A stretch of 64,000 bases of DNA, from the NCBI GenBank assembly GCA_024698075.1, contig JAILRP010000082.1, positions 26,422 to 90,421 of the forward strand, in the 5' to 3' direction. The translations under genes and the position numbers were made by a program. The notes under the pieces are model-generated. The model did not search any database. It saw nothing but the letters and a program-made list of their open reading frames with translations, and was not told the DNA's origin. The DNA comes from Lachnospiraceae bacterium (lineage in GTDB: Bacteria > Bacillota > Clostridia > Lachnospirales > Lachnospiraceae). Each line of letters opens with the position of its first letter. Within the stretch, counting starts at the first letter, position 1. Positions 1 through 64,000 of the stretch are shown piece by piece.

Positions 1-854
1 CCGATGCCGGTGTCGGTGAAGACCTCCAGAAGGAGGCTGTGCGGCTTTCTTCCGTCGAGTATGTGCACACGGCTGACGCCGCTCTTTATAGCATCCGTGC
101 AGTTTTTAAGCTTCGGCAGCATGCCGCCTCCGATATATCCGCTGTTTACCAGCTCGTCCACTTCCGAGACGGTCAGCCTCGAAATGAACGTGGACGGATC
201 TTCGGGATTCCTGTAAACCCCCTCGATGTCCGTCAGGAACGCGAGCTTGTTCGCACCCATTGCCTTTGCTATGGCGCATGCGGCATCATCCGCGTTTATG
301 TTGTATGTCTGAAAATCACTGTCAAGACCTATCGGGGCAACTATCGGGAGAAAATCCTTCTCGAGAAGGTCCTCGAGTATCTTCGTGTCTACGGCCGTGA
401 CCTCTCCGACAAAGCCTATGTCCTTTCCGTCGGAATACTTCTTCTCAACGGTCAGGAGTCCCCCGTCCTTTCCGGATATGCCGACCGCCTTGACTCCGAG
501 CTCGCTCACCATGGATACGAGCGACTTGTTGACTTTGCCGAGCACCATCTCGGCGATCTCCATAGTTTCGGCATCGGTGACACGTAGCCCGTTAACGAAC
601 TCGCTCGTCTTGCCGATCTTTTTGAGCCATGCGGAGATCTCCTTTCCGCCCCCGTGCACGACTATCGGCTTGAAGCCGACAAGCTTTAAGAGCGTCACAT
701 CCTTTATGACGTTCTTTTTCAGCTCATCATCCGACATCGCGCTGCCGCCGTACTTGACGACGATGACTTTCCTGTTGAACTGCTGGATATAAGGAAGCGC
801 CTCTATCAGCACTTCCGCCTTATGCAGGTATTTTTCCTTGTATATCTCTTCCAT
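1..854 (-). CDS. argB: Acetylglutamate kinase; the 3' end runs off the window
   Basis: I translated the minus strand from the ATG at 854..852: [40 protein letters not shown]...VVHGGGKEI...[13 protein letters not shown]...[11 protein letters not shown]. These are amino-acid-kinase family hallmarks. It lies 17 nt downstream of argJ. It is absent from the ORF track because it is open at the window edge. Confidence 0.9.
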
Positions 855-871
855 CTGATCCCTCTCCCCTT

Positions 872-2101
872 TTATGATCTGTAATCGGCATTTATCTTAA
901 CATAATCGTATGACAGGTCGCATCCGTATGCGACTGCGGATGCATCTCCCTCATCCATGTCGGCCACGACCGTCACCTCGTCCTCGGAAAGGACCGCCGT
1001 CGCCTCCTCCTCGGAAAATCCCGTCTTGACGCCCTTTTCAAACACCCGGACCTTCCCGGCACGGCTTTCGAAATCAAGCGTCACTTTTTCGGGATCAAAT
1101 CCGGCACCCGAATAGCCAAGTGCGCATAGGATCCTTCCGAAGTTCGCATCATGTCCGAATACGGCGGCTTTGCAGAGGGCCGATCCAGCAACTGACCTTG
1201 CGAGCATCTTCGCATTTTCCTTTGTGTCGGCATTTACTACCTTAACCTCAAAGAGTGCGGTGGCGCCTTCTCCGTCCTTTGCCATAGCTCTCGCAAGATA
1301 GGTGTTCACATAGTGGAGGGCTTCCATGAATATGTCAAAATCCTCACCTTCACTGTCTATCACGGGATTTTCCGCAAGGCCGTTCGCCATCAGCAGATAC
1401 GTATCGTTTGTCGAGGTGTCACCGTCGACCGTTATCATATTGAAAGTATCGGGAATATCAAGGTGGGCAGCCTTATCAAGCATTTCCTTCGATATGCTGC
1501 AGTCAGTGCATATGTATGCGAGCATCGTGCACATGTTGGGATGTATCATGCCGCTCCCTTTGCTCATCCCGCCGATGGTGACCGTTTTTCCGCCGATCAC
1601 GGTCCTTACCGCTATCTCCTTCGGAACGGTATCGGTCGTCATTATGGCCGCCTCCGCATCCGCTGCGGCCTGCCTTGTATCCGAAAGTGCATCAGCAAGG
1701 GCTGCAATGCCCGGAAGCACCCTGTCCATCGGTATCTGGTCGCCTATGACTCCCGTGGATCCGATCAGAACCGCATTTTCCGGTATGGCAAGGGCTGCGG
1801 CCACCGCCTTTGCGGTTTCCCGGCAGACTTTCATGCCCTGCTCTCCCGTTGCGGCATTGGCTATGCCCGAATTTGCCACGACTGCCTGAACAAACGGCGA
1901 TGTTTCGACAACTTCCATGTCGTGTTTTACGGGTGCCGCCTTGACGACATTTGACGTGAACATGCCGGCAGCCACCGCGGGCTTTTCCGAATATATCATG
2001 GCCATATCCTTGCGTCCCGTATACTTGATGCCTGCCGCGACTCCGGCAGCCTTAAAACCATTTGCGGCGGTCACTCCGCCATCGATCACTTCATAAGACA
2101 T
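872..2101 (-). CDS. argJ: Bifunctional ornithine acetyltransferase / N-acetylglutamate synthase
   Basis: 409 aa. It resembles ArgJ along its full length ([19 protein letters not shown]..., self-cleavage context [14 protein letters not shown]). It sits between the GNAT gene and argB. Confidence 0.92.
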
Positions 2102-2113
2102 AACACACCACCA

Positions 2114-2560
2114 TCATTTATTGAAATTCACTATATTTTCGGTATTCAGGACAAAATCGTAATAGTTCAGGTCTTCGCGCTTTGTCCAGCCAATCGTCTT
2201 CCAGAAAGCGTTTCCGATATCGTTTGCCGTAAACGCTATTAGGCTCACCTTGCTTATCCGGTTCTTCTTAAGGGCGTTCATGCAGAAGGTGACCATAGCC
2301 TTGCCTATGCCCCGACGCCTGTAGTCGGGATGTACGCACACATGGTACAGGCATCCCCTTCTCCCGTCATGCCCGCACAGTATGGCGCCTACTATCTTCC
2401 CGTCGCATAAAGCGACAACGCTGGTATCCGGATTTCTTTCAAGAAATCTTTCGACGCCTTCCCTCGAATCATCAACGGAACGGATGGCGAAGCCCCTGAT
2501 CGTCATCCAGAGGGCATGTACCTCTTCATAATCTTGTGCTGTCATCAGTCTTATCTGCAT
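2114..2560 (-). CDS. GNAT-family N-acetyltransferase, first gene of the argJ-argB operon
   Basis: 148 aa, single GNAT domain with the acetyl-CoA motif YRRRGIGKAMV. It lies 12 nt upstream of argJ. Confidence 0.8.
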   Translation of the reverse strand: MQIRLMTAQDYEEVHALWMTIRGFAIRSVDDSREGVERFLERNPDTSVVALCDGKIVGAILCGHDGRRGCLYHVCVHPDYRRRGIGKAMVTFCMNALKKNRISKVSLIAFTANDIGNAFWKTIGWTKREDLNYYDFVLNTENIVNFNK

Positions 2561-2616
2561 ATCGTATCTCCGGACACCATTTCAGATTTTACAATAAAAG
2601 GATGAATAACTCAAAT

Positions 2617-2771
2617 TATGATTTTATGCAGTCCTTACTGCATTTTCTGCATATTATGCAAATATTTATGCATATTATGCATTTTCCATTTTACCCTTTT
2701 TACTCGCAATGTCAATACTTTTCGCAAACATTTCAGAATTTCTTCTTTCAAAAGGTATTGCATTTTATGCA
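2617..2771. promoter_or_regulatory. Cluster of TGCAT-N3-ATGCA palindromes in the divergent GNAT-argJ-argB / argG control region; candidate arginine-repressor operators
   Basis: Perfect TGCATATTATGCA at 2648-2660 and 2669-2681. TGCATTTTATGCA at 2759-2771. Imperfect TGCATTTTCTGCA at 2639-2651. A half-site-rich stretch at 2617-2630. All lie in the 298-nt AT-rich spacer between two arg transcription units. Confidence 0.5.
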
Positions 2772-2858
2772 GAAGTGATTTATATTATATACGATCTGAA
2801 GACAAAGCATCGGTGCGGCATGCCGGCCGGTGCCAAATGACAGGAGGTAATAAATATT

Positions 2859-4079
2859 ATGAAAGAAAAAGTCATTCTGGCCTACTCAGGCGGGCTCGAC
2901 ACCACCGCCATCATTCCCTGGCTCAAGGAAAACTATGATTACGAGGTCATCTGCTGCTGCATAGACTGCGGACAGGAAAGCGAACTTGACGGCCTCGAGG
3001 AGCGCGCAAAGGAAAGCGGTGCATCCAAACTGTATATAGAAGACGTAGTCGATGAATTCTGCGATGAATACATCATGCCCTGCGTAAAGGGCTGTGCGGT
3101 ATACGAGAACAAGTATCTTCTCGGAACGAGCATGGCAAGGCCCGTTATCGCAAAGCGGCTTGTCGAGATCGCACGCAAGGAAGGGGCTTCGGCCATCTGC
3201 CACGGAGCTACCGGCAAAGGAAATGACCAGATAAGGTTTGAGCTGGCCATAAAGGCTCTTGCACCGGATATCAGGATAATCGCCGCATGGCGTGATGACA
3301 AATGGAAGCTCGATTCCCGTGAATCCGAGATCGAATACTGCAGGAACCACGGAATACATCTTCCGTTCTCCGCAGACAACAGCTACAGCAGGGACCGCAA
3401 CCTCTGGCACATAAGCCACGAAGGCCTCGAACTCGAGGATCCGGCATGTGAGCCCAACTATGAGCATCTGCTCGTGCTCGGAGTCACTCCCGAAAAGGCT
3501 CCTGACGAAGGTGAGTATGTGACCATGACTTTCGAAGCGGGTGTTCCGGTCAGCATCAACGGCGAAAAGATGAAGGTATCCGACATCATCCGCAAGCTCA
3601 ATGCCCTCGGCGGAAAACACGGCATCGGCATTGTCGATATCGTTGAGAACCGCGTCGTAGGCATGAAGAGCCGCGGCGTATATGAGACACCGGGCGGAAC
3701 CATCCTCATGGAAGCCCACCAGCAGCTCGAGGAGCTCATCCTCGACCGCGACACCTATGCGCTCAAGAAGGACATGGGCAACCGCCTCGCTCAGATAGTA
3801 TACGAAGGCAAGTGGTTCACGCCTCTGCGTGAAGCAGTCTGCGCATTCATCGAGAGCACTCAGAAATACGTTACCGGAGAAGTAAAGTTCAAGCTTTACA
3901 AAGGCAATATCATCAAGGCCGGGACAACTTCACCGTATTCGCTCTATAACGAGAGCATCGCAAGCTTCAAGACCGGTGACCTTTATGACCACCATGATGC
4001 GACCGGATTCATCAACCTGTTCGGTCTGTCATGCAAGGTCCGCGCGATGAAGCTTCAGAGCCTTGAGGATAAAAAATAA
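2859..4079 (+). CDS. argG: Argininosuccinate synthase
   Basis: 406 aa with the N-terminal AYSGGLDTT PP-loop and ArgG-like sequence throughout (GATGKGNDQIRFE, ENRVVGMKSRGVYETPGG). The RBS AGGAGG lies upstream. Confidence 0.95.
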   Translation: MKEKVILAYSGGLDTTAIIPWLKENYDYEVICCCIDCGQESELDGLEERAKESGASKLYIEDVVDEFCDEYIMPCVKGCAVYENKYLLGTSMARPVIAKRLVEIARKEGASAICHGATGKGNDQIRFELAIKALAPDIRIIAAWRDDKWKLDSRESEIEYCRNHGIHLPFSADNSYSRDRNLWHISHEGLELEDPACEPNYEHLLVLGVTPEKAPDEGEYVTMTFEAGVPVSINGEKMKVSDIIRKLNALGGKHGIGIVDIVENRVVGMKSRGVYETPGGTILMEAHQQLEELILDRDTYALKKDMGNRLAQIVYEGKWFTPLREAVCAFIESTQKYVTGEVKFKLYKGNIIKAGTTSPYSLYNESIASFKTGDLYDHHDATGFINLFGLSCKVRAMKLQSLEDKK

Positions 4080-4085
4080 GGATAA

Positions 4086-4382
4086 ATGCAGGTACTCTTA
4101 TACATAGCAATCTACCTTCTGGCTATCAATCTGGCGGGCTTTACCGCAATGGGCATTGACAAGCGCAAAGCCCGCCGGAATAAATGGCGCATACCCGAAG
4201 CCACCCTGTTTCTTTTTGCCATATTCGGCGGAAGTCTCGGATGTCTTCTCGGAATGCACATCTTTCATCACAAAACACAGAAAAGCGCATTTTATATCGG
4301 AATTCCGGTCATACTGGGAATACAGCTCGTGATCGCACTGTATTTCTTCTTTCTGGCACCGCTGAAATTCCGCATACTGTGA
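4086..4382 (+). CDS. DUF1294-type small membrane protein
   Basis: 98 aa with three hydrophobic segments and KRKARRNKWRIPE...FGGSLG, typical of DUF1294. It lies 6 nt after argG. Confidence 0.75.
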   Translation: MQVLLYIAIYLLAINLAGFTAMGIDKRKARRNKWRIPEATLFLFAIFGGSLGCLLGMHIFHHKTQKSAFYIGIPVILGIQLVIALYFFFLAPLKFRIL

Positions 4383-4397
4383 CAGGGCAGGGATGAC

Positions 4398-5129
4398 ATG
4401 ACCATATATCTGGCAATCTGCGACAACAACATAGCCGACCGCAAACAGCTCGAGCGCCTGCTGTCCCGCGAAAAGGACAGGCGCCTTCGGGAAAACTATG
4501 ACGTCCTCTATATCGATTCATTCGGGAGCGAGGAAGCTCTTATGGCCACCCCCGTAAAATATGACATATTTTTCGTAGATGTGACCGAAGGTGCCTCAAA
4601 CGGGATCGAGATAGCCAAAAAGCTCAGGCAGCGCGGTATCAGCGCTCCCATTGTGCTCTGCCAGTCAACGATAAACTATTCTTCATATGTAAATGCCCCC
4701 GAAGACATCATATATATCGAAAAGCCCATCAACGCCGGGCAGGTGAGCCACCTTACGGACGTTGCATTCGAATGGTCAAAGCGCAAGGCCCCGCTCATCG
4801 AGATAAGATGTCAGAAAGACACCCGTTTCATCAGACATGATGAGCTTGTAAAGGCAACGCCCCTCGATAAGTTCCTGACCAGGATCAGCCTGTCTGACGG
4901 CGAATGCGTCGATATGACAGAGTCCCTTGCATCGCTCGAAGTACAGTGCATGTCCTTTGGATGTTTTGTCAGATGCGGGAGGGACCTCATTAACGTTTAC
5001 CACATCGAAGGAACATCCGGGCGCGGCTTCCGCCTTTCCAACGGTGATATAGTCACTTATTCATTCACCCAGAAGAATGCCATCATCAAAGCCATGGCGG
5101 ACAGCATCGGTACATGCAGGGAACATTAG
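4398..5129 (+). CDS. Orphan response-regulator-like protein with a C-terminal LytTR DNA-binding domain
   Basis: 243 aa. The N-terminal receiver-like fold (IYLAICDNN...IFFVDV...) is followed by a LytTR-like C-terminal half (IEIRCQKDTRFIRHDELV...RCGRDLINVYHI). No histidine kinase gene lies adjacent. Confidence 0.75.
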   Translation: MTIYLAICDNNIADRKQLERLLSREKDRRLRENYDVLYIDSFGSEEALMATPVKYDIFFVDVTEGASNGIEIAKKLRQRGISAPIVLCQSTINYSSYVNAPEDIIYIEKPINAGQVSHLTDVAFEWSKRKAPLIEIRCQKDTRFIRHDELVKATPLDKFLTRISLSDGECVDMTESLASLEVQCMSFGCFVRCGRDLINVYHIEGTSGRGFRLSNGDIVTYSFTQKNAIIKAMADSIGTCREH

Positions 5130-6410
5130 CGCCGCACTCTCCTCCGTTTTTTCATATTTCGCAACTGCCTTCCTTATCAGCTCCATGAGCTCTTCCATTT
5201 CCGTTCTGATACGGCGGAGCCGCTCACACACTCTTTCAAGCGCATGTTCTGCGTATATCCTCGTGCTTATCGTATATGCTATATCCCGGCGGATATTGTC
5301 CACCCGGTCGGCCGCACTTATGATGATCGGTACCTGCTCGGACATGAGCATGGCTGCCGCCCGGCATCTGTCGGCGTCAAGATACATGCTTCCCGTGGAT
5401 GCAAAACCGACGGCGTCTGATGCTGCCGCAGTCAGTTTCCGAACGAATTCCGCCGTGAGCATCCCCATAACCGGGGCAGCTGTATCCGATATATCCGCGT
5501 CGGGCGTTGTCAGCGCAAGAGATATGGCAAGGCCCGCCGCCCTGCTCATAACACCTTTATCCTCTGATTTCACGGGATCGAGCAGCCGGCACATGGCATC
5601 CGTAAGCCTCCCGAGGCCCTTTGAGACCGCTCCCTGGCTTCTTACGCTCGTAAAGCTCCCATCCGCACCGAAACTGTTCTCGGTAAGCAGGGTGACCGGT
5701 GAATGCGCATACGCAGGACCCGTGTCATTGGCAACGTATATGCATGTTCCCGCTATCCCCGTAAGAAGGATGTTCACAAAGTCATTGTATGCGCTTATCG
5801 ATATGATCTTAGGCGAGGCGGCGGCAACCGCGTCGGCATTTTCCCGTATGAACTCATCGCCGAAGCCCTGTCCGTCATAGGAAACGCAGCGGCTGATCCT
5901 GTCTGCGCTCTTTACCGTGACATACTGGGCAAGGTTCCCTCCCTTTGAATGTCCCGTCACCTCTATGTCTGAATATGCGCTGCATTCGCTTTCGATAAAA
6001 TCATCCGCAAGGGCCTGCAGTCTCGTGTCTTCGGCAAATGCCCCCTCAAAGTTGTCGGTCCATGCTTCCTTTGTCCCTCCGGTCCCCCGGAATACGACCA
6101 CCGGCTTCTCATCCCTGTCATCCGTGTAGCAGATGGCCCTTATGTCTTTCTCTTCAAGGCATCTGGCGGCCGAAAGCCTGCCGAATTCCGGATTTTCGCG
6201 GATCCGCTCATCCATCTTCTCAAATACCGCCTTCACTTCGGCGGTGCTCATCCCTCCGCCTGCGGCGGCGCCATAAACGCTCTCTTCGGTAAATCCTCCG
6301 CCGTCGGCCCTGAAAGAGCCGATTATGTCTTCAATCGGCCTTTCTGACAGGCATGCCGGTATATATATGAAATTTGATAAGAGAAGTAGTTCCTGTTCTG
6401 TATATGCCAC
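5061..6410 (-). CDS. DUF2974/Mbeg1-like alpha/beta-hydrolase (lipase or esterase fold) with a C-terminal helical domain; candidate type VII secreted effector
   Basis: 449 aa. It has the N-terminal LLLLSNFIYIP signature, VVVFRGTGG, and the nucleophile elbow VTGHSKGGNLAQYV (GxSxG). The last ~150 aa are predicted helical and end ...ELIRKAVAKYEKTEES (YxxxE). No Sec-type signal peptide is visible. It is the last gene of the WXG100/EssC operon, 2 nt after the preceding gene. Confidence 0.75.
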   Translation of the reverse strand: MAYTEQELLLLSNFIYIPACLSERPIEDIIGSFRADGGGFTEESVYGAAAGGGMSTAEVKAVFEKMDERIRENPEFGRLSAARCLEEKDIRAICYTDDRDEKPVVVFRGTGGTKEAWTDNFEGAFAEDTRLQALADDFIESECSAYSDIEVTGHSKGGNLAQYVTVKSADRISRCVSYDGQGFGDEFIRENADAVAAASPKIISISAYNDFVNILLTGIAGTCIYVANDTGPAYAHSPVTLLTENSFGADGSFTSVRSQGAVSKGLGRLTDAMCRLLDPVKSEDKGVMSRAAGLAISLALTTPDADISDTAAPVMGMLTAEFVRKLTAAASDAVGFASTGSMYLDADRCRAAAMLMSEQVPIIISAADRVDNIRRDIAYTISTRIYAEHALERVCERLRRIRTEMEELMELIRKAVAKYEKTEESAALMFPACTDAVRHGFDDGILLGE

Positions 6411-6412
6411 TC

Positions 6413-7699
6413 TTACTCTATTCCCACTACATAGGTGTAAGCGCCGGCGGTGAGCCTGTCGCCGTCGGAGAGCTTCTTTTCCGAAACCCTTACTCCGTTG
6501 ACTCTTGTTCCGTTTGCAGACTTTAAGTCTCTGACAAAAACGCTTCCGTCATCTTCATACAGCTCGAAGTGTCTCCTTGAAAGCGCATCGTCGTCTATAA
6601 CCACATCGCAGTCTCCTCTGCCTACCGTCATCGGATAAGAAAGGGCTGCGGTATATTTTCCGTCAGATGCTCTTCCGCCTGTCAGCGTCACCACCCTTCC
6701 GTTCTCATACAGAAGCCGCGTGGATCCCGCGTCACCATCATCAAGCACTGTGGTGCCCGCTATGTCAAAATCACCGAAGAATTCCTCCTCACGCTCCTGC
6801 ACTCTTACAATCCCACTGCGCTTCTTCTTCATGACCGCAAAGCCTCCGAGGATGCCGGCAGTAAGTCCGGCGAGGACAAGTGCCGCGGAGAGGATGAGCG
6901 CACCGGTTCCGGCAAAGAAATGCGGTGTCCTCTCATATTCGTATACGACTCCCTCCTCTTCAAAAGGCCCTTCCATATATTCTTCCGGACCGATCTCATC
7001 GTACTCGCCGTATTCTTCTTCGTAGGTCTGCCCTTCATCTTCGCCGGCATATCCGTCCGTTTCTTCGTATGCTTCGTATCCCTCATCCCCGGCGGGCTCA
7101 TCCTCTTCCTCATACCGGCTCCACCAGGCCCTGCTGTATTCATCCATCGCCGAAAAGACCATTTCGGTAAGCTGTCTGTCTACTTCCGCATCCGAGCCTT
7201 CGAACTCAGATTCAAACAGCCGTCCTCCGCTTGTCACCGCAACCGCCGACAGACCCTTCTTTGCCGCTGCATTATCCTCCTGATCTAGCATCACCACATA
7301 GACCGGGTACCCGCTCTTTTCGAGCAGATAATACAGCTCTTCCTTCTCATGTGAGATCATTCCGCCCTCGAGACCGTCCGTGAACACTACTATGTCCCTG
7401 CAGGCAAAATCGGATGACCTCCACCGAAGTATCACTTCACAGAGCGTATCTCCAAGGTTAGAATCCTTCGGTCCGAACTCAATGCCGTCAAGGGTGCACA
7501 TAAGATCATTCGCATCCCCCGTGAAGCTTTCTTCTTCCGATACGTCATGCTCGTATGTGCTGAGGCAGAATGCCCTGTCCTCCGGAAGATGGTAGAACAT
7601 ATATTTAAGCGTTGCCTTTGCAATCTTTTGGCTGACCGGGCCAAGCGTCGCATCATTGTCGAGAAGGACCAGGGTCTGTCCGCATACCCGCATGCTCAA
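6413..7699 (-). CDS. Membrane protein: N-terminal vWA-like domain, Glu/Tyr-rich acidic linker, one TM helix, C-terminal FHA domain
   Basis: 428 aa. The vWA-like elements are LVLLDNDATLG (DxDxT in the MIDAS position) and IVVFTDG. The acidic low-complexity stretch is YEEEDEPAGDEGYEAYEETDGYAGEDEGQTYEEEYGEYDE. The TM helix is GALILSAALVLAGLTAGILGGFAV followed by MKKKR. The FHA signature is VGRGDCDVVIDD..LSRRHFEL...SANGTRVNG. The FHA call is firm. The vWA call is tentative. Confidence 0.7.
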   Translation of the reverse strand: MSMRVCGQTLVLLDNDATLGPVSQKIAKATLKYMFYHLPEDRAFCLSTYEHDVSEEESFTGDANDLMCTLDGIEFGPKDSNLGDTLCEVILRWRSSDFACRDIVVFTDGLEGGMISHEKEELYYLLEKSGYPVYVVMLDQEDNAAAKKGLSAVAVTSGGRLFESEFEGSDAEVDRQLTEMVFSAMDEYSRAWWSRYEEEDEPAGDEGYEAYEETDGYAGEDEGQTYEEEYGEYDEIGPEEYMEGPFEEEGVVYEYERTPHFFAGTGALILSAALVLAGLTAGILGGFAVMKKKRSGIVRVQEREEEFFGDFDIAGTTVLDDGDAGSTRLLYENGRVVTLTGGRASDGKYTAALSYPMTVGRGDCDVVIDDDALSRRHFELYEDDGSVFVRDLKSANGTRVNGVRVSEKKLSDGDRLTAGAYTYVVGIE

Positions 7700-8010
7700 C
7701 TTATCGCAGCCGCGGAAAGGCTGCCTGCAAGACTGCCACTCTCCGATTCGGCCTGAATGTATTCGTTAGCCATCTCGGTCAGGTCCTCCGAGTGTTTTCT
7801 GATGATCGCATAAAGCCTGTTCATATCGGATGAAAGTGACGAGAACCTGTTTGCGAATCCGGTCGCCGCCTCACCCTGCCATACTGGCTTGAAGCTTTCC
7901 ACGATGGATATCATCTCCTCCGTCAGGTTTCTTATCACCGTTTCGGTATTCATAAACTCCGACGCGGCCTCGATCAGTTTTTCCGGCGTTACTTTGAGCA
8001 TTTTTTCCAT
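7696..8010 (-). CDS. WXG100 (EsxA-like) protein
   Basis: 104 aa, helical, with the central motif VWQGEAATGF and the C-terminal EYIQAE (YxxxE). It overlaps the downstream gene by 4 nt. Confidence 0.85.
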   Translation of the reverse strand: MEKMLKVTPEKLIEAASEFMNTETVIRNLTEEMISIVESFKPVWQGEAATGFANRFSSLSSDMNRLYAIIRKHSEDLTEMANEYIQAESESGSLAGSLSAAAIS

Positions 8011-8297
8011 TACATGACCCTCCCTGTATTCCTGCGCTCCGCCATGTCATATCTGTCGGCGATATAGCCTATCACCTCCAGATAGCGGCTAATGACTTCA
8101 ATGAAAGAATCCATCTGTCCTGCATTTCTCATGAACTGCTCGTGAAAGCTGTCGTTTGCGGCACCTTCCCACATGGATCTGAGCGAAAGTTCCTTTGAAC
8201 AGAGTATATCCTTTTCCTGCCTGAACTTCTGAAGAAGAGCTGTCAGCTCATCCTTCTTGCCCCTCAGCCTCACGCTGTCGACTTGATAAAATGACAT
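8010..8297 (-). CDS. WXG100-like small helical protein
   Basis: 95 aa with the central MWEGAANDSF and the C-terminal RYDMAE (YxxxE). It overlaps the next gene by 1 nt. Confidence 0.75.
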   Translation of the reverse strand: MSFYQVDSVRLRGKKDELTALLQKFRQEKDILCSKELSLRSMWEGAANDSFHEQFMRNAGQMDSFIEVISRYLEVIGYIADRYDMAERRNTGRVM

Positions 8298-8344
8298 TTG
8301 TTATTATTCTCCTTTCTTGTTAACATAACTACCGACCAGCTCGG

Positions 8345-8650
8345 TCAAAAGCAGACCGATGCGGCCGCTTTTTCAGCCTTGTATACAATGTCGGCAGTCG
8401 CTCTGATATTTCTGGCGATACGCATAAGATCGTCTGCAGTACTGTATATTTCGGCCGTCGTCCTTTTTCCTGCCAGCTCTATTGACCCACCTGCATCACC
8501 CCTCCAGCTATTCTTCAGAACGAGGAGCGCCGACTCGACTCCGCTGTTCGCGGCACGGCTCAGGCTGTCCGCCAGACGTTCGAGCTCCTGGGCCTGGTTT
8601 ATGGCTCTTGAAAAATCCATTTCTATCTCTCTTTTGCTTTTTTCTGTCAT
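8345..8650 (-). CDS. WXG100-like small helical protein
   Basis: 101 aa with the central SWRGDAGG. The RBS and coding pattern are consistent with operon membership. Confidence 0.7.
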   Translation of the reverse strand: MTEKSKREIEMDFSRAINQAQELERLADSLSRAANSGVESALLVLKNSWRGDAGGSIELAGKRTTAEIYSTADDLMRIARNIRATADIVYKAEKAAASVCF

Positions 8651-8943
8651 AGTCCGTATTCCTTTATCATCATCATAACTTCCCTTTCACATCCTCCGTA
8701 CAGCGCATACGCTTCCCTGGCAGCGCGGACCGCCTCTCCTATCCTGGCAGTATATATGCCTGCGGAAGCCATATCGCTGTCAATGGCGGACATGAAAGCC
8801 TCGTTTGCATCGCCGTCCCAGAAGATGTCCAGATACGCGGCATATCCGGCTATCCTTCCAACTTCTTCATGCAGTTTCATATAAAGCTGCGTGAGCCGTT
8901 CAAGCTTTTCCCAAAGCGGAACATACTCAATACTCATCCTCAA
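8647..8943 (-). CDS. WXG100-like small helical protein
   Basis: 98 aa with the central FWDGDANEAF and the C-terminal LYGGCE (YxxxE). It overlaps the flanking genes by 4 and about 11-17 nt. Confidence 0.7.
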   Translation of the reverse strand: MRMSIEYVPLWEKLERLTQLYMKLHEEVGRIAGYAAYLDIFWDGDANEAFMSAIDSDMASAGIYTARIGEAVRAAREAYALYGGCEREVMMMIKEYGL

Positions 8944-9160
8944 TTCCGATCATCACCCCGCTTCCGTCACAGAGCCCGGCATCAGCCAGACTCATCTCAT
9001 CAGGCAGCTCTCCGCGGCCCGAAAACATTATGAAACAGTTGTTTTTTAATGAGAAAAAACTTCTCACAAATTTCTTAAGATCCCCTACGCAGATCGATTC
9101 CGAGACCCTCATCCACAGCCTCCTGTCCTCTGCCGGAATGATCAATTCTATAGATATCAT
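8927..9160 (-). CDS. YukD/EsaB-like ubiquitin-fold (beta-grasp) protein
   Basis: 77 aa. Its size, its position directly after the EssC-like gene, and the C-terminal pattern LPDEMSLADAGLCDGSGVMI match the YukD family. Confidence 0.7.
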   Translation of the reverse strand: MISIELIIPAEDRRLWMRVSESICVGDLKKFVRSFFSLKNNCFIMFSGRGELPDEMSLADAGLCDGSGVMIGIEDEY

Positions 9161-9179
9161 ATGTTACTAAACCTCTGTT

Positions 9180-12100
9180 TTACTGGATTTGTGAGTTATC
9201 CACATCAAATGCCACCGGTATCTTTATGTTCCCGAAAAACTGTTTTTCATCGAATTTCATAACTGTTGCAATCCCTCTTGCATGTGACTTTTGCATGTCT
9301 GAAAACGGCATGTATGAAAAGTCAAAATTCCTGTTCTCATCGATGCTTCCCCCGAAGTGTATTACGTACGGATGAACGGCTGCGGCATCATATATCTTCC
9401 TCCCGAAATGACGTGAGCCGGCATCATTTTCCATCACCGCCATCACGAGGGGGCCGTGTCCGTCCCACATGGGACTGTTCTCAAAAAAACCTGCCATCTC
9501 ATCTTCTTCTGCAGTGCTCCTGCTGACAGAGTAAAAATCATCTAGCAGCTCCGAAAAGCTTCCTACGGACACTATGCCTCCGTCTTCCATATCACGGCAG
9601 GCCGCGATAAAGCTCAGGTATGACTTTGCGTCCACATATTTTCTGCCGATAAGTGCCGCGGTCACGGAGACATTGAACAGGAACGTGTGCCTTCCCTTAT
9701 ATGGCTTGCCGCCGATCAGTATGCACCTGACAGAGCCAAGCGGCAGCCCAAACACCCTTCCGGTCAGGATCTCATAGCCCGCAGGGAAGATGTCAGTCTC
9801 GGCAGATGCTTCAAGCAGGTGCTCAAGAGTGGGATCATCCGGAAGGTGCGGGTATTTGGGGGCGTCCGTTCCTCCGGGTTCCGGCTCTTTGCCGTCTCTT
9901 ACTGCCTGAAACTCGAGCACTGAACCTGACAGCATTCCCACTCCGCGTCCCGCATATCCTGGGATCTCCGGAATCTCAGCCGCACTTACCCTGAAGAAAG
10001 AGGCTTCCCGGTATATGTCGCTTCCGGCGAGGAACAGACAGGTATCAAACAGCCTCTCCTCCCTTTCCGGTACCGGAGCGGGGGCCGAGGCCAACACCGT
10101 GATGCCGACGCTGCGTCCCAGCATGAGGATGCGCGTTATGTACTCGGCTGAAGAAGGCGCGGCATTTCTGATCCCGTTAAGATCATCCAGGACAAGCACT
10201 ATTCCGGTGCCGCCTCCGCTCTTTCTCCGCCTTGTGAGCTCATCCGACACAAAGATCGCCATGCGAAGTATGTCGGATACCGCATCATCCGTTATATATC
10301 CCCCGCACCAGCTGCACTTTTCCAGCTTTTTGAGCTTTCCTCCGCCAAAGTCGATGATGTATACGGCATATCTTCCCTTAATCCTTCTGAGCAGCGTATT
10401 TATGAGCTCGCTCTTGCCGCTGCCGCTCCGTCCGGTGATAAGGACATTTCCCATCTCTTCGGGAGAATAAAACGCCCGGACGTATCTCTGCGACGCAGGA
10501 TCGTCATATATGGCATAGGCTTCGCTGTCTGAAATCTCCTGCGGGAGCGGAGGAAGAAACAGGCTGCTGCCGTGCCGGATCCCGGCAGTTTCCGCCGCAT
10601 CCCCTATCGCCCTCATCACGAGGTCAAACCATGTCCCTGCGTTATCTCCCGGAGCGTATTCACCCCCTATCTCCTGTTCAAACAGAAGATCCTCATATAC
10701 CCGCGGCCTCTCACCAGCATTACCGGCAACAGACATCGCATAACCGCTCTGAAATTCTGCAGTGCCGGTTGAATTTCCGGCAAGGATGCACCGGCCGCAT
10801 TCTTTTATCGAGGCTGCATCCGGCCGGCCTATGATATCGACCGAATCCGACCTCTCAACGAGCCTTAAGGCTATCCTGAACCCGGAATTGCTTCTTATCC
10901 TTTCATCCACAACACCCGCAGGCTTCTGTGTGGCAAGTATCAGATGCATTCCCAGGCTTCTTCCTATCTGCGAAACGCTGATCAGGCTGTCCATAAGATC
11001 CGGTTCTTCCCTTCGAAGCTCCGCAAACTCATCAACTATTATCAGGATGTGGGGGAGCGGATCGGGGGCCGCCTTGGCATCATACAGCCTCGTATAATCG
11101 TTTATGCTGTTGACGCCTGATGCTGCAAAGATCTTCTGTCTGCGCAGGTTTTCGCTCTTCAGCGCTTTCATTGCCCTGCGTGCATCGATCCTCGAAAGAT
11201 TGGAGATGCTTCCCACAAGATGTGGAAGTCCCTCAAACAGATTTGACATTCCGCCGCCCTTGTAATCTACGAGAAAAAAGGCCAGCTTGTCCGGAGGATA
11301 CCTTGAGGCTAATGACAGGATTATGGTTGTCAGAAGCTCGCTCTTGCCGCTTCCGGTCGTTCCCGCTATAAGGCCGTGGGGGCCGTCTGCCTTCTCATGA
11401 ATGTCAAGGATGACTTTTGCCCCTCCCGGACCAAGCCCTATAGGGGCATATAATGAAGCAGTCGTGTCACTTTCCCTGTATGCGGAAAGGACAGATCCGG
11501 ACAGGTTCCGCGCATCTGCTCCCGGCGGAAGGCCGAGCAGACGTCCGAAGGGGACTTTTTCGGGGATCCCGCCTTCAGTTTCAGACCCTGCCCTTGCAAG
11601 CTGTGAGGCAAACGAAAAGCACATTTCCGGACTGAGCATGTCACACCTGATATCATTCTCCGGCCCGTTTACCGAACATGCAGTCCCGGCAGGGATGCCT
11701 TCCGACCTGGCTATTGCAAGTATCACGGCCCGGCCCTGTGCGGCATGAGCGTATGCCTCCGAAAGATCTCCTGTCACGATCAGGGCCTGTGTGGCGTCAT
11801 CCGCCGGTACATGGGGCAGAAGAGACGTCCACATATAATACCTCATGAGCTCCCCTGCAAGGCTTAAGGCTATCTTAAAGCTATGGGGCGGATATTTGAC
11901 CGCAGCCTGCAGAATGAAGGCCGCAAGTGCCTGCCTGTCATCTTCCGTGTCAAGCCAGAACACCGACAGGCTTCCCTTTGCAAGCCTTACGAGCACCGGG
12001 CAGTCCGGTATGCTCTCATACCTGCGCCCAAGCTCGGCGGGAAGATCTTTAAGGGAATCATCCACTCCGGCGAATCTTTCCTTTGGGACGCTGATCCTGA

Positions 12101-12950
12101 CCGGATTTGGTATCCTTCCGATCCCGGCTCTTACCTCTACGGCCGTATCACCTGCCGGCGGTGTGGCCCATATCATGCATCCTCCGTTCTCCTTAAGATA
12201 TCCGCCGACCTGAGGATATATGCGGGCAAGAGCCTCCGACGCCTCCTTTGTCCTTGCCTTCACGGTCTCCTCACAGGCTTCAAGGTATGATATGTATGTG
12301 CTCCTCCTGCGCCTTTCCTCGGCCTTCTGTCTCCTTGTCCGTCCCATGACATTGACTGCGGCCCAGATCGCCGCAAAGACCGAAGAGAGGACTGCCACAG
12401 TCCTTCCCGCTCCGAGCAGTATCGGGACTGCCATCGTAAGCGCCGGACCTGCTGAGAGCAGTACCGAAGGCTTCTCAGGCACCCTTCTCGGAGGCGGTGC
12501 GTCTATCTCAACCGACGGAGGGGGCTCATACAGGGCCTGGGTCATGGGGATGCGGATATTCTCTGCAGGCTCGCTCCCTCCCGTCCAGATGATGCTGTGC
12601 TCTCCGATCCTTATGCGGTCTCCTACCCTGATGTGGCACCGGCTTCCTTTATTCACTTTTTCTCCTCTTATCACGGCCCCGTTCGTGCCCAGTACTTCAA
12701 CTGATGCCACATCATGCCTGATGCTGCGGATACAAAGGTGAACCCTTGATATGAACGGGTCGGTAAGATGAAGGTCACTGTTTTGGTCCCTCCCGACCAG
12801 AAGAGGTGACCTCTCTCCGGAAAGGTAAAAAACACCCACTGTATTCTCCGGCTGATATAGGATTAACGATAATCTGGAATCATTGCGATGCGTCCAACGC
12901 AAGATGAGATCTAGAAAAAAGAATTCCGTTTGTGGAACGAATGATATCAC
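9180..12950 (-). CDS. essC: EssC/YukB-like FtsK/SpoIIIE-family type VII secretion ATPase with an N-terminal FHA domain
   Basis: 1256 aa with a GTG start. The FHA signature is VGRDQNSDL...ISRVHLCI...GTNGAVIRG. The TM region is LSAGPALTMAVPILLGAG..VLSSVFAAIWAAV. P-loop 1 is GLIAGTTGSGKSELL with Walker B ILIIVDEFAEL. P-loop 2 is ITGRSGSGKSELINTLL with VLVLDDLNG. The third domain has a degenerate Walker A (IGGKPYKGRHT). Confidence 0.88.
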   Translation of the reverse strand: MISFVPQTEFFFLDLILRWTHRNDSRLSLILYQPENTVGVFYLSGERSPLLVGRDQNSDLHLTDPFISRVHLCIRSIRHDVASVEVLGTNGAVIRGEKVNKGSRCHIRVGDRIRIGEHSIIWTGGSEPAENIRIPMTQALYEPPPSVEIDAPPPRRVPEKPSVLLSAGPALTMAVPILLGAGRTVAVLSSVFAAIWAAVNVMGRTRRQKAEERRRRSTYISYLEACEETVKARTKEASEALARIYPQVGGYLKENGGCMIWATPPAGDTAVEVRAGIGRIPNPVRISVPKERFAGVDDSLKDLPAELGRRYESIPDCPVLVRLAKGSLSVFWLDTEDDRQALAAFILQAAVKYPPHSFKIALSLAGELMRYYMWTSLLPHVPADDATQALIVTGDLSEAYAHAAQGRAVILAIARSEGIPAGTACSVNGPENDIRCDMLSPEMCFSFASQLARAGSETEGGIPEKVPFGRLLGLPPGADARNLSGSVLSAYRESDTTASLYAPIGLGPGGAKVILDIHEKADGPHGLIAGTTGSGKSELLTTIILSLASRYPPDKLAFFLVDYKGGGMSNLFEGLPHLVGSISNLSRIDARRAMKALKSENLRRQKIFAASGVNSINDYTRLYDAKAAPDPLPHILIIVDEFAELRREEPDLMDSLISVSQIGRSLGMHLILATQKPAGVVDERIRSNSGFRIALRLVERSDSVDIIGRPDAASIKECGRCILAGNSTGTAEFQSGYAMSVAGNAGERPRVYEDLLFEQEIGGEYAPGDNAGTWFDLVMRAIGDAAETAGIRHGSSLFLPPLPQEISDSEAYAIYDDPASQRYVRAFYSPEEMGNVLITGRSGSGKSELINTLLRRIKGRYAVYIIDFGGGKLKKLEKCSWCGGYITDDAVSDILRMAIFVSDELTRRRKSGGGTGIVLVLDDLNGIRNAAPSSAEYITRILMLGRSVGITVLASAPAPVPEREERLFDTCLFLAGSDIYREASFFRVSAAEIPEIPGYAGRGVGMLSGSVLEFQAVRDGKEPEPGGTDAPKYPHLPDDPTLEHLLEASAETDIFPAGYEILTGRVFGLPLGSVRCILIGGKPYKGRHTFLFNVSVTAALIGRKYVDAKSYLSFIAACRDMEDGGIVSVGSFSELLDDFYSVSRSTAEEDEMAGFFENSPMWDGHGPLVMAVMENDAGSRHFGRKIYDAAAVHPYVIHFGGSIDENRNFDFSYMPFSDMQKSHARGIATVMKFDEKQFFGNIKIPVAFDVDNSQIQ

Positions 12951-12995
12951 ACCGGATCATAACCTGCAATATCCGAATAATCCACAAACGGAATT
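12922..12995 (-). repeat. Perfect 15-bp inverted repeat bracketing the essC-like start codon
   Basis: AATTCCGTTTGTGGA at 12922-12936 and its exact reverse complement TCCACAAACGGAATT at 12981-12995. The GTG start at 12950 and its upstream region fall in the 44-nt loop. The 3' arm covers codons 5-10. Confidence 0.85.
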
Positions 12996-13023
12996 TTGAA
13001 ATTTCTGTAAATATGAACAAAGA

Positions 13024-13569
13024 TCAGGCAACTACCGAACTTCTTATCTCGTCCGATCTTTCCTTACCGAGAAGCAGTGTGATGAGTTCACACGCAAAGT
13101 CAACCGCCGTACCGAGACCCCTTGACGTAGTGATGTTCCCGTCGGTCACAACGGGTTCCGTAACGGGCATTGCTCCTTCAAGGAGATCCTCCATCCCGGG
13201 ATAGCACGTCGCGCGCTTTCCCTTAAGAAGGCCCCGGGCGCCGAGTATCCTTGCGGGAGCGGCACATATCGCGGCTATCCTCTTCCCCTTAAGGTTCTGT
13301 TTGTCAATAATGTCCATGAGCCTTCCGCACTCAAGCAGGTTGACGGTCCCCGGCATCCCTCCAGGAAGCACGACCACATCGGCCCCTTCGGTATCAGCCT
13401 CATCTATCGTGATATCGGCACATACGGGTATGCCCCGCGCCCCTGTGACAACCTTCCTGTCAGGGTATATCGATACCGTCTCAGCCTCCACTTTGGCCCT
13501 TCTTAAAAGGTCTATCGGTGTAAGAGCTTCTATCTCCTCAAATCCGTCTGCAAGAAATACGTATACCAT
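13024..13569 (-). CDS. DJ-1/PfpI family protein
   Basis: About 181 aa counted from the MVYVFLADGFEE start, which has the RBS GGAGGTGACT 0-nt-spaced upstream. It has the conserved AAICAAP nucleophile-elbow Cys context. Confidence 0.85.
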   Translation of the reverse strand: MVYVFLADGFEEIEALTPIDLLRRAKVEAETVSIYPDRKVVTGARGIPVCADITIDEADTEGADVVVLPGGMPGTVNLLECGRLMDIIDKQNLKGKRIAAICAAPARILGARGLLKGKRATCYPGMEDLLEGAMPVTEPVVTDGNITTSRGLGTAVDFACELITLLLGKERSDEIRSSVVA

Positions 13570-13820
13570 AGTCACCTCCGCTGTTTCCAAGTGTCTGCGA
13601 TCACAATCCGTAAAAATATTCTATCACAAACAGCCGGCCATTTCAGGCCGATTTTTACAGATAACACATGTTCTTATATCAAAAGGAGCTCCCATATATC
13701 TTAAGGGGTTTTAAAACAGACAGGAAAACTGTATTATGAAATAACGGACTGCCCACAGCCGGCTGATGCCGGACGGGGCATTCCTGCTGAATTATAATTA
13801 TAATATCACGGAGGGCAGAT

Positions 13821-14048
13821 ATGAATCCTCAGACTATGATGCAGCTCATGGGAGCTGTAAGCTCTTTCAGAAGGGAGCACCCCAAATTCGCCCAGTTTAC
13901 CGAACTCATGATACGGAGCGGCATACCGGAGGGTTCGGTCATCGAAGTGACCGTAACCAAGCCGGGGGAAGAGCCTGTTACGGCGAATATGAAGGTGCTT
14001 CCGTCGGATATCGAACTTATCAATGCGCTCCGGAACATGAAGTCCTGA
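13821..14048 (+). CDS. Small hypothetical protein (75 aa)
   Basis: The RBS GGAGGG is followed by ATG 6 nt later and a clean ORF. I recognise no family. Confidence 0.5.
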   Translation: MNPQTMMQLMGAVSSFRREHPKFAQFTELMIRSGIPEGSVIEVTVTKPGEEPVTANMKVLPSDIELINALRNMKS

Positions 14049-14259
14049 AACGTATATGGCTTACGATCCCGGTCAGCACCACGATCGCGAGCGCCGGATA
14101 TTCTATCCCGGTCAGAAGCATTGTGAGCACGGCAAGCGGAAGGGCGATCATGACCGTTCCGACCGAAGCTGCGCTCCAGTGTTCTTCGAATGACTTTATC
14201 AGAAGCCTTCCGAATACTATGGCGAATAATGCAAGTGTCAACATCAGGATCATGGCCAC
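14020..14259 (-). CDS. Small hydrophobic membrane protein (79 aa, 2-3 TM)
   Basis: Strong RBS AAGGAGGTGTG immediately before the ATG, and a hydrophobic sequence. Its 3' end overlaps the convergent 75-aa ORF by 29 nt. Confidence 0.5.
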   Translation of the reverse strand: MAMILMLTLALFAIVFGRLLIKSFEEHWSAASVGTVMIALPLAVLTMLLTGIEYPALAIVVLTGIVSHIRFRTSCSGAH

Positions 14260-14384
14260 ACCTCCTTTTCCGTTTATTTATCCTCTGCGGCCTGCCTTAC
14301 GATGATATAAGATACACCCGGGGAATTAAACGGTCTTTTACGTCTGATTAAAAAATGATTAAAAACATAAAGGGGAAGATCAGC

Positions 14385-14873
14385 ATGGGAATGGAAATAG
14401 AGCGGAAGTTCACGATAAAACACCTTCCGGAAAATATGGATACTTACAGCCGCCATATCATAGAGCAGGCTTATCTTACGACCGAACCCACGATACGGGT
14501 CCGCCGCGAAGATGACAGGTATTACATGACCTACAAGGGAACGGGCGGCGGCAACACACCTCTTGCCCACGAGGAATACAACCTCCCGCTCACAAAGCAG
14601 GCATATGATACACTCTCATCAAAATCCGACGGACACCTCATAAAAAAAGAGCGTGTCCTCATACCTTACGGGAAATACACGATAGAACTCGACATTTTCG
14701 GTGAACCTTTTGCAGATCTGATCATTGCCGAAGTGGAATTCCCTTCGGTAGACGAGGCGGAGGATTTTACCCCTCCGGATTGGTTTGATGAAGATGTGAC
14801 GGGCAGGCGGGAGTATACGAACTCCTACCTTTCAAGGGCAGACATCCGATGCGGTTCAGAGCGAAAGCGATGA
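14385..14873 (+). CDS. CYTH-domain protein (triphosphate tunnel metalloenzyme family)
   Basis: MGMEIERKFTIKHLP...EQAYL...IRVRREDDRYYMTYKG...EVEF: this is the ExExK start motif and a CYTH-like pattern. I moved the start to the ATG that has an RBS (AAAGGGGAAG). Confidence 0.8.
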   Translation: MGMEIERKFTIKHLPENMDTYSRHIIEQAYLTTEPTIRVRREDDRYYMTYKGTGGGNTPLAHEEYNLPLTKQAYDTLSSKSDGHLIKKERVLIPYGKYTIELDIFGEPFADLIIAEVEFPSVDEAEDFTPPDWFDEDVTGRREYTNSYLSRADIRCGSERKR

Positions 14874-15800
14874 TGCGGGATCTATGCCCATCGAGATATT
14901 AAGGCATTCAATAGCCGCCCCGCTGGCGCCCTTGCCCAGATTGTCAAATACGGACATCACCTGTATCCGCTCATCGTTTCCGGATACTATGATGTCGGCA
15001 CGGTCGAGCCCGGCCATTTCGTTGGCTGCGACAAACCCGCCCTTCTCTTTTTCCGATCCGAATTCACGTACCCTTATGAACGGCTTGTCAAGATAGTACT
15101 GCGCATACATGTCACGGAGCTCCCCGGGGCTCATCTTCTTTTTCATAAGGCGGGCATGGAGCGGAACATTTACGATCATCCCGCAGTAATAATCATCAAC
15201 GGTCGGAATGAAGACCGGCTCGTGATCGAGTCCGGTTATGATCTTCATCTCGGGAAGATGCTTGTGCATCTGCGAAAGGGCATATTCCCTCGGCGAATCA
15301 AGCTCGGCGGCTCTTTCTTCGGCCTCATATAAAGCTATGGCTTTTTTTCCTGCCCCAGAATATCCCGAAAGCGCCGGAACCGTGAACGGATAGTCGGAGC
15401 CGAGTATCCCCATGGCCACGAGCGGATAAGCGAGCATTATGAAGCCTGATGCATAACATCCGGGAACCGCGATACGCTTTGAAGTCCTGATCTTCTCATA
15501 AAAAGCATCCGAAAGCTCAGGAAACCCATATGCCCATCCGCTGTCCACCCTGTGGGCGGTAGATGTGTCTATTATGACCGTATCAGGGTTTTCACACAGT
15601 TCGCACGCTTCTATCGCCGCCGCATCGGGCAGGCACAGAAACGCATAGTCCGCGCTCTCGATCAGCCTTTTACGCTCGGCAGGATCCTTTCGAAGATCCG
15701 GATCGATCTCAAGCATCTGAAGATCCTTCCTCTCGGCCAGCCTCTCCCTTATCCGAAGTCCTGTGGTTCCCTCACTTCCGTCAATAAAAACCTTAGTCAC
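14856..15800 (-). CDS. argC: N-acetyl-gamma-glutamyl-phosphate reductase (short, type-2 form)
   Basis: 314 aa. KVFIDGSEGTTGLRIRERL and the GCYASG active-site Cys context are typical of ArgC. Confidence 0.88.
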   Translation of the reverse strand: MTKVFIDGSEGTTGLRIRERLAERKDLQMLEIDPDLRKDPAERKRLIESADYAFLCLPDAAAIEACELCENPDTVIIDTSTAHRVDSGWAYGFPELSDAFYEKIRTSKRIAVPGCYASGFIMLAYPLVAMGILGSDYPFTVPALSGYSGAGKKAIALYEAEERAAELDSPREYALSQMHKHLPEMKIITGLDHEPVFIPTVDDYYCGMIVNVPLHARLMKKKMSPGELRDMYAQYYLDKPFIRVREFGSEKEKGGFVAANEMAGLDRADIIVSGNDERIQVMSVFDNLGKGASGAAIECLNISMGIDPASSLSL

Positions 15801-15890
15801 TTTTTCTCTCCCTATGTCATTTACAGATCCGATGCTGCCGGATCCGCTGCTTTGGCACTTTCTGTCAGTCCCGATCCGAAAGCTTCCCGC

Positions 15891-17384
15891 TCATCTCGCA
15901 TACAGGCGGGTCATTTTCCTCATCTTGCCGGCCAGGCTTGCAGAGAATGCGCCTTCCTTCATCCTCCACTCCCAGTTCCCTCCGAGCGTGGACGGCGTAT
16001 TGATCCTCGCACCTGAATCAAGGCCGAGCCAGTCCTGCATCGGGATCACGCACAGATCGGAAACGGATCCCATCGCAAGCCTGATGAAGGCCCATGATAT
16101 ATCCCTGTTGTTCTTAAGATTGCTCCTGCCAAGGTATGACAGCGCCATCCTTCGGTCCGCGGCCTTCAGCTTCTTAAACCATCCCACCGTCGTGTCATTG
16201 TCATGGGTGCCTGTATATACCACGCTGTTGTGTTCATAATTGTGCGGAAGGTAATCCGAATCCTCCCTCGGGTCAAACGCGAACTGAAGCACCTTCATTC
16301 CGGGATATCCGGTCCTTTTCACAAGCCTTATCACCGAATCCGTAAGAAACCCAAGATCCTCCGCGATCATGGGCAGATCTCCGAGCTCATCCTTTATGGC
16401 CTTGAATATCTCATATCCGGGACCCTTCCTCCATTTTCCGAATTCCGCCGTCGGATCCTTGTAAGGTATGGCATAATACTCATCAAATCCCCTGAAATGG
16501 TCGATCCTCACTATATCATAAAGCAGGAAGCAGTGCCTGATACGCTCCGTCCACCATTTATAACCCGTCTTCTTATGGTATTCCCAGTCATAGAGCGGAT
16601 TGCCCCATAGCTGTCCGGTAGCCGAAAATCCATCCGGAGGGCATCCGGCGACCGCCGTCGGGAACCCTTCCTCATCAAGCTGGAACAGTTTCGGGCCGGC
16701 CCATGTATCTGCACTGTCAAACGACACATAGATTGGAATATCACCTATTATTTTAATCCCGCGGTAGTTGGCATGCTTTTTCAGCGCCATCCACTGTTCT
16801 AAGAACTTAAACTGCAGGAACTTGAAAAATTCTATCTCCGCGGAATTTTTCTCCTTATAAATATCAACTGCTTTTTTATCATGTTTCCTGAGCGGAGCAT
16901 CCCATTCCGTGAAGCTTGCCCCTCCGTAGGTATTCTTTACCGCCATGTAAAGAGCATATTCATCCAGCCATTTCCTGTTCTGCCTGCAGAACCTGCCGTA
17001 GCCCTTTTCCTTTTCAGGCACAAAACGCCCAAAAGCCTTCTTCAGCATTTCAAAACGGGTGTTATACAACATTTCGTAGTCAATCTTTCCCGTATTTGCG
17101 CATTCGTATGCTTTTGCCTCTTTTTCGGTAAGCAGCCCCTCCGAGACCAGAATGTCGGGATCTATGAAATAAGGGTTCCCGGCAAACGTTGAGAACGACT
17201 GGTAAGGACTGTCGCCATAGCTCGTCGGACCAAGCGGCAGTATCTGCCAACAGCTCTGGCCGGCCTCGCTGAGCCTGTCCACGAAAGCATAGCTTTCTTT
17301 TCCGAAAGTTCCTATTCCGTATTTTCCCGGAAGCGATGCGATCGGCATCAGCACTCCGCTCTTTCTCTCTTTTTTCATATCCAC
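15891..17384 (-). CDS. malQ: 4-alpha-glucanotransferase (amylomaltase, GH77)
   Basis: 497 aa. SGVLMPIASLPGKYGIGTFG, WGNPLYDW, RIDHFRGF, GDLPMIAEDLG and VYTGTHDNDT are GH77 signature blocks. Confidence 0.93.
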   Translation of the reverse strand: MDMKKERKSGVLMPIASLPGKYGIGTFGKESYAFVDRLSEAGQSCWQILPLGPTSYGDSPYQSFSTFAGNPYFIDPDILVSEGLLTEKEAKAYECANTGKIDYEMLYNTRFEMLKKAFGRFVPEKEKGYGRFCRQNRKWLDEYALYMAVKNTYGGASFTEWDAPLRKHDKKAVDIYKEKNSAEIEFFKFLQFKFLEQWMALKKHANYRGIKIIGDIPIYVSFDSADTWAGPKLFQLDEEGFPTAVAGCPPDGFSATGQLWGNPLYDWEYHKKTGYKWWTERIRHCFLLYDIVRIDHFRGFDEYYAIPYKDPTAEFGKWRKGPGYEIFKAIKDELGDLPMIAEDLGFLTDSVIRLVKRTGYPGMKVLQFAFDPREDSDYLPHNYEHNSVVYTGTHDNDTTVGWFKKLKAADRRMALSYLGRSNLKNNRDISWAFIRLAMGSVSDLCVIPMQDWLGLDSGARINTPSTLGGNWEWRMKEGAFSASLAGKMRKMTRLYAR

Positions 17385-17390
17385 CTCACA

Positions 17391-18557
17391 TCAGACGTAC
17401 GGCCTGTCAACCTCTATGACCGCGTAATGACTGCCCGGAAGGCTCTCGATCTTGGCACTTATCGTGTTTATTATCTCCTCCTCGGAGAGCCTGCAGTCAA
17501 ACGGTGCAACCACATCGAATATCAGATTCGTATGCGAAGGCCCCTTGACCATGCGAAAATCATGTATTGTGAACCTCTCGTCCACGCTCTTCGCGATGAG
17601 CTGGCAGAGCCGCCTCATCCTGTCGGTCGCGGCGTCACCGCGGACAACGGGATCCATATGTATCACGCAGCTGCATCCAAGCTTTTCATTGATCCTGCGC
17701 TCAATATTGTCGATTGTATCGTGAACGTCAAGAATGTTTCGGTCCGCCCCGACCTCGGCGTGAAGCGAGATCATCGTACGCCCGGGGCCGTAATCATGTA
17801 CCACAAGGTCGTGTATGCCTATGACATCATCATAGGACATGACGAACTTCTCTATCGCTTCCACATATTCCTTTGAAGGCTTGCTCCCGAGCAGCGGGTC
17901 CATTGTATCCTTTGCGGATGATATTCCGGCATAGAGCACGAAAAGCGACACCGCAAGGCCGCACCAGCCATCTATCGCAGCGCCTGTGTAATAGCTTATG
18001 AGCGAGCTTGCAAGAACAACCAGCGTCGCAACAGAATCCGTGAACGAATCGAGTGCCGTTGCCTTCATGGCGCCTGATGACAGTGCTTTCCCGAGTCTTG
18101 TATTGTAATAATACATATAGAGCTTTACTATGATCGATACGATCAGTATCCCGGCAATGACCGGCGTGAATTCGGGCATCTGCGGGTCCCTGATCTTTTC
18201 GAACGAGGATTTCAGCAGTTCCACGCCCATGAGTATTATGATCATCGACACCGCAAAAGCCGTCACATATTCTATCCTTCCGTGCCCGAACGGATGCTCC
18301 GGGTCGGGCTTCTGTCCGGCCATCTTAAACCCTATCATGGAAACGGCCGAAGACCCCGCATCGCTTAAGTTGTTCACGGCATCCGCGACTATGGAAACGC
18401 TTCCCGATATGAGTCCCGCCGCAAGCTTTATGCCAAACAGCACGATGTTTAAGAATATGCCGAATGCCCCGCAGAGCACCCCGTACTTATGCCGTACGCG
18501 CAGATCCGAGGTATTATCCCTGTCCTTTATGAATATTGCTGCCAATAGCCTTATCAT
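17391..18557 (-). CDS. Cation diffusion facilitator family transporter
   Basis: 388 aa with six TM segments, HPFGHGRIEY, and a C-terminal cytoplasmic CDF domain. Confidence 0.88.
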   Translation of the reverse strand: MIRLLAAIFIKDRDNTSDLRVRHKYGVLCGAFGIFLNIVLFGIKLAAGLISGSVSIVADAVNNLSDAGSSAVSMIGFKMAGQKPDPEHPFGHGRIEYVTAFAVSMIIILMGVELLKSSFEKIRDPQMPEFTPVIAGILIVSIIVKLYMYYYNTRLGKALSSGAMKATALDSFTDSVATLVVLASSLISYYTGAAIDGWCGLAVSLFVLYAGISSAKDTMDPLLGSKPSKEYVEAIEKFVMSYDDVIGIHDLVVHDYGPGRTMISLHAEVGADRNILDVHDTIDNIERRINEKLGCSCVIHMDPVVRGDAATDRMRRLCQLIAKSVDERFTIHDFRMVKGPSHTNLIFDVVAPFDCRLSEEEIINTISAKIESLPGSHYAVIEVDRPYV

Positions 18558-18578
18558 GTCATTTTCCTTCCGGAGATA

Positions 18579-19799
18579 TCATTTATCTTTCTTATCAGTC
18601 TCATCCCTGCCCTTATCATCAGCCCTGTCAAAACCGGTCCGGCTTTCCTCTATGCCCTCTGCCATGAGCTCCTCCGACGTGAATATACGCATCCTGCGAA
18701 AATCACGCAGCAGCAGCCTCGTGCTATAGATAAAGTTCGAGAAAAGCCCGGCCTTATACAGGTTGTAGACTATCATCCCGACAGGCACGGCAACGATGAG
18801 TCCGAGTGCGCCCCTTATGCGGAATCCCACATACAGAAGTATGAGCGTCGGGATCGCGGGCATTCCTATCGTATCACCCACAAGCTTTGGCTGGATGAGC
18901 TGCCGGACGAGCTGGGAGAGCACCCAGACTACCATCATCCCGACCGCAAACTTGTAGTCTCTCTGGATGAGCGCATAGGCCGCCCATGGCCACATGACAA
19001 AACCAGTGCCGAACAGCGGCAGAAAATCAAGCAGGGCAATGAACAATGCGATCAGGACGGCATATTTTATCCTGAGCACCAAAAATCCTATGAAGAGCAC
19101 CACATAGACAAAGCCCATGATCTTAAGCTGGGCCTTGAAGTAGCCTCCGACCGCAGACTTCATGGTATCGCTGACGATAAGGTACCTCTCCCTGACATGC
19201 TCCGGGACCATCCTCGTCATGAACCTGCCTATCTGCTCGCGTTCTGCAACGAACAGATAGCTTGCGAGCACGCACATGATGATCCCTATAAGGAACAGCG
19301 GAGCATTCCTTACGCTGTTGCCGGCCGATTCCGCCGCCCTCTCCCCAATTGAAGAGCCGAACGACGAAAGGGTATCATATATGTCCTCACCAAGCTCTGC
19401 GAAGAAATCCTGAACCCCTTTTGGAAGGAGCGCATATTTACGGCTCACATCAAATGTTATGTTCCTTATCGAGCTGTTCACCTTCGACCATGTATCGGGA
19501 GCACTCGTCACAAATCCGACAAGTTCGGTGACAAGCACATAAACCACGCCGTAGCACGCAGCCGCAACCGCAGCGAGCGTTAATACGATAACGAATACCG
19601 ATCCGGCCTTGCGCCTTATCTTCATCTTCTTCTCGAGAAAACGTACAAGCGGATTGGCAATGGCAGCTATCACAGCGGCAACGACAAACGGCCAGAAATA
19701 GGCCAGCGCCCATGGCAGCACGAATATCAGGAGCACTGCCATCATAATGGCAAAAAGGTAATTAAAGACTATCTTCAAGTATTTTGTCGATGATTTCAT
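18579..19799 (-). CDS. AI-2E family transporter / YtvI-like integral membrane protein
   Basis: 406 aa, polytopic, with AI-2E/PerM-like organisation. The start is uncertain because the annotated start overlaps the engB stop by 38 nt. An internal MMAV start lies near 19745. Confidence 0.75.
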   Translation of the reverse strand: MKSSTKYLKIVFNYLFAIMMAVLLIFVLPWALAYFWPFVVAAVIAAIANPLVRFLEKKMKIRRKAGSVFVIVLTLAAVAAACYGVVYVLVTELVGFVTSAPDTWSKVNSSIRNITFDVSRKYALLPKGVQDFFAELGEDIYDTLSSFGSSIGERAAESAGNSVRNAPLFLIGIIMCVLASYLFVAEREQIGRFMTRMVPEHVRERYLIVSDTMKSAVGGYFKAQLKIMGFVYVVLFIGFLVLRIKYAVLIALFIALLDFLPLFGTGFVMWPWAAYALIQRDYKFAVGMMVVWVLSQLVRQLIQPKLVGDTIGMPAIPTLILLYVGFRIRGALGLIVAVPVGMIVYNLYKAGLFSNFIYSTRLLLRDFRRMRIFTSEELMAEGIEESRTGFDRADDKGRDETDKKDK

Positions 19800-20349
19800 A
19801 GATCTCCTCCCTTCCCTGCTTTGTTGATGCAGAAAAAGGTATTACTGTACCGTCAGCGCCAAGGCCGTCCCTTATAAGCTTTATCTGTTTTGCGACCTGG
19901 CTTCTCTTTATCTTGTCAAGCTTTGTTGCGATTATCACGGGTGTATAGCCGTTTGAGGTGACCCAGTCATACATGAGCCTGTCATTATCACCGGGCGCAT
20001 GCCGGATATCCACGAGAAGGAACACGCACCTCAGCTGCTTTGAAGAGTGGAGGTATCTCTCCACCATACGCCCCCACTTCTCAACCTCACTCTTTGATGC
20101 CTTCGCGTATCCGTATCCGGGAAGGTCTACGAAATATATCTCCCCGTTTATATTGTAAAAGTTGATGGTCTGTGTCTTGCCCGGCTGTGCGCTTGTCCTG
20201 GCATAGCTCTTCCTGTTCATGAGCGCATTGATGAGCGATGATTTTCCGACATTTGACTTTCCGGCAAAAGCCACCTCAGGAAGAAGATTATCCGGAAGCG
20301 TGCTCGTTATGCCGCAGACCGTCTCCAAGTTCACGTTCTTTATGACCAT
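19762..20349 (-). CDS. engB: Ribosome-biogenesis GTPase YihA/YsxC
   Basis: G1 motif GKSNVGKSSLINAL, DLPGYGYA, TKLDK. I placed the start at MVIKN (RBS GGAGA, 13 nt after the lon stop) instead of the longer ORF-track start. Confidence 0.9.
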   Translation of the reverse strand: MVIKNVNLETVCGITSTLPDNLLPEVAFAGKSNVGKSSLINALMNRKSYARTSAQPGKTQTINFYNINGEIYFVDLPGYGYAKASKSEVEKWGRMVERYLHSSKQLRCVFLLVDIRHAPGDNDRLMYDWVTSNGYTPVIIATKLDKIKRSQVAKQIKLIRDGLGADGTVIPFSASTKQGREEIYEIIDKILEDSL

Positions 20350-20362
20350 GCTTATATCTCCG

Positions 20363-22738
20363 TCAGACGAGAGCCTCTTGTAATACCTCATCCATATGTT
20401 CAACGAACACTATTGACAGGCCCTTAGTTATCTCAGCGTCAAGTTCCTTTATATCCTTTACGTTCTGCTTCGGTACCAGAACCTTTTTGATCCCCGCATT
20501 TTTTGCTGCCAGTATCTTTTCCTTGAGCCCGCCTATGGGAAGCACCCTGCCGCGCAGCGTCACCTCCCCGGTCATCGCAACATCGGCACGCACCGGCTTC
20601 CCGGTTATTGCGGAATACAGCGCCGTCGCCATCGTGATCCCTGCGGACGGACCGTCCTTCGGAACGCTTCCCTCGGGTATATGAAGGTGAAAATCATTCT
20701 TTTTGAAAAGATCGGCCTTTATGCCATGGCGGTCAGCGATCGAGCGGATATAGCTGAGTCCCGCCTGTGCACTTTCCTTCATGACATCGCCGAGCTGGCC
20801 CGTGAGCATTATCTCCCCTTTACCCGGCATGACATTGACCTCTATCGAGAGCGTGTCACCTCCGACGCTCGTCCATGCGAGCCCGCGGACGATCCCTACC
20901 TCATCCGCCTCATTCTTACGGTCCCGTTCATACCTTCTTACTCCGAGAAAATCATAGAGATTGCCCCTGTTGACCCTTACCGTCTTTTTACCGTCCTGAT
21001 ATATCATTCTGGCCGCGCGGCGGCAGATGGCCGATATCTTGCGCTCGAGGGCACGCACTCCGGCCTCTCTCGTATATCCGCTCACAATGTCGGGCCATAC
21101 CGTATCCGCTATCACGAGCTGGCCCTTCTTCAGGCCATGCTTTTCTACCTGTTTCGGGAACAGGTGCTCCTTTGCGATATGGAGCTTTTCATTTTCCGTA
21201 TAGCTGCTGACCTCGATGACTTCCATCCTGTCAAGGAGAGGGCGCGGAATGTCCGCGGCCGAATTCGCGGTTGCTATGAAAAGCACCTCCGAAAGGTCAA
21301 TGGGAAGTTCTATATAGTGGTCCGAAAACCTTGAATTCTGTTCGCTGTCAAGCACCTCAAGGAGCGCCGCCGAAGGGTCCCCCTTAAAGTCATTGCTCAT
21401 CTTGTCTATCTCATCAAGGAGCATGAGGGGATTTTTGACACCCGCATTCTTAAGTCCGACCGCAATACGCCCGGGCATGGCCCCGACATATGTCCTTCTG
21501 TGTCCCCTGATCTCCGCTTCATCCCTGACTCCGCCAAGGCAAATGCGCACATATTTCTTGTCAAGCGCGGTGGCAACCGACTTGGCGATGCTGGTCTTTC
21601 CGGTTCCCGGAGGACCGATAAGGCATATTATCGGTGAATCTCCTTTTTTGGTCAGGTTCCTGACGGCCAGGTGCTCGAGCATCCTCTCCTTGACCTTAGT
21701 CAGACCGTAATGGTCCCTGTCAAGAATGCGCTCTGCCCTGTCAATATCCCTGTTGTCAACGGATGCGCGGTCCCACGGCATTGCCAGAAGGGTTTCTATA
21801 TATCCTCTTGAGACCTCGGCTTCGGAGGAACCGTCGTGAAGATGGCTGAAGCGGTCAATTTCCTTTAGGATCCTGTCCTTTATCTCTTTTTTTGCTTTAA
21901 GGCGGCTTACCTGATCCCTGTATCTTTCCTCCTCGGTCGCAGTGCTTCCTTCGCCGAGCTCTTCCTTTATGACGCGCAGCTGTTCACGGAGCACGTATTC
22001 CTTCTGATTTTTGTCCACGCGTTCCTTTATCTGTTTTGCGATGTCCGACTTGATCCCGAGTATGTCGACCTCGCGCTGGAGGATCGTCATAAGTGTCAGA
22101 AAACGTTCCTCGACCGCCTCGCAGCCAAGCAGTGCCTGCCTGTCGGGAAAGTGCATCGGAACGTTTATCGCAACATAGTCAAGAAGCTCAGACAGAGTCT
22201 CGGCTTCCTCGAACTGTTTTGTCAGCGTCTTGCCGATCTGGGGATTGTACCCGAGCATCGTCATGAGAAGGTCCCGAAGGATGTTTATCCTTGCCATGAT
22301 GTTATGGCGGCTCTCCTCATTATCCTCGGTGATCTCGGGATTGACGGGACAGACCGTCTTTCCGATATACCAGTCATCTGACGGGACCGCCTCCCTTGCG
22401 GCCGCGGTAAGAAAATCGCCGCTCTCTGCGGATATAAGCCTTGCCCGCACCTCTCCCTCGACAAGAACGCGGAGCACGTCACCCGGGAGCTTTACGACCT
22501 GTTTTATCAGGCATACGGTTCCCATAGCAAAAAGCCCTGTCTGAGAGGGCTTTGCCGAACTGCCCGGCTCCTCTTTTCGTTCCGAAACGACAAAGAGCTT
22601 CCGGTCCTTTATCATGGCCTGCTGTACGGCCCTGACCCCCGCGCCCGTATTGATATCAAAATGAATGACCATGCCCGGCAGCACCGCCATATTCATCACG
22701 ACAACGCAGGGATATCTCTTCTTGGTTATCCTTCGCAA
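20363..22738 (-). CDS. lon: ATP-dependent Lon protease
   Basis: 791 aa with an N-terminal LON domain, AAA+ Walker A GPPGTGKTSIAKS, and the protease motif PKDGPSAGITMATAL. Confidence 0.95.
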   Translation of the reverse strand: MRRITKKRYPCVVVMNMAVLPGMVIHFDINTGAGVRAVQQAMIKDRKLFVVSERKEEPGSSAKPSQTGLFAMGTVCLIKQVVKLPGDVLRVLVEGEVRARLISAESGDFLTAAAREAVPSDDWYIGKTVCPVNPEITEDNEESRHNIMARINILRDLLMTMLGYNPQIGKTLTKQFEEAETLSELLDYVAINVPMHFPDRQALLGCEAVEERFLTLMTILQREVDILGIKSDIAKQIKERVDKNQKEYVLREQLRVIKEELGEGSTATEEERYRDQVSRLKAKKEIKDRILKEIDRFSHLHDGSSEAEVSRGYIETLLAMPWDRASVDNRDIDRAERILDRDHYGLTKVKERMLEHLAVRNLTKKGDSPIICLIGPPGTGKTSIAKSVATALDKKYVRICLGGVRDEAEIRGHRRTYVGAMPGRIAVGLKNAGVKNPLMLLDEIDKMSNDFKGDPSAALLEVLDSEQNSRFSDHYIELPIDLSEVLFIATANSAADIPRPLLDRMEVIEVSSYTENEKLHIAKEHLFPKQVEKHGLKKGQLVIADTVWPDIVSGYTREAGVRALERKISAICRRAARMIYQDGKKTVRVNRGNLYDFLGVRRYERDRKNEADEVGIVRGLAWTSVGGDTLSIEVNVMPGKGEIMLTGQLGDVMKESAQAGLSYIRSIADRHGIKADLFKKNDFHLHIPEGSVPKDGPSAGITMATALYSAITGKPVRADVAMTGEVTLRGRVLPIGGLKEKILAAKNAGIKKVLVPKQNVKDIKELDAEITKGLSIVFVEHMDEVLQEALV

Positions 22739-22740
22739 AT

Positions 22741-24012
22741 CTACTCTGCTTTCTTAAGATTCTGCTTGACCTTATCGTTTTTGCGCACGATCAGGGGAGC
22801 GCCCTCACCCGTCACCGCGCCTTTTGTTATAACACATTTTGTTATGGAATCGTCTGAAGGGATCTCAAACATCAGATCGTTCATGAGTCCTTCGAGAATT
22901 GAGCGCAGTCCTCTTGCACCTGTCTTCTTTTCATATGCCTTGCGGGCTATCTCACGTATCGCATCATCCTCAAATTCCAGTTCGACGCCGTCAATCTCAA
23001 ACAGTTTTATGTACTGCTTCGTTATCGCGTTCTTGGGCTCGCGGAGCACCTGTACGAGAGCATCCACGTCAAGTCCTTCGAGGCTTACGCAGATCGGCAC
23101 ACGTCCCACGAACTCGGGGATAAGACCATACTTGATGAGATCTTCGGGCTGCACCTGCTGCAGGAGCTGTCCTACTTCATGCTCTGTCTTTGTGGCGATT
23201 TCGGCATTGAAGCCGATCGATTTTCTGTCAAGTCGGTTCTCAACGATCTTTTCGAGTCCGTCAAAAGCCCCGCCGCATATGAACAGGATATTGGTGGTGT
23301 TTATCGGTATCAGCTCCTGATGCGGATGTTTCCTTCCGCCCTGGGGAGGAACCGATGCGTTCGTTCCTTCGATGATCTTCAGAAGCGCCTGCTGCACTCC
23401 CTCTCCGGATACGTCCCTTGTAATGGAGACATTTTCGGATTTTCTCGTTATCTTGTCTATCTCGTCGATATAGATTATGCCGTATTCGGCCTTCTCCACG
23501 TTGTAATCCGCTGCCTGGATGACTTTCAGCAGGATGTTCTCAACGTCCTCGCCGACATATCCGGCCTCGGTAAGTGCGGTCGCATCCGCTATCGCGAACG
23601 GTACGTTTATGATCTTGGCGAGCGTCTGGGCCAGAAGCGTCTTGCCCGAGCCTGTCGGGCCGAGCATGATCACGTTTGACTTCTGAAGTTCTATGTCACC
23701 CGTATCCTTCTGCGACAGTATCCTTTTGTAGTGGTTATAGACCGCGACCGAAAGCACTTTCTTGGCCTCTTCCTGGCCAATGACATTCTCATCAAGGAAT
23801 GCCTTCATCTCCCTCGGCTTTACGAGATTGATGTCAAGATCCGCGCCTTCGGGTGCTTCTTCCTCATGTTCATACAGTTCATCCTCGACGATCTCCATGC
23901 ACACCTCGATGCATTCGTCACATATGAACACGCCTTCAGGTCCGGCTATGAGTTTCCTGACCTGATCCTGCCCCTTGCCGCAAAATGAACATCTGATATC
24001 TTTCTTTACCAT
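22741..24012 (-). CDS. clpX: ATP-dependent Clp protease ATP-binding subunit ClpX
   Basis: 423 aa with the zinc-binding N-terminus CSFCGK...CDEC and Walker [16 protein letters not shown]. Confidence 0.96.
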
Positions 24013-24030
24013 TTCAGCTCCCGCTTACAA

Positions 24031-24615
24031 TCATGCCCTGTTAGTTATTATCTTATCCACAATGCCGTACTCGAGCGCTTCCTCGGCACTCATCCAGCTG
24101 TCTCTTTCCGTATCGGCCGCAACCTTTTCATAGCTCTGCCCGGTGTTCTCGGCCAGAAGCCTGTTGAGGCGTTCCTTCGTGCGCAGTATCTGCTTGGCAA
24201 CGATCTCTATCTCCGTCGCCTGTCCCTTTGCGCCACCCGAAGGCTGGTGTATCATTATCTCCGCGTTCGGAAGCACGAACCTCTTGCCCTTTGCTCCGCC
24301 CGCAAGGAGGAACGCACCCATGCTCGCCGCCATGCCTATACAGTATGTCGCAACATCGCACTTTACATAGTGCATGGTGTCATATATCGCAAAGCCGTCC
24401 GTTACGGATCCGCCCGGGCTGTTGATATAAAAATGAATGTCCTTCTCGGGATCTTCTGCCTCGAGGAACATCATCTGTGCAACGATAAGGTTTGCTGTCG
24501 TTTCATTGACCTCTTCTCCGAGGAAAACGATCCTCTCCTTGAGAAGTCTCGAATAAATATCGTAGCTGCGTTCCCCGCGGCTCGTCTGCTCTATGACATA
24601 AGGTACTAAACTCAT
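24031..24615 (-). CDS. clpP: ATP-dependent Clp protease proteolytic subunit
   Basis: 194 aa: [26 protein letters not shown], with the catalytic context [11 protein letters not shown]. Confidence 0.96.
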
Positions 24616-24627
24616 CCTGCTGCCTCC

Positions 24628-25923
24628 TTATTTCTCCTTGGCATTGTCAACTATAAGGTCAACGGCTTTCTGTATCTTGATATCCTCGATGATCTGGTTC
24701 TTGCCGTACTCATCATCTCCGATATATTCTTTCAGCTTGTCGAGCTCGATCTTGGATTCCTCTGCCATCCTCTCAAGCTCTTTCTCATATTCCTCGTCGC
24801 TGACTTCAAAGTTCTCGGCCTTGACAATGGCTTCAAGGATAAGCCTTGATTCGATCCTCTTGCGTGCACCCGGCCTCATCTGGTCGGTGAACTTTTCAAG
24901 GTCAAGTCCCGTGAACATGAAGTACTGGTCAAGTGACAGGCCCTGGCTCTGAAGCCTTCTGGCGTAATCGTTCACCATGGTCTTGGTCTGTGTCTCCACC
25001 ATGGCGTCAGGTATCTCCATCTTCGAATCGTTCACGATAGCTTCAATGACCGCATCTTCCTTCTTGTCCCGTGCTTCCTTCTGCTTCTTCTCCGCTAGGT
25101 TCTTCTTTATGTCCTCGCGGTACTCGGCCATCGTATCGAACTCGGATACTTCCGATGCGAACTCGTCATCGAGCTCGGGGAGTTCCTTTTCCTTGATCTC
25201 ATTTACCTTGACCTTGAAGACGGCCGCCTTGCCGGCAAGATCCTTGGCATTGTAGTCCTCCGGGAAAGTCACGTTGACATCGCACTCATCCCCGGTATTT
25301 TTCCCGATGAGCTGCTCCTCGAATCCGGGAATGAAAGAACCCGATCCGATCACGAGCGGATAGTTCTCACCCTTTCCGCCTTCAAAAGCAACACCATCGA
25401 CAAATCCCTCAAAGTTGATCACCGCGGTATCTCCATCCTTTACGGGGCGGTCGCTGACCGTGATCGTTCTGGCATTTGCTTCCTGTTCGCGCTTAACTTC
25501 GTTGTCTACATCCTCGTCGGTAACCTCCGTGTCAATCTTATCGATCTTGACGCCCTTGTACTTTCCAAGCTCCACGGGGGGCTTTAATGCAACTTCCGCC
25601 GTAAAGATGAAGTTCTTGCCCTTTTCCATCTGTACAACGTCTATCTCGGGCTGTGATACGACCTCAAGATCCTTGGCAGCCTCGATCTCCTCGGCATACG
25701 CGTCGGGGATGATGAAGTTTGCCGCATCCTCGTAAAACACTTCGGGACCGTACATCTTCTCTATCATGGCCTGAGGCACTTTGCCCTTTCTGAATCCGGG
25801 CACGCTCATCTTGCTCTTGTTTTTATTGTAAGCCTTTTTGACCGCTTCGGAGAACTTCTCCGCATCAACCTCGATCGTAAGCTTAGCCATGTTCTTTTCC
25901 AACTTTTCTACCTGTAAACTCAT
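24628..25923 (-). CDS. tig: Trigger factor
   Basis: The start MSLQVEKLEKNMAKLTIEV has the RBS GGAGG, the signature GFRKGKVP is present, and an FKBP domain lies centrally. The position upstream of clpP-clpX is the conserved arrangement. Confidence 0.93.
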   Translation of the reverse strand: MSLQVEKLEKNMAKLTIEVDAEKFSEAVKKAYNKNKSKMSVPGFRKGKVPQAMIEKMYGPEVFYEDAANFIIPDAYAEEIEAAKDLEVVSQPEIDVVQMEKGKNFIFTAEVALKPPVELGKYKGVKIDKIDTEVTDEDVDNEVKREQEANARTITVSDRPVKDGDTAVINFEGFVDGVAFEGGKGENYPLVIGSGSFIPGFEEQLIGKNTGDECDVNVTFPEDYNAKDLAGKAAVFKVKVNEIKEKELPELDDEFASEVSEFDTMAEYREDIKKNLAEKKQKEARDKKEDAVIEAIVNDSKMEIPDAMVETQTKTMVNDYARRLQSQGLSLDQYFMFTGLDLEKFTDQMRPGARKRIESRLILEAIVKAENFEVSDEEYEKELERMAEESKIELDKLKEYIGDDEYGKNQIIEDIKIQKAVDLIVDNAKEK

Positions 25924-26019
25924 TCTGTATAAACCTCCGAAAATCATACAACTATGCTATTGTAAACCCTAAAGTAAGATTATAACACACAAACGCCGTA
26001 AATAAAAGAAATATTCTTA

Positions 26020-27420
26020 TCAGCCGCTGACATCTTCCACAATATTCTGCATCCATATTCCGCTCGCGGAGATCGCAAATCCTATACCGACCTTCAGCAG
26101 GGCAGTTCCCTCACATAACGCATAGATGGTAACGATATCAAGGCCCGTATACCTTGTCAGGAAAAATGCCATCGGTACGCCGATGACCATCAGGAATGCA
26201 CTGTCAAACAGGAAGGTTATAAATGTCCTTCCTCCGGCCCTTATCGTAAAGTACAGGCTGTGGCACAGGCCGAAGAGCGGCATAAGCGCTCCCGTCACTT
26301 TCAGAAAATCAGTGGCCAGATGCTTTACCTCCGATGTGGTATTATAAAGTTCAGGCAGAAGATGCGCGACAAAGAACAGTACCGTTCCCATCACGGCGCA
26401 GGAAAATGTAACGAATACATTGATCTTTGTGCCTGTATCCTTTGCCTCTTTCATCTTTCCGGCACCTAAGAGCTGTCCTACCATGATCGCGACCGCATCC
26501 CCGAACGCTATGAAGCATATGGAAAATACGTTGAAAAAAGTGGAGTTTATGTTCATCCCCGCAACAACCGCAAGCCCGCGCGTGGAGTAACTCTGCTTCT
26601 GGAGAACTATGCCTATTGACCACAGTGATTCGTTTAAAACGAGCGGAAGCCCGGTTATGCATATCTTCCTGACAAGCCCGCCCGAAACACGGAACGTGGC
26701 ATATGCGCCTTTTATGTATGGCTTGACATCGCTGTGCCTGTGGGTCCATATGATGACGATGAGCGCCTGGACGATGCGTGAGATAGAAGTTGCTATGGCT
26801 GCACCCACGACACCGAGCACGGGAAAGCCGAATTTTCCGTATATAAGCACATAGTTGAGCACAAGGTTTATGAACACCGCGGCGAAGCTTGCCCGCATCG
26901 GAATGACGGTCTCACCTGTCTCTCGAAGCGTCGATGAGTAGACCGATTCGGCCGCCTGCGGCAGAAGCCCGAAAAGCATAAACATCATGTAAACATGCCC
27001 GTATTCAAGCGTCGCCGAAAGATTTCCGGACTGCGATCCCTCATGCAGGTAGTACGATATCAGCGTCCTGTCCATAGTTCCGAAGACAGCGATCCCGCAG
27101 ACCATGATGAGTGCGCATATGATGACCTTGATCCTGAAAGTATCCCTTACCCCGTCATTGTTTCTCTGCCCGTGGTACTGTGCGGTAAATATTCCGGCAC
27201 CGCTTATGGCGCCGAACAGGCACAGCATGTAAACGAACATCAGGTCATTTACTATCGAGACACCTGACAGCTGCTCGGTGCCTATCCGCCCGACCATCAG
27301 GTTGTCGAGCATGTTGACGATGTTCGATATCCCGTTCTGGGCCATTATCGGCAGGGCTATCGCGAAAAGCTCCTTATAGAATTTTTTGTCTCCAATGAAT
27401 CTACGCATGAAAAATCCCAT
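26020..27420 (-). CDS. MATE family efflux transporter
   Basis: About 465 aa, 12 TM, with ALPIMAQNGISNIVNMLDNLMVG typical of MATE. The start is uncertain (ATG at 27420 or 27408). The TTG start used in the ORF track lies inside the 32-bp palindrome. Confidence 0.85.
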   Translation of the reverse strand: MGFFMRRFIGDKKFYKELFAIALPIMAQNGISNIVNMLDNLMVGRIGTEQLSGVSIVNDLMFVYMLCLFGAISGAGIFTAQYHGQRNNDGVRDTFRIKVIICALIMVCGIAVFGTMDRTLISYYLHEGSQSGNLSATLEYGHVYMMFMLFGLLPQAAESVYSSTLRETGETVIPMRASFAAVFINLVLNYVLIYGKFGFPVLGVVGAAIATSISRIVQALIVIIWTHRHSDVKPYIKGAYATFRVSGGLVRKICITGLPLVLNESLWSIGIVLQKQSYSTRGLAVVAGMNINSTFFNVFSICFIAFGDAVAIMVGQLLGAGKMKEAKDTGTKINVFVTFSCAVMGTVLFFVAHLLPELYNTTSEVKHLATDFLKVTGALMPLFGLCHSLYFTIRAGGRTFITFLFDSAFLMVIGVPMAFFLTRYTGLDIVTIYALCEGTALLKVGIGFAISASGIWMQNIVEDVSG

Positions 27421-27422
27421 AG

Positions 27423-27492
27423 CAAGTGTCAAGGGGACGGTTCTTTTGACACACTGTTTAGTGTGTCAAAAGAACCGTCCCCTTGACACTTG
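27423..27492. repeat. Perfect 32-bp inverted repeat with a 6-nt loop
   Basis: 27423-27454 (CAAGTGTCAAGGGGACGGTTCTTTTGACACAC) pairs without mismatch with 27461-27492. It lies 17 nt past the 3' end of tRNA-Thr and just upstream of the MATE start. No U-tract follows it. Confidence 0.95.
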
Positions 27493-27509
27493 ACACTGAT
27501 TAATGCAAG

Positions 27510-27582
27510 TGCTGACGTCGGGAATCGGACCCGAGACCTCCGCACTACCAATGCGGTGCGCTACCTACTGTGCCACGTCAGC
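27510..27582 (-). tRNA. tRNA-Thr (anticodon GGU), atypical
   Basis: I folded it by hand: acceptor GCTGACG/CGTCAGC, anticodon stem CCGCA/TGCGG with loop TTGGTAG, T stem TCGGG/CCCGA. It deviates in two places: a D stem GCAC/GCGC with one A-C mismatch, and a T loop TCCGATT with C at the position normally U55. CCA is not encoded. Confidence 0.65.
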
Positions 27583-27592
27583 AGACTAAGAG

Positions 27593-27622
27593 ATTTTATC
27601 ACAGGATATGGGGAAAAGTCAA
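27593..27622 (-). promoter_or_regulatory. Candidate sigma-A promoter for tRNA-Thr
   Basis: On the minus strand, TTGACT (27622-27617), an 18-nt spacer, then TAAAAT (27598-27593). The tRNA 5' end lies about 11 nt downstream of the -10. Confidence 0.5.
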
Positions 27623-27632
27623 TCAGGACCTG

Positions 27633-28604
27633 TCACTTTTTCATCCTGTTACGAAGCGCCCTCGCCACCCTTCTCGGAAGGTAGAGGATACGGTCTATCT
27701 TCTGGTGGAATCTGGCCTCGTCCTCATAATACTTTCCCTGGTATATCCTGTTGCGCCTGATGGCATCTATGGGCTCCTGTGAACAGATTTCTTTCAGAAA
27801 GTCAGCCACATATCCTTCTTCAAGGCATTTTCGTGCACTTGAATCCTCGCGCAGTATCGGTGCTTTTGCCATTTTCAGGTAAAGGCTGTCGTCGCCGTCG
27901 ACTTTCTTTATGAACTCCACCGCCTCGTCAAAACCGGCAAAATCATGACAGTTTATGAAGCTTTCTGGATTGAACTCCCCTGCGATGTCAGGGTTTCCCC
28001 AGTATATCGGGACAGATCCCGCCGCAAAGCTTTCCATGATCTTTTCGGTGGTATAGCCGCGTGAGCCGCTGTTCTCAAATGCAAGTGAGAATCTGTAACC
28101 CTTTGAAAAATCTATCTTGTCGGCAACAGGGCCCCCAACGTTGTTGTGATATCTTCCGCCCGATGCGAGTTCTTTATACTTCCCGAGCTTTTCGATCATG
28201 ATGCCCCTCTCGGGTGCGGAGATCGCATTGCTTATGACATAGCTTGCAAAGCCGCGGTCTGTAAGCTCTTCATCGCTCATGTACGGCTTTTTCAAAGCAA
28301 GCGTGCAGGCACGGGGATACAGCACATAGTGCGGAAGGCGCAGATACCTGTCATAAAAACTGATGTCGGGAAAGCCCATGCCGTAGTCGACGAGGTTGAA
28401 ATCCGGAGCTATGTTCTCACCCGTATAAAATATCCTCGCACAGTCATACTTAAGGTATTTCCTTCCGAAGATCGAGCAGAAAACAAAGTCGGGATCCTCT
28501 GATATTTCGACCTCGAAATTCTTTGAAAGCGCATCCGTTATGAAATTGTCATTGGGATCGAACACGTCCCAGAAATCCGAAAAAGCTATCTTTATCTTTT
28601 TCAT
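27633..28604 (-). CDS. Glycosyltransferase family 10 (alpha-1,3/4-fucosyltransferase-like)
   Basis: 323 aa. FYTGENIAPDFNLVDYGMGF and FSLAFENSGSRGYTTEKIMESFAAGSVPIYWGNP closely mirror the two conserved blocks of Helicobacter FutA/FutB-type GT10 enzymes. The ATG overlaps the sigH stop (ATGA). Confidence 0.85.
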   Translation of the reverse strand: MKKIKIAFSDFWDVFDPNDNFITDALSKNFEVEISEDPDFVFCSIFGRKYLKYDCARIFYTGENIAPDFNLVDYGMGFPDISFYDRYLRLPHYVLYPRACTLALKKPYMSDEELTDRGFASYVISNAISAPERGIMIEKLGKYKELASGGRYHNNVGGPVADKIDFSKGYRFSLAFENSGSRGYTTEKIMESFAAGSVPIYWGNPDIAGEFNPESFINCHDFAGFDEAVEFIKKVDGDDSLYLKMAKAPILREDSSARKCLEEGYVADFLKEICSQEPIDAIRRNRIYQGKYYEDEARFHQKIDRILYLPRRVARALRNRMKK

Positions 28605-29206
28605 TTTTCCAGTATCTTTCTGACCTTGACCTTTATCCTTGACAGCGCGTTGTCTGTCGATTTTTCATCCCGTCCGAGTATTTTTGCAATGGATGTATAT
28701 GCAAGTCCGGTAAGGCGCAGGTTCAGCACCTTCCGTTCAAAGTCGCTGAGGCTGTCATATATCTTCTGCTCAAGATCTTCGGCCTGCTCCTTATCTATCA
28801 CCATGTCTTCGGTGCTCATGCCGTCCTGGGAGAGGAGCATTTCCGGTATTCCCTCTCTGTCATCGGACTCGTCATCCTCGTAGATGGATATATAAGAGTT
28901 CAGGGGGGCATGCTTCTTGCGGTTGCCGGCTTCGACCGCCTTATACATCTGCCTCGAAACGCACAGGTCCGCAAACGTATAGAAGCTCGCATCCCTTCCC
29001 GCGTCATAGTCACGCACCGCTTTATAAAGGCCGATCATCCCTTCCTGGATAAGGTCTTCCTTGTCCGCGCCGAGTATGAACATGCTTCCGGCCTTTCGGC
29101 GCACGAGCTCCTTGTATTTTTCGATCAGATGGTCGATGACTTTTCCGTCACCGTCACGAAGGGCAATGATGAGTTCCTCATCGGTCATTGATTCGTAATT
29201 GGTCAT
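28601..29206 (-). CDS. sigH: RNA polymerase sigma factor SigH (sigma-30 type)
   Basis: 201 aa. DLIQEGMIGLYKAVRDYD (region 2) and a region-4 HTH. The conserved position after rlmB matches Bacillus. Confidence 0.88.
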   Translation of the reverse strand: MTNYESMTDEELIIALRDGDGKVIDHLIEKYKELVRRKAGSMFILGADKEDLIQEGMIGLYKAVRDYDAGRDASFYTFADLCVSRQMYKAVEAGNRKKHAPLNSYISIYEDDESDDREGIPEMLLSQDGMSTEDMVIDKEQAEDLEQKIYDSLSDFERKVLNLRLTGLAYTSIAKILGRDEKSTDNALSRIKVKVRKILEK

Positions 29207-29224
29207 ATCCCTTACCTGCCGGCA

Positions 29225-29974
29225 TCATTTTGCCTGAGAACGCCTCTGCCTTACGGCTTCGAACATGAGGATGCCTGCTGCTACCGAAGCGTTCAGTGAA
29301 TCGATGTCACCCTTCATCGGTATCGAGCAGACCATGTCACACTTTTCCTTAACGAGCCTGCTGACACCGCTGCCTTCCCCGCCTATGATAAGTCCTATGG
29401 GGCCGGTAAGGTTCAGGTCATACATGCAGTCTCCGTCCATGTCGGCGCAGGCAAACCATATCCCGCGCTTTTTGAGTTCCTCCATGGTACGCACGATGTT
29501 CGTGACTTTCGCCACGGGCGTATAGTTTATCGCTCCGGCACTGGCCGCGGCAACAACTGCGGTAAGTCCGACGGCGCGGTTCTTCGGTATGATCACCCCA
29601 TGTGCGCCCGCAAGATTTGCGCTTCTTATTATCGCGCCGAGGTTATGCGGATCCTCTATCCCGTCAAGAATGATGATGAACGGGTCCTCACCCTTATCTT
29701 CCGCCTTCTTAAGGATGTCATCGACATCAGCATACTCATACGCAGCGCATTTTGCTATGACACCCTGATGGTGGCCGGTGGTGCTCATCGAATCGAGCCT
29801 TTCCTTTTCGACGAACTTCACCTGGACATCAAGCTTTCTGGCTTCGCGCTTTATCGTTGATATTGGGCCGTCATTGCATCCGTCGAGTATGAACAGCCTG
29901 TCGATCGGTTTTTTTGCGCGGAGCGCCTCTATGACCGGATTACGGCCTTCTATGGTAAATTCTTCGTATCCCAT
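29225..29974 (-). CDS. rlmB: 23S rRNA (guanosine-2'-O)-methyltransferase, SpoU/TrmH family (RlmB/YacO)
   Basis: The start MGYEEFTIEGRNPV overlaps the mrnC stop (TAATG) and has the RBS GGAGAGG. The SpoU motifs are ILDGIEDPHNLGAIIRS and LIIGGEGSGVS. Confidence 0.88.
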   Translation of the reverse strand: MGYEEFTIEGRNPVIEALRAKKPIDRLFILDGCNDGPISTIKREARKLDVQVKFVEKERLDSMSTTGHHQGVIAKCAAYEYADVDDILKKAEDKGEDPFIIILDGIEDPHNLGAIIRSANLAGAHGVIIPKNRAVGLTAVVAAASAGAINYTPVAKVTNIVRTMEELKKRGIWFACADMDGDCMYDLNLTGPIGLIIGGEGSGVSRLVKEKCDMVCSIPMKGDIDSLNASVAAGILMFEAVRQRRSQAK

Positions 29975-30420
29975 TATATTTCCTCTCCGTTCTGCGCTCC
30001 TTCCCGGCAGCATATATGGATGAGCTCTATCACCCTTTCCATATCCCCCTTAAGGTACAGATAGCCTATGAGCGCCTCGAGTCCCGTGGCCTTCCGGTAG
30101 TCGCCTGTCGGAGCATTCTTGGCAGTCGTCCGCGGATTGGCATTCCTGCCGCGCCTGTATACCGCAAGCTCCTCTTCAGTCAGAAGCCCGCTTTCGGTCA
30201 GATAGTCTGCCGCCGCGGCCTGGCTCACCGCCTTGATGTACTTTACCGCTTTCTTGTCCAGCCTGTTCGCGGGACAGTTTCCGTCAAGGACCACGGCCGT
30301 CTTTACAACGGCCCCGTATATGCTGTCACCGATAAACGCGAGCGACAGCGGGGAATACTGTCCGGGGTCCCCACCTTCAGGACCGAATTTTTCTTTGATG
30401 GATGCTAACAGATCAGCCAT
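29974..30420 (-). CDS. mrnC: Mini-ribonuclease 3
   Basis: 148 aa. LSLAFIGDSIYGAVV is the RNase III-like catalytic motif. The conserved cysS-mrnC-rlmB order is present. Confidence 0.88.
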   Translation of the reverse strand: MADLLASIKEKFGPEGGDPGQYSPLSLAFIGDSIYGAVVKTAVVLDGNCPANRLDKKAVKYIKAVSQAAAADYLTESGLLTEEELAVYRRGRNANPRTTAKNAPTGDYRKATGLEALIGYLYLKGDMERVIELIHICCREGAQNGEEI

Positions 30421-30472
30421 TGCCTAAAGCCTGTCATTTACCTGCCAAACACTGCCTTTCGGTCAATGTATT

Positions 30473-31888
30473 TCATGACAGATGCCACTTGACCCCTTCC
30501 CTTGTGTCTTCAAGGACCACTCCCTCTGCAAGGAGTGCGGCCCTTATCTCGTCCGCGAGAGCAAAGTTCTTCTCCTTCTTGGCAGCCGCACGCTCCGCGA
30601 TCTTCTCCTCCACATGAGCTGCGAACTCGGGAGATACGGCATTGTCATCTTCTTTTTCCTCTGAACCGGCCTCAAGCAGCTTAAGCCCGAGCACATAGTC
30701 AAAATCATCTATGACCGCGCGCTTCGTCGCCCCGTTAAGATCGCTCTTTAACACATCATAAACAAGCGTCAGTCCCATAGCGGTATTTACGTCGTTTCCG
30801 ACTGTCTCGGCAAACCTGCCGTGCCATTCCGTCTTTGCCGCCTCATCTACGCTTCCGTCTTCGGGTATCGAAGCGATCCTGTTCTTCAGCTTTTTATAGG
30901 TTGCGGCAGCCTGGTCGAGCGCATCGTATGTAAATACGAGCGGTTTCCTGTAGTGGCTCTGCAGCGTGAACAGGCGGTATGCGAGCGGATCGTAACCCTT
31001 CTCCTCGAGAAGCGATACGGTCAGGAACTCACCCTTTGACTTGCTCATCTTGCCCGTCTCATCATTCAGATGGTGAACATGGAACCAGTAGTTGCACCAC
31101 TTATGCCCGATGTACGATTCGGACTGTGCTATCTCGTTCGTATGGTGTGGGAATATATTGTCCACGCCTCCGCAGTGGATGTCCATGTATTCGCCGAGAT
31201 GCTTCATGCTTATGCACGAACACTCAATGTGCCATCCCGGATAGCCGACGCCCCAGGGGCTGTCCCATTTCAGTGCCTGGTCTTCGAATTTCGACTGTGT
31301 GAACCAGAGGACAAAATCATTTTTGTTCCGCTTGTTGGCATCCTCCGTTACATCATCCCTGACGCCGACCATTAGCTCTTTTTCATCCTGGCTTCCGAAT
31401 ACGAAATAATCGTCGAGCTTTGATGTGTCAAAATAAACGTTCGGCCCCGCTTTATACGCATAGCCCTTCTCAAGGAGCACTTCGATCATGTGTATGAACT
31501 CGGGGATGCAGTTTGTCGCGGGCTCGACCACATCCGGCGTCTTTATGTTAAGCTTGGCGCAGTCAGCAAAGAAAGCATCCGTATAAAACTTTGCGATCTC
31601 CATAACGGTCTTGTGCTCACGCTTTGCGCCCTTCAGCATCTTGTCCTCACCGGTATCCGCATCGGATGAAAGATGTCCGACATCTGTGATGTTCATGACA
31701 CGCTTGACGTCATAGCCCGAAAACCTCAGCAGTTTTTCAAGAACATCCTCCATAAGGTAGCTCCTCAGGTTTCCGATATGCGCGAAATGGTAAACGGTAG
31801 GCCCGCATGTGTACATGCTGACCTTTCCCGGAGTGTTCGGGACAAAATCCTCAACTCTTTTAGTAAGTGAATTGTAAAGCTTCATCAT
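30473..31888 (-). CDS. cysS: Cysteine--tRNA ligase
   Basis: 471 aa with the HIGN motif ([12 protein letters not shown]), the zinc-site context, and KMSKS (GKMSKSKG). Confidence 0.96.
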
Positions 31889-31900
31889 GGTTCTCCTTGA

Positions 31901-32650
31901 TTATTTCCTGTCCTTGTTCTTTTTCTCTTTGGACTTATTCATTTTATCCTTGGTCTTTTTTTCTATGTTCTTCTTATCTTTTGTCTTTTTTTCTCTTTTT
32001 TTCTTACCGGCGTTCTTTTCAGGTTTTTTGTTTCTTTTTGCATCGCCGCTTACGATTCCTGCGCCGCCGTCAGGCGAAATCCCCACGCAGCCGCTGCAGC
32101 TGCCGCACATTCCGCGAAAGCTGACGCTTCCGTCCGATGATGCATCTGCAAGGAGGACGCTGTCAGAACACAGATCATCGGCACTGCTAAGCAGGCATAT
32201 TGCCTGTGCGCTCATCCCCTCTCCGCTTCCTGTAAAGCCGAGTCCCTCTTCGGTCGTGGCCTTGACATTAACCCTTGAGGCCTCTATGCCGAGAGTCTTT
32301 GCGATGTTTTCATTCATCGCGTCTATATACGGCCGCATCTTGGGTTTTTCGGCTATTATGGTGGCATCGATGTTTTCAATTATCCACCCGTTTTCAATAA
32401 GCAGCTGTCCTGTTTGTTCAAGAAGCTTAAGCGATGATATTCCCCTGTATCTTTCGTCGGTATCCGGAAAATGCTTTCCGATGTCCCCTAGTGATGCCGC
32501 ACCGAGGAGCGCATCCATAATAGCGTGAAGCAGGACATCCGCATCCGAATGTCCCAGAAGCCCACGGTCATAAGGTATCTCTACACCGCCGATGATAAGC
32601 TTTCTGCCCTCTGCCATGCGGTGAACATCATATCCCATTCCTATACGCAT
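31901..32650 (-). CDS. ispF: 2-C-methyl-D-erythritol 2,4-cyclodiphosphate synthase with a ~94-aa C-terminal extension (Cys motif plus poly-Lys tail)
   Basis: Residues 1 to about 155 are canonical IspF ([12 protein letters not shown]...[12 protein letters not shown]...). The ORF then continues in frame: ...[19 protein letters not shown]...[45 protein letters not shown]. Confidence 0.85.
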
Positions 32651-32679
32651 ATCAAAGCCTTTCAGACCGTTCGGTCTAT

Positions 32680-33423
32680 TCAGTCATCTGCCGCAACTTC
32701 GATGCCCGGATCAAATCCCGGCATGAGTTTGAGCTTAAACGCATTTGCCCTGTGTTTCCTGTCGATGAGTTCCTTGGTTTCGGGATCGTCGATCTCGCCC
32801 GTCCTTATATATCTGTCAAGCACCGCATAGGTAAAGCCCAGATTGTCCTCATCGGTAAGGCCGCACAGCCCGTCGCTCGGTGTCTTCTCAATGAGCGCTT
32901 CGGGAAGTCCGAGCACTCTTCCTATCGCCTTGACCTCCTGGACCGTCAGGTGCGACAGCGGGCTGAAGTCACCGACCGAATCACCGTATCTTGTTGAATA
33001 ACCAACCCAGTCCTCGGAAAGATTGCAGGTATTTACGACCCTGCCGTTCATGCTCTGTGACACGGCATAGACGGTAGCCATCCTGATCCTAGGCGGAAGA
33101 TTGATGACACTCTGTTTCGACAGTTCAAACGGCACAGCCGATTTTACGGCTTCAATGGCCGCACCGACATTTACCGTATAATTCCTGATCCCGAGATGCT
33201 CGCACAGAAGGTGGGACATATCTATATCCGCCTGCTCACCTGCAGGCATCAGAACACCTATCACCCTGTCTTTCCCAAGAGCCTTTACACAGACCGCAGC
33301 AGCGACCGAGGAATCCTTGCCCCCCGATATTCCGAGCACCGCATTGCAGCCCTTTCCGTTCTCTTCGAAAAAATCACGTATCCACTGTGCACACTGTTCG
33401 GCCGTCTTTTCAGCATCAAACAT
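32680..33423 (-). CDS. nadE: Ammonia-dependent NAD+ synthetase
   Basis: 247 aa with the PP-loop [13 protein letters not shown] and NadE-like sequence throughout. Confidence 0.9.
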
Positions 33424-33472
33424 ATCCTGTTCCCTTCCCTTTCACATGATCAGACTGCTCATTTCATATAGA

Positions 33473-34135
33473 TCACTTCTTAAGCTGCCTGACCTCGTCC
33501 TCGAGTATCAGAAGCCTTCTTGTGAGCTCGGTATTTTCTTTTTTGAGGACGCTGATGTCCTCGGACACCGGATCCGGCAGATCCGTCTGGTCGAGAGTCT
33601 CGCGCGGTATCGACACCTTATCCCTGTTGACCACGTGTCCCGGAACACCGACCACCGTTGAGTTCGGCGGCACCTCTTCGAGAACGACAGAGCCCGCTCC
33701 GACTTTTGAATTGGCACCTATCGTAAACGAGCCGAGAACCTTCGCTCCTGCGCTTATCATGACATTGTCGCACACGGTGGGATGCCTCTTGCCCGATTCC
33801 TTTCCGGTTCCGCCCAAGGTGACTCCCTGATAGAGCGTTACATTATCGCCTATCTCCGCAGTCTCACCTATCACGACACCGTTTCCGTGATCGATGAAAA
33901 ATCCTTTTCCTATCTTTGCTCCGGGATGTATCTCGATCCCGGTGCGCCTTGCCGCACGCTGCGATATAAGCCTCGCAAGGAAATAATGCTTTTTCATGTA
34001 AAGCTTATGTGCCATGCGGTAGCTCAGCATCACCTTGAAAGAAGGGTAAAGTATCACCTCAAGTGAAGAATGGATTGCCGGATCCCTCTCCCTTATGACA
34101 CTTATCTCTTCTCTTATCTTACTTATCAGTCCCAT
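33473..34135 (-). CDS. cysE: Serine O-acetyltransferase
   Basis: 220 aa. The N-terminal SAT helix region (IRERDPA) is followed by hexapeptide repeats [44 protein letters not shown]. The C-terminal ~45 aa look like a charged coiled coil. Confidence 0.9.
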
Positions 34136-34176
34136 TACATCTCCCGGCGGCTCCTGTCATTATCCGCCTGACTACA

Positions 34177-34206
34177 TATATACGTTCTTAATGCCGCTCA
34201 TGTCAA
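34177..34206 (-). promoter_or_regulatory. Candidate sigma-A promoter for cysE-nadE-ispF-cysS...
   Basis: On the minus strand, TTGACA (34206-34201), an 18-nt spacer, then TATATA (34182-34177), about 40 nt upstream of the cysE ATG. Confidence 0.5.
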
Positions 34207-34263
34207 GAAGAAGCGGCATGCATACGATTTTGCCGGGTACGCTGCATCATGCCGACCGGTCAT

Positions 34264-35964
34264 TCAGTCCATGCCGTAAACATGTATCACATACGGCATA
34301 CCGTCCCCGTATACCCCAAGCAGCCTGAATCCAAGCGTTTCAGCATTTGTCACCTTCACGGTGGAGAAAACATATTTTCCCCCCATTTCCCTGAAGGCAA
34401 CGGGGTCTATCAGCATTTCGGATTCTTCTCCGTCTATGTTAAAGAGCTGTTTGCTTTCAGTATCCTTTGAAAAAATGTATGCTTTTCCGCCCCAGTTGTC
34501 GAAATAGTCCCTGTTTTCAGGATCCTGCTCAAGTTCGGGAGCGATAAGCTTTCGGAACCTGTCCTTGTACCCTATCGGATAGATCGGGAAATAGCCGTCA
34601 AGCGTTGCTATGTCATTGTATATGAGTATCCCGGGATGCATTCCGTATGCGACGGACCACTCACCGTTATACCCGATGTCTTCCTTGATGGCGCCAAACA
34701 GGGCAGGAGAATAGAATTTTCCGTAAGTCATCATATCCGTCTCTTCTCCCGCGATCCGGTCCGCTGCGATCCCGGCATTATAGTATATGTGATTGTGCGG
34801 AGATTTCCAGGTGCATACGGAAATGAAAGCCGCAAGGCACAGCAGGATCTTTACGCCGCTTTTCCATGACAGGCGGATAAGGACCATCATGAACATGAAG
34901 CACCATATGAACGGCGAAAACCATACCGTCCTGTTGAGAGCCATTCCCTTGAGCGGAGGAAAGACAGTCCCTATCAGGTTCTTGAACCATCTGACGTTCT
35001 CAAGTGCGTAGACCATGCAATTGAATGCCTGCCAGAGCATCAGCCAGTTGAACGGATCGGAGGAAATGCCTTTATATTCTTTTCTTAAGATATATCTTCC
35101 GTTTATGAACAGGAAATATGCGGCGCATACCGGAAGCAGGAAATAAGTCTGCGCGGAAGGCAGATGTTTTACAAAAACACTTCCGAACAGTTTCAGTGCC
35201 TGCAGAGTGGTCGCGTATCCATCCGCAAACGTTGAACGGATCGTCTCCTCGCCGGAGGCAAACATGACATAAAAAAGGCGCCAGTCAGCGATCACATAAC
35301 CGGCCGATACCGCGGCAAGTGCGGCAAGAATGCGCCACGCCGGCTTTCTGCGGGCAATAAAGTCAATGATGAAGAAAAGCAGGATGAACCCGCATATGAA
35401 CAGTCCGAACACCGAAAAATACGAGAGCATCGGATAGAGAACGAGAACGGGTATGTAACGGACATCCCATTTCCTGTAAAGCCTTATCATGACTGCCATC
35501 AGGATCGGGAGCGATGCGAAGCCGAAAGGCGTGGTCGGATATGTCGGCATGATGCCGTATATAAATCCGCAGGCGGCAAAAAGATTTGCGTCACATTCCC
35601 TTCCATAGACCGTTCTCCCAAGGAAAACGAATCCGGCGGCCGCCATGGCTATCTTTAAATACCAGGCGGTGATGACAGCCGCAAGTGTCGGGAACGCCAT
35701 ATGCAGAAGCGGATACGGATTAAGGTCCGAAACGAGATAGTTCCTGTCAAGCCCGCCGAGCATCGGGGCACGTGTCCCGAACGACCAGAAAAGACGTGAG
35801 TCCTTCATCATCTTATAGATAGCTATGTTCGAGTCGAGATTGTCATGTATCTGAAGATAGATCCCGTCCCCGGCGGTCACGATATAAACAAGCGTAACCG
35901 CAAAAAAAGCAAGCAGAAAAACTGCCGCCCAGTTATCCGCCGCTTTTTTCAGGATGGCCTTCAT
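34264..35964 (-). CDS. Large polytopic membrane protein with a C-terminal soluble domain (DUF6044-like); possible GT-C-type glycan transferase
   Basis: 566 aa with more than 10 hydrophobic segments followed by a ~190-aa hydrophilic tail. It is the last gene of the glycan operon. The family assignment is from memory only. Confidence 0.6.
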   Translation of the reverse strand: MKAILKKAADNWAAVFLLAFFAVTLVYIVTAGDGIYLQIHDNLDSNIAIYKMMKDSRLFWSFGTRAPMLGGLDRNYLVSDLNPYPLLHMAFPTLAAVITAWYLKIAMAAAGFVFLGRTVYGRECDANLFAACGFIYGIMPTYPTTPFGFASLPILMAVMIRLYRKWDVRYIPVLVLYPMLSYFSVFGLFICGFILLFFIIDFIARRKPAWRILAALAAVSAGYVIADWRLFYVMFASGEETIRSTFADGYATTLQALKLFGSVFVKHLPSAQTYFLLPVCAAYFLFINGRYILRKEYKGISSDPFNWLMLWQAFNCMVYALENVRWFKNLIGTVFPPLKGMALNRTVWFSPFIWCFMFMMVLIRLSWKSGVKILLCLAAFISVCTWKSPHNHIYYNAGIAADRIAGEETDMMTYGKFYSPALFGAIKEDIGYNGEWSVAYGMHPGILIYNDIATLDGYFPIYPIGYKDRFRKLIAPELEQDPENRDYFDNWGGKAYIFSKDTESKQLFNIDGEESEMLIDPVAFREMGGKYVFSTVKVTNAETLGFRLLGVYGDGMPYVIHVYGMD

Positions 35965-36527
35965 TTATCTTCCACCTTTTTCCCAAAGGATGAGCCTCCG
36001 GGTCCCTCCGTCATATTCCTTGGGCCTATCTGCCTTGCCGGATTGCCTGCCCATACCGTATAAGGCGGGATATCTTTTGTGACAACGCTTCCCGCGCCTA
36101 TCACGGCGCCCTCGCCGACGGTGACATCCTGAAGGATCACGGCACCCTCGCCAATCCAGGCGTAGTCTCCTATCACGATCTGTCCGCTCGTATCGGGAAG
36201 AGAATACTCGCTGTAATCATGTCCTGCGGATAATAATCTTACATTCGGCGCAAAAACGACATGATCACCGATGATGATGTCCCGCTTCCTGCCGGAACTC
36301 ATTGATGCCGCAAAGAAGCAGCCCCTGTTAATGGATACGTAAGAACCGATCTCGATCTTATGGGGATACCTGAAATATGTCTTGTAATCTATGAGACGGA
36401 CGCCCTTTCCCAGCTTTCCGAAAAGCGGACGCAGAAGAAGCGCCCTCATCCGGAGCGGAAAGAGCTCGAGAAGCATATAATACAGGTTAAAGATCCATGT
36501 ATATATGTTGAACAGTTCCATTTTCAC
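35961..36527 (-). CDS. Hexapeptide-repeat (LbH) O-acetyltransferase
   Basis: 188 aa. IGDHVVFAPNVRLL...IGDYAWIGEGAVILQDVTVGEGAVIGAGSVVTKDIPPYTVWAGNPA. Confidence 0.82.
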   Translation of the reverse strand: MKMELFNIYTWIFNLYYMLLELFPLRMRALLLRPLFGKLGKGVRLIDYKTYFRYPHKIEIGSYVSINRGCFFAASMSSGRKRDIIIGDHVVFAPNVRLLSAGHDYSEYSLPDTSGQIVIGDYAWIGEGAVILQDVTVGEGAVIGAGSVVTKDIPPYTVWAGNPARQIGPRNMTEGPGGSSFGKKVEDK

Positions 36528-36528
36528 T

Positions 36529-37254
36529 TTACAGGCGTCCCTCCGGTCTCTTGATGCATTTCCTGTATATGGCCTCTATGAGCCTGCCTCTCATTTCCGG
36601 GTCCGATTCGCAGCGCTCTGCCTCACGCTCTGCCGATGCGCGGTCATAATCCACAATGTGAAACGTAAGCTCACCCGTTTCGGTATCAAATATTATGTAT
36701 GATATACCTTTTCCGTCCCTCTGCTGGCCTATGGAGCCGGGATTTACGATAAAGCAGCCGCCGGCACGCTTTACCATCTTGTGGTGCGTATGTCCGCAGA
36801 ACACGTAATCGATGCCCTCGTATTTGCTCTCATCCTCTATGACGGCATCAGGATATATGCGCCCGTCAAGGGGATCTTCAATGCTTCCGTGGACAAACAC
36901 CATCCGCATCCGGCCGGACCTGAGCTCATACCTGCTCTCAAGGCTTCGCAGAAAATCGATATTCTCCGGTGATATAGCATGAAAATCCCTGTACGAATCC
37001 CCATATTTTTTTATCAGCTCCGATGCATCCCTCTTTCTGTCGATGACATCGAGCATCATCCTGTCATGGTTCCCGAGAAGGCATACATCAGCCCTTTCCC
37101 TGATAAGGCTTATGACGCTGTCCGCTCCGAAATAATAACCGAACGAGTCTCCGCCGTATATCATAAGGTCATGCGGCGTATCCTCCGATTTTTTCAGAAA
37201 AGCCCTGACCGCATGTTCGTTACCGTGCGCATCGGAAAAAAACAGTATCCTCAT
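36529..37254 (-). CDS. Metallophosphoesterase (YfcE/MJ0936-like)
   Basis: 241 aa. The motifs are SDAHGN, GDSFGYY, GNHD, FVHGS and CGHTH. Confidence 0.82.
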   Translation of the reverse strand: MRILFFSDAHGNEHAVRAFLKKSEDTPHDLMIYGGDSFGYYFGADSVISLIRERADVCLLGNHDRMMLDVIDRKRDASELIKKYGDSYRDFHAISPENIDFLRSLESRYELRSGRMRMVFVHGSIEDPLDGRIYPDAVIEDESKYEGIDYVFCGHTHHKMVKRAGGCFIVNPGSIGQQRDGKGISYIIFDTETGELTFHIVDYDRASAEREAERCESDPEMRGRLIEAIYRKCIKRPEGRL

Positions 37255-38168
37255 CCTGCCGACCCCGCAAAGCTGCCGGCGGTATGCCTGACGGTATCCT
37301 CCAGGTCATGCAGGAGATACGGCCCTATGGCGTTCTCAAGCTTCTTCGTATCGGCCGTATAGTCCCAGTCATCATACGGATCGTTCTTATCCGCATGTTC
37401 TATGACTGAAGTGCTTCCCGTGACCCTTCTGCACAGTTCCGCGACCTCGTTGTTGGAATACGTCCTGTCCGACGCAAGGTTATAAATGCCGTTTTCGATA
37501 TGCTCGGCCACCGCAGCGCCTGACACGGCACATGCGATATCCCTTACATCTATATAATTCTGGCGGCGTGTGCCCTTTCCGTATATGACGAGAGGTTCAT
37601 TTGCGAGTGCCCTTTTTATCATGACGGAAAGTATCGTCTTCTCCGGCATTCCCACACCGACCGGGGACGGAACTCGCAACGTGACATATCCGATGCCGTA
37701 TCTTTCGGCCTGCTTTACGATCATTTCTCCGGCAGCCTTTGATGCGTGGTAGATGCTTAAAGGGGCCGGCGGTGTATCCGCCGTAATGACTCCGTTAGGC
37801 TTTCCTATGACGGGAAGCGACGAAATGTACACTATCCGCTTTACCTTCTTTGAAACGGCCAGGTTAAATACGTTATAAGTTCCGACGCAGTTCGTCATGA
37901 CTGCTTCCGGCGACATGTCGTCCATGCTGAGCGATGCGGCCGCATGCACTATTACATCTATTTCAGTCCCGTCAAGTTCTGCCGGGATCTCTTCCGTTAT
38001 GTCCCATTTAAGCCCGCGGGTGCCGTCTGCTGCAGTGCCGGATCTTGATGCCGCGATGACTTCATGTTCGCTTTTCAGTTTCGATGCTATGGCGCTTCCG
38101 ATAAAGCCGGATGCACCCGTTACCAGAATGTTCAATACGCTACTCCCTGATAATGATCTTCTCGACAA
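37251..38168 (-). CDS. NAD-dependent epimerase/dehydratase (extended SDR)
   Basis: 305 aa with the Rossmann motif VTGASGFIGS and catalytic YHASK. Confidence 0.82.
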   Translation of the reverse strand: MSRRSLSGSSVLNILVTGASGFIGSAIASKLKSEHEVIAASRSGTAADGTRGLKWDITEEIPAELDGTEIDVIVHAAASLSMDDMSPEAVMTNCVGTYNVFNLAVSKKVKRIVYISSLPVIGKPNGVITADTPPAPLSIYHASKAAGEMIVKQAERYGIGYVTLRVPSPVGVGMPEKTILSVMIKRALANEPLVIYGKGTRRQNYIDVRDIACAVSGAAVAEHIENGIYNLASDRTYSNNEVAELCRRVTGSTSVIEHADKNDPYDDWDYTADTKKLENAIGPYLLHDLEDTVRHTAGSFAGSAG

Positions 38169-39072
38169 GTTCCTTCATTGCGGTCATCTTTTTATATCTG
38201 CCGGCATACCTTTCCGGAGTTATCCCATCGGCAAGATCAAGCCACCACAGGACGTCATCGAATCCCGCCAGATGCCGGAAACCCACGGATCCGCTTATCC
38301 TCGGATTGATCTCAAATACCGTAGGAACGCCGTTCTTTTTTCTGAGCTGAACGTTTAAGTATCCCCTGAGGCCGAAATGCCGTGCGATCTTTTCGGCGGC
38401 ATCTGTCATGGCATCATCGGTGCAAAGCTCAACAAAATCCGTGTAGCCGTGCTTAAGAGTGCGGTTGAATATAACCGTGCTGACTGCATCCCCGTCGGAA
38501 AATACGCCCACGGTATACTCTTCATCCTCTGCGTCAATGTATTCCTGGATGATGACATCACCCGCACCTTCCGGGCAGGAGATATCATCCTTTGACTTTA
38601 CAAGCTCGAGGAACTTCGAGCCGCACGAGCTCCTAAGCTTCGCGATGTACTGCCTTCCGTCAGGGACAAACCCATCATAAAGATATGTATCCGGCACGCT
38701 TATCCCTATTTCCGAAAGCGCGCGCGCAGTCTCATATTTGTCGAGAAAAGTGTCAATGATCTTCGGACTGTTAATGATAAGCCTTATTCCGAGGGCTTCA
38801 AACTCATCCCTGTTATCCGACAGGACTTTGAGCTCGGACTCGTTTCCGGGGATAATGTGCGTTATCTCCCACATTCGACACAGCCCGAGCAGAACGCCGG
38901 TATATCCGGGATCTCTCGCAGGGCATATCTTTTTCCATTCAATGACTTTGTCCATCCCGACAGGATAGTCGTAGATATCAGTGCCGTATGCCGTTATATG
39001 ATTTTCGCCAAGTATGCGCAGTATCCCGTTTGCAAGGTCACCGCTTATGGCCGTAACCAGTACTCTTCTCAT
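38140..39072 (-). CDS. ATP-grasp domain protein
   Basis: 310 aa. The ATP-grasp pattern is YIAKLRSSCGSK...VIIQEYI...TVFEINPRISGS. Confidence 0.75.
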   Translation of the reverse strand: MRRVLVTAISGDLANGILRILGENHITAYGTDIYDYPVGMDKVIEWKKICPARDPGYTGVLLGLCRMWEITHIIPGNESELKVLSDNRDEFEALGIRLIINSPKIIDTFLDKYETARALSEIGISVPDTYLYDGFVPDGRQYIAKLRSSCGSKFLELVKSKDDISCPEGAGDVIIQEYIDAEDEEYTVGVFSDGDAVSTVIFNRTLKHGYTDFVELCTDDAMTDAAEKIARHFGLRGYLNVQLRKKNGVPTVFEINPRISGSVGFRHLAGFDDVLWWLDLADGITPERYAGRYKKMTAMKELVEKIIIRE

Positions 39073-39076
39073 ATCT

Positions 39077-40000
39077 TCACTCTTTTACGTACACGCACTC
39101 CCATCCGCCGACATAGGGCCACCCGTGGAAAAGATGCCACGGCGCCTTCATGATATGGGATGCGGCGGCTACGCCAAAATCGGACTTAAGCGTCTTCTCC
39201 ACGATCGAAGGTCTTGAAAGCACGCATTTTAAGCCTTCACCGATCCCAGGAATGCCGGGCAGGCCTTCCCAGAATTCCTTTCCCATGTCCCAGATGTGGT
39301 CCGGCCATTCCATATCCATGTTCACGCCGAAACGCCTCATGAGCGAATAGAGCGGATACATGTATGGTGTCCGGAAATATACCGATCCTGATTTTTTCAG
39401 GTGTGCGAACAATATCCTGAACGCCTCTCCCGGGTTGTCAAGATGCTCCATGACCGCGGAAGCGATGATGATGTCATACATCCTTCCGTCCTCAAGTGAG
39501 CTTATGGGAAACGTTTTCCTAAAGCGCATCCTGCCGCTGTCGGGGCAGATATTGTCGCCGTAGTCAACGACGTCGATCTCAATGTCTGCGTCAATGCCGC
39601 TGTTTAAATGATTTTCCGCGAAGGCCTTTGCAAGCGAGCCGTCGCCCCCGCCAAAATCAAGTATCCGGATGGTGCCTGCATCACGGCTTACCGGCAGGAT
39701 GGCATACAGATGCTTCGCAAACCTGTCCTCGCCGGAGAAGGTGTACTGGCCGCCTTCGGCATCGCCCCAGTAGTCGTAATTTTCATATATCTTCTTCTGT
39801 ATCTCGGCGGTCGGGACAAGGTTATAAGTTATGGCATTGCACCTTCGGCACCTTATAAAATACAGGTCCTTATTGTCCGCGGACGGGAGCATGCGCTCAA
39901 AATATGTTCCGCCGCATACATTGCATTTTTCGGTCTTTGCAAACCCTTCCACCCCGAAGAGTTCACCCATTTTCTTTCTGTGATGGGCGCTGAATCTCAT
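39077..40000 (-). CDS. Class I SAM-dependent methyltransferase with an N-terminal zinc-ribbon
   Basis: 307 aa. The zinc ribbon is CNVCGG...CRRCNA. The SAM motif I is ILDFGGGDGS, followed by IIASAVMEHL. Confidence 0.78.
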   Translation of the reverse strand: MRFSAHHRKKMGELFGVEGFAKTEKCNVCGGTYFERMLPSADNKDLYFIRCRRCNAITYNLVPTAEIQKKIYENYDYWGDAEGGQYTFSGEDRFAKHLYAILPVSRDAGTIRILDFGGGDGSLAKAFAENHLNSGIDADIEIDVVDYGDNICPDSGRMRFRKTFPISSLEDGRMYDIIIASAVMEHLDNPGEAFRILFAHLKKSGSVYFRTPYMYPLYSLMRRFGVNMDMEWPDHIWDMGKEFWEGLPGIPGIGEGLKCVLSRPSIVEKTLKSDFGVAAASHIMKAPWHLFHGWPYVGGWECVYVKE

Positions 40001-40953
40001 CCGTCTTCCTCCTCAACGTTTACTGTCTCCCTGACGACATACTGGGGAGATTCATTGATGCATATAAAGATCCTTCCAACATACTCTCCGATCACTCCGA
40101 GCAGGAGCATTATCATTCCGCTCGAAAAGAGAGTTACCGCCATCATTGAGCTCCAGCCCATGGGGATGTCGGGATATATCAGTTTCCTTATGATGATGAA
40201 CAGCCCGAACGCGAAGCCGAACACGGCAAAGAGCGTTCCGACGATGAGTGCGAACCGAAGCGGCTTGACGGAGAAGTTCGTGAAACCGTTTGCAAACAGG
40301 GAAAGCGATTTCCAGAACGTAAACCCGGTCGCGTTGTCATCACCGCGGTCCCTCTGGTCCATCTTTACCGAGATTATCCTCTTGGTCACCCTAAGGTACA
40401 GGCCTTCGAGAAACGGAAAGGGATTTTTGTACCTGATGACCTCATCCATGACGAATCTCTTGATAATGCTGAAGTTCTCAAACCGGAGGCCCTTGGGCTT
40501 ATCGAGCATCATCTCGGCGATCACCCTGTTGGCCGAACTTCCGAGGCGCTTCCATGCAGATTCCTTCTTCGTTATGTACTCGGCCGTCGCGACATCGCAC
40601 TTATCGGCCTCTAAGAGTTCGAGCAGATCCCAGAGCCTGTTCACGGGGCTCTGGCAGTCATCATCGAGGTTTACGACATAATCGCCTGTCACATATGAAT
40701 ATCCCGCCATGACCGCGGAATGTTTTCCCATGTTCTTGGCAAGGCTTATGACCTTTATCTTCTTATCTTCCGCCGCAAGCGCTTTCAGCACATCGAAAAC
40801 GCCGTCGGGAGAACAGTCATTGACCGCGATTATCTCATAGTCATATCCGCTCCTTCCGGCAACTGTCTCCTTTATCTCCCCGATCACTTTTCCGATCGTT
40901 TTCTCGCTCCGGTAGCACGGTATGACAAAGCTCAGAAGCGTCTTATTTTCCAT
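39997..40953 (-). CDS. GT2 polyprenyl-phosphate glycosyltransferase (ArnC/GtrB/CsbB-like)
   Basis: 318 aa. LSFVIPCYRSE, VNDCSPDG and NLDDDCQ (DxD), plus two C-terminal TM helices and GEYVGRI, which are characteristic of the ArnC/GtrB subgroup. Confidence 0.85.
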   Translation of the reverse strand: MENKTLLSFVIPCYRSEKTIGKVIGEIKETVAGRSGYDYEIIAVNDCSPDGVFDVLKALAAEDKKIKVISLAKNMGKHSAVMAGYSYVTGDYVVNLDDDCQSPVNRLWDLLELLEADKCDVATAEYITKKESAWKRLGSSANRVIAEMMLDKPKGLRFENFSIIKRFVMDEVIRYKNPFPFLEGLYLRVTKRIISVKMDQRDRGDDNATGFTFWKSLSLFANGFTNFSVKPLRFALIVGTLFAVFGFAFGLFIIIRKLIYPDIPMGWSSMMAVTLFSSGMIMLLLGVIGEYVGRIFICINESPQYVVRETVNVEEEDG

Positions 40954-40987
40954 ATTTCGCGGTCCCCTGTGTCTTTCTGTGAATGGT

Positions 40988-42121
40988 TTACGAATAAAAT
41001 GATCTTACGGCTTCTATGACGGCACCTGCATCGTCATCATTCATGCCGTAATAGAGCGGAAGCCTGACCAGCCTGCTGCTCTCTGCGGTCGTATATATGT
41101 CATATCCCGCAAAGCGGCCATATTTTCGCCCCGCAGGGGCTGAATGAAGCGGCACATAGTGGAACACGGCAAGTATGTCATGCTCCTTCATATGGTTTAT
41201 GAACCTGGTCCTCTCATCAAGATCCTTTGTCTTGATATAGAACATGTGCGCATTGTGGGTGCATCCTTCGGGGATCACAGGCAGGCTTATACTGCCGCTT
41301 TCCTCAAGGTCCGAAAGCTCATCCTTATATCTGTTCCACGTCCTCATCCTGTCTTCGAATATCTCATCCGCCTTTTCAAGCTGTGCGAACAGGTAAGCGG
41401 CATTGAGTTCGCTCGGAAGGTATGACGAACCGGCCTCAACCCAGGTATACTTGTCGATCTCGCCCCTGAAGAACTTGCTGCGGTTCGTTCCTTTTTCGCG
41501 GATGATCTCGGCAGGCTCGATCATATCCTCATTCTTTATGACAAGCGCTCCGCCCTCACCCATGGAATAGTTTTTCGTCTCATGGAAGCTGTAGCATCCG
41601 TAATCGCCTATCGTTCCGAGATACTTCCCCTTATATGTGCTGAGTACTGCCTGGGCCGCATCTTCTATGACCGCAAGGTTGTGCCGCCTTGCAATGTCAT
41701 TTATCGTATCCATCTCACAGGCAACGCCCGCGTAATGAACGACGACTATGGCCTTTGTCCTGGGCGTTATTGCCTGTTCGATGAGCTTCTCGTCGATGTT
41801 CATCGTGTCCGGGCGTATATCCACGAACACCGGCACCGCGCCGCGCAGCACAAACGCATCTGCGGTCGAGACGAACGTGTATGACGGCATTATCACTTCA
41901 TCGCCTTCACGTATTCCCGACAGGATAGCCGCCATTTCCGTCGCATGGGTGCATGATGTCGTAAGCAGTATCTTACGGGCTCCAAGGTGCTCCCCGAGCC
42001 ATCCGCTGCAAAGCCCTGTGTACTTTCCGTCACCGCTTATCTTGCGTCCTTTGATGGCATCCTCTATATAATTGATCTCATTCCCCACACACGGGGGCAC
42101 ATTAAACGGTATCATGATCAC
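40988..42121 (-). CDS. DegT/DnrJ/EryC1-family sugar aminotransferase, WecE-like (dTDP-4-amino-4,6-dideoxyhexose type)
   Basis: 377 aa. IPFNVPPCVGNEINYI...SCTHATEMA...YSFHETKNYSMGEGGAL (PLP-Lys context) resembles WecE/RffA along the whole length. Confidence 0.82.
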   Translation of the reverse strand: MIMIPFNVPPCVGNEINYIEDAIKGRKISGDGKYTGLCSGWLGEHLGARKILLTTSCTHATEMAAILSGIREGDEVIMPSYTFVSTADAFVLRGAVPVFVDIRPDTMNIDEKLIEQAITPRTKAIVVVHYAGVACEMDTINDIARRHNLAVIEDAAQAVLSTYKGKYLGTIGDYGCYSFHETKNYSMGEGGALVIKNEDMIEPAEIIREKGTNRSKFFRGEIDKYTWVEAGSSYLPSELNAAYLFAQLEKADEIFEDRMRTWNRYKDELSDLEESGSISLPVIPEGCTHNAHMFYIKTKDLDERTRFINHMKEHDILAVFHYVPLHSAPAGRKYGRFAGYDIYTTAESSRLVRLPLYYGMNDDDAGAVIEAVRSFYS

Positions 42122-42129
42122 TTATTATA

Positions 42130-43140
42130 TCATAACCGCGCTGATCTGGTCATATTGACTGTATGCGGACATCTGTATCCTATCTGTTCAAGTATCGTAT
42201 CAAGCAGTTTTGCATTCCTGACCGAAAATTCCGGAGTGACATGCTGCTTCTCTCCATTTTCGATGCATCTGCCCAGCTGTTCCACCTCAAGCATATAGTT
42301 ATGGCCTGCCGTGACCTTTTTCTCTGTTCTTATGCCATCAGATACGACTGTATAGCTGAGCTCTCCGGACTCGTTGTACTCAACCTTTGATTCAATGAAC
42401 CCTTTTGAGCCGTGTATATACAGCCTGTCCCACCTTGCGTCGGACCCGGGTTCAAATATCATTCCTACATTAAATGCCGCCCTGACCCCGTTTTTGAACT
42501 TCATCATCACGGCAGTAAATGCATCAGCCCCATACTCATTGAACTCAGCCCTGCCCATGACGAGATCGGGCTCAGAGCCGATCAGTGACAATATCATCGT
42601 CGTGCAGTAGCACCCGAGATCGAATACCGCGCCGCCACCCATTTCCTTATACAGACGTATGTCATCCGTATAACCCTGGGTAAGGAATGCGGTTTCCACA
42701 TAGTCAACGTCACCTATGCTCCCGTCCTTTATTTCTTTTTTCAGTGCTTCGATATACGGTGTATGAAGATATGCGTAAGCCTCCATCAGGATGACTCCGT
42801 TTTCCTTTGCAGCCTCAAACATCTCGGCTGCATCTTCCGCATTGAGCGCGAGCGGTTTTTCGCAAAGAACATGCTTTCCGGCCCTGAGTGCTCTTAGCAC
42901 CCATTCCTTATGAAGATGGTTTGGAAGCGGTATGTAAACGGCCCGGACATCAGGATCCTCAAGCAGCTTTTCGTATCCGACATAGGACTTAGCGAACCCG
43001 AATTCTTCCTTATAGGCCTTAACCTTGTCTTCATTCCTTCCCGCTATTGCATAAAGCTCGCAGTTATCTGCCTTCTTCATCCCCGGGATTGTACAGCCCT
43101 TTGCTATGTTTGCAGTTCCAAGAACACCCCATTTTACCAT
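42130..43140 (-). CDS. Gfo/Idh/MocA family oxidoreductase
   Basis: 336 aa. The N-terminal Rossmann motif is WGVLGTANIA, followed by the EKP motif (VLCEKPLA). Confidence 0.85.
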   Translation of the reverse strand: MVKWGVLGTANIAKGCTIPGMKKADNCELYAIAGRNEDKVKAYKEEFGFAKSYVGYEKLLEDPDVRAVYIPLPNHLHKEWVLRALRAGKHVLCEKPLALNAEDAAEMFEAAKENGVILMEAYAYLHTPYIEALKKEIKDGSIGDVDYVETAFLTQGYTDDIRLYKEMGGGAVFDLGCYCTTMILSLIGSEPDLVMGRAEFNEYGADAFTAVMMKFKNGVRAAFNVGMIFEPGSDARWDRLYIHGSKGFIESKVEYNESGELSYTVVSDGIRTEKKVTAGHNYMLEVEQLGRCIENGEKQHVTPEFSVRNAKLLDTILEQIGYRCPHTVNMTRSARL

Positions 43141-43237
43141 TCGCCATCCTCCTGTTTCTTATGTGTGCATGCCGGTCTTTCTTCTCTTATACATTTTTAT
43201 TCATTTTGACCGATTTGGCAATCGTGACAGATATATG

Positions 43238-43285
43238 AAAAAAAATTAACCCCGAAAATCTTGGAAGCCTTGATTTTTCGGGGTT
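43238..43285 (-). terminator. Rho-independent terminator of the tRNA-Val/tRNA-Met transcript
   Basis: On the minus strand, AACCCCGAAAA (43285-43275) pairs with TTTTCGGGGTT (43258-43248), followed by AATTTTTTTT. Confidence 0.8.
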
Positions 43286-43293
43286 TTGATCAG

Positions 43294-43367
43294 TAGCGAG
43301 GGAGAGACTTGAACTCTCAACCTCCCGGGTATGAACCGGACGCTCTAGCCAGTTGAGCCACCTCGCC
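43294..43367 (-). tRNA. tRNA-Met (CAU), elongator type
   Basis: Cloverleaf: GGCGAGG / D GCTC-GAGC / anticodon stem TCCGG-CCGGG with loop TTCATAC / T GAGAG-TTCAAGT-CTCTC / CCTCGCT-A. The G1-U72 pair and the GGCTAGAGCG...GGTTCATACCC core resemble Bacillus elongator tRNA-Met. I cannot formally exclude a lysidine-modified tRNA-Ile2. Confidence 0.85.
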
Positions 43368-43537
43368 ATATGGAGATAGAAGGGGCCCGACCGCGAAGCG
43401 GATCGGGAAGAGGTCTGTCTCCACCGCGAGCGCCCCTCAGCATTTGCGAAGCTAATGTTGATAAGTCGTGATCAGGTGATCACGACGCAATGCGCGAGCA
43501 GTCCGACCGTATTGCCTCAAATCCTCTATTCCTTAAA

Positions 43538-43610
43538 TGGGACCTATAGGGCTCGAACCTATGACCCTCTGCTTGTAAGGCAGATGCTCTCCCAGCTGAG
43601 CTAAGATCCC
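43538..43610 (-). tRNA. tRNA-Val (UAC)
   Basis: Cloverleaf: GGGATCT / GCTC-AGCTGGGA-GAGC / TCTGC-CTTACAA-GCAGA / ATAGG-TTCGAGC-CCTAT / AGGTCCC-A. Confidence 0.9.
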
Positions 43611-43633
43611 CCGTTCTTTGCAGAACATTTGAA

Positions 43634-43662
43634 ATTATATAGGACGGTGTCCATATTGTCAA
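43634..43662 (-). promoter_or_regulatory. Consensus sigma-A promoter for the tRNA-Val...tRNA-Met unit
   Basis: On the minus strand, TTGACA (43662-43657), a 17-nt spacer, then TATAAT (43639-43634). The tRNA-Val 5' end is at 43610. Confidence 0.75.
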
Positions 43663-43670
43663 GGACAAAA

Positions 43671-44852
43671 TCAGTGGTGGAACAGGCGCACTCCGTTGCA
43701 TACCATGACCATTTTGTACTCATCGCATGCCTCTATGACAAGGTCGTCCCTTACAGAGCCGCCGGGCTGTACGATGTATGAAACCCCGCTCTTCGCACCG
43801 CGGTCTATGCTATCGCGGAACGGGAAGAAAGCATCCGAACCGAGCGATATGCCGGAAGCTCTGTCAAGCCATTCCCTCTTCTCCTCTGAGGTATATACAT
43901 CCGGTCTTGTCCTGAAATACTTCTGCCACACATTGTCGCCGATCACATCCATATATGTGTCGCCGATATAATTGTCTATCGCATTATCCCTGTCAGCACG
44001 TCCTATTCCTTCGGCAAAATCAAGTTCCATAACCCTCGGGCTCTGACGCAGCAGCCAGTTGTCAGCCTTCTGTCCCGCCAGGCGCACGCAGTGGACTCTC
44101 GACTGCTGGCCGGCTCCGATGCCTATGGCCTGGCCGTCCTTAACATAGCAGACGGAATTGGACTGGGTGTACTTGAGCGTGATGAGCGATATCAGAAGAT
44201 CATGCTTTGCGTCTTCGGGAAGATCCTTATTTTTCGTAACTATGTTTTCAAGGAGCGATGCGTCTATCGTGATGTCATTCCGTCCCTGTTCAAAAGTCAC
44301 TCCGAACACTTCCTTATGTTCAACGGGAGCGGGCTTATATGAACTGTCTATCTGTATGACGGCATAATTGCCCTTCTTTTTGGCTGAGAGTATCTCGAGC
44401 GCTTCCGGCTCGTATCCGGGTGCTATGATACCGTCCGATACTTCCCTTTTCAGCATCATTGCCGTAGGAACATCACATACATCGGAAAGGGCCACGAAAT
44501 CGCCAAATGACGACATCCTGTCGGCGCCCCTTGCGCGGGCATATGCGCAGGCAATGGGTGACAGTTCTCCAAGGTCATCAACGAAATATATCTTTTTCAG
44601 CGTATCCGAAAGGGGCTTGCCGATCGCGGCACCTGCAGGGCTCACATGCTTGAATGAAGTGGCGGCGGGATAACCTGTTGCAGCCTTAAGCTCGGAAACA
44701 AGCTGCCAGCCGTTAAAAGCGTCGAGAAGGTTGATGTATCCCGGACGTCCGTTAAGTACCGTTATGGGAAGATCGCTCCCGTCGGATACGTATATCCTTG
44801 CGGGTTTCTGGTTCGGATTGCATCCGTATTTAAGCTCAAGCTCTTTCATCAT
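43671..44852 (-). CDS. purH: AICAR transformylase domain protein (PurH-like, lacking the MGS-type IMP cyclohydrolase domain)
   Basis: About 393 aa from MMKELELKYGCNPNQ...SFKHVSPAGAA...GAGQQSRV...QPGGSVRD. These are AICARFT signatures. The start is placed at the ATG overlapping the purO stop. Confidence 0.85.
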   Translation of the reverse strand: MMKELELKYGCNPNQKPARIYVSDGSDLPITVLNGRPGYINLLDAFNGWQLVSELKAATGYPAATSFKHVSPAGAAIGKPLSDTLKKIYFVDDLGELSPIACAYARARGADRMSSFGDFVALSDVCDVPTAMMLKREVSDGIIAPGYEPEALEILSAKKKGNYAVIQIDSSYKPAPVEHKEVFGVTFEQGRNDITIDASLLENIVTKNKDLPEDAKHDLLISLITLKYTQSNSVCYVKDGQAIGIGAGQQSRVHCVRLAGQKADNWLLRQSPRVMELDFAEGIGRADRDNAIDNYIGDTYMDVIGDNVWQKYFRTRPDVYTSEEKREWLDRASGISLGSDAFFPFRDSIDRGAKSGVSYIVQPGGSVRDDLVIEACDEYKMVMVCNGVRLFHH

Positions 44853-45573
44853 TTTTCTCCAGTTTGTTGAATATCTTTGTCTTCGCTTCTCCGGTGGAAA
44901 GATCGGTGAAACGGACAAAAAGCGATACCTTGTTATCAAGGTTCAGGCTCTCCCAGAGCCTGTTGGAAAATGACTCGAAATCTCCCTCGATCCCGACGAA
45001 TTTAGGCTCACCCTCAAATGAAGGAAGCGGATTGCCGTCCCTCATGTATGTGTGGATAAAATGCCCCTCTCCGGCAAGAGGACTGTCATATGAGAACGTA
45101 TAGCGCAGGCACTGTTCCGGATTGCCGTTGTCACTCTTTAATATCGAAAGCTCATAGGAGAACTTCCCATTCTTAACATCCATGATGCCCGATATCCTCG
45201 GCGTATAATTGGGCGCGTCCGGTTCGAACTCGCGGGACCTTAATGCCTGCTCAAAAGTCAGGCCGTCCTTCAGCCCGTCATATACCGTGTCGGTCTGGTC
45301 ACCATTGGTTATGACCGTCGTGCTGCCGAGCACCCTTACAGGCGAATAGATGATGAGCGAAGGATCCTCAACCGCTGCCTCGTCAAAGGCTTTTGTGCGT
45401 ATTCCGTCTCCGTCTTCCACAAATACCCTGTTCCTGGAATTGGCACTCCTTCCCATAATAAAATATGCCGAAACGGCATATTTTCCGTCCGAAGACCTTC
45501 CTATGACGATACCCCTTCCGGGATATGAATTTAAATCGAGTTCCTTAAACAGATTGATCTTCTCCATAGTCAT
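44836..45573 (-). CDS. purO: IMP cyclohydrolase, PurO (archaeal-type) family
   Basis: 245 aa. NSYPGRGIVIGRSSDGKYAVSAYFIMGRSANSRNR is typical of the PurO-type IMP cyclohydrolase family. The ATG overlaps the upstream stop (ATGA) and the RBS is GAGGGAGG. Confidence 0.8.
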   Translation of the reverse strand: MTMEKINLFKELDLNSYPGRGIVIGRSSDGKYAVSAYFIMGRSANSRNRVFVEDGDGIRTKAFDEAAVEDPSLIIYSPVRVLGSTTVITNGDQTDTVYDGLKDGLTFEQALRSREFEPDAPNYTPRISGIMDVKNGKFSYELSILKSDNGNPEQCLRYTFSYDSPLAGEGHFIHTYMRDGNPLPSFEGEPKFVGIEGDFESFSNRLWESLNLDNKVSLFVRFTDLSTGEAKTKIFNKLEKNDERA

Positions 45574-48239
45574 CCTCCCTCAAACTGATTCAGATATTTC
45601 TTCTCAAACTCATCCCTTGGCATCGGCTTGTCAAAATAAAAGCCCTGAACCATCCTTACGTTCATGTTCTCAAGCGCCTTAAACTGCTCAACTGTCTCTA
45701 TTCCCTCAACGCATACCCGCACACCGAGTGCCTCCGCAAGTTCGCCTATCATCCTGACGAACGACTGTGCGTACTGGTCGGTAGCAAGATCCGTCACAAA
45801 TGTCTGGTCGACCTTTATGACATCGAGAGGTATCTCACGGATATGGTTGAGCGATGAATACCCCGTTCCGAAATCATCGAGAGCTATGCGTATTCCGAGC
45901 TTCTTGATCTCTCCGAGGATCTTCTTCATACGGTCCATATCATTTATGGCCAGCGATTCTGTAACCTCGAGAGTAAGGTTTCTCGGGTTGACGCCTATTT
46001 CTTCTATCGTCTTTCCTATATTTTCAACTATGTCGTTCTGCATGAGCTGAACAACCGAAAGATTGACGTTTACCTTGTAATACGGATGTCCGTTCTCGTT
46101 CCAATACTTAACGGCCTCACATGCCTTCCTCAGGACATGAAGCCCTATCGGATTGATAAGTCCGAGATACTCGGCCAGCGGTATGAAGTCCGCAGGCGAG
46201 ATGAACCCGAGCTCCGCTGAGTTCCATCTGATAAGCGCCTCTGCTCCCGTGCAGGGATTGCCGGGCTTCTTGATGTCGACGATCGGCTGATAGTAGACCT
46301 CAAACTGTTCATAATCCGTGGCAGTCGCCGCACGCATGCTCTTTTCCATGTCAAGGCGCTTATATGCCTCGGCATCTGATGAATCGGTGTAATGCGCCAG
46401 TTTGTTCTTTCCGGACTTCTTGGCGGTATACATGGCTATATCTGCCTTACGGATAAGATCCTGTACGGTCTCACCCTCATCCGGGAAAGTTACTATGCCT
46501 ATGCTGGATGTGCAGTAATAATCCGCACCCTTTAGGAACCAGGGCTTGTTAAATACGGTCCTGATGTTCTCGATTATCTCTTCAAACCTGTCAAAGCTCG
46601 TATGGGGAACTAAGATGACGAACTCATCGCCGCCCATTCGGTAGCAGGTATTTTCAACGCCGTGGATCCTTGTCAGGCTGTTTGATATGGCCTTCAGCAG
46701 AACGTCGCCGTACTGATGCCCAAGTCCGTCATTGATGTGCTTAAAGTCATCAAGGTCAAGGTATATGACCGCACCCCTTCCGCCGCATTCCTTTGCCTCA
46801 TCGACTATGCGGAGCAGGTCGCGCTCACAGCACATCCTGTTATAAAGGCCCGTGAGAAAGTCATTGTTCGCCTGCTGCTCTATCTTCTTCTGGTACTGCT
46901 TCTTCTCGGTTACATCGATTATCGCATAGAGCACTACCTTGCGCCCGTCAACCCACGTCATGTTCGTCGACGTAACGTCATACCAGCGGTTGCGCTCCTT
47001 GTAGTTCACTTCACGGTAGGATGATGCCGTATTGTAGCGGCTCGACTCCTCGAACAGGCTGACTATCGAGCCGTTCTTGAGCTCCTGCTCGAACGTGTTC
47101 TTGCACATCCTGTTGACATACACGATATTGGAGCTGTTAACGTCGCGTACATAGATCACCGACCCGACATTGTCAAGGATAGTCTCGAGCGACTTATAAG
47201 AACTTGTGATGGAGTTGCGCTGTATGCGGTTCGTGGCGCTTGACTGTATGACTTTCGTCGCGTCTCCGAAGAACTTGACCTCGTCTATGCCCCATTCCCT
47301 GCCGAGCTTGTTGTCGACATAGAATGCGTACATCGCGGTCTTGCCGTTTATCGCGATAGGTATAGCTATCGCAGCCGAAATCCCTATCGAATCAAGCCAG
47401 TCCCTGTTCTTCTCGTCGATCCTCGTGCGGTAGGAGATTATCTTTGTCTGGTCTCCTATCTGAGACAGGAACGACTGCGACATAATGTCTATTACCGGAT
47501 CGAGGGGTGATTCGCCTGCGCCGACATAGCTTCCGATTATATCGATCCCGTTTCCGTCCCTGTTAGGGCGCAGGACATAGGCGTGGCTTATCTCCGAATA
47601 CCTTCCCGCATAATCAAGCACCCTGTTGGCAATGACTTCGAATGCATCATCACTCGCAAGCTGGGATACGATCCCGGTCATGGCCTCTGAACGCTGAAGA
47701 GCCTTCTGCATCTCCTCGTTAGTGGATTTGGCGCGCTTGGCATCGGCGACCGCATTTGCGGCCGTATAAGTCTCACTGTATATCCTCTTTGATACTTCAC
47801 GGATAAGATCAACGGAAGCGTTGAACTTGTATGTCGGAATTGTACATTCGAAATTCGTTATATCGTTCTCACGGCCTTCATCCGGAGCCACGCCGCAGAC
47901 GAACCAGGCAAATGCCGGGGTTCCTCCTATCCTGACTCCCACCGTCGCGATCTTCATGTTCGGATACTGAGTATCCTCAATGACCTGCTCTTCGACGGAA
48001 TTGAAGAGCACCCTGTTTATGGCCGCCCTCAGCTGGAGCTCGTCAAGGAGCGATACGACTCTTGATATCTCCTCCGGGTTTCCGGACATCTCGGTGATCC
48101 TTTTGCCGTTTTCATCGACACAAAAAATAAACAGGTTCGCAACCTGTGCATAAACATCCTGCAGCTCCTGGAGCCTGGATGTGTCGATCATAAACTTTCC
48201 CGAAAGATCCGAATCTTTCGTTCCCCTATCAAAAGTCAT
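45570..48239 (-). CDS. Multidomain c-di-GMP signalling protein: N-terminal sensory region(s), PAS, GGDEF, EAL
   Basis: 889 aa. The GGDEF domain has an intact RMGGDEFVIL. The EAL domain has EALIRW, DDFGTGYSSL and KVDQTFV. A PAS-like segment lies around SLETILDNVGSVIYVRD. Confidence 0.9.
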   Translation of the reverse strand: MTFDRGTKDSDLSGKFMIDTSRLQELQDVYAQVANLFIFCVDENGKRITEMSGNPEEISRVVSLLDELQLRAAINRVLFNSVEEQVIEDTQYPNMKIATVGVRIGGTPAFAWFVCGVAPDEGRENDITNFECTIPTYKFNASVDLIREVSKRIYSETYTAANAVADAKRAKSTNEEMQKALQRSEAMTGIVSQLASDDAFEVIANRVLDYAGRYSEISHAYVLRPNRDGNGIDIIGSYVGAGESPLDPVIDIMSQSFLSQIGDQTKIISYRTRIDEKNRDWLDSIGISAAIAIPIAINGKTAMYAFYVDNKLGREWGIDEVKFFGDATKVIQSSATNRIQRNSITSSYKSLETILDNVGSVIYVRDVNSSNIVYVNRMCKNTFEQELKNGSIVSLFEESSRYNTASSYREVNYKERNRWYDVTSTNMTWVDGRKVVLYAIIDVTEKKQYQKKIEQQANNDFLTGLYNRMCCERDLLRIVDEAKECGGRGAVIYLDLDDFKHINDGLGHQYGDVLLKAISNSLTRIHGVENTCYRMGGDEFVILVPHTSFDRFEEIIENIRTVFNKPWFLKGADYYCTSSIGIVTFPDEGETVQDLIRKADIAMYTAKKSGKNKLAHYTDSSDAEAYKRLDMEKSMRAATATDYEQFEVYYQPIVDIKKPGNPCTGAEALIRWNSAELGFISPADFIPLAEYLGLINPIGLHVLRKACEAVKYWNENGHPYYKVNVNLSVVQLMQNDIVENIGKTIEEIGVNPRNLTLEVTESLAINDMDRMKKILGEIKKLGIRIALDDFGTGYSSLNHIREIPLDVIKVDQTFVTDLATDQYAQSFVRMIGELAEALGVRVCVEGIETVEQFKALENMNVRMVQGFYFDKPMPRDEFEKKYLNQFEGG

Positions 48240-48316
48240 AAACAGAAATATCTTTCAAATAAATATAATCAACCTAATATATTCTACTGTATAAGCGCAT
48301 GATTTTCAATATTGAT

Positions 48317-49852
48317 TTAATCCGAGAACTTGACGACGAGCACTCCGTCAACCATTTTCACGGATCCGCTGTCCGGATAAACGCTCATGCTTTCGGCGGC
48401 GCCGAGTACGCTCTCCTCATCACCTTCCACACGCGAAAATCCGCACCAGATGTTCATCATCTCTTCCCAGGCAAAATCATTTATCAGCGAATTACCCTGG
48501 AAGGGAGGAAGGTATATCGGATCGAACAGCTTCGTGCCGTTAAGGCCGTCATCATTCTTGTTCCTGTCCCCGATGTAGACGATGGGTGTGTCTTTTGTAT
48601 ATCCTTCCGTTGAAGTCATCCGAAAGATCAGGGTATTGAAATAGCTTATGGCCTCGCTCTGCATGACGTATGCTTTCAGATAGCAGACATTGGCATATCT
48701 TACAAAGAGCAGGCTGATCGCCAGCATGAGCGCCACGCTTATCTTTCGAAGCGCGATGCATGCCTTTTGGCTGTTCTTCATCCGCTCGATGACATATGCG
48801 GCCAGGATGAACATGAACGCCTCACCGTACGTCATTCCGCCATGGGAATCCTCCTCGCCGACCATTACGTAGATGAAATACGAAAACAGCGGGCTTACGG
48901 CTACGAGCAGCCCGACCTGGACCATACGGCGCCGGTCCAGCTCCCACAGCATAAAGGCGGCGAGCACGAACACACAGACCACGAGCACCATATGGAAATA
49001 CTTGATGTTCCACGGGAACATGTTGGCGGACACGCCGTCATAGTTTATATAGTCGGCCGGCTTTATGAATCTTTTGTATGCGGTGACGATCCGGCGGATG
49101 TAATCCGCGGGCGATGTCATCCCGAAGCTTGAAACGCCTTTGTAGTCATACATCACGCGTCCCTTAGCTTTCAGGAAGATGATATTCGTTATAAAATACT
49201 CGGCCATAAACAGCGCGCACATGAGCGCATTCTTGGCAGCAAGGATGATATATTCCTTCCACTTCATGTCCCGCATATAAGCCTCATCGAGCATGAACAG
49301 CAGGAGCACCATCATGTTTATCGGAATGTTTGACTGGTATATGCCCGTGGAAAGGCACATAAGAACAGAGCATACGGCAAATGAGAGGATATTTTTCTTC
49401 CGGTACCAGTAATATGCCCCGAGAACACCGAGTGCCGCGCCCGGATAATAATACGGTGCGGTATAAACGAATCCGAATATGTTCGTTACGGCCGGGAAGC
49501 AGACCATTATGCCGCAAAGAGCCGTGATGAGGACTCTGTCCTCGATCCCAAGCTTTCTGCAGATCAGATAGATCATGACTCCGATCCCGGCTATCGTCAG
49601 TATCCCGTTGAATGCCGGCGTGCTGTAGTGAAGGCTTCCGAAGATCTTTTCAAAGATCTCGCCCAACGCGCCGAGCCCCCATCTTCCGAGCTCATATGTC
49701 TCACCGACCCCGTTGAACCATGCGGCATCGTCATGGAAAGAGAACTTTCCGAACATGGCCGCTCCGTGGGCAAAGATGCCCCATCCCATGCAGGCGGCCG
49801 CAATGAGCCCTATCCTCTTGTCCTTTACAAAACCGTTGTCCATATGTCTCAT
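48317..49852 (-). CDS. Polytopic membrane protein, GtrII/GT-C-like putative glucosyltransferase
   Basis: About 511 aa from MRHMDNGF (RBS GGAAGGA). It has more than 10 TM segments and a C-terminal soluble domain. The resemblance to the serotype-converting membrane glucosyltransferase family is from memory and tentative. Confidence 0.55.
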   Translation of the reverse strand: MRHMDNGFVKDKRIGLIAAACMGWGIFAHGAAMFGKFSFHDDAAWFNGVGETYELGRWGLGALGEIFEKIFGSLHYSTPAFNGILTIAGIGVMIYLICRKLGIEDRVLITALCGIMVCFPAVTNIFGFVYTAPYYYPGAALGVLGAYYWYRKKNILSFAVCSVLMCLSTGIYQSNIPINMMVLLLFMLDEAYMRDMKWKEYIILAAKNALMCALFMAEYFITNIIFLKAKGRVMYDYKGVSSFGMTSPADYIRRIVTAYKRFIKPADYINYDGVSANMFPWNIKYFHMVLVVCVFVLAAFMLWELDRRRMVQVGLLVAVSPLFSYFIYVMVGEEDSHGGMTYGEAFMFILAAYVIERMKNSQKACIALRKISVALMLAISLLFVRYANVCYLKAYVMQSEAISYFNTLIFRMTSTEGYTKDTPIVYIGDRNKNDDGLNGTKLFDPIYLPPFQGNSLINDFAWEEMMNIWCGFSRVEGDEESVLGAAESMSVYPDSGSVKMVDGVLVVKFSD

Positions 49853-49877
49853 ATTTCCTTCCGAAAACAAAAAAAGG

Positions 49878-50630
49878 CTATTTTGCCTTTTTCTGATAAA
49901 CCGCGATGCCGACAAGTGACGCAGCAATGCCGTACACGATGCCGAGCGTGATGATGAGCGGGACGCTCCTGTCGGGATACGACGGATACGGAACGAGCCC
50001 GAAGCTCTGTGTTATCGTATATCTCCTGATAAGCCTGAAAAAAGCGATATCAAACTTATCAAGTGACAGGATCCTGATGAACTGCGGGATTATCACCGTC
50101 AGGAAGACAAAGCCCGCAAACGTCTTCCATTTCTCATCGAAGATGAGCAGGAACATGACCGCAAACGATATTCCGGCAAACCACAGCGGAAGCGACAGTG
50201 CCGCCTTGCTAAGAAAGCTCCTCACGACACCGGGTAGTATGGCCCCCTCATTTATGTGGAACAGGGACGTTACGGCATACAGAAGGATGAATGCTGCCAC
50301 GAGAAATACTGCGGCAAGCATCAGTGATGCGGCAAGCTTTGAAACATATACCTGCCACGGCTTCAGGCCGCGCGCGTCGGGATCTTCCCGCCCGGCGGCG
50401 ATATAGGCTATCAGTATGCAGCTGTAGTAAGGCAGCAGGAAACACCACGAAGCATACTCAAAAACGTTGTACGAAAATGTTCCCTCATTTGTCCCATATA
50501 TGAAGCGGAAGCTTATGACGGCGATATTTGCCAGGATTATGATCCCAAGCGTCCCTATGAGATACCAGAGGGTGCCCTTTGAGCAAACCGCTTTTTTAAA
50601 ACTGTCTGAAATATACTTGATCATGATCAC
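49878..50630 (-). CDS. Six-TM membrane protein of unknown function (ABC-2-permease-like topology)
   Basis: 250 aa and hydrophobic. The ATG overlaps the guaB stop (ATGA). A weak hairpin with a T-rich tail lies at its 3' end (49871-49892). Confidence 0.6.
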
Positions 50631-52081
50631 TCATCGACCGAATAGTTCGGAGCTTCCTTCGTAATGTGGATGTCATGCGGATGACTTTCGCGCAGCGCCG
50701 CGGCGGATATCTTGACGAACTTGCCGTTGCGCTTTAAATCTTCTATCGTGGGCGTTCCGCAGTAGCCCATTCCGGAACGGATGCCTCCGATAAGCTGGAA
50801 TACGGTATCCTCAACCGTGCCCTTATATGCGACACGTCCCTCGACTCCTTCGGGGACGAGCTTCTTGGCATTTGACTGGAAATACCTGTCACGGCTGCCG
50901 CTCTCCATGGCCGAGATCGAACCCATTCCGCGGTATACTTTGTATTTTCTTCCCTGATACAGTTCGAAGGTTCCCGGGCTCTCGTCACATCCGGCAAAGA
51001 TCGAACCCATCATGCACACGTTTGCACCCGCGGCGATGGCCTTTGTCATGTCTCCCGAATACTTGATGCCTCCGTCGGCGATTATCGGGATGTCATGTTT
51101 CCTGGCGACCTCATAGCAGTCCATTATCGCGGATATCTGCGGAACACCTATTCCGGCAACGATCCTCGTCGTGCATATCGAACCGGGGCCTATGCCCACC
51201 TTGACCGCATCGCATCCGGCATCTATGAGCGCCTGTGTTCCCTCTCCGGTCGCAACATTTCCGCCGATGAGGGGAAGGTTGGGATATGCGTCTTTTATCA
51301 TCCTTGCGCACTTTAAGACATTTTCCGAATGACCGTGTGCGCTGTCTAGAACGACTACGTCCACTTTGGCCGCGACAAGTGCCTCCACCCTCTCGAGAAC
51401 GTTAGCCGTGATCCCAACGCCCGCACCGCACAGGAGCCTTCCCTGTGCATCCTTTGCGGAGTTCGGGTATTTTATCTGTTTCTCAAGGTCCTTTATCGTA
51501 ATGAGTCCCTTAAGGAAAAAATCATCATCGACTATCGGAAGCTTTTCCTTCCTTGCCTTCGCCAGTATCTTCTTGGCATCTTCGAGCGTAATGCCTTCCT
51601 TTGCCGTGACGAGGTTCTCGCTCGTCATGCAGTCCCTGATCTTCTGGCTGAAATCGGTTTCAAACTTAAGGTCACGGTTGGTGATGATACCGACAAGCTT
51701 GCCGTTTTCCGTGATCGGAACGCCCGATATCCTGTACTTGGCCATAAGTTCGTCGGCATCTTCAAGTGTATGTTCAGGGGACAGTGAAAACGGATCTGTA
51801 ATGACGCCGTTCTCCGAACGCTTAACCTTATCGACCTCATCGGCCTGTTCCTCAATGCTCATGTTCTTGTGGATTATGCCTATGCCGCCCTGCCTGGCCA
51901 TGGCTATCGCCATCCTGTGCTCGGTAACGGTATCCATTCCGGCACTCATCATCGGAATATTGAGCTTAATGCCGCTTGTAAGATACGTTGTAACGTCCAC
52001 CTGGTTGCCGATGACATTCGAATAACCCGGTATCAGGAGTACGTCATCAAAGGTTATGCCTTCTGAAATAATCTGTCCCAT
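50627..52081 (-). CDS. guaB: IMP dehydrogenase
   Basis: The start [18 protein letters not shown] has the RBS GGAGGAAAA. It has the CBS pair and the catalytic loop [11 protein letters not shown]. Confidence 0.96.
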
Positions 52082-52125
52082 TTTTCCTCCTTTCAGACTG
52101 CAGGTTCCGCCCATAGGGTGCAGAC

Positions 52126-52626
52126 CTACCTGACAAGCTTGCGCGGGAACACGGTTGAGACCGCCCGCAGCATCTCCTCGTTTGGCTCTATATTGACCAG
52201 CACCGTGCCTTCCCTGTCTGCCTCATATACTATGGTGTAGACATCGGCGCCATCAATCCGTGATGAAAAATCATATGTCTTAAGTCCCCTCGACCTGTAC
52301 TGGTCGAGCTCATGCGAGCCTGCGGGGGCCATAATGGCCATCCTGTTAAGATCGACCGTATAAACGTGCTTTCTCTTTTCCTTTGACATGATCTTGTCTA
52401 TCGAGATCTCCCTGTCGATGTAAAGATACTCGTACTCAAGGTCAAAGTACGGAAGCACAAAATATGCCACGAGGAATGAAACCGCCGTGACAATGAAGAA
52501 AAGCCCGTATCCGATCATGGCCATCAGAAAACACGCGACGGCCAGCGCATAAAGAAATATCTTCAGCGCATAAAGAAGCGGATTCTTTTTCCTTGCAACC
52601 ATAACCTCAACATATGTGTCGTTCAT
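52126..52626 (-). CDS. Hypothetical two-TM membrane protein
   Basis: 166 aa with an N-terminal hydrophobic hairpin followed by a soluble domain. It lies upstream of guaB. I cannot confidently assign a family. Confidence 0.6.
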
Positions 52627-52701
52627 TCTGCCACCCCACTATATTTTGTTAATTATAATATCTGCTGCCGCTTATGTTCAATAGGCAAAATAGCCTATGA
52701 T

Positions 52702-54567
52702 TTAACGTACAGGCCTCAATGTTTTGGTATCATTTTCATTTACGGCCCGGTAGAGCACTCCTGCGCGAAGCGCGCCGTCCCCGTCCGTAAGGGCCGCAGT
52801 CTCGTCCCAGCTGCCGCCATATGCCTTTTCGGCATTATACGCCACATAAACATAATCCGCCATATGATCCGTTATGAACCCGGAGATGTCATTTTCCACG
52901 GCGGGAACATTTATAAAAAGGTCTATGGGTTGGGGGACCGCACAGTATTCGATGAACTGGGTAGTCTCATCCCAGGCATCCGCTACAACGGTAAGCCTCG
53001 CCGTCCCGTCATGCGGAAGGTCCATCCCGCCTATCCCCGACTGTTCCCATTCACTCTCTGCCGCCTCGGCCATCGCCGCATATTCGGCATCAAACATCTC
53101 CCGGTATCCTCCCGGGAGAAGATACTGCTTCATGTCCGCATACGGAAGGAGTGCGGTAAATACCGCAGTGCCTGCCACGAGAATGACCGTGCTCATCTTT
53201 CCGGCCGTGTCTGAAAATCCGTCACGTGCTGCCCGTATCAGAAGGACGGAATATGCAAGGAACAGTCCGCCGAGGCACTGCATGATATACCTGTCAAATT
53301 CAAGAAGCCCGTGGGCCTCCCATTCGTCGAACACGAACAGGTACATGCTGATGTGCGATACGGCAAAGACCGCAAGGCATGCCGCTGACGTTATGAACAT
53401 TCCCCTTCCCCGCCTGCCTTCCGGATCTTTAGATGCCAGGAATACGGCAGCGATGAATACAGTCAGCATAAGTGCCGTTGCTCCGGCTTTCGCTCCGTTA
53501 AGCGGTGCCTTCAGGAAATGCACCAGATAATTCCGAAGCACCTCGCCCGTATATTCCGGAAGCGAAAATCCCCCGCCTGCTATCCCTGACTTCACACGGT
53601 TTGACAGATACCCGTTGTTCCCCGAAACGCGAAGGAACAGCTGCCAGCTGAGATAAAAAAATGCCGCGGCTCCCACGGGAGAAGCTGCCGACAGAATGAT
53701 CCTTCCTTTGGCTCCCCCACTCTCCCGGTATCCGGAAAAACCACGAACAGCGATCATCGCGGCGGCAAAGACCGCAAGGACTATCCCGCTCGTCTTTATG
53801 AGGACAAGGAACGAAAGCGAGGATATCAGGCACGCGAGCCGGAATCTTTCATCTTCTTCCATGAAGCAGCAGATGATGGCATATCCGAAAACAAGTGCAA
53901 GGAAAATATCTACTCCGAGCCTGTAGTAAAACTGCGGGGTCAGTATGTGCGGGAATATGATATAGAATATGACGGAACACGCCCTGACCGCGATGCTTTT
54001 AGACTTCTGACCCGCCGACAGGATCGGGAGCAGCAGTACGTATATGAAGCAGACATTCGTCATGAACAGGAGCGGCTCCGAGAACGAGCTCCTTGCGAAC
54101 TGCACGAGATACTGAAGTATCTGTATTATCGGGGTATAGTCCTTATAATCGACCGAGCAGTTCTCATACAGGTAAGGCAGGCGGCCGATCGAAAAGATGT
54201 TCTTCGTATAGAGGCCCCAGTATGAAAGGTCATCATAGTAGAAAACACGCCGGTTATACATGAGCGCACAGAACAGTGCGCAAACCCCCGCAAGCATGAT
54301 CAGCGGAAGGTGGCACCGAAGGCCTCCTGACGGTACTTCTGCTTCAGGCGCGTTTCTTACGCGCAGTTTCATAAAGCTGAATATGAAAAAGGCACACGAT
54401 GCTGCGGCGCATATGATAACGGCCGGAGCGAGCGGCATTATGAGTGCGAGGATATAGACTGCCAGCACGGTAGAAAATACCGCGGCCGGAACAGTATCAT
54501 ATATTTTTTTTCTGAAAGCCATGCTGAAAGCAATGGCATTTATCAATATCAGAACAGCTGCGATCAT
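52702..54567 (-). CDS. Large polytopic membrane protein (GT-C/polymerase-like), function unknown
   Basis: 621 aa with about 14 hydrophobic segments and a ~170-aa C-terminal soluble domain. The RBS is GAGGGG. It is divergent from the GT2-GtrA gene. Confidence 0.6.
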   Translation of the reverse strand: MIAAVLILINAIAFSMAFRKKIYDTVPAAVFSTVLAVYILALIMPLAPAVIICAAASCAFFIFSFMKLRVRNAPEAEVPSGGLRCHLPLIMLAGVCALFCALMYNRRVFYYDDLSYWGLYTKNIFSIGRLPYLYENCSVDYKDYTPIIQILQYLVQFARSSFSEPLLFMTNVCFIYVLLLPILSAGQKSKSIAVRACSVIFYIIFPHILTPQFYYRLGVDIFLALVFGYAIICCFMEEDERFRLACLISSLSFLVLIKTSGIVLAVFAAAMIAVRGFSGYRESGGAKGRIILSAASPVGAAAFFYLSWQLFLRVSGNNGYLSNRVKSGIAGGGFSLPEYTGEVLRNYLVHFLKAPLNGAKAGATALMLTVFIAAVFLASKDPEGRRGRGMFITSAACLAVFAVSHISMYLFVFDEWEAHGLLEFDRYIMQCLGGLFLAYSVLLIRAARDGFSDTAGKMSTVILVAGTAVFTALLPYADMKQYLLPGGYREMFDAEYAAMAEAAESEWEQSGIGGMDLPHDGTARLTVVADAWDETTQFIEYCAVPQPIDLFINVPAVENDISGFITDHMADYVYVAYNAEKAYGGSWDETAALTDGDGALRAGVLYRAVNENDTKTLRPVR

Positions 54568-54680
54568 TTGTGCCCCTCAGGCGTCGTAATGTCTGTTACG
54601 TCATCATCTGTTGATTATAGCATAACCTGCCTGTCAATTCTTTCTTGCGAAATAAGAGATATTGGGTTATAAATCATATT

Positions 54681-55751
54681 ATGAACTATCTGATAGTAAT
54701 TCCCGCCCTCAATCCGGGGGACGGGCTCATACAATACGTGGAAGATCTTCTTTCCGGCGGATATAAGCATATACTGGTAGTCGACGACGGAAGCAGGGAC
54801 GGCTGCCGGTATATTTTTGATGCCATAGCCGGAAAGGAAGGCTGCGAAGTGCTCCGCCATGAGGTCAACATGGGAAAAGGGCGGGCACTGAAAGATGCCA
54901 TGGTCCGTTATCTTTCATCATATGCGGGCGATGGCAGCTTCGGAGGCATCATCACCGCCGACTCAGACGGTCAGCATACTGTGGAAGACGTCGGAAAAGT
55001 CGCATCTGCGCTTAACGAGTCTCCGGAAAGCCTCATACTCGGAGCAAGGGATTTTAACGCAGGCAATGTCCCCCCGAAAAGCAGGTTCGGAAACAAATGC
55101 ACCATTGTTGCCCTGCGCCTGTTCATCGGCGGAAGCATAAGCGATACGCAGACCGGGCTTAGGGGCATACCGGACTCGATGATAGAGCGATTTTCCAAGC
55201 TCTCCGGTGAAAGGTTCGAGTACGAGACCGTGATGCTGACCGATGCCATACACGGCCATCTTCCCATCAGGGAAGTTCCGATAAAGACTGTCTACATCAA
55301 CAACAACAGTGAAACACATTTCAATCCGATAAAAGATTCCGTCAGGATATACAGCGTGATCCTCGGCACTTTTTTCAGGTATTCACTCTCATCGCTTTCA
55401 TCCTTTGTGGTCGATTATGCGCTGTTCCTCGGAATATATCATCTTCTTACCGGGTCCGGCACCGGTACGGGGCGGGCGGTATGGCTCGCCACGGCCAGTG
55501 CACGCGTATGCTCATCGCTCTTCAACTACACGCTCAACAAGAAAGTCGTTTTCAGGAGCAGGCGCGGGCCGGTAACGCTTCTTCTTTACTATACGCTCTG
55601 TGTCACACAGGCGGCATGCTCTGCGGCGCTCGTCAACCTGCTCGGGTCCGTGTCCGTTCCGGTCTCGGCCGCCAAGATAATCGTCGACTGCATACTCTTC
55701 GTGATCAGCTACCGCGTTCAGAAAGGCCTGATCTTCAAGTCAGGTCAGTGA
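54681..55751 (+). CDS. Bifunctional GT2 glycosyltransferase / GtrA-family membrane protein fusion
   Basis: LIVIPALNPG...VVDDGSRDG...TADSDGQH (GT2 DxD region), followed by four TM helices with a GtrA-like pattern (FRYSLSSLSSFVVDYALF...YTLNKKVVF). I moved the start to the first ATG because the ORF-track start is TTG. Confidence 0.82.
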   Translation: MNYLIVIPALNPGDGLIQYVEDLLSGGYKHILVVDDGSRDGCRYIFDAIAGKEGCEVLRHEVNMGKGRALKDAMVRYLSSYAGDGSFGGIITADSDGQHTVEDVGKVASALNESPESLILGARDFNAGNVPPKSRFGNKCTIVALRLFIGGSISDTQTGLRGIPDSMIERFSKLSGERFEYETVMLTDAIHGHLPIREVPIKTVYINNNSETHFNPIKDSVRIYSVILGTFFRYSLSSLSSFVVDYALFLGIYHLLTGSGTGTGRAVWLATASARVCSSLFNYTLNKKVVFRSRRGPVTLLLYYTLCVTQAACSAALVNLLGSVSVPVSAAKIIVDCILFVISYRVQKGLIFKSGQ

Positions 55752-56530
55752 TTGTGGATGAGAAATCTGAGAAATTCCACCGCGTGGTCAGTCCGCAGCG
55801 AATTGGCCGCGATCGTAAAGATGACGCGCTCGTCTTCAGATTCCGCAACAGGATATGCCCCGTGTTCTCCTATATTGTTAAGATATGAGCAGTTGTCGAG
55901 ATAGATCCCCGCAAAGTAGGGAGGAACCGTCTCATCATAGTCTTCTATCTGATCCTTTGACGGGTCAAAATAGTAGAACTCATAATCCCTGTCCTTAAGC
56001 TCATCTATAAGATCCTGCGGCAGTATCTCGCCAAGGTCCGCATAACAGTCGCAGTTCGCGGGCCCTTCAAGGATCGCTTTGGGTCCTATCACCACGTCGA
56101 TCGTCTGGGCCGCATAGTTCGCGATGAGCCTCTGCTGGTACGCGATCATCGTCGAGTCAAAATTCTCATCGGAAAGCGTCGTCTCCGTTCCTATCGTCAG
56201 GTTTTCCTTTGTAAGGTCAATCCCTGCCTCTTTTACAAAATCATCATATATCGATGCGGATCTGTCATATCCCAGGTATGTGTTCAGGAGCTCGGCATAC
56301 AGGTAGACCGGCTTGGAATTTTCCCTGTAGTCCCTTATGAAAGTGACCAGAAGCACGATCGCCGCGATACCTCCGATGATCCACCACTTGTAATAATCCC
56401 ATATGTACTCGGCCTTCTTTTTTCCGGAAAGATCCTTAAATGCCGTCGCTTCCCGGGCCGCAGGCTCCATCAGGTTATCTTCTGACGCGCCCGCATCTTT
56501 TTTTTCCGTATCTTCGAGTTCTATCCTCAT
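55745..56530 (-). CDS. Hypothetical membrane-anchored protein
   Basis: 261 aa with an acidic N-terminus, one TM helix (WWIIGGIAAIVLLVTFI) and an extracytoplasmic domain. I recognise no family. Confidence 0.55.
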   Translation of the reverse strand: MRIELEDTEKKDAGASEDNLMEPAAREATAFKDLSGKKKAEYIWDYYKWWIIGGIAAIVLLVTFIRDYRENSKPVYLYAELLNTYLGYDRSASIYDDFVKEAGIDLTKENLTIGTETTLSDENFDSTMIAYQQRLIANYAAQTIDVVIGPKAILEGPANCDCYADLGEILPQDLIDELKDRDYEFYYFDPSKDQIEDYDETVPPYFAGIYLDNCSYLNNIGEHGAYPVAESEDERVIFTIAANSLRTDHAVEFLRFLIHNH

Positions 56531-56564
56531 TTTCTTTTACTTTCCGTTCCGTTTTTTTGCTTCA

Positions 56565-57944
56565 TCAGCACGGTGCCGCCGCATGAGCTATCGCGGCCGC
56601 CATCCTGTCAAGCATCTTTTCGGTCATTCCGGGATATACGCCTACCCAGAACGAACTGTTCATAATAAGGTCGGTATTGTCAAGGCCACCTGCTATCCTG
56701 TAGCCTCTTCCGCTCTTCCTCATCTCATCAAAGCACGGATGTTTTGTCAGGTTTCCCGCGAACAGTGCACGTGTCTGTATTCCCGCTGCCTCCACGGCCT
56801 CCACGACCGATTTTCGCGAAACGCCATCTCGGCATGTCATCATGAACCCGAACCAGCTCGGTTCGGAATGGGGGGATGCTTCAGGGAGCATAAGCCTCTC
56901 CTCAATGTCATATCCAAGCTTCTTCGCCTCTTTGTGGAGACGGTCATAAAGATATGCGAAGTTTGCACGTCTTTTCTCAACGAAAACGGGAAACTTCTTC
57001 AGCTGCGCACAGCCGACCGCTGCCTGCATGTCCGTTGCCTTTAAGTTGTAGCCGAAATGCGAATAAACATATTTATGGTCATATCCGAAAGGAAGCTCAC
57101 CATACTGTCCGTCGAACCGGTGGCCGCAAAGGTTGTCACGGCCCGAAGGGCACACACAGTCCCTTCCCCAGTCGCGAAGGCTCCTGATTATCTTGTTAAG
57201 GAGCGGATCATCGGTATATACGGCTCCGCCTTCACCCATCGTCATGTGGTGAGGAGGATAGAAGCTTGATGTGCCTATGTCGCCAACGGTGCCGGTATAG
57301 TGCCACCCGTCCTCCATCTCATACCGGCTTCCAAGCGAATCACAGTTGTCCTCAATGAGCCAGAGACCGTGCCTGCTGCAGAATTCACTTACCGCGCGCA
57401 GGTCGAACGGATTCCCGAGAGTATGGGCGAGCATGACAGCCCTCGTCTTATCCGACAGCGCATCCTCAAGAATGGATACATCGGCGTTGTATCCCGGAAC
57501 AGTAACATCGATGAATACCGGGACCGCGCCGTACTGTACTATGGGAGCTACCGTAGTCGGAAACCCCGCCGCTACGGTTATGACTTCATCCCCGGGGAGG
57601 ATCCTCCTACCCCTTCCCTTTCCGTCGGACAGAAGCGGGGAAGTAAGAGCCATGAACGCAAGAAGGTTTGCACTCGACCCGGAATTGACGAGCGAACAGT
57701 ATCTGACCCCAAGATAGGCGGAAAACTCTTTTTCAAACTCTTCAGAATACCTGCCCGCGGTCAGCCAGAACTCAAGCGCCGAATCCACAAGGTTTGACAT
57801 CTCGTCGCCGTCATATACGCGGGACGCATAGGGGATGCGGCCGGTTTCCTCATCCCTGCCGGTATTATGGTATTTGCCGCAGTAGCACCTTACGCTCTCA
57901 AGTATTTTCTCCCTGGCTTCCTGCTCAGTCATGTTTTCAAACAT
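56565..57944 (-). CDS. rfbH: RfbH/DdhC-like PMP-dependent CDP-4-keto-6-deoxyglucose 3-dehydrase (DegT family, His variant)
   Basis: 459 aa. The RfbH-type N-terminus has a long insertion. The active-site block SSFYPPHHMTMGEGG has His where aminotransferases of this family carry the Schiff-base Lys. Confidence 0.8.
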   Translation of the reverse strand: MFENMTEQEAREKILESVRCYCGKYHNTGRDEETGRIPYASRVYDGDEMSNLVDSALEFWLTAGRYSEEFEKEFSAYLGVRYCSLVNSGSSANLLAFMALTSPLLSDGKGRGRRILPGDEVITVAAGFPTTVAPIVQYGAVPVFIDVTVPGYNADVSILEDALSDKTRAVMLAHTLGNPFDLRAVSEFCSRHGLWLIEDNCDSLGSRYEMEDGWHYTGTVGDIGTSSFYPPHHMTMGEGGAVYTDDPLLNKIIRSLRDWGRDCVCPSGRDNLCGHRFDGQYGELPFGYDHKYVYSHFGYNLKATDMQAAVGCAQLKKFPVFVEKRRANFAYLYDRLHKEAKKLGYDIEERLMLPEASPHSEPSWFGFMMTCRDGVSRKSVVEAVEAAGIQTRALFAGNLTKHPCFDEMRKSGRGYRIAGGLDNTDLIMNSSFWVGVYPGMTEKMLDRMAAAIAHAAAPC

Positions 57945-57954
57945 CGTCTCTCTC

Positions 57955-58905
57955 CTATCCGGTCTGCATTTTTCCGGCCGCCCTCTCAGCCCTCACAAAA
58001 TCAACGGTCCTGCGGGCACCTTCGAGAAAGCTGACCCGCGGGGTAAATCCCGTATCTTCCTTCAGTTTTGATATGTCCGCGCAGAGGTGCATGACCTGAT
58101 TTTCGGCGTAGGGAACTTCTCCGAACCCGAGCGGGATCTGCGGGTCTATGATGTCCCTGACCGTTTCTATGTATTCCTTAAGGGGCCTTGCGGTCCCCGA
58201 ACCTATCGGATATATGCCCCCGTCCGTTCCGCTTTCGGCAAGGAGCAGGAGCGCAGACGCGGCGTCATCCGCGTAAAGATAATCCCACATCTGTTCACCC
58301 TTTGTAAGGGCGGGCTTCTTTCCGTCAAGAAGCGAGGATATGAGCGACATTATCATGGTCCTCTGCCCGTCATAAGGCCCGTATATGCTGAGGATCCGCG
58401 GCCAGATATGCCTGATCCCGAGATCGCGGCAGAGATTTCTCGTATGCTCTGATGCGGCAAGCTTTGCCCTTCCGTATTCATTTTCGGGAGCGCACGGCGT
58501 ATCAGGCGCCAACGTACCCGAGACCCTTCCGTATTCCGCCTGAGAGCCGGCTCCGACAAATGTCCTGCATCCCAGTTTCGCGGCAAGCCTTACGGCATCA
58601 TCTGCATATGCGGCATTTCTTTCCTGAAGCGCCCTGTCATCTCTCGCGCCGCCGAACGTCCCTGCCCAAGCGAGATGAAACATCGCACAGTCGGCGTCTT
58701 TCGGAACAGAAGATGCATCAAATTCCGCCAAGCCGACGAGAGCGCACTTTACTATCTTCACATGGGGGTCAAGCGGCAGCCTCTCCAGTCTTGGGCTGTC
58801 GGGATTGACCAGAACGGTCACATCCGTTCCGTTTTCGATGCATTTTCTTATGAGCGCCATTCCTATCGTACCGGTGGCGCCTGTTATTACCGCATGTCCA
58901 ATCAT
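57955..58905 (-). CDS. NAD(P)-dependent sugar epimerase/reductase (extended SDR)
   Basis: 316 aa with ITGATGTIG and the YGRAK catalytic pair. It is translationally coupled to its neighbours. Confidence 0.8.
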   Translation of the reverse strand: MIGHAVITGATGTIGMALIRKCIENGTDVTVLVNPDSPRLERLPLDPHVKIVKCALVGLAEFDASSVPKDADCAMFHLAWAGTFGGARDDRALQERNAAYADDAVRLAAKLGCRTFVGAGSQAEYGRVSGTLAPDTPCAPENEYGRAKLAASEHTRNLCRDLGIRHIWPRILSIYGPYDGQRTMIMSLISSLLDGKKPALTKGEQMWDYLYADDAASALLLLAESGTDGGIYPIGSGTARPLKEYIETVRDIIDPQIPLGFGEVPYAENQVMHLCADISKLKEDTGFTPRVSFLEGARRTVDFVRAERAAGKMQTG

Positions 58906-59582
58906 ATGTTTTTCTTATACTCTTCGAACTTTCCGAGTAGCTGACGCTCGATCTCCTCCGGCATGCGCTTGAATATTTCGCTGCCTTCCGGAGGTATCAT
59001 CATAATATGCTCATCATCGATCTTGTCGACCGCTCCGACGAGCATGTCTATCTCATTCTCATATATCCTCCGGGCAAGTGAATGGAAAGTGTCATAAGGC
59101 CCGGCATATATGCGGCGCTGTTCTATGACCTCGCCCGCATCGACATATTCTCCTATGATGTGCGTGGTCACTCCGACCGGCAGGCCGTACCAGATGGACC
59201 ATTTGTATGCATCAAGCCCTCGCGCCGCCGGAATGATGCCCGGATGGGCATTTATTATCCTGTGGCCTGCTACGAAGCTCTCCGGAAGAAGTCCGGCCCC
59301 ACACAGAAGAAATACGGCATCATCATATTTTTCCGTGACCGTCTCGCCAAAATCACCCTCCGAATAGCCGTAACCAAAGTTTTTGCAGAGCGTCTTTGCA
59401 TCCGGTATATCCATGTTAAGCTCCGGGCGGTGCGCGATGAGAGGCTGCCGCTTTTTCACATAGGTCATCTTCTGACCGAAAACGGCAACATCCTCATATC
59501 CCTTCGCCTTTAAAAGGCAGAGCGTGTCATATGTTTTCCTGTGCGGAACGTTGTATGTAAGTACGGCTATTTTGTATGCCAA
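58902..59582 (-). CDS. Formyltransferase-fold protein (PurN/Fmt N-domain-like)
   Basis: IINAHPGIIPAARG and HIIGEYVDAGEVI supply the N/H/D catalytic pattern of formyltransferases. I placed the start at TTG 59582 (MAYKIAVLTYN) because GGGAGG lies 8 nt upstream. The ORF-track start at 59612 is also TTG but lies inside a hairpin and lacks an RBS. Confidence 0.65.
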   Translation of the reverse strand: MAYKIAVLTYNVPHRKTYDTLCLLKAKGYEDVAVFGQKMTYVKKRQPLIAHRPELNMDIPDAKTLCKNFGYGYSEGDFGETVTEKYDDAVFLLCGAGLLPESFVAGHRIINAHPGIIPAARGLDAYKWSIWYGLPVGVTTHIIGEYVDAGEVIEQRRIYAGPYDTFHSLARRIYENEIDMLVGAVDKIDDEHIMMIPPEGSEIFKRMPEEIERQLLGKFEEYKKNI

Positions 59583-59593
59583 TTTATAATCCT

Positions 59594-59712
59594 CCCGTCT
59601 GCGACGGGTCAACAGTTACAAGGTCTGCTCGCCCATTTTATATCGACTTCGTCGATGGGCGAGCGGTGCAGGAAGGGATCCTCCCATCTTTGATGGGCCC
59701 CTCCTTCCTGCA
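59594..59712 (-). other. Three consecutive stable hairpins filling the rfbF / formyltransferase-like intergenic region
   Basis: Hairpin A at 59667-59712 has a 10-bp outer stem TGCAGGAAGG/CCTTCCTGCA and an inner stem CCCATC/GATGGG. Hairpin B at 59627-59664 has GCTCGCCCAT/ATGGGCGAGC and an inner stem TCGAC/GTCGA. Hairpin C at 59594-59608 (CCCGTC/GACGGG) has an arm that overlaps the GGGAGG RBS. Confidence 0.8.
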
Positions 59713-59713
59713 G

Positions 59714-60487
59714 TTACCATACTTTCCAGGGGGCTCGTCCATTGTCCCACATTTCTTCGAGCATGTCGCGTTCACGTTTCGTGTCCATGCACTGCCAGAA
59801 GCCGTCATAGCGGTAGCCCATGAGGTTTCCTTCGGAAGCGAGCTTCATCATCGGGCCCTTTTCAAATACGGTTCCATCATCTTCTATGTAGTCAAACACT
59901 TCCGGCTCGAGTACCATGAACCCGCCGCTGACACGCGAATCGTCGACCGTATGTTTCTCGCGGAAGGAAGTTATGGTATTGTCATCATTCATGTCAAGCA
60001 CGCCGAAGCGCTGGCCGACCGATATCGCTGTTACGGTCGCAAGCTTTCCGTGGCTTCTGTGGTATTCAAGAAGCCCGTTGGGATCTATGTCGCTGACCGC
60101 ATCTCCGTAGGTCAGCATGAACGTCTCGTCCCCCACATACTTCCTGACACGCTTTATCCTGCCGCCGGTCATGGTATCAAGCCCGGTATCAACAAGCGTT
60201 ACCCGCCACGGCTCAGATTCGTTGTTATGGACCGTCATCTGATTTTCCTTGGTAAAGTCGAACGTTACGTCGCTGTTATACAGATAATAGTCGGCAAACC
60301 AGTCCTTGATCATATGCTGCTTATACCCGCAGCAGATGATGAAGTCATTGAACCCGCGCACGCTGTAGCCCTTCATGATGTGCCACAGTATAGGCTTCTC
60401 CCCGATCTCGATCATCGGTTTCGGCTTCAGATGGCTTTCCTCGCTTATCCTTGTTCCGTATCCGCCTGCAAGAATTATGACTTTCAT
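59714..60487 (-). CDS. rfbF: Glucose-1-phosphate cytidylyltransferase
   Basis: 257 aa. MKVIILAGGYGTRISEESHLKPKPMIEIGEKPILWHIMK is RfbF/DdhA-like throughout. Confidence 0.92.
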   Translation of the reverse strand: MKVIILAGGYGTRISEESHLKPKPMIEIGEKPILWHIMKGYSVRGFNDFIICCGYKQHMIKDWFADYYLYNSDVTFDFTKENQMTVHNNESEPWRVTLVDTGLDTMTGGRIKRVRKYVGDETFMLTYGDAVSDIDPNGLLEYHRSHGKLATVTAISVGQRFGVLDMNDDNTITSFREKHTVDDSRVSGGFMVLEPEVFDYIEDDGTVFEKGPMMKLASEGNLMGYRYDGFWQCMDTKRERDMLEEMWDNGRAPWKVW

Positions 60488-60561
60488 GATCTTCTCCTTC
60501 TCAGCCTTTGATCCGGCCGTCTGCTGTCCGTCTTTTGCAGCACCATGCCGCGCAAGTACCG

Positions 60562-61590
60562 TTATGCTCCGGCGTTAGTCCTCTTATGCCTCGCATCAGA
60601 TTCCGCGCCCTTCAGCATGATTTCGTGCGCGATCCTGAATATCTTTATGAACAGGCCTCGCGGCAATATATACAGGCATTTCTCGATCCGAAGCGCAAGC
60701 GGACTTTCCGCCTTCTTCTTTTCATAGCCCGCCCACATCGACTCTGCCATATATTTGTCAAAAAAGGCAGAAAACGGATGAAGGTTTCCTAAATGCCACG
60801 GGAATTCCCCGAGCCATCTGTAGCAGTGATATATCACCGGATGCTGCTTTGCGGCCTCAACCTCCTTAGCGCTGTAGTAAGGCGGCTTCCCAAATGTGCC
60901 GAAATACTGCTTCTGTGTATATCTCGCGTGAAGCGGCTGGAAATTGTATTCAAGCGGAAGCCTGCATATATCCCCTTCACAGACAAGATTGATAAGATCC
61001 TGGTCTCCGATATAGCTGCTGCGGACATTCTGTATGTGGTCAAGCAGCTTCTCCGTGTATCTCATCTCCTGCCATCGGCCGGTATCATACAGTATGACGC
61101 CCGAATTGAAATATTCGCTGTCACCGTCCATCCCGATCATGACCTTATAGTCATCCGTTATGGACTCGAGCACCATCCCGATGCTCCTGCCGCCCATATC
61201 ATATGACAGAAGCTGCCCTATGTCACCGTCAACGACCGTGTCCGCATCAAGATACAGGACCCTTTTACCCGAAAAGTCATATAGTCTCGTAAAGAACAGC
61301 CGGAGATATACCGAATATGCGCCCCTGTACGGTATCATCCCGAGGTCCCGGAATTCGGATATGAGATCATCGGTCGCGGCAAAATCGATCGATGCACCAT
61401 ACCTTTCGGCGGTCTTCGCAAGAAGCTCCTCAGAGCGTTCCGACAGGCCCTCTCCGAGTATGTGCAGGCATATCCTGTGCGTTTTCGAATTATTAATAAG
61501 CAGGGATGTTATCGACACCCCTGCAAACGGCACGTACTTTTCATTGAACTGGTATATGACATTTATCTCATCCATTGTGGCTGCTGTCAT
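60562..61590 (-). CDS. Glycosyltransferase family 8
   Basis: INVIYQFNEKYVPFAGVSITSLL and the LYLDADTVV (DxD) motif. The start is chosen at ATG 61590 (RBS AAGGA). ATGs at 61605 and 61575 are alternatives. Confidence 0.8.
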   Translation of the reverse strand: MTAATMDEINVIYQFNEKYVPFAGVSITSLLINNSKTHRICLHILGEGLSERSEELLAKTAERYGASIDFAATDDLISEFRDLGMIPYRGAYSVYLRLFFTRLYDFSGKRVLYLDADTVVDGDIGQLLSYDMGGRSIGMVLESITDDYKVMIGMDGDSEYFNSGVILYDTGRWQEMRYTEKLLDHIQNVRSSYIGDQDLINLVCEGDICRLPLEYNFQPLHARYTQKQYFGTFGKPPYYSAKEVEAAKQHPVIYHCYRWLGEFPWHLGNLHPFSAFFDKYMAESMWAGYEKKKAESPLALRIEKCLYILPRGLFIKIFRIAHEIMLKGAESDARHKRTNAGA

Positions 61591-62896
61591 ATTTTTCCTT
61601 GTCATGGACGCTGATCTCGCTTCCAATCTGGACCTCGATAAGCTTAAGCTCCGTGATCGCATCGACCTTGTGCTTTACGCCGGCCTTCATCGTGATGACA
61701 TCCCCTGCGCTGATCTGCCTCACATTATCATCTATGACCGCCGTTCCCCTTCCTTCAACAACGGTCCACACTTCATCCCTCAACTTGTGGGAATGGTAAT
61801 GCATCCCATGTCCGGGGTTGAGCGTCACCTTAACTGTCATGCTTCCCTCGTCGACCGCGATCACCTGATAGCTTCCCCAGCTCTTCTCGGAAAACATTAT
61901 CTGCTGGTCGATCTTATCCACGAAAGGTTTTATATAGCTTGACTGTTCCTTATCGGATACGAGCACGCCCTGTGCGGAAGCGCACACCACGGCGTTCTTC
62001 ATCCCCATCACGAGTATCGGAACGTTCAGTTCATTTATGACGTGGACATCCTCGCAGGTTTCATTGAGTATCGCCTCGCCTATGGCAGGCTCCTCCATTG
62101 CCTCCGTAAGTGTATTCCACGTCCCGAGGTCCTTCCACTTGCCCGAGAACCTCATCACCTCGATATTCGGCTCCTTCTCAACGACCGCATAGTCAAAGGA
62201 TATCTTTGTGAGCGTGTCATACTTCTCATAGAGGTCGCGGTACCCGCGAAAATCAATGAGCTCGTGTGCCCTGTCAAGCACATACTTAAGCTTGTACGCA
62301 AATATCCCGCCGTTCCATAAGGCGCCCTCTGCTATATATGCCTTTGCCGTCTCAATATCAGGCTTCTCCTTGAATTCCCTGACTTTTTCGATGCCGGAAC
62401 CATCATCGGTACCGGGAATGATGTACCCGTATTTTTCGCTCGGATATGTCGGCTCCATCCCCATGAGCACCAGATTGGCGCTTCCCTTATCAGCCTGTTC
62501 GCACAGTTTCCCAAGGGCCCTGAAATAATCCTCCTCAACATAAGGATCCACCGGGCAGACGACAACCGCCTCTTCAGGCGAGACTGACATCACATCGGTA
62601 AGATATGCTGTTGCGAGCGCTATGGCCGGAAACGTATCACGCCTGCAGGGTTCGATGGATATGCCGACATCATCTCCCAGCTGGTTGTTGATGGCGGAAA
62701 CCTGTGTCCTGCTCGTCGCAATGGTTATCGTGGCATCCGGATCGACCGCCCGGATCTGGCGGTACATGCGCTGGACCATTGATTCATATGTCCCGTCTTC
62801 CGTGCGGAATATCTTGATGAACTGTTTTGACCTTATTTCATTGGAAAGCGGCCAGAGCCTTTTGCCTGAACCGCCGGACAGCAATATGATATTCAT
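61568..62896 (-). CDS. manC: Mannose-1-phosphate guanylyltransferase with a C-terminal cupin domain
   Basis: 442 aa with the N-terminal [14 protein letters not shown] nucleotidyltransferase motif and the C-terminal cupin [21 protein letters not shown]. Confidence 0.82.
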
Positions 62897-63837
62897 CTTT
62901 CGGCCCTCATCGGATTGTTGAGAAAATCCTCATAGCTGAGCCTGATCCCATCGGGAAGCTCCGTCTTGTACTTCCATCCGAGGGATTCTGCTTTCGAAAC
63001 ATCGAGCAGCTTTCTCGGAGTCCCATTCGGCATCGACGTATCCCATTTTATCTCACCCTTGTATCCGATGATCTCGGCCACGAGCGCGGTAAGCTCTTTT
63101 ATCGTGATCTCCTTGCCGCATCCTGCGTTCACGGTCTCGTTCCCGCTATAATTGTTCATGAGGAACACGCACAGATCCGCAAGGTCATCAACATATAAAA
63201 ATTCGCGGAGCGGAGAACCGTCACCCCAGCATGTGACCTCCGGAAGACACTGTTCCTTAGCCTCATGAAATCTTCTTATGAGAGCGGGCAGCACATGCGA
63301 ATGCCGCGGATGGTAGTTGTCATTCGGTCCGTAGAGGTTGGTCGGCATGACGCTTATATAGTCGGTTCCGTACTGCCTGTTTAAGAACTCACAGTACTTA
63401 AGCCCCGATATCTTGGCGAGCGCATAGGCCTCGTTCGTCTTCTCAAGCTCGCCCGTCAGAAGGCACGATTCCTTCATGGGCTGAGGGGCCATGCGCGGAT
63501 AGATGCATGAGCTTCCGAGAAACTCAAGCTTTTTGCAGCCATTTTTCCATGCGGAATGTATGACGTTCATCTCAAGTATCATGTTATCGTACATAAAATC
63601 CGCGAGTGCATCATTGTTCGCTGCGATGCCGCCGACCTTTGCCGCCGCGAGAAATACATACTCGGGCTTCTCTTCCTCAAAGAACCGCTCTACATCATCC
63701 TGTCTGCACAGGTCAAGCTCTTTGTGTGTCCTTGTTATGATATTTGTATAGCCCTGTCTTTCAAGTTCCCTTACGATCGCCGAACCAACCATCCCGCGGT
63801 GTCCGGCGACATATATCTTAGCGTTCTTCTCCATCAT
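62893..63837 (-). CDS. fcl: GDP-L-fucose synthase
   Basis: 314 aa. [15 protein letters not shown]...AAAKVGGI...YALAK is Fcl/WcaG-like throughout. It lies directly after gmd. Confidence 0.92.
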
Positions 63838-63839
63838 TC

Positions 63840-64000
63840 TTACTTCACTACACCCTTCTCGAGGTATTCTTCAAGGTTCGTCCTGATATGCTCCTCAGCA
63901 CGCTCGACCGCAACCTTTGCCATGTCATGGTCGACCATTATCTTAACGAGTTCCTCGAAAGTCGTCGACTGGGGGTTCCATCCGAGCACACGCTTCGCCT
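63840..64000 (-). CDS. gmd: GDP-mannose 4,6-dehydratase, C-terminal fragment (the 5' part lies outside the window)
   Basis: My own minus-strand translation gives ...[52 protein letters not shown], with the stop at 63840-63842. The Gmd-like C-terminus and the position upstream of fcl support the call. Confidence 0.7.

Follow-up and report, generated by a model that had tools for sequence, protein, structure and literature searches.

A type VII secretion operon with a vWA-TM-FHA membrane protein in uncultured Lachnospiraceae, probably of a subtype outside T7SSa-j

[quoted passage not shown] 2024, PMC11217815), and an alternative T7SS is therefore not new as a class. Within this set, T7SSe, T7SSf and T7SSj have the TsxJ protein, which is defined by an N-terminal DUF6382 domain, and reverse lipases have been reported at T7SSe and T7SSg loci (PMC11217815). 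A precedent also exists for pairing a hydrolase with a lipoprotein, as TilA is the lipoprotein immunity protein of TslA (PMC10730906). The operon described here had been put forward in a first-pass annotation as a minimal or alternative T7SS architecture; the part of this claim that stands is an operon without EssA, EssB or EsaA genes, while the class itself was described before. Its component set matches none of T7SSc to T7SSj, and we found no description of this arrangement.

The window (the whole 64-kb stretch of DNA that was analyzed) comes from an uncultured member of the Lachnospiraceae, with the rumen as source. Eight packed genes lie on its minus strand between positions 5061 and 12950, with tsxC first and the hydrolase gene last:

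9180..12950 (-), tsxC, EssC/EccC-like membrane ATPase, 1256 aa, with an FHA domain, two TM helices, a DUF-like domain, D1, D2 and a degenerate D3
8927..9160 (-), tsxB, ubiquitin-like protein in the EsaB/YukD role, 77 aa
8647..8943 (-), WXG100-like protein, 98 aa, with FWDGDAN and a C-terminal YxxxE (weak WXG100 match, E = 0.061)
8345..8650 (-), WXG100-like protein, 101 aa, with SWRGDA and a C-terminal VYxAEK (TIGR03930, 2.9e-5)
8010..8297 (-), WXG100 protein, 95 aa, with MWEGAAN and RYDxAE (YxxxE) (TIGR03930, 5.7e-9; Pfam WXG100, 3.7e-5)
7696..8010 (-), WXG100 protein, 104 aa, with VWQGEAA and EYxxAE (YxxxE)
6413..7693 (-), vWA-TM-FHA protein, 426 aa: vWA domain, acidic disordered linker, single TM helix, TxxL linker and FHA domain
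5061..6410 (-), alpha/beta-hydrolase of 449 aa, Mbeg1-like (DUF2974), whose C-terminal domain is helical (PF11187, 4e-15)

The successive intergenic gaps are +19, -17, -4, +47, -1, +2 and +2 nt, and all the open reading frames of the eight co-directional genes first annotated with gaps of -17 to +47 nt are present at their coordinates. Since the proteins and their order are conserved in 22 other loci, these are genuine genes and not chance open reading frames. With its EssC-like ATPase and its WXG100-like and YukD-like proteins, the operon is confirmed at the sequence level as a type VII secretion operon.

The assignment of the first gene to an FHA/TM/FtsK-SpoIIIE ATPase is borne out by Pfam (FtsK_SpoIIIE, 2.3e-41; FHA, 2.7e-10), by NCBIfam and by hydropathy. 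TsxC has the following features:

12603..12800 (-), single N-terminal FHA domain, aa 51-116, with GR, SRxH and NG present (checked by translation)
12342..12470 (-), two TM helices, at about aa 161-203 (hydropathy scan and family alignment)
11340..11363 (-), D1 Walker A motif, GTTGSGKS
10410-10433 (-), D2 Walker A motif, GRSGSGKS
9684-9713 (-), D3 degenerate P-loop, GGKPYKGRHT, conserved

The three P-loops first assigned to this protein are thus two canonical Walker A motifs, in D1 and D2, and one degenerate motif in D3. The FtsK_SpoIIIE family also includes DNA pumps, and TsxC shows weak matches to the P-loops of TraB, TrwB and VirB4, as would be expected if it were a DNA translocase or a conjugation-type protein and the operon did not serve protein secretion. 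We consider this highly improbable, as the NCBIfam scores of TsxC are 463 bits for EssC (below the model's cutoff of 778 bits) and 297 bits for EccCa versus 72 bits for FtsK, and its top PDB matches are YukB (263 bits) and T. curvata EccC (209 bits) versus 82 bits for FtsK. Furthermore, the protein combines an EccC-type N-terminal region with three tandem ATPase domains, its gene is strictly linked to those for the WXG100 and YukD-like proteins, the window is uniform in GC content, and mobile-element genes such as a relaxase or an integrase are absent from it.

Co-occurrence of the FHA membrane protein with an essC-like gene, which the first-pass annotation had proposed to check, is strict: the same eight genes, tsxC among them, are found in the same order in 22/22 other family loci examined. 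A family-profile search returned full-length vWA-TM-FHA proteins only, followed by a sharp score drop to FHA-only matches. The order of the module is kept in all 15 loci from species-representative genomes (the contig of L015 ends inside the vWA-FHA gene) and also in L001, L017/L018, L019, L021, L022, L023 and L027. All named sources of the family loci are metagenome-assembled genomes of uncultured Lachnospiraceae, mostly from ruminants, and the identity among their TsxC proteins goes down to about 30%.

Consistent with the first-pass annotation, which saw no EssA, EssB or EsaA, neither Pfam nor NCBIfam identified EssA, EssB/YukC or EsaA/YueB among the eight products, and EssA, EssB and EsaA from Bacillus mycoides and Listeria had no match in the 64-kb window or the 22 family loci, while the EssC and EsxA of the same B. 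mycoides and Listeria loci did match. These searches covered about 64 kb of the 93.6-kb contig and 8 to 10 kb on each side of the related loci, which leaves room for a T7SSb of the ordinary kind, with EssA, EssB and EsaA genes unlinked or beyond the window, so that the minimality would be only apparent; B. subtilis YukB being the nearest solved structure to TsxC would also fit this explanation. It is, however, quite unlikely. Core genes are contiguous in the canonical T7SSb loci L025 and L026, whereas 23 loci, including the window, keep the eight genes while their flanking genes differ and no EssA, EssB or EsaA gene is nearby. In a neighbor-joining tree (without bootstrap and without T7SSc-j references), the TsxC proteins of the family stand apart from T7SSb EssC and from two further clostridial T7SS loci, those of Agathobacter (Lachnospiraceae) and Agathobaculum, and the TsxC clade shares only about 24% identity with T7SSb EssC. 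Finally, TsxC has one FHA domain, in which GR, S-x-x-H and NG are conserved across 15 aligned family sequences and which looks, from these residues, competent for phosphothreonine binding, while T7SSb EssC carries two FHA domains without the binding residues (PMC11217815).

Apart from TsxC, the vWA-TM-FHA protein is the only membrane protein of the conserved operon, as first annotated. Its parts are as follows:

7109..7693 (-), vWA domain, with the MIDAS-like motif DNDAT in the window clade
6818..6907 (-), single TM helix with positive charge C-terminal to it, in the sequence KKKR
6710..6721 (-), conserved T-R-L-L just upstream of the FHA fold, candidate pTxxL site
6419..6697 (-), FHA domain at the C terminus, in which GR, SRRH and NG are canonical (Pfam FHA, 4.4e-18)

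The 428-aa open reading frame starts at its third codon (ATG), giving 426 aa, the length of an identical (100%) database entry; a TTG at position 7699 is an alternative start. An AlphaFold2 model places the vWA domain at residues 1 to 195 (pLDDT of about 90), the TM helix at 263 to 292 and the FHA domain at 333 to 425, and Foldseek matched it to vWA domains (ITIH1, BatB, TEM8 and TFIIH p44) and FHA domains (Rv0020c and GarA), in agreement with the vWA-like/TM/FHA architecture first assigned to it. The positive-inside rule would put the FHA domain on the cytoplasmic side and the 260-aa vWA domain outside, although the protein has no signal peptide. Phosphothreonine-binding residues are retained in this FHA domain and in that of TsxC. 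T325 and L328 do not vary among 29 family members, and T-x-x-L is kept in 9/9 divergent lineages (TRLL in eight and TLIL in one), which makes T-R-L-L a candidate phosphothreonine site. We also considered this protein as a divergent EssB, an identity that the first-pass annotation had allowed for, and rejected it: the profile alignment with EssB is confined to the TM helix.

A different origin would be reduction from T7SSf (or from T7SSe or T7SSj), with loss of the TsxF phosphatase and of the AAA+ protein TsfV. TsxJ would then have its orthologue in the vWA-TM-FHA protein, with the N terminus swapped or diverged beyond recognition. T7SSf is clostridial, TsfC has FHA domains, and fragments of TsxJ (Garrett et al., Fig. 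S4) carry TTVL and ETELL upstream of the FHA domain, resembling TTVL and TRLL of the window family. Nevertheless, this origin is unlikely, since the protein has a vWA domain in place of the DUF6382 N terminus of TsxJ: DUF6382 matched none of 29 family members, even at an E value of ≤1, whereas vWA models matched 7 of the 29, and the deeper lineages, which have a canonical DxSxS in place of DNDAT, pass the Pfam VWA cutoff (40.4 bits; cutoff, 23.8). Alignments (hhalign) to TsfJ and TseJ cover the generic FHA domain only, at 20 to 23% identity. In addition, one TM helix is predicted here versus two in TsfJ, there are four WXG genes versus a single TsfA, and the family loci listed with Pfam contain neither a PP2C phosphatase gene nor a TadZ-like AAA+ gene. 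Taken together, we conclude that the operon probably encodes a chromosomally inherited T7SS of a subtype outside the published T7SSa-j.

The vWA-TM-FHA protein could instead belong to a signaling or regulatory module resembling vWA/FHA threat sensing, with the hydrolase being a machine-associated enzyme, as MycP is for T7SSa. In the Esr pathway of Actinomycetales, Esx activity is controlled via vWA, FHA and threonine phosphorylation, and the closest structural relatives of the FHA domain are GarA and OdhI, which are phospho-switch proteins. We regard this as possible but doubtful: MoxR, kinase and phosphatase genes are linked in no locus, and a structural role is at least as likely for a protein that is membrane anchored and the sole membrane protein besides TsxC.

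Returning to a new subtype, we propose that TsxC hexamers would form motor and translocon and that the vWA-TM-FHA protein would take the scaffold or regulator place of EssB in T7SSb or TsxJ in T7SSe/f/j, coupling to TsxC via FHA-phosphothreonine contacts that may be set by an unlinked Ser/Thr kinase.

The tsxB gene lies directly downstream of tsxC wherever a contig includes the junction. TsxB alone has no Pfam match, but its family profile matches ISG15, ubiquilin and ubiquitin (5e-10), and its positional orthologue in L017, to which it aligns over the full length (hhalign, E = 7.9e-5), passes Pfam YukD (29.2 bits; cutoff, 27), as the earlier description as a YukD/EsaB-like beta-grasp protein would have it. 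The strings FWDGDANEAF, SWRGDAGG, MWEGAANDSF and VWQGEAATGF first noted in the four proteins of about 100 aa are present, and W-x-G is invariant in the orthologues of all four. DIFW-x-G and Y...E are invariant in 16 aligned orthologues of the 98-aa protein, as are the motifs of the 95-aa protein among its orthologues; the 101-aa protein carries YxxE instead of YxxxE, and its L017 orthologue matches WXG100 (2.5e-4). Only the 104-aa protein meets the WXG100 cutoffs (Pfam WXG100, 43.3 bits, cutoff 27.3; TIGR03930, 47.1 bits, cutoff 44.85), with the other three being subthreshold; B. mycoides EsxA matches its orthologues at 1e-7, and these matches suggest it as the best EsxA-like candidate. The four proteins probably form two predicted heterodimer pairs, one of which may act in an EsxA/EsxB-like manner.

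The hydrolase gene is always the final gene of the operon. Its product, first described as an alpha/beta-hydrolase without a signal peptide, matches PF11187 and indeed has none, and it contains these features:

5937..5954 (-), nucleophile elbow GHSKGG with predicted catalytic Ser155, invariant in 30 homologues
5085..5630 (-), C-terminal helical (LXG-like) domain
5142-5156 (-), YEKTE (YxxxE) in the tail

The AlphaFold2 model consists of a hydrolase domain (residues 1 to 250) and five long helices (261 to 442), and its top Foldseek matches are the T6SS lipase effector 9cys_A and feruloyl esterase A. In the tail, Y419 is invariant and E423 near-invariant, and the C-terminal domain has a weak profile match (E = 0.013) to the T. 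curvata Esx-family structure 4lws, which we take to be EsxB. The N-terminal domain of the protein is thus lipase-like, and its C-terminal domain is helical. In two lineages, a lipoprotein gene lies immediately upstream of the hydrolase gene and is, by its position, a candidate immunity gene; none is present at the locus in the window clade. The hydrolase is conserved and not polymorphic across the family, which, with the missing immunity gene, is atypical of an antibacterial toxin, and its conservation as a single-copy gene, in most lineages with no immunity gene beside it, is what a machine-associated enzyme would lead one to expect. However, the roughly 190-aa helical tail with YxxxE, which is typical of T7SS substrates, and the adjoining lipoprotein gene in the two lineages argue against such a role, and judging from this architecture the hydrolase is most likely the system's cargo and no bystander enzyme, a predicted lipase-like substrate in reverse orientation like TslA and TslM. 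The second WXG pair would then bind the helical tail to form a composite export signal, and the exported enzyme would attack lipids or esters outside the cell.

Regarding the surroundings of the operon, the convergent downstream gene (243 aa) had been called a LytTR regulator, a domain that was not confirmed; it has only a weak receiver-domain match. The upstream neighbor is a DJ-1 gene, as first annotated and in agreement with Pfam, and the window flanks, with translations read by eye, contain housekeeping genes (arg genes, malQ, lon, clpXP and tig).

The operon is best classed as a so far undescribed T7SS subtype of uncultured Lachnospiraceae, which would combine an unusually small membrane set with a hard-wired hydrolase cargo in reverse orientation. 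Its eight genes, named where possible after the Tsx scheme of Garrett et al., lie in the window as follows.

Genes of the operon, in the order of the operon
9180-12950, minus strand: 1256-aa ORF, tsxC (EssC/EccC-like ATPase)
8927-9160, minus strand: 77-aa ORF, tsxB (EsaB/YukD role)
8647-8943, minus strand: 98-aa WXG100-like ORF
8345-8650, minus strand: 101-aa WXG100-like ORF
8010-8297, minus strand: 95-aa WXG100-like ORF
7696-8010, minus strand: 104-aa WXG100 ORF
6413-7699, minus strand: 428-aa vWA-TM-FHA ORF
5061-6410, minus strand: 449-aa hydrolase ORF

The ORF calls agree with the first-pass annotation of eight packed, co-directional minus-strand genes separated by -17 to +47 nt; from gene to gene along the operon the spacing is +19, -17, -4, +47, -1, +2, and +2 nt, and no spare coding space is left. 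As the database protein with 100% identity to the 428-aa product has 426 aa, the most likely start of this ORF is the ATG at its third codon. The window comes from a Lachnospiraceae MAG (GenBank MCR56881xx, locus tags K6G58_). Read by eye from their translations, the flanking genes are housekeeping genes: argJ, an acetyltransferase gene, argG, and a DUF1294 gene, and then DJ-1, argC, malQ, a CDF transporter gene, lon, clpX, clpP, and tig. A domain search confirmed that the upstream neighbor is DJ-1, as had been proposed. An origin of the operon from a mobile element was rejected on the grounds of these housekeeping flanks, a GC content that is uniform over the whole window, and the syntenic chromosomal position.

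The convergent downstream gene had been read as a LytTR regulator, an assignment that was not confirmed, as its product gave a weak receiver-domain match and no LytTR match in Pfam, NCBIfam, or PDB sequence searches. This 243-aa gene (window 4398-5129, plus strand) is syntenic in the close clade, and its position is taken in deeper lineages by a DUF5721 gene, followed by DUF1294 and argG; its 3' end overlaps that of the hydrolase gene by 69 nt (window 5061-5129). A promoter and terminator scan of the operon gave counts near shuffled expectation and no clear promoter in the 73 nt that separate DJ-1 from tsxC, and tRNA and Rfam scans gave no match near the operon. A consensus-level scan of region 12951-13646 revealed a promoter-like site upstream of DJ-1 (13646-13618, minus strand). 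Since this site lies upstream of DJ-1 and none was seen in the DJ-1/tsxC gap, DJ-1 might be cotranscribed with the operon in the window clade. Two divergent lineages have genes for an OmpR-type response regulator and a HisKA sensor kinase directly upstream of tsxC (loci L017 and L018, 1-1553; locus L027, 1538-3506). This pair, which is missing from the window clade, is a possible transcriptional control of the tsxC operon in those lineages.

We consider it very likely that the operon encodes a T7SS. TsxC is a membrane-bound EccC/EssC-type ATPase with tandem domains, in which 50 residues precede a single FHA domain (aa 51-116) that is followed by two TM helices and the FtsK_SpoIIIE ATPase domains D1 to D3. 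It scores 463 bits against NCBIfam EssC, which is below the equivalog cutoff of 778 bits, 297 bits against EccCa, and only 72 bits against FtsK; among solved structures, it ranks B. subtilis YukB first (263 bits), followed by T. curvata EccC (209 bits), EccC5 (153 bits), and FtsK (82 bits). On this ranking, with YukB and EccC far above FtsK, a reading of TsxC as a DNA translocase was rejected as very improbable. The ATPase had been described as having three P-loops; D1 and D2 indeed carry canonical Walker A and B motifs, whereas D3 has a conserved yet degenerate GGKPYKGRHT. In an alignment of 15 family TsxC proteins, the phosphothreonine-binding residues GR, SxxH, and NG of the FHA domain are conserved. 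In L003, and also in L005 and L007, tsxC is divided after D1 into two ORFs of 737 and 493 aa (L003 4806-7019 and 7006-8487) that overlap by 14 nt, the second with its own GAGGAGG ribosome-binding site and ATG. The split is not an assembly error, since it is common to three independent MAGs of one subclade, and it can be likened to the EccCa/EccCb split of mycobacterial ESX-1.

The 77-aa TsxB and the 98-aa protein were identified by family profiles and orthologues and not by single-sequence Pfam scans, which gave no match for TsxB and no useful match for the 98-aa protein. A TsxB profile built from 16 orthologues matched ubiquitin-like proteins (5e-10) and aligned end to end with the positional orthologue from L017 (hhalign E = 7.9e-5), which itself passes Pfam YukD; through this profile and this orthologue, TsxB is assigned as an EsaB/YukD-like ubiquitin-fold protein. 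Aligned directly with B. mycoides EsaB, the profile gave no significant match (E = 0.076). WXG100 proteins are encoded beside the ATPase: the W-x-G is invariant across the orthologues of all four small proteins, and the 104-aa protein exceeds the Pfam and TIGR03930 cutoffs, with the other three being subthreshold. An invariant C-terminal YxxxE is found in three of the four, and the 101-aa protein has VYxAEK.

EssA, EssB/YukC, and EsaA/YueB had not been recognizable in the operon on first reading, and they stayed absent when Pfam/NCBIfam, tblastn, and hhalign were applied to the window and the locus flanks. Pfam and NCBIfam searches of all products returned none of these families and no Ecc family other than EccC. 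When EssA, EssB, and EsaA, taken from one annotated canonical locus each of Bacillus mycoides (pBMX_1) and Listeria, were compared by tblastn with the window and 22 family loci, only noise was obtained (best E = 0.02, on the wrong strand), while EssC and EsxA from the same loci, used as positive controls, gave ~1e-130 and ~1e-7, respectively. The 428-aa protein is not a divergent EssB either, as hhalign of its profile with EssB aligned the TM helix alone, with a probability of 1%. Taken together, it is reasonably probable that the module is complete without Ess- or Ecc-type partners.

Besides TsxC, the vWA-TM-FHA protein is the only membrane protein of the operon. The AlphaFold2 model of the 426-aa protein (mean pLDDT of 77.5) has a confident alpha/beta domain at residues 1-195, a disordered and very acidic linker, a long TM helix at residues 263-292, and an FHA domain at residues 333-425. 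Foldseek matched the N-terminal domain to the vWA fold (ITIH1, BatB, TEM8, and TFIIH p44; TM-score to target of 0.6-0.7) and the C-terminal domain to the phosphothreonine-binding FHA domains of Rv0020c, GarA, and OdhI. The vWA domain is predicted to be of the MIDAS type; in the deeper lineages it exceeds the Pfam VWA cutoff and has a canonical DxSxS MIDAS, and the window clade has DNDAT. As judged from their sequences, the two FHA domains of the system, in this protein and in TsxC, look competent for phosphothreonine binding. A single TM helix is present in each of the nine lineages compared, and in eight of them positive charge lies on its C-terminal side. Because of this charge, the FHA domain is predicted to be cytoplasmic and the 260-aa vWA domain and acidic linker to be outside, despite the lack of a signal peptide. 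A profile search of 5.8 billion proteins recovered full-length vWA-TM-FHA proteins down to 246 bits and then FHA-only matches at 89 bits or less, and every named hit was from a Lachnospiraceae MAG. The vWA domain gave no tblastn match in a plasmid collection.

The T7SS-type gene set has a fixed composition. A scan with the family alignment over one genome per GTDB species yielded 15 loci, all from uncultured Lachnospiraceae MAGs of cattle, sheep, goat, buffalo, or reindeer, and all 15 have the eight genes in the same order, with L015 being cut by a contig end inside the vWA-FHA gene. More distant members, found via homologues of the FHA protein, the hydrolase, and TsxC, have the same module (L001, L017/L018, L019, L021, L022, L023, and L027), with TsxC identity down to ~30-37% and different neighboring genes. 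The nearest TsxC relative without the module is encoded at an Agathobaculum locus (L020) whose gene set is a different one, with a LytTR gene alongside genes for a kinase, a small FHA protein, and DUF4176 and SLH proteins. In a crude neighbor-joining tree without bootstraps and without TsfC, nine module-bearing TsxC proteins were placed apart from those of Agathobaculum and Agathobacter rectalis and from T7SSb EssC.

The hydrolase gene always closes the operon. As had been proposed, its product is an alpha/beta-hydrolase without a signal peptide; it is Mbeg1-like (DUF2974), and its GHSKGG elbow is invariant. The model consists of an alpha/beta-hydrolase domain (residues 1-250, with a pLDDT of more than 90) and, after it, five long helices (residues 261-442). 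The enzyme is predicted to be catalytically intact and to have a helical tail like that of a substrate; its modeled layout is that of a reverse lipase, with the lipase domain at the N terminus, a helical LXG-like domain at the C terminus, and no signal peptide. In fold it comes closest to a T6SS lipase effector and to feruloyl esterase A, and matches to Lipase_3 are weak. The last helix carries a YxxxE, of which the Y is invariant and the E near-invariant. The window protein has a C-terminal tail of ~15 aa that is missing from most orthologues.

The T7SSb of S. aureus secretes the lipases TslA and TslM, in which the lipase domain is N-terminal and the C-terminal part is a helical LXG-like domain bound by small helical partners (PMC10730906, PMC13560087), and reverse lipases have also been seen at T7SSe and T7SSg loci (Garrett et al., PMC11217815). 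Compared by description, the hydrolase shares with TslA and TslM the domain layout, the lack of a signal peptide, and the small WXG100-like partners encoded alongside; however, it differs from them in the family of its catalytic domain (Mbeg1/DUF2974), in bearing the YxxxE on the substrate itself, and in being conserved and single copy rather than polymorphic. It is likely that the hydrolase is the exported cargo of the system, in reverse orientation. TslA is neutralized by the lipoprotein TilA (PMC10730906), which is a precedent for a lipoprotein gene found in two lineages only, directly upstream of the hydrolase gene, between it and the vWA-FHA gene.

Lipoprotein gene (lipoboxes LLGGC and GVGGC; weak DUF5037 match)
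L017, 9292-10008
L018, 9292-10008
L023, 9888-10571

By analogy, it is plausible that this is an immunity gene. Most lineages, unlike the TslA and TslM loci, have no such adjacent gene, and the window has no lipoprotein homologue; together with a hydrolase that is conserved and not polymorphic, this weakens a classical toxin reading. In a rumen organism, the hydrolase might instead serve nutrition, as a secreted lipase or esterase.

How does the operon relate to the known T7SS types? Variants T7SSc to T7SSj have been defined from RefSeq by EssC phylogeny and gene neighborhood (Garrett, Higginson & Palmer 2024, PMC11217815). While the reading as a T7SS-like operon is supported, alternative T7SS architectures as such are therefore an already known class; however, none of the T7SSc-j component sets equals that of the operon. 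The nearest known type in spirit is the clostridial T7SSf, which has TsfA, TsfB, an FHA-bearing TsfC, the membrane FHA protein TsfJ, a PP2C phosphatase, and a TadZ-like AAA+ protein and to which T7SSe and T7SSj are related, all three containing TsxJ (PMC11217815). [quoted passage not shown] In contrast to TsfJ, the N-terminal domain is a vWA and not DUF6382, which none of the 29 family members match, and one TM helix is predicted instead of two. The operon also lacks the PP2C phosphatase (TsxF), the TsfV AAA+ protein, the kinase (TsxD), and TsxH/I/K of the T7SSf group, and it differs from T7SSf in having four WXG100-like genes and a hydrolase as a fixed member. Neither TsfF nor TsfV was found in the window operon or its flanks, nor in any of the family loci whose genes were listed with their Pfam matches. 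In Fig. S4 of Garrett et al., fragments of TsfJ and TseJ have TTVL and ETELL upstream of the FHA domain, recalling the conserved TTVL/TRLL of the vWA-TM-FHA protein; since hhalign aligned the FHA domain alone, this TTVL/TELL resemblance stays an observation, which may serve as a lead and not as evidence of orthology.

With the T7SSb (Ess/Yuk of S. aureus, B. subtilis, and Listeria), the operon shares an EssC-type ATPase whose best solved-structure match is YukB, a protein like EsaB/YukD, WXG100 proteins that carry an export motif at the C terminus, and the pattern of helical-domain toxin substrates with small helical partners. T7SSb EssC has two N-terminal FHA domains without phosphothreonine-binding residues (PMC11217815), whereas TsxC has one that keeps them, with ~24% identity to EssC over aligned columns; neither EssB, EssA/EsaA, nor an EssC with two degenerate FHA domains was found in the window and locus flanks. 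A vWA domain is tied to a T7SS in T7SSc as well, which has the soluble cytoplasmic vWA protein TscE, a kinase, a phosphatase, an EspG-like protein, and a TscC without FHA (PMC11217815). By description, TscE has the same kinds of Foldseek neighbors, but it is soluble and unfused, whereas here the vWA domain forms one protein with a TM helix and an FHA domain; moreover, TsxC bears an FHA domain and the operon has no kinase, phosphatase, or EspG-like gene. In its very small component set the operon resembles T7SSg, a proposed T7SS with a single extra component (PMC11217815), which is a beta-propeller there and vWA-TM-FHA here. Lastly, vWA and FHA modules also stand beside a T7SS in the Esr threat-sensing pathway, in which a vWA protein, a kinase, and an FHA protein control Esx in Actinomycetales, with the FHA output protein having a disordered region with a regulatory threonine and post-translational control of EccC being proposed (bioRxiv 2026, PMC13622651). 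That pathway distributes the vWA, MoxR, kinase, phosphatase, and FHA functions over separate proteins, whereas the operon combines vWA and FHA in a single membrane protein and has neither a MoxR nor a kinase gene linked to it. Beyond Garrett et al., we found no published description of this arrangement in a search that left most subscription-journal papers outside, and the part of their supplement that was available makes no mention of Lachnospiraceae genera, which is weak evidence.

We tentatively propose an unnamed subtype, taking the next letter after T7SSj and confined to uncultured gut and rumen Lachnospiraceae, with a membrane apparatus of TsxC and the vWA-TM-FHA protein, a vWA domain that is maybe extracellular, a TxxL/FHA switch, and one exported lipase-like effector. 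TsxC would form the hexameric motor and channel, and the vWA-TM-FHA protein would fill the place of EssB/TsxJ as its membrane partner or regulator. An unlinked Ser/Thr kinase would phosphorylate the conserved TxxL threonines in the juxtamembrane linker, and FHA-phosphothreonine binding, between or within the two proteins, would gate assembly or activity. GarA and OdhI, the closest structures to the FHA domain of the vWA-TM-FHA protein, are self-binding phospho-switches. Such phospho-regulated assembly is conceivable, if somewhat doubtful. The 95-aa and 104-aa proteins would act as an EsxA/EsxB-like pair, and the 98-aa and 101-aa proteins may be Lap/Tla-like partners of the hydrolase tail.

If this is true, three TM helices per protomer pair (two from TsxC and one from its partner) would make this the simplest T7SS known. 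The field has yet to settle what the T7SS channel of Bacillota is made of and which accessory proteins are indispensable. A naturally minimal system, in which an ATPase is joined only by WXG proteins, a ubiquitin-like protein, and a single-pass membrane partner, would help delimit the essential core and offer a small target for reconstitution and cryo-EM. It would also extend the link of T7SSs to FHA/phosphothreonine control and indicates that the RefSeq-based catalogue of variants c to j is incomplete for uncultured gut and rumen Clostridia. Because its lipase-like cargo is fixed, the system may have a specific ecological role in the rumen, in antagonism or in ester and lipid hydrolysis.

Related loci differ further. 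The Agathobaculum set (L020) also includes a PQQ-type kinase and five to six WXG genes, and in L024 (Agathobacter rectalis, a 251-kb plasmid record) a separate 227-aa FHA protein is encoded directly upstream of an FHA-less EssC, along with Imm59 genes. Both of these clostridial T7SS loci, the latter from a member of the Lachnospiraceae, are likewise without annotated EssA, EssB, and EsaA, and their gene sets suggest further uncatalogued T7SS diversity. Among the better TsxC matches are also giant EssC-like proteins of 2300-3075 aa (P0251, P0267-P0269, P0274, P0281, P0282, and P0286), which, with six to eight separately matched FtsK-type stretches, look like double-length or fused T7SS ATPases.

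Follow-up and report, generated by a model that had tools for sequence, protein, structure and literature searches.

A reverse-order lipase as a probable cargo of a small T7SS cluster in Lachnospiraceae

Introduction

In T7SSa, YxxxD/E is the signal of EsxB/CFP-10-type WXG100 substrates, and a YxxxE/D motif ending a helical hairpin is a hallmark of T7SS substrates. Substrates of reverse architecture, in which an N-terminal enzyme is followed by a C-terminal targeting domain, first came to light in 2023, and staphylococci are the only bacteria in which they have been studied. One is TslA (SAOUHSC_00406), the “reverse” phospholipase A toxin of the S. aureus T7SSb (Garrett et al., 2023; PMC10730906). 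A second family, Tsl2/TslM, has since been characterised (Higginson et al., 2026; PMC13560087), and reverse lipases have been noted at T7SSe loci of Neobacillus and T7SSg loci of Paenibacillus (Garrett, Higginson & Palmer, 2024; PMC11217815); the first-pass annotation of the locus described here was therefore wrong to take TslA as the only known exception to the usual domain order. The partner proteins of TslA are not known to carry an F/YxxxD/E-type motif.

Here we describe a lipase family that offers a natural case of an enzyme bearing its own invariant YxxxE/D motif at the end of an Esx-like hairpin. The lipase gene is the last of a small T7SS cluster carried by abundant gut and rumen commensals, and lies in a 64-kb stretch of DNA (the window) from a Lachnospiraceae of the gut or rumen. 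We suggest, as the best explanation overall and a probable one, that the protein is a two-domain cargo exported by this T7SS by means of a C-terminal YxxxE signal and used to antagonise competitors.

Gene and lipase domain

The gene begins with GTG and ends with a stop codon at 5061-5063, and its 449-aa product is 100% identical to a “DUF2974 domain-containing protein” from an NCBI Lachnospiraceae MAG. Both main readings of the first-pass annotation stand: the gene is the terminal one of a T7SS operon, with genes for EssC, a YukD-like protein and four ~100-aa WXG-like proteins upstream, and the domain order is reversed, Pfam and an AF2 model (pLDDT 87) placing the enzyme at the N-terminus and the helical region at the C-terminus. 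The gene and the features of its N-terminal domain are as follows.

5061..6410, minus strand: whole gene, encoding a two-domain protein, lipase plus helical C-terminal domain
5646..6410, minus strand: residues 1-255, alpha/beta-hydrolase domain, Mbeg1-like/DUF2974 and class-3-lipase-like (Pfam, AF2, Foldseek)
5940..5954, minus strand: residues 153-157, GHSKG nucleophile elbow, with the Ser155 codon at 5946-5948
5874-5876, minus strand: Asp179, invariant in 73 family sequences
5781..5783, minus strand: Asp210 (in NDF), likely catalytic acid, invariant in the same 73
5703..5705, minus strand: His236 (in AHS), likely catalytic base, invariant in the same 73

The alpha/beta-hydrolase assignment of the first-pass annotation is borne out by a match of residues 92-220 to Mbeg1-like/PF11187 (E=4e-15; 56.3 bits, the curated threshold being 21.1) and by the AF2 model, in which strands and helices of the lipase domain span residues 5-243 with pLDDT mostly above 90. 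Foldseek ranked highest 9cys_A, a lipase effector of a T6SS (E=2e-5), and feruloyl esterase A, of class-3 lipase fold (2ix9/2bjh). Single-sequence and profile searches of PDB sequences with the whole protein returned only generic matches to the hydrolase domain, and neither TslA nor TslM has an entry among the PDB matches. The GHSKG elbow noted earlier is indeed present, and all five of its residues (G153, H154, S155, K156, G157) are invariant in the 73 family sequences, as are the conserved Asp and His residues that accompany this GxSxG motif (D179, D210, H236). Of the two aspartates, Asp210 is likely the catalytic acid, judging from strand order in the AF2 model and from analogy with the triad spacing of TslA, S155/D210/H236 here corresponding to the published S164/D224/H251 (PMC10730906).

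By inspection, the 449-aa protein has neither a signal peptide nor a membrane segment: its N-terminus (MAYTEQE) is acidic and its highest 19-residue Kyte-Doolittle mean is 1.38, in agreement with the earlier claim that it lacks a Sec or Tat signal. We considered the N-terminal “IPAC” as a lipobox and rejected it, given the acidic N-region and a Cys that homologs do not keep.

C-terminal helical domain

The C-terminal half of the AF2 model consists of helices at residues 261-277, 282-301, 304-333, 346-376 and 381-442. A globular, non-helical domain had been named beforehand as an outcome that would speak against the first-pass reading; the prediction is all-helical instead. The helical character given in the first-pass annotation thus stands, while its length of ~150 aa does not, the domain being about 180-190 aa. 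Its features are as follows.

5412..5630, minus strand: residues 261-333, middle helical region of three helices (AF2 pLDDT 67-82)
5085..5375, minus strand: residues 346-442, C-terminal helix-turn-helix hairpin of WXG100/EsxB-like geometry (AF2)
5142..5156, minus strand: Y419-E-K-T-E423, putative export motif of YxxxD/E type, conserved in the family
5064..5114, minus strand: C-terminal extension CTDAVRHGFDDGILLGE, peculiar to this lineage and lying antisense to the convergent gene at its 3' end

The middle region is fast-evolving and matches none of the profiles of the WXG proteins of the cluster. The hairpin that follows turns at I-A-Y-T (family consensus [IL]-A-Y-T-I), and its turn contains no W-x-G, no G-x-L or L-x-G, and no conserved Gly. 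Pfam searches of the C-terminal domain gave no match to WXG100 (PF06013), only T7SS_ESX_EspC at E=0.14, and none to LXG (PF04740) even at E<=10. The best natural match in PDB profile searches is nonetheless a WXG100 protein, 4lws_A (E=0.0025), which we take to belong to the T. curvata Esx heterodimer, and in the profile alignment its terminal YEAREE lies in register with the YExxE of the lipase family. Alignment of the hairpin by hhalign with the WXG100 families of the cluster was weak (49% for S3 and 46% for S4, listed below). Foldseek with the isolated domain returned no significant match and no LXG complex among the matches; EsxA and EsxB reached TMt 0.75-0.80, all with E>1 (EsxA 2vrz_B at TMt 0.80, rmsd 2.4), and generic or designed coiled-coil hairpins scored equally. 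We tentatively suggest from the predicted fold and the profile match that the last ~95 residues could be a WXG100/EsxB-like hairpin. Such a hairpin would share with EsxB/CFP-10 a helix-turn-helix of ~95 residues and a YxxxE motif ~13 residues from the C-terminus; unlike those free-standing proteins with W-x-G, however, it is fused behind an enzyme and lacks W-x-G, and the similarity is statistically weak.

The motif itself is clear. Tyr419 is the sole invariant column in the alignment of the C-terminal domain (Tyr in 73/73 family members), and Glu or Asp stands at +4 in 73/73, a conservation far above chance that upholds the earlier remark that YEKTE fits the YxxxD/E pattern. In the family the motif sits directly behind the second hairpin helix, with a median of 13 residues after the Tyr, whereas the window protein has 30. 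The first-pass annotation had placed it at the very end of the protein (“ends in AKYEKTEES”); the motif is present, but YEKTE lies 26 residues before the end. The final ~17 residues of the lipase stem from a read-through confined to this lineage, which makes the gene overlap its convergent neighbour by 69 nt. The AF2 model gives residues 445-449 a pLDDT below 50, and the read-through could disturb the C-terminal signal in this particular protein.

An exhaustive phmmer search for the C-terminal domain among 1.84 billion representatives returned 9 matches, all of them members of the lipase family or gene fragments, and there is thus no sign that other N-terminal toxins carry this targeting domain.

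The T7SS cluster

The genes surrounding the lipase are listed here in order towards it, followed by the convergent neighbour.

9180..12950, minus strand: EssC-type FtsK/SpoIIIE ATPase with an N-terminal FHA domain, 1256 aa (TIGR03928 2e-138, FtsK_SpoIIIE 2e-41, FHA 3e-10)
8927..9160, minus strand: YukD/EsaB-like small protein, 77 aa, assigned from position and ortholog matches
8647..8943, minus strand: S1, divergent WXG-like protein, 98 aa (WDGDAN; family C-terminal consensus EYQKTE; hhalign S1-S3 96%)
8345..8650, minus strand: S2, divergent WXG-like protein, 101 aa (WRGDAG; C-terminal VYKAEK; TIGR03930 2.9e-5)
8010..8297, minus strand: S3, WXG100 protein, 95 aa (WEGAAN; C-terminal RYDMAE)
7696..8010, minus strand: S4, WXG100 protein, 104 aa (WQGEAA; C-terminal EYIQAE; Pfam WXG100 4.6e-11, TIGR03930 2e-12)
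6413..7699, minus strand: vWA-like, membrane-segment (~267-290), FHA protein, 428 aa, between the WXG genes and the lipase
4398..5129, plus strand: convergent REC-like/LytTR-like gene, 243 aa (weak Response_reg and LytR matches)

The 77-aa protein of the window itself has no Pfam match, and its orthologs weakly match PF08817 YukD or Ubiquitin_5. S1 is the fastest-evolving of the four small proteins (mean pairwise identity 34%), and S1, S3 and S4 keep a YxxxE near the C-terminus, like the lipase. A mirror-tree and partial-correlation analysis over 8 loci, meant to single out the small WXG protein that co-evolves with the C-terminal domain, was uninformative. The 428-aa protein matches FHA at E=4e-18 and VWA_2 weakly (E=0.037; an ortholog at locus L004 matches VWA at 4.7e-10), with a Kyte-Doolittle peak of 2.2 at residue 267. 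Its gene intervenes between the lipase and the four small helical proteins, which do lie upstream as first annotated and do not directly precede the lipase. It ends 2 nt before the lipase start. A gap of 2 nt or an overlap of 4 nt between the two genes suggests translational coupling. A scan for promoters and terminators gave nothing decisive.

On the other side, the convergent gene is the regulator that the first-pass annotation had described, and its overlap with the lipase 3' end is the 69 nt given above. We rejected it as part of the T7SS and assign it to the argG flank, because in L007 and L086 it remains with DUF1294/argG despite the insertion of extra genes, while L004, a non-argG site, lacks it and has an extra gene that is not homologous to it.

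We gathered 14 loci, starting from either the lipase or the FHA protein and covering two different chromosomal sites, and found the same linkage either way. EssC, the YukD-like protein, the four WXG-like proteins, the FHA gene and the lipase occur in the same order in 14/14, the lipase being a fixed, single-copy member of this eight-gene cluster at every locus and the FHA gene being present throughout (truncated to 147 aa in L087). Lipase divergence tracks EssC divergence, and T7SS genes share 30-57% identity between loci whose flanking ArgG shares 87-94%; such fast evolution of the cluster relative to its flanks is the pattern expected under conflict. Single-copy, syntenic and universal presence is, in turn, atypical for polymorphic toxins. 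A scan of genome contigs yielded only 3 full-length members of the lipase family and was saturated by generic DUF2974 proteins, so that it says little about taxonomic breadth.

Family searches gave matches only for EssC, the YukD-like gene, the WXG-like genes and the vWA-FHA protein; they found no EssA, EssB (YukC) or EsaA of T7SSb in the cluster, which housekeeping genes bound at the 14 loci, and no kinase, PPM phosphatase, DUF6382, TsxI, AAA+ or EspG-like genes. The eight genes match none of the component lists described for T7SSa-j, including the published T7SSb-j lists (PMC11217815). The cluster is apparently a very small, undescribed T7SS of Lachnospiraceae.

Comparison with known reverse lipases

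From its published description, the analogy to TslA holds in general. Both proteins have at the N-terminus a class-3-type lipase with Ser-Asp-His (Yarrowia lipase 3O0D served as the template for modelling TslA; PMC10730906), an all-helical C-terminal domain (EsxA-like in TslA, and perhaps so here), no signal peptide, and small helical WXG-related genes alongside. Tsl2/TslM likewise combines a reverse lipase and a C-terminal trafficking domain with an adjacent gene for a WXG100-family partner (PMC13560087), and the T7SSe and T7SSg lipases carry a C-terminal helical domain at non-b clusters with extra WXG100-like genes (PMC11217815).

It could be argued that the window lipase is a true member of the TslA/Tsl2 family, with an LXG-like C-terminal domain, two of the small proteins as Lap partners and its immunity encoded elsewhere. 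The two-domain order and triad spacing resemble TslA (PMC10730906), WXG-like genes share its operon, and reverse lipases do occur at other non-b T7SS loci (PMC11217815), but we consider membership improbable. The helical domain has no LXG Pfam match, and its turn has neither a conserved L-x-G nor the G-x-L of TslA or LFG of TslM. The lipase itself carries the invariant YxxxE/D, whereas no such motif is reported for the TslA partners TlaA1 and TlaA2 (PMC10730906). The T7SSb that serves TslA has EssA, EssB and EsaA, which the present cluster lacks. TslA and Tsl2 are accessory, island-borne toxins with immunity arrays, and the T7SSe/T7SSg lipases are variable candidate substrates at some loci (PMC11217815), whereas the window lipase is a fixed core gene of its cluster and no island cassette. 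Further features of TslM not seen here are a long disordered linker, the use of a single partner, DUF1433 membrane immunity proteins, and paralogs, as many as seven, on islands and SaPIs (PMC13560087).

Immunity candidates and related lipases

As the first-pass annotation observed, no obvious immunity gene follows the lipase in the window, nor did we detect an immunity candidate anywhere in its 64 kb; 10 other loci also have no immunity candidate adjoining the lipase (11/14 in all). At the remaining 3/14 loci, a sister clade (L004, L007, L086), the gene immediately upstream of the T7SS lipase encodes a homologous protein that is either a lipoprotein or membrane-anchored. These extracytoplasmic proteins are candidate immunity proteins, and their order with the lipase mirrors that of tilA-tslA (PMC10730906), although the family is not DUF576 and the window lipase, unlike TslA, has no adjacent immunity gene. 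A homology search from the L004 lipoprotein found 6 close relatives only, so the family appears too divergent for that search. We rejected DUF5721, convergent beside the lipase in L087 and L088, as an immunity protein; it is soluble and co-oriented with the LytTR-like gene.

Related lipase modules (38% identity, E=2e-45) occur elsewhere with other C-terminal partners. In L009 and L010 the lipase is fused C-terminally to PAAR-like DUF4280, near VgrG-like genes and two tandem lipoproteins, and in L011 it is fused to RTX repeats and stands behind five cassettes in which an anchored protein alternates with an orphan lipase. The lipoprotein family of the sister clade thus forms tandem copies beside related lipases with other C-terminal delivery modules. 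More widely, the same hydrolase superfamily supplies secreted antibacterial effector domains in the DUF2974 domains of X-T4SS X-Tfe proteins (PMC6536674) and in the T6SS Tle-type 9cys_A; those effectors differ from the present lipase in delivery route and targeting module, and have adjacent periplasmic immunity proteins.

The same evidence bears on whether the lipase is a weapon at all. It might instead be a non-antagonistic “core” cargo, a lipase or esterase exported for the physiology of the producer: it could remodel the envelope or membrane, scavenge lipids in gut or rumen, or act on membranes of the host or of eukaryotes. Its single copy and fixed position in 14/14 clusters, its co-divergence with EssC, the immunity candidate missing at 11/14 loci and within the window, and the absence of toxin or immunity arrays at these loci would all suit that role, as would the history of Mbeg1, the founding DUF2974 member, found as an effector that induces host NF-kB (PMC6867899). 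We nevertheless regard it as unlikely, since three loci have an adjoining lipoprotein or anchored protein whose family occurs in tandem arrays next to related lipase toxin modules, an antibacterial lipase effector of a T6SS is the nearest structural match, and the cluster evolves fast relative to its flanks.

A more distant alternative is that the lipase is never secreted. MycP is a core serine-hydrolase component of T7SSa, and the lipase might, by loose comparison, be a cytoplasmic hydrolase or scaffold that uses its helical domain to dock on EssC or on the FHA protein and regulates or matures the system. That it is conserved strictly 1:1 alongside the machine genes, is tightly coupled to the FHA gene and lacks a signal peptide or membrane segment could be read in this way. 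We judge it highly improbable, given that an invariant YxxxE/D ends the hairpin as in T7SS substrates, that related lipase modules are fused to PAAR-like and RTX delivery modules, and that the candidate immunity proteins are extracytoplasmic.

Proposed export and function

We favour export as an antagonistic cargo. Gene, domains, conserved residues, predicted fold and strict cluster linkage are direct results of the analysis, and from these we infer export, WXG pairing, enzyme activity, target and immunity. The enzyme is probably an antibacterial, phospholipase-type protein exported by the T7SS. It would be made in the cytoplasm as cargo for the adjacent T7SS, its residues 1-255 forming an active class-3-type lipase or phospholipase that acts through Ser155-Asp210-His236, and its C-terminal ~190 residues an all-helical targeting domain, the last ~95 ending in the invariant YxxxE/D. 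As in T7SS substrates, the hairpin, probably bundled with at least one of the four WXG-like proteins, would be presented to the EssC ATPase, and the folded lipase would then be exported. Outside the cell it would attack membrane lipids, most likely those of competing bacteria, and protection, where found in the sister clade, would come from the membrane-anchored extracytoplasmic lipoprotein encoded directly upstream.

More tentatively, and as a possibility short of even likelihood, the lipase may be the universal dedicated cargo of an undescribed minimal eight-gene Lachnospiraceae T7SS subtype rather than an accessory toxin, carrying an EsxB-like YxxxE hairpin in cis and belonging to a lipase module that receives C-terminal modules only. 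Because the hairpin is carried in cis, the system could then serve as a simple one-enzyme model of how a C-terminal signal is recognised on a folded enzyme. If export is confirmed, YxxxE would be a tractable signal to mutate, signal logic of T7SSa type would also be at work in Bacillota, and the lipase would be the first functional handle on a Lachnospiraceae T7SS.

We suggest that the “reverse” order belongs to the lipase module itself, with several kinds of delivery module having been added at its C-terminus; the three observed are the hairpin of the T7SS lipase, PAAR-like DUF4280 and RTX repeats. That a single lipase module recurs with each of these C-terminal delivery modules, alongside a shared lipoprotein or anchored-protein family, suggests a toxin-immunity pair of gut Clostridia that has so far gone unrecognised.

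A predicted lipase with a helical C-terminus ends the T7SS cluster

The T7SS cluster of the window ends in a gene whose product is identical to the NCBI entry 'MAG: DUF2974 domain-containing protein [Lachnospiraceae bacterium]'.

Genes of the cluster and motifs of the lipase (window positions, strand, feature)
9180-12950, minus, EssC with FHA (TIGR03928, 2e-138)
8927-9160, minus, 77-aa YukD-like gene
8647-8943, minus, S1, ~100-aa WXG-like protein
8345-8650, minus, S2, ~100-aa WXG-like protein
8010-8297, minus, S3, ~100-aa WXG-like protein
7696-8010, minus, S4, ~100-aa WXG-like protein
6413-7699, minus, 428-aa FHA protein: weak vWA N-domain, one hydrophobic segment, C-terminal FHA
5061-6410, minus, lipase ORF, GTG start, 449 aa
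5940-5954, minus, GHSKG, lipase residues 153-157
5142-5156, minus, Y419-E-K-T-E423 of the lipase

The first-pass annotation had described a DUF2974/Mbeg1-like hydrolase with a GHSKG motif, and this is borne out: Mbeg1-like/PF11187 is the sole significant Pfam family (residues 92-220, E=4e-15, 56.3 bits; cut-off 21.1 bits), with Lipase_3 matching only at E=0.04. Ser155, Asp179, Asp210 and His236 are invariant across 73 family sequences, and we take Ser155-Asp210-His236, assigned by strand order in the model, as the putative triad; its spacing (55, 26) resembles that of Ser164/Asp224/His251 published for the staphylococcal lipase toxin TslA (PMC10730906). An AlphaFold2 model made from the 73 sequences (mean pLDDT 87, pTM 0.74) has an alpha/beta-hydrolase at residues 1-255 and then five helices (261-277, 282-301, 304-333, 346-376 and 381-442), so that the C-terminus is helical, as had been proposed, and not globular and non-helical; after a low-confidence loop (334-345) the last two helices form a long hairpin about a turn at 377-380. 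With the whole model, the only Foldseek matches in the PDB below 1e-3 were the T6SS lipase effector 9cys_A (E=2e-5) and Aspergillus feruloyl esterase A (2ix9/2bjh), which has the class-3 lipase fold.

The N-terminus, MAYTEQELLLLSNFIYIPAC, is acidic and lacks a twin-arginine. Hydropathy averaged over 19 residues peaks at 1.38, whereas the membrane segment of the FHA protein next door reaches 2.2. Judged by eye from sequence and hydropathy, the protein shows neither a signal peptide nor a membrane helix, in line with the earlier claim of no Sec or Tat signal. Conservation of an N-terminal Cys was looked for among homologs and not found.

The C-terminal hairpin carries an invariant YxxxE/D motif

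The YxxxD/E motif noted at first pass holds up, although the protein does not stop there: all 73 family sequences have the Tyr, with Glu at position +4 in 69 and Asp in 4, and 30 residues follow it in the window protein versus a homolog median of 13. In an alignment of C-terminal domains from 27 diverse sequences, where mean column identity is 36%, this Tyr is the sole invariant column. Three of the four small proteins likewise conserve YxxxE close to the C-terminus (S1 EYQKTE, S3 RYExAE, S4 EYxxAE); the S2 counterpart is VYKAEK. The ~17 additional residues, CTDAVRHGFDDGILLGE, are encoded antisense to the 3' end of a convergent 243-aa REC/LytTR-like gene and create a 69-nt overlap (5061-5129), as against 0-18 nt at the related loci L001, L003 and L005; this extension, unusual in the family, probably arose from a lost stop codon.

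Searched against PDB sequences, the family profile best matched 4lws_A, a 135-aa WXG100 protein (E=0.0025; profile positions 343-434), from an entry that we take to be the Thermomonospora curvata EsxA-EsxB heterodimer. The match was retained by a profile of the C-terminal domain alone (E=0.0028), and it places the W-E-G turn of 4lws_A opposite the family 'Y-T-I' turn and its terminal YEAREE opposite the family YExxE. In hhalign comparisons with alignments of the cluster's small proteins, the hairpin (residues 346-442) scored 49% with S3 and 46% with S4 over 82 columns, and 28% with S1; the middle helices of the lipase matched none of them. Residues 256-449, modelled separately (pLDDT 84), gave nothing significant in Foldseek; the insignificant fits included EsxA 2vrz_B (TMt 0.80, rmsd 2.4) and Bacillus anthracis EsxB 4j41 (TMt 0.80), generic antiparallel hairpins fitted as well as Esx proteins, and no LXG structure was among the matches. 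Pfam found neither LXG nor WXG100 in the window lipase, and the family alignment conserves no L-x-G, G-x-L or W-x-G in the hairpin turn. Taking these results together, we describe the hairpin as WXG100/EsxB-like with a T7SSa-type YxxxD/E signal; support is strong for the motif and weak for the homology.

A fast-evolving cluster with the lipase as a constant member

In all 14 loci, as far as the contigs reach, the order is EssC, YukD-like gene, four small genes, FHA gene, lipase. These comprise loci of lipase homologs at 57, 44, 41, 40, 37, 35 and 33% identity, the genome loci L006-L008, and three more, with the same gene order, reached independently via the FHA protein. The four small helical proteins said to precede the lipase do all lie upstream on its strand, but the FHA gene (6413-7699) intervenes, its stop codon 2 nt ahead of the lipase start. 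Most loci adjoin argG; in L004 the cluster lies intact at another chromosomal place. No similarity to EssA, EssB, EsaA, a kinase, a PPM phosphatase, DUF6382, AAA+ or EspG was found in the cluster, nor any paralog of T7SS components elsewhere within the 64 kb. Judged against published component lists for T7SSa-j, this differing component set fits neither T7SSb nor T7SSc-j of Garrett et al. 2024 (PMC11217815), which does not mention Lachnospiraceae; we found no literature linking DUF2974 or Lachnospiraceae to T7SS. The eight-gene cluster, seen in the window (6413-12950 and then the lipase) and at L001, L003-L005 and L086-L091, may be an undescribed T7SS subtype, frequent in Lachnospiraceae MAGs and usually beside argG.

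Lipase divergence, as read from sequence identity to the window, tracks that of EssC (57/44/41/33% versus 47/36/35/30%). Cluster genes (window 5061-12950) are 30-57% identical between genomes (L001-L008) versus 87-94% for the flanking ArgG (2859-4079), so the cluster changes far more quickly than its housekeeping flank. Evolution is fastest in the YukD-like protein, S1 and the helical domain of the lipase, with mean pairwise identities over eight loci of 24, 34 and 23%, against 53% for the lipase domain.

Toxin-type relatives, candidate immunity and delivery

In the most distant T7SS-linked clade (L004, L007 and L086; lipases 33-36% identical to the window's) the lipase is directly preceded by an additional gene of ~240-250 aa (L004 9292-10008; L007 293-1027; L086 9247-10008). 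Two of the products have classic lipoboxes (LLGGC, GVSGC) and the third an N-terminal membrane anchor; they are candidate immunity proteins. By tblastn the same lipoprotein family occurs upstream of further DUF2974 lipases without a T7SS link. Lachnospiraceae and Roseburia MAGs (L009 3162-11482; L010 97-4786) encode a 550-aa lipase with a C-terminal PAAR-like DUF4280 (E=1e-22). It is preceded by a tandem pair of lipoprotein genes from this same family, and a pentapeptide-repeat gene and two genes of VgrG type (Phage_GPD plus Phage_base_V) are likewise upstream. The fusion resembles the spike-tip effector of a contractile or T6SS-like system, here in Gram-positives. Between the window lipase domain and that of L009, identity is 38% (E=2e-45). 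In a Lachnospira MAG (L011 1070-15673), a membrane-anchored ~260-aa protein and an orphan lipase module of ~230-270 aa alternate in five cassettes. After these comes a 2005-aa protein that starts with a lipase and finishes with RTX/HCBP repeats, and the whole is an array in polymorphic-toxin style. The lipase module thus behaves like a polymorphic-toxin module whose partner is anchored and extracytoplasmic, the signature of an immunity protein; its delivery module is C-terminal in all three architectures seen (T7SS hairpin, DUF4280, RTX), which would explain the 'reverse' order simply.

The best-supported reading is that the lipase is a T7SS cargo acting on membranes outside the producer. The N-terminal domain is predicted to be an active lipase or phospholipase; the protein would be exported through its own Esx-like hairpin and YxxxE/D signal, the hairpin probably bundled with the co-encoded WXG-like proteins, and would then attack membranes beyond the producing cell. 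That it is instead a non-secreted accessory of the machine is unlikely, as its motif is of substrate type and its kin are of toxin type. By analogy with these toxin-type relatives and the sister-clade lipoprotein, we favour an antibacterial role. Two things weaken this: 11 of the 14 loci lack an immunity candidate, and the gene shows strict 'core' behaviour. Both make a dedicated, non-antagonistic cargo a serious rival. For the lipoprotein family, tblastn finds no homolog in the window itself (best E=5.6), and near the cluster no ORF makes a convincing lipoprotein, in line with the first-pass remark that no obvious immunity gene follows the lipase.

In working, the window lipase may be likened to TslA and Tsl2, and to the reverse lipases reported from loci of T7SSe and T7SSg. 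The analogy first drawn with TslA holds for reverse order and triad spacing, but not for the LXG-like turn, the adjacent immunity gene or the type of T7SS, all of which differ; the likeness is one of architecture and spacing, and TslA-family membership is not established. Moreover, the window lipase is a fixed cluster member, whereas TslA and Tsl2 are island-borne, sometimes multi-copy, with immunity arrays alongside (PMC10730906, PMC13560087). What is new is the combination: a cis YxxxE/D on the C-terminal hairpin of an enzyme, a lipase in every cluster, an apparently undescribed eight-gene Lachnospiraceae T7SS, and one lipase module common to three delivery routes.

Variation among the loci

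The FHA protein of the window (6413-7699) lacks an N-terminal signal peptide, and its one hydrophobic stretch, of ~30 residues, leads into KKKRSG; its topology is therefore ambiguous, with two possibilities for the ~265-aa vWA and acidic-linker part: N-out without a signal peptide, or a re-entrant hairpin. In L087 (7467-7910) this protein is just 147 aa and its vWA part is missing. A soluble DUF5721 gene, absent from the window, lies downstream of the LytTR-like regulator in the same orientation, convergent to and overlapping the lipase 3' end, in L087 (9342-10551), L088 (11289-12559) and L086 (11730-12263). The most frequently sampled lineage (L089 1816-5494; 23 contigs) has its EssC called as two ORFs, 737 and 492 aa long, which reflects either a frameshift or an EccCa/EccCb-like split.

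Follow-up and report, generated by a model that had tools for sequence, protein, structure and literature searches.

The assembly and activation of T7SSb-type secretion systems are still open questions. These systems possess EsaA, EssA, EssB and an EssC ATPase with tandem degenerate FHA domains, and phosphorylation presumably does not control the interaction of EssB with these degenerate domains (PMC11217815). Several non-canonical T7SS variants contain kinases, phosphatases and FHA proteins with as yet unknown targets (Garrett et al. 2024, PMC11217815), and in published variants kinases, FHA proteins and PPM phosphatases accompany a canonical EssC FHA domain (PMC11217815). For instance, the TsxJ proteins of T7SSe, T7SSf and T7SSj consist of DUF6382 and an FHA domain, to which TsfJ adds two TM helices (Garrett, Higginson & Palmer 2024, PMC11217815). 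A fused vWA–TM–FHA protein is absent from all ten published arrangements, T7SSa–j, as is the eight-gene cassette described here (PMC11217815).

The cassette lies in a stretch of 64 kb, called here the window, and consists of essC, a YukD-like gene, four WXG100-like genes, the vWA–TM–FHA gene and an Mbeg1-like lipase gene (Table 1). This order is the same in each of 16 related Lachnospiraceae loci and holds down to 34% identity; the flanks differ in the most distant locus. An EssC ATPase and WXG100 proteins encoded in one operon, the combination that defines a T7SS locus, are both present, the WXG100 match scoring 47.1 against the TIGR03930 cut-off of 44.85. The ATPase is recognized by TIGR03928 (E 2e-138) with 463 bits, below the equivalog cut-off of 778, and is therefore a divergent EssC; its true start is probably the GTG at 12839, which gives 1219 aa. 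In accordance with the original prediction, profile matches place an FHA domain at its N-terminus. This domain is single and has a canonical pocket, GR, SRxH and NG being kept in 13 of 13 sequences. Neither EssB nor EsaA nor EssA was found in the cassette or in the 64-kb window.

The 77-aa product of the second gene is probably an EsaB/YukD-type (ubiquitin-like) component. Among the four small helical genes, 8297..8010 and 8010..7696 clearly belong to the WXG100 family; 8943..8647 and 8650..8345 match only weakly and may encode partner proteins. The Mbeg1-like hydrolase has a helical C-terminal region and a conserved YxxxE motif, and it is likely to be a secreted lipase effector of the "reverse-arrangement" type. 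Gene 4398..5129 resembles a receiver/LytTR regulator by eye, with no Pfam match at 1e-3. Literature searches on T7SS in Lachnospiraceae, on Mbeg1 in connection with T7SS and on subtypes beyond T7SSj gave nothing, and no published description of this cassette was found.

The vWA–TM–FHA protein had been placed in a secretion operon, and its linkage to essC and WXG100 genes is indeed strict in the 16 close loci. It extends to a sister group of relatives and to intermediate forms, where the gene is part of a WXG100 cluster in 9 of 9 places, accompanied by essC on every contig that extends far enough. We lean towards the view that this protein is the second, and the only other, membrane subunit of the system, acting as a pThr-controlled adaptor or scaffold for the EssC ATPase. 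Since the cassette is devoid of EssB, EsaA and EssA, an EssB-like role is plausible, and the protein could plausibly fill the niche that EssB, and perhaps EsaA, occupies in T7SSb. The original prediction that it replaces EssB is plausible as regards function and does not extend to descent: the protein is homologous to neither EssB nor EsaA and has no pseudokinase domain.

Table 1. Position of the cassette genes and of the parts of the vWA–TM–FHA protein in the window
Feature	Position (nt)	Strand	Basis
vWA–acidic linker–TM–FHA gene, whole	6413..7699	-	428 codons from TTG 7699
vWA-fold domain, residues 1-190	7124..7693	-	AF2, Foldseek, conservation, HMM link to Pfam-positive relatives
Disordered acidic linker, residues 193-256	6926..7117	-	composition, AF2, conservation
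Single TM helix (residues 259-288) and KKKR stop-transfer/positive-inside cluster (289-292)	6818..6919	-	AF2, charge count
Disordered cytoplasmic linker with two invariant Thr motifs	6698..6817	-	alignment, AF2 pLDDT, shuffle test
A-G-T314-T-V-L motif	6740-6760	-	invariant T314
G-S-T325-R-L-L motif	6707-6727	-	invariant T325, L328
FHA domain, residues 333-426	6416..6697	-	Pfam, NCBIfam, conservation, AF2, Foldseek
Mbeg1-like alpha/beta-hydrolase, GHSKGG, last cassette gene	5061..6410	-	profiles
Four small helical WXG100-type genes	8943..8647, 8650..8345, 8297..8010, 8010..7696	-	profiles
77-aa protein at the position of Pfam-YukD genes in sister clusters	8927..9160	-	position and weak profile similarity
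EssC-type FtsK/SpoIIIE ATPase, N-terminal FHA then two TM helices	9180..12839	-	profiles

The gene is encoded on the minus strand. The TTG at 7699 overlaps the stop codon of the WXG100 gene upstream (TTGA), and the more likely start is the ATG at 7693 (7693..6413, 426 aa), with which the database copy P0001, 100% identical to the window protein, begins; residues are numbered here as in P0001. The product is predicted to be a single-pass membrane protein composed of a vWA head, an acidic stalk, a TM helix and a cytoplasmic, pThr-reading FHA domain. In the architecture proposed originally, the vWA fold, the TM helix, the positive-inside polarity and the canonical FHA domain were all confirmed, whereas the MIDAS motif of the window copy turned out to be non-canonical.

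With respect to the vWA head, the Pfam VWA_2 match of the window protein (E=0.037, 15.1 bits) stays below the 27-bit cut-off, and a search of PDB sequences with the vWA profile gave only a marginal match to a collagen VI vWA domain (E 0.41), so that a comparison of folds was needed. The AlphaFold2 (AF2) model of residues 1-190 has a pLDDT >90 and the order beta1-alpha1-beta2-beta3-alpha2-alpha3-beta4-alpha4-beta5-alpha5-beta6-alpha6, Rossmann-like as in vWA domains. Foldseek matched this domain to the vWA folds of ITIH1, alpha2delta-1, TFIIH p44/Ssl1, BatB, TEM8, Rpn10 and ArnB (E 1e-9 to 1e-7; TM-score on target 0.6-0.72). Two distant relatives that the vWA-profile search links to the window protein (E 1e-53 to 1e-44), P0130 with 34.2 bits and P0135 with 41.7 bits, exceed the Pfam VWA cut-off of 23.8.

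The MIDAS-like residues of the window protein are D12-N-D14-A-T16, instead of DxSxS, together with D82/T83 and T105-D106-G107. The clade without signal peptide has D12-N-D14-x-T16 and the sister clades the canonical D-N-S-L-S, a change from DNSLS to DNDxT by which metal or ligand binding may differ. A reading of DNDAT as the DxDxT motif of HAD phosphatases was dropped in view of the vWA fold and of the DNSLS present in relatives. C4 and C98 form a Cys pair peculiar to the sub-clade of the window protein; C4 has no lipobox context, and a lipoprotein or LPXTG reading was likewise dropped. The Gram_pos_anchor match (E 2.5) merely reflects the pattern of a TM helix followed by KKKR.

The FHA domain was identified by Pfam (PF00498, E 4.4e-18, 65.9 bits against a cut-off of 20.7; residues 358-418 of the 428-aa form). 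The residues of the pThr pocket, G358, R359, S372, H375, N394 and G395, which lie in the previously noted GR...SRRH...NG pattern, are invariant in 47 homologues. The AF2 model shows a beta-sandwich with a pLDDT of about 90-97 over residues 333-425, and Foldseek matches it to GarA, OdhI and FhaA at E about 1e-9 (TM-score on target 0.73-0.86). With its pocket intact, the domain is predicted to be a pThr reader.

The linker between the TM helix and the FHA domain contains the two Thr motifs, in which T314, T325 and L328 are invariant across 47 sequences. The AF2 pLDDT of this linker is <50-51, the motifs being disordered, and they are candidate pT-x-x-L docking or switch sites. A T-x-Φ-Φ motif is present in this linker in 141 of 143 signal-less proteins (shuffled sequences: mean 22, maximum 33) and in 66 of 88 proteins of the sister group (mean 11.8, maximum 21), figures whose independence is overstated by the comparison with shuffled sequences, these proteins being related. 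Variants without the FHA domain retain a basic tail ending in E-T-x-L-L-F, and the persistence of the motif in them argues for a reader other than the FHA domain of the protein itself.

The family is much wider than a word-indexed homologue search with the vWA alignment indicated, since this recovered four fragments only and an exhaustive HMMER search with the vWA-domain profile found 673 representative proteins. Among the 150 best of these, about 116 are composed of a signal peptide, a vWA domain with DNSLS, a TM helix and an FHA domain. This sister group, characterized by a cleavable signal peptide, is larger than the clade of the window protein and is also encoded in EssC/YukD/WXG100 clusters. 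A PP2C gene lies directly downstream in 5 of 7 distinct sister-group loci (L019, L025, L027, L028 and L029), and a Hanks kinase gene is present in the cluster in three (L025, L027, where it is directly upstream, and L028); the kinases of the sister clusters carry TPR repeats.

A scan for Hanks motifs, together with HMMs built from the sister-cluster genes, found no kinase or PP2C gene in the 64-kb window, and the same HMMs found none within 10 kb of the vWA–TM–FHA gene in the 18 scanned loci that lack the signal peptide nor in two lipase-type loci of the sister group. Phosphorylation is therefore assumed, and not indicated, in this organism. The phospho-dependent gating proposed originally is favoured by the PP2C and Hanks kinase genes beside the relatives and by the T-x-Φ-Φ motifs next to the FHA domain, while the window itself provides no kinase or phosphatase.

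In the mechanism that we propose, a Hanks-type kinase would phosphorylate the threonines of the linker; the sister clusters have a dedicated gene for it, and in the organism of the window it would be encoded elsewhere. The resulting pT-x-x-L sites would be read in trans by the canonical N-terminal FHA domain of EssC, so that the ATPase is recruited or activated. They could also be read by the FHA domain of the protein itself, which would act as an off-switch like that of GarA/OdhI if it binds in cis, or drive oligomerisation if it binds a neighbouring protomer. A PP2C phosphatase would reset the switch. The vWA head, placed outside at least in the signal-peptide-bearing relatives, might contact a ligand, the cell wall or a target cell, and this contact could anchor the machine or condition the switch.

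The same parts could serve an outside-in sensor without a structural role, in which the vWA domain senses metal, a cell-wall fragment or a neighbour cell and the FHA domain and threonines relay the signal, as in PpkA–Fha1–PppA. The joint presence of vWA, FHA, Ser/Thr kinase and PP2C in the sister clusters is consistent with such a sensor, as is the extracellular vWA head of the signal-peptide-bearing relatives, among which DNSLS is almost invariant. However, in a strictly conserved minimal cassette the protein is the only membrane protein besides EssC, which makes a structural role hard to exclude; one TM helix between long disordered linkers would be a poor conduit for a signal unless it acts by clustering; and the lipase-type cassettes lack both kinase and phosphatase. 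A purely sensory function is thus unlikely.

The adaptor reading of the window protein leaves the side of the membrane occupied by its vWA head to be considered. As stated originally, there is no signal peptide: an in-frame stop lies 23 codons upstream, no hydrophobic stretch is present and 47 of 47 aligned homologues start at beta-strand 1. The acidic stretch, estimated at about 60 aa in the original prediction, is 64 aa long and contains 44% D/E, 16% Y and 14% G (73% E/D/Y/G). It ends in a conserved V-[IV]-Y-E motif immediately ahead of the TM helix; its acidity is common to the family (mean 37% D/E), and its Tyr/Gly richness is peculiar to the window copy. The positive-inside pattern is clear in 47 of 47 homologues, with 1.3 K+R within 15 residues of the hydrophobic segment on the N side vs 5.9 on the C side. 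This segment measures only 20-33 aa and shares ancestry with a genuine span in the relatives that have a signal peptide; on both grounds, a hairpin or a re-entrant loop was dropped. An external vWA head is secure for these relatives only; for the window protein it would follow from charge polarity, and in a clade without signal peptide its location is uncertain.

It is unlikely, in our judgement, that the head of the signal-less clade is cytoplasmic, that is, that the protein is a membrane-tethered vWA and FHA module similar to ArnB/ArnA or TscE, with the hydrophobic segment as an unconventional anchor. Besides the missing signal peptide, such a location would account for the size of the N-terminal region, about 255 aa with a folded domain, which far exceeds the known signal-free N-tails that cross bacterial membranes (approximately 100 aa in ProW). 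The vWA domain contains 3.9 Cys per 185 aa vs 1.6 in the exported relatives, a weak and phylogenetically confounded indicator of topology. The best structural matches include ArnB and ArnA, and T7SSc has a cytoplasmic vWA component (PMC11217815). Against this, the only hydrophobic segment could not accommodate a hairpin, corresponds by descent to a genuine TM helix and keeps its positive-inside flank unchanged, and with the FHA domain inside and a single span the N-terminus must be outside. The acidic linker, moreover, has the look of a stalk crossing the cell wall, in place of the beta-sandwich stalk present in the relatives.

If outside, the head of the signal-less clade might be exported through the T7SS or another non-Sec route, forming a TM-anchored surface adhesin or tip. 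The Sec signal was lost inside a T7SS operon in which the start codon of the gene is coupled to the preceding WXG100 gene, the vWA domain is cysteine-richer and fold-competent, and T7SSs do export folded proteins without Sec signals. However, no helical targeting domain of the WXG/LXG type is detectable in the window protein, and we know of no case in which a T7SS inserts a bitopic membrane protein; this speculative route is very unlikely. We would also regard as doubtful, if less so, the broader idea that the cassette constitutes an undescribed T7SS subtype with a membrane machinery of EssC and the vWA–TM–FHA protein only, a Thr switch in the linker and a folded ectodomain region of about 255 aa brought to the surface signal-free, by a long reverse signal-anchor or by the T7SS.

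That the protein confers immunity to the Mbeg1-like lipase, its membrane-anchored extracellular domain neutralising the enzyme at the surface of the producer as TilA/TilM do with the staphylococcal T7SS lipases TslA/TslM, is most improbable. In its favour, all lipase-type cassettes have the gene directly ahead of the lipase gene and contain no other immunity candidate, and the lipase immunity proteins known so far consist of an extracellular globular domain anchored to the membrane (PMC13560087). However, five T7SS clusters of homologues have a PP2C gene in place of an adjacent Mbeg1-like gene, an immunity protein would have no use for the FHA domain, the Thr motifs or a linkage to kinase and phosphatase genes, the gene is single-copy and highly conserved, unlike a polymorphic immunity array, and Pfam gives no match to DUF576 (TilA) or DUF1433 (TilM).

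The vWA–TM–FHA family provides a compact and testable case for the assembly and activation of such machines. The family pairs one ATPase with one bitopic partner and has candidate phospho-acceptors and readers side by side, and the sister clusters encode writer and eraser enzymes beside the reader domains. The system was seen in many metagenome-assembled genomes of rumen and gut Lachnospiraceae, which the RefSeq-based survey behind T7SSa–j did not cover, so that it may be common yet unstudied. In the gut microbiota it may serve secretion or competition, in this case with a lipase as effector, and the clades with and without signal peptide constitute a natural experiment on the export of large N-terminal ectodomains.

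Several known systems share parts of this design. The H1-T6SS of Pseudomonas aeruginosa (PpkA, Fha1 and PppA) also combines an external vWA domain, a Hanks kinase, a PP2C phosphatase and an FHA protein on a secretion machine. However, there the kinase carries the vWA domain and the FHA domain resides in a soluble protein, whereas here the vWA and FHA domains are fused and the sister kinases carry TPR repeats; the secretion system is a different one and the window locus lacks kinase and phosphatase. The comparison with PpkA/Fha1 made originally is thus an analogy in domain content and not membership. In Sulfolobus, ArnB (vWA and beta-sandwich) and ArnA (FHA) are matched by a sister-group protein (8s05/5a8j, E 1e-12 to 1e-10, and 5a8i, E 3e-8, respectively), and their vWA–FHA pairing is reported to be phosphorylation-dependent. 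Nevertheless, they are two soluble cytoplasmic regulators of archaellum expression, whereas here both domains belong to one chain with the membrane between them.

YscD/PrgH of the T3SS and GltG of Myxococcus gliding are, like the window protein, bitopic components of trans-envelope machines with a cytoplasmic FHA domain and an extracytoplasmic domain, and the window protein matches Yop-YscD_cpl (E 4.6e-13) and also GltG in sequence. Their FHA domain is N-terminal, however, their periplasmic domains build rings and are not vWA domains, and the FHA domain of YscD has been described as pThr-independent. The actinobacterial GarA/OdhI proteins provide the closest FHA structures and share a disordered motif of the E-T-T-x-Φ-Φ type some 20-40 residues before the FHA domain. 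The ETTS motif in the disordered N-terminal extension of GarA/OdhI has been proven to work as a phospho-switch (PMC5448819), and PknG, their partner kinase, has TPR repeats like the sister-cluster kinases. The NCBIfam OdhI score, 39.8 bits against a cut-off of 200, indicates that the window protein is not a member of this group, and whereas GarA, small and soluble, regulates enzymes of the TCA cycle, the window protein is a membrane protein of 426 aa.

Within the T7SS, TsxJ of T7SSe/f/j and TscE/TscD/TscF of T7SSc are likewise accessory FHA or vWA proteins of non-canonical clusters with kinases and PPM phosphatases. However, neither the window protein nor any of 10 relatives gave a match to DUF6382, and TscE, a soluble protein of the cytoplasm, has a vWA domain but no FHA domain. 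EssB/YukC of T7SSb, present in Staphylococcus and Bacillus, is also bitopic, encoded beside essC and provided with an extracellular domain, and it contacts the FHA region of EssC through its cytoplasmic part, as we propose for the vWA–TM–FHA protein. In contrast to EssB, which has a cytoplasmic pseudokinase, the window protein gives no kinase-like, YukC or EssB profile match at E<=10, and its predicted orientation is the reverse, with a globular N-terminal domain outside and the C-terminal domain inside. Finally, whereas the EssC FHA domains of T7SSb are degenerate, in the system of the window both the FHA domain of this protein and that of EssC keep their pThr pockets.

The open reading frame of the vWA–TM–FHA protein proved real, as the original prediction held, and its strand, the minus strand, has to be added, the plus-strand translation of the same interval being full of stops. 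The listed start, TTG 7699, shares bases with the TGA stop codon of the WXG100 gene before it. In the database the protein (P0001, 426 aa, 100% identity to the window gene) begins two codons later at ATG 7693, and the residue numbers of P0001 are followed here. Going upstream, the frame is interrupted by a stop after 23 codons and the codons between are not hydrophobic, which excludes a missed signal peptide and agrees with the predicted absence of one.

Coordinates of the main cassette genes (window positions) and of the domains of P0001 (residues, AlphaFold2 model)
Feature	Position	Strand	Remarks
EssC-type ATPase gene	12839..9180	minus	first cassette gene
77-aa gene	8927..9160	minus	directly after essC; no Pfam match
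vWA–TM–FHA ORF	6413..7699	minus	
Mbeg1-like alpha/beta-hydrolase gene	5061..6410	minus	GHSKGG nucleophile elbow; last cassette gene
P0001 alpha/beta domain	residues 1-190		confident, pLDDT >90
P0001 disordered stretch	residues about 200-250		
P0001 long helix	residues 263-293		
P0001 disordered stretch	residues 299-325		
P0001 beta-sandwich	residues 333-425		

The FHA domain of P0001 scores 65.9 bits against a Pfam cut-off of 20.7 and is also strongly matched by NCBIfam, whereas VWA_2 is sub-threshold (15.1 bits against 27). The AlphaFold2 model, built on 47 homologues, has a mean pLDDT of 81. In Foldseek searches of the PDB its C-terminal domain resembles the FHA domains of GarA, OdhI and FhaA (E about 1e-9), and its N-terminal domain many vWA domains (E 2e-9 to 1e-7), such as those of ITIH1, alpha2delta-1, TFIIH p44/Ssl1, BatB, TEM8, Rpn10 and ArnB. 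These matches confirm the vWA fold that had been proposed. Its MIDAS is non-canonical: D12-N-D14-A-T16, with D82/T83 and T105-D106-G107. C4 and C98 (codons at 7682..7684 and 7400..7402, minus strand) each immediately precede a strand, beta-1 and beta-4 respectively, by one residue; since these strands run side by side in the canonical vWA sheet, the two cysteines may be disulfide-bonded or bind a metal.

The linker described in the original prediction as made of E, D, Y and G has this composition in P0001 (residues 193-256: 44% D/E, 16% Y, 14% G), but only its acidity is a family trait, the Tyr/Gly richness being limited to P0001. A single hydrophobic segment of 20-33 aa is present in 47/47 homologues, with an acidic N side and a basic C side (K+R 1.3 vs 5.9; net charge -2.5 vs +3.7), in agreement with one TM helix and a cytoplasmic C-terminus. 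The FHA domain is canonical, as predicted, and its pocket residues (G358, R359, S372, H375, N394 and G395) are invariant among these homologues.

The vWA profile, used in an exhaustive HMMER search, matched 673 representative proteins, 337 of them with E<=1e-10. The family splits into Group A (about 26 representatives, including P0001), whose members start directly at vWA strand beta-1, and Group B, the majority, in which a cleavable signal peptide and about 50 additional residues are followed by the vWA domain, an extra beta region, the TM helix and the FHA domain. In Group B the MIDAS D-N-S-L-S is nearly invariant. The AlphaFold2 model of one Group B protein, P0162 (mean pLDDT 79), has four N-terminal and three C-terminal strands, which can be read as a single sandwich with the vWA inserted. 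After it come a disordered stalk, the TM helix and a second disordered stretch that leads to the FHA domain. The top structural matches of P0162 are ITIH1, ArnB and an ArnB paralogue, and integrin beta subunits. In Group A the signal peptide and both sandwich halves have been lost, and a more acidic linker has been gained. In the innermost sub-clade of Group A, which includes P0001, DNSLS changed to DNDxT and the C4/C98 pair, limited to this sub-clade, was acquired, both cysteines arising together.

The signal peptide and single TM helix of Group B place its vWA head unambiguously outside the cytoplasm and its FHA domain inside. With a single span and a cytoplasmic FHA domain, the vWA head and stalk of P0001 (about 255 aa) should also lie outside despite the missing signal peptide. 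The natural bacterial N-tails known to be translocated with no signal are far shorter (ProW, about 100 aa). An alternative is a cytoplasmic vWA domain in the signal-less clade; compared with the exported relatives, these domains are richer in Cys (3.9 vs 1.6 per 185 aa) and slightly more acidic, which fits either topology. The absence of a signal peptide in the P0001 clade is a genuine puzzle.

The cassette in the window consists of eight tightly packed genes in one direction. The essC frame is listed as 9180..12950 (minus; GTG 12950, 1256 aa), but its homologues begin with MGVFY, corresponding to GTG 12839 and 1219 aa, so that the listed frame probably includes 37 codons too many at its start. 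The expected FHA domain at the start of this ATPase is present as a single N-terminal domain, with GR, SRxH and NG kept in 13/13 sequences. Group B EssC proteins (1533-1668 aa) carry about 110 additional residues ahead of the Pfam FHA match, possibly a second, degenerate FHA domain. The 77-aa gene shows weak profile similarity to the YukD genes of sister clusters, and the Pfam YukD gene in the same slot after essC at L017/L018 and L023/L024, where the lipase-type cassette recurs, supports a YukD (ubiquitin-like) assignment. Four genes of 95-104 aa include two clear and two weak WXG100 matches. The Mbeg1-like hydrolase has an N-terminal lipase domain and a variable, probably helical C-terminal region of about 150 aa with a conserved YxxxE near its end; no obvious immunity gene adjoins it in the window. 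The cassette contains no EssB, EsaA or EssA.

The same eight genes occur in the same order in 15 genomes that represent species, each of them a MAG of rumen or gut Lachnospiraceae, and in one metagenome contig, with identities to P0001 as low as 34% among these 16 loci. The flanks are syntenic in most loci and differ in L001, the most distant one, where the cassette persists, so that the set of eight behaves as a single unit. In L001 (82-4043), essC comes immediately after genes for MatE, fucosyltransferase, sigma-70 and SpoU; in the window (26020..30013, minus) these lie about 13 kb from essC, which points to local rearrangement around the cassette. A 243-aa gene convergent with the cassette (4398..5129, plus), conserved in position in 13 related loci, looks by eye like a receiver/LytTR-type regulator and has no Pfam match at E<=1e-3; in the sister clusters L025 and L028 a Pfam LytTR gene directly follows essC. 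Elsewhere the window carries housekeeping genes and genes for surface polysaccharides; a gene for an 889-aa GGDEF–EAL protein (45570..48239, minus), without relation to the vWA–TM–FHA finding, is interspersed with those for polysaccharide biosynthesis.

The predicted linkage to essC and WXG100 genes holds for every relative whose contig is long enough, all of them lying in an EssC/YukD/WXG100 cluster. In some sister clusters this includes dedicated kinase and phosphatase genes. A PP2C gene lies directly downstream of the vWA–TM–FHA gene in L019, L025/L026, L027, L028 and L029, and three of these five loci also encode a Hanks-type kinase, with TPR repeats in L025 and L028 and directly upstream in L027. 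The L027 cluster encodes a further Trypsin_2 and FHA protein (4097-5497, plus) and a 1326-aa LysM-containing protein, which suggests that some variants have more FHA-based connections and a tie to the cell wall. The 64-kb window contains neither a kinase nor a PP2C gene, and none lies within 10 kb of the vWA–TM–FHA gene in the 18 Group A loci scanned or in the lipase-type Group B loci L017 and L023.

The disordered linker ahead of the FHA domain is hypervariable except for T314 (A-G-T-T-V-L) and T325 (G-S-T-R-L-L), which are invariant. FHA domains commonly prefer pT-x-x-L/I ligands. Between TM helix and FHA domain, T-x-Φ-Φ is found in 141/143 Group A proteins (shuffles: mean 22, max 33) and 66/88 Group B proteins (mean 11.8, max 21), a comparison that shows conservation and not a probability, as the sequences are related. 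Two Group A variants (L022:4599-5615 and L030:2352-3425) retain the lipase-type cassette but have no FHA domain, the vWA domain and TM helix being followed by a strongly basic tail (50-70 aa) that still carries E-T-T-L-C-L and E-T-x-L-L-F. This retention speaks for a reader besides the FHA domain of the protein itself. The linker threonines would be phosphorylated and read in trans by the FHA domain of EssC, the phosphothreonine pockets being intact on both FHA domains; the protein's own FHA domain could act as a cis switch or cross-linker, and the vWA head as an external contact. The same arrangement of a threonine motif in a disordered segment ahead of an FHA domain is known from GarA/OdhI, where PknG, a kinase with TPR repeats, phosphorylates ETTS in the N-terminal extension and so switches the FHA protein off (PMC5448819).

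Such a mechanism would give the vWA–TM–FHA protein the role of EssB, possibly also that of EsaA, of T7SSb without homology to them, a reading that we consider moderately probable. The phospho-dependent, EssB-replacing subunit of the original prediction is partly supported: the sister kinases and phosphatases, the threonine motifs and the lack of EssB speak for it at the family level, and the lack of kinase or PP2C near the gene speaks against it. Alternatively, the protein could be a pure sensor, or an adhesin exported by the T7SS. A role as lipase immunity protein is the alternative weakened most, since homologues occur in five T7SS clusters without an adjacent lipase gene.

T7SSc–j were defined from RefSeq genomes by Garrett, Higginson and Palmer 2024 (PMC11217815). 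Several of them contain kinases, PPM phosphatases, FHA proteins (TsxJ: DUF6382 and FHA) or the soluble vWA protein TscE, but none has a fused vWA–TM–FHA protein or the eight-gene cassette (PMC11217815). DUF6382 was not detected in the vWA–TM–FHA family by profile search. While the FHA domains of T7SSb EssC are degenerate (PMC11217815), the single one of the window EssC keeps its pocket. The layout of the Mbeg1-like protein resembles that of the "reverse" T7SS lipases TslA and TslM. Full-text searches of open-access papers turned up no account of a comparable system, a T7SS in Lachnospiraceae or subtypes past T7SSj. The original observation is confirmed, and the vWA–TM–FHA protein is the signature component of an apparently undescribed T7SS arrangement.
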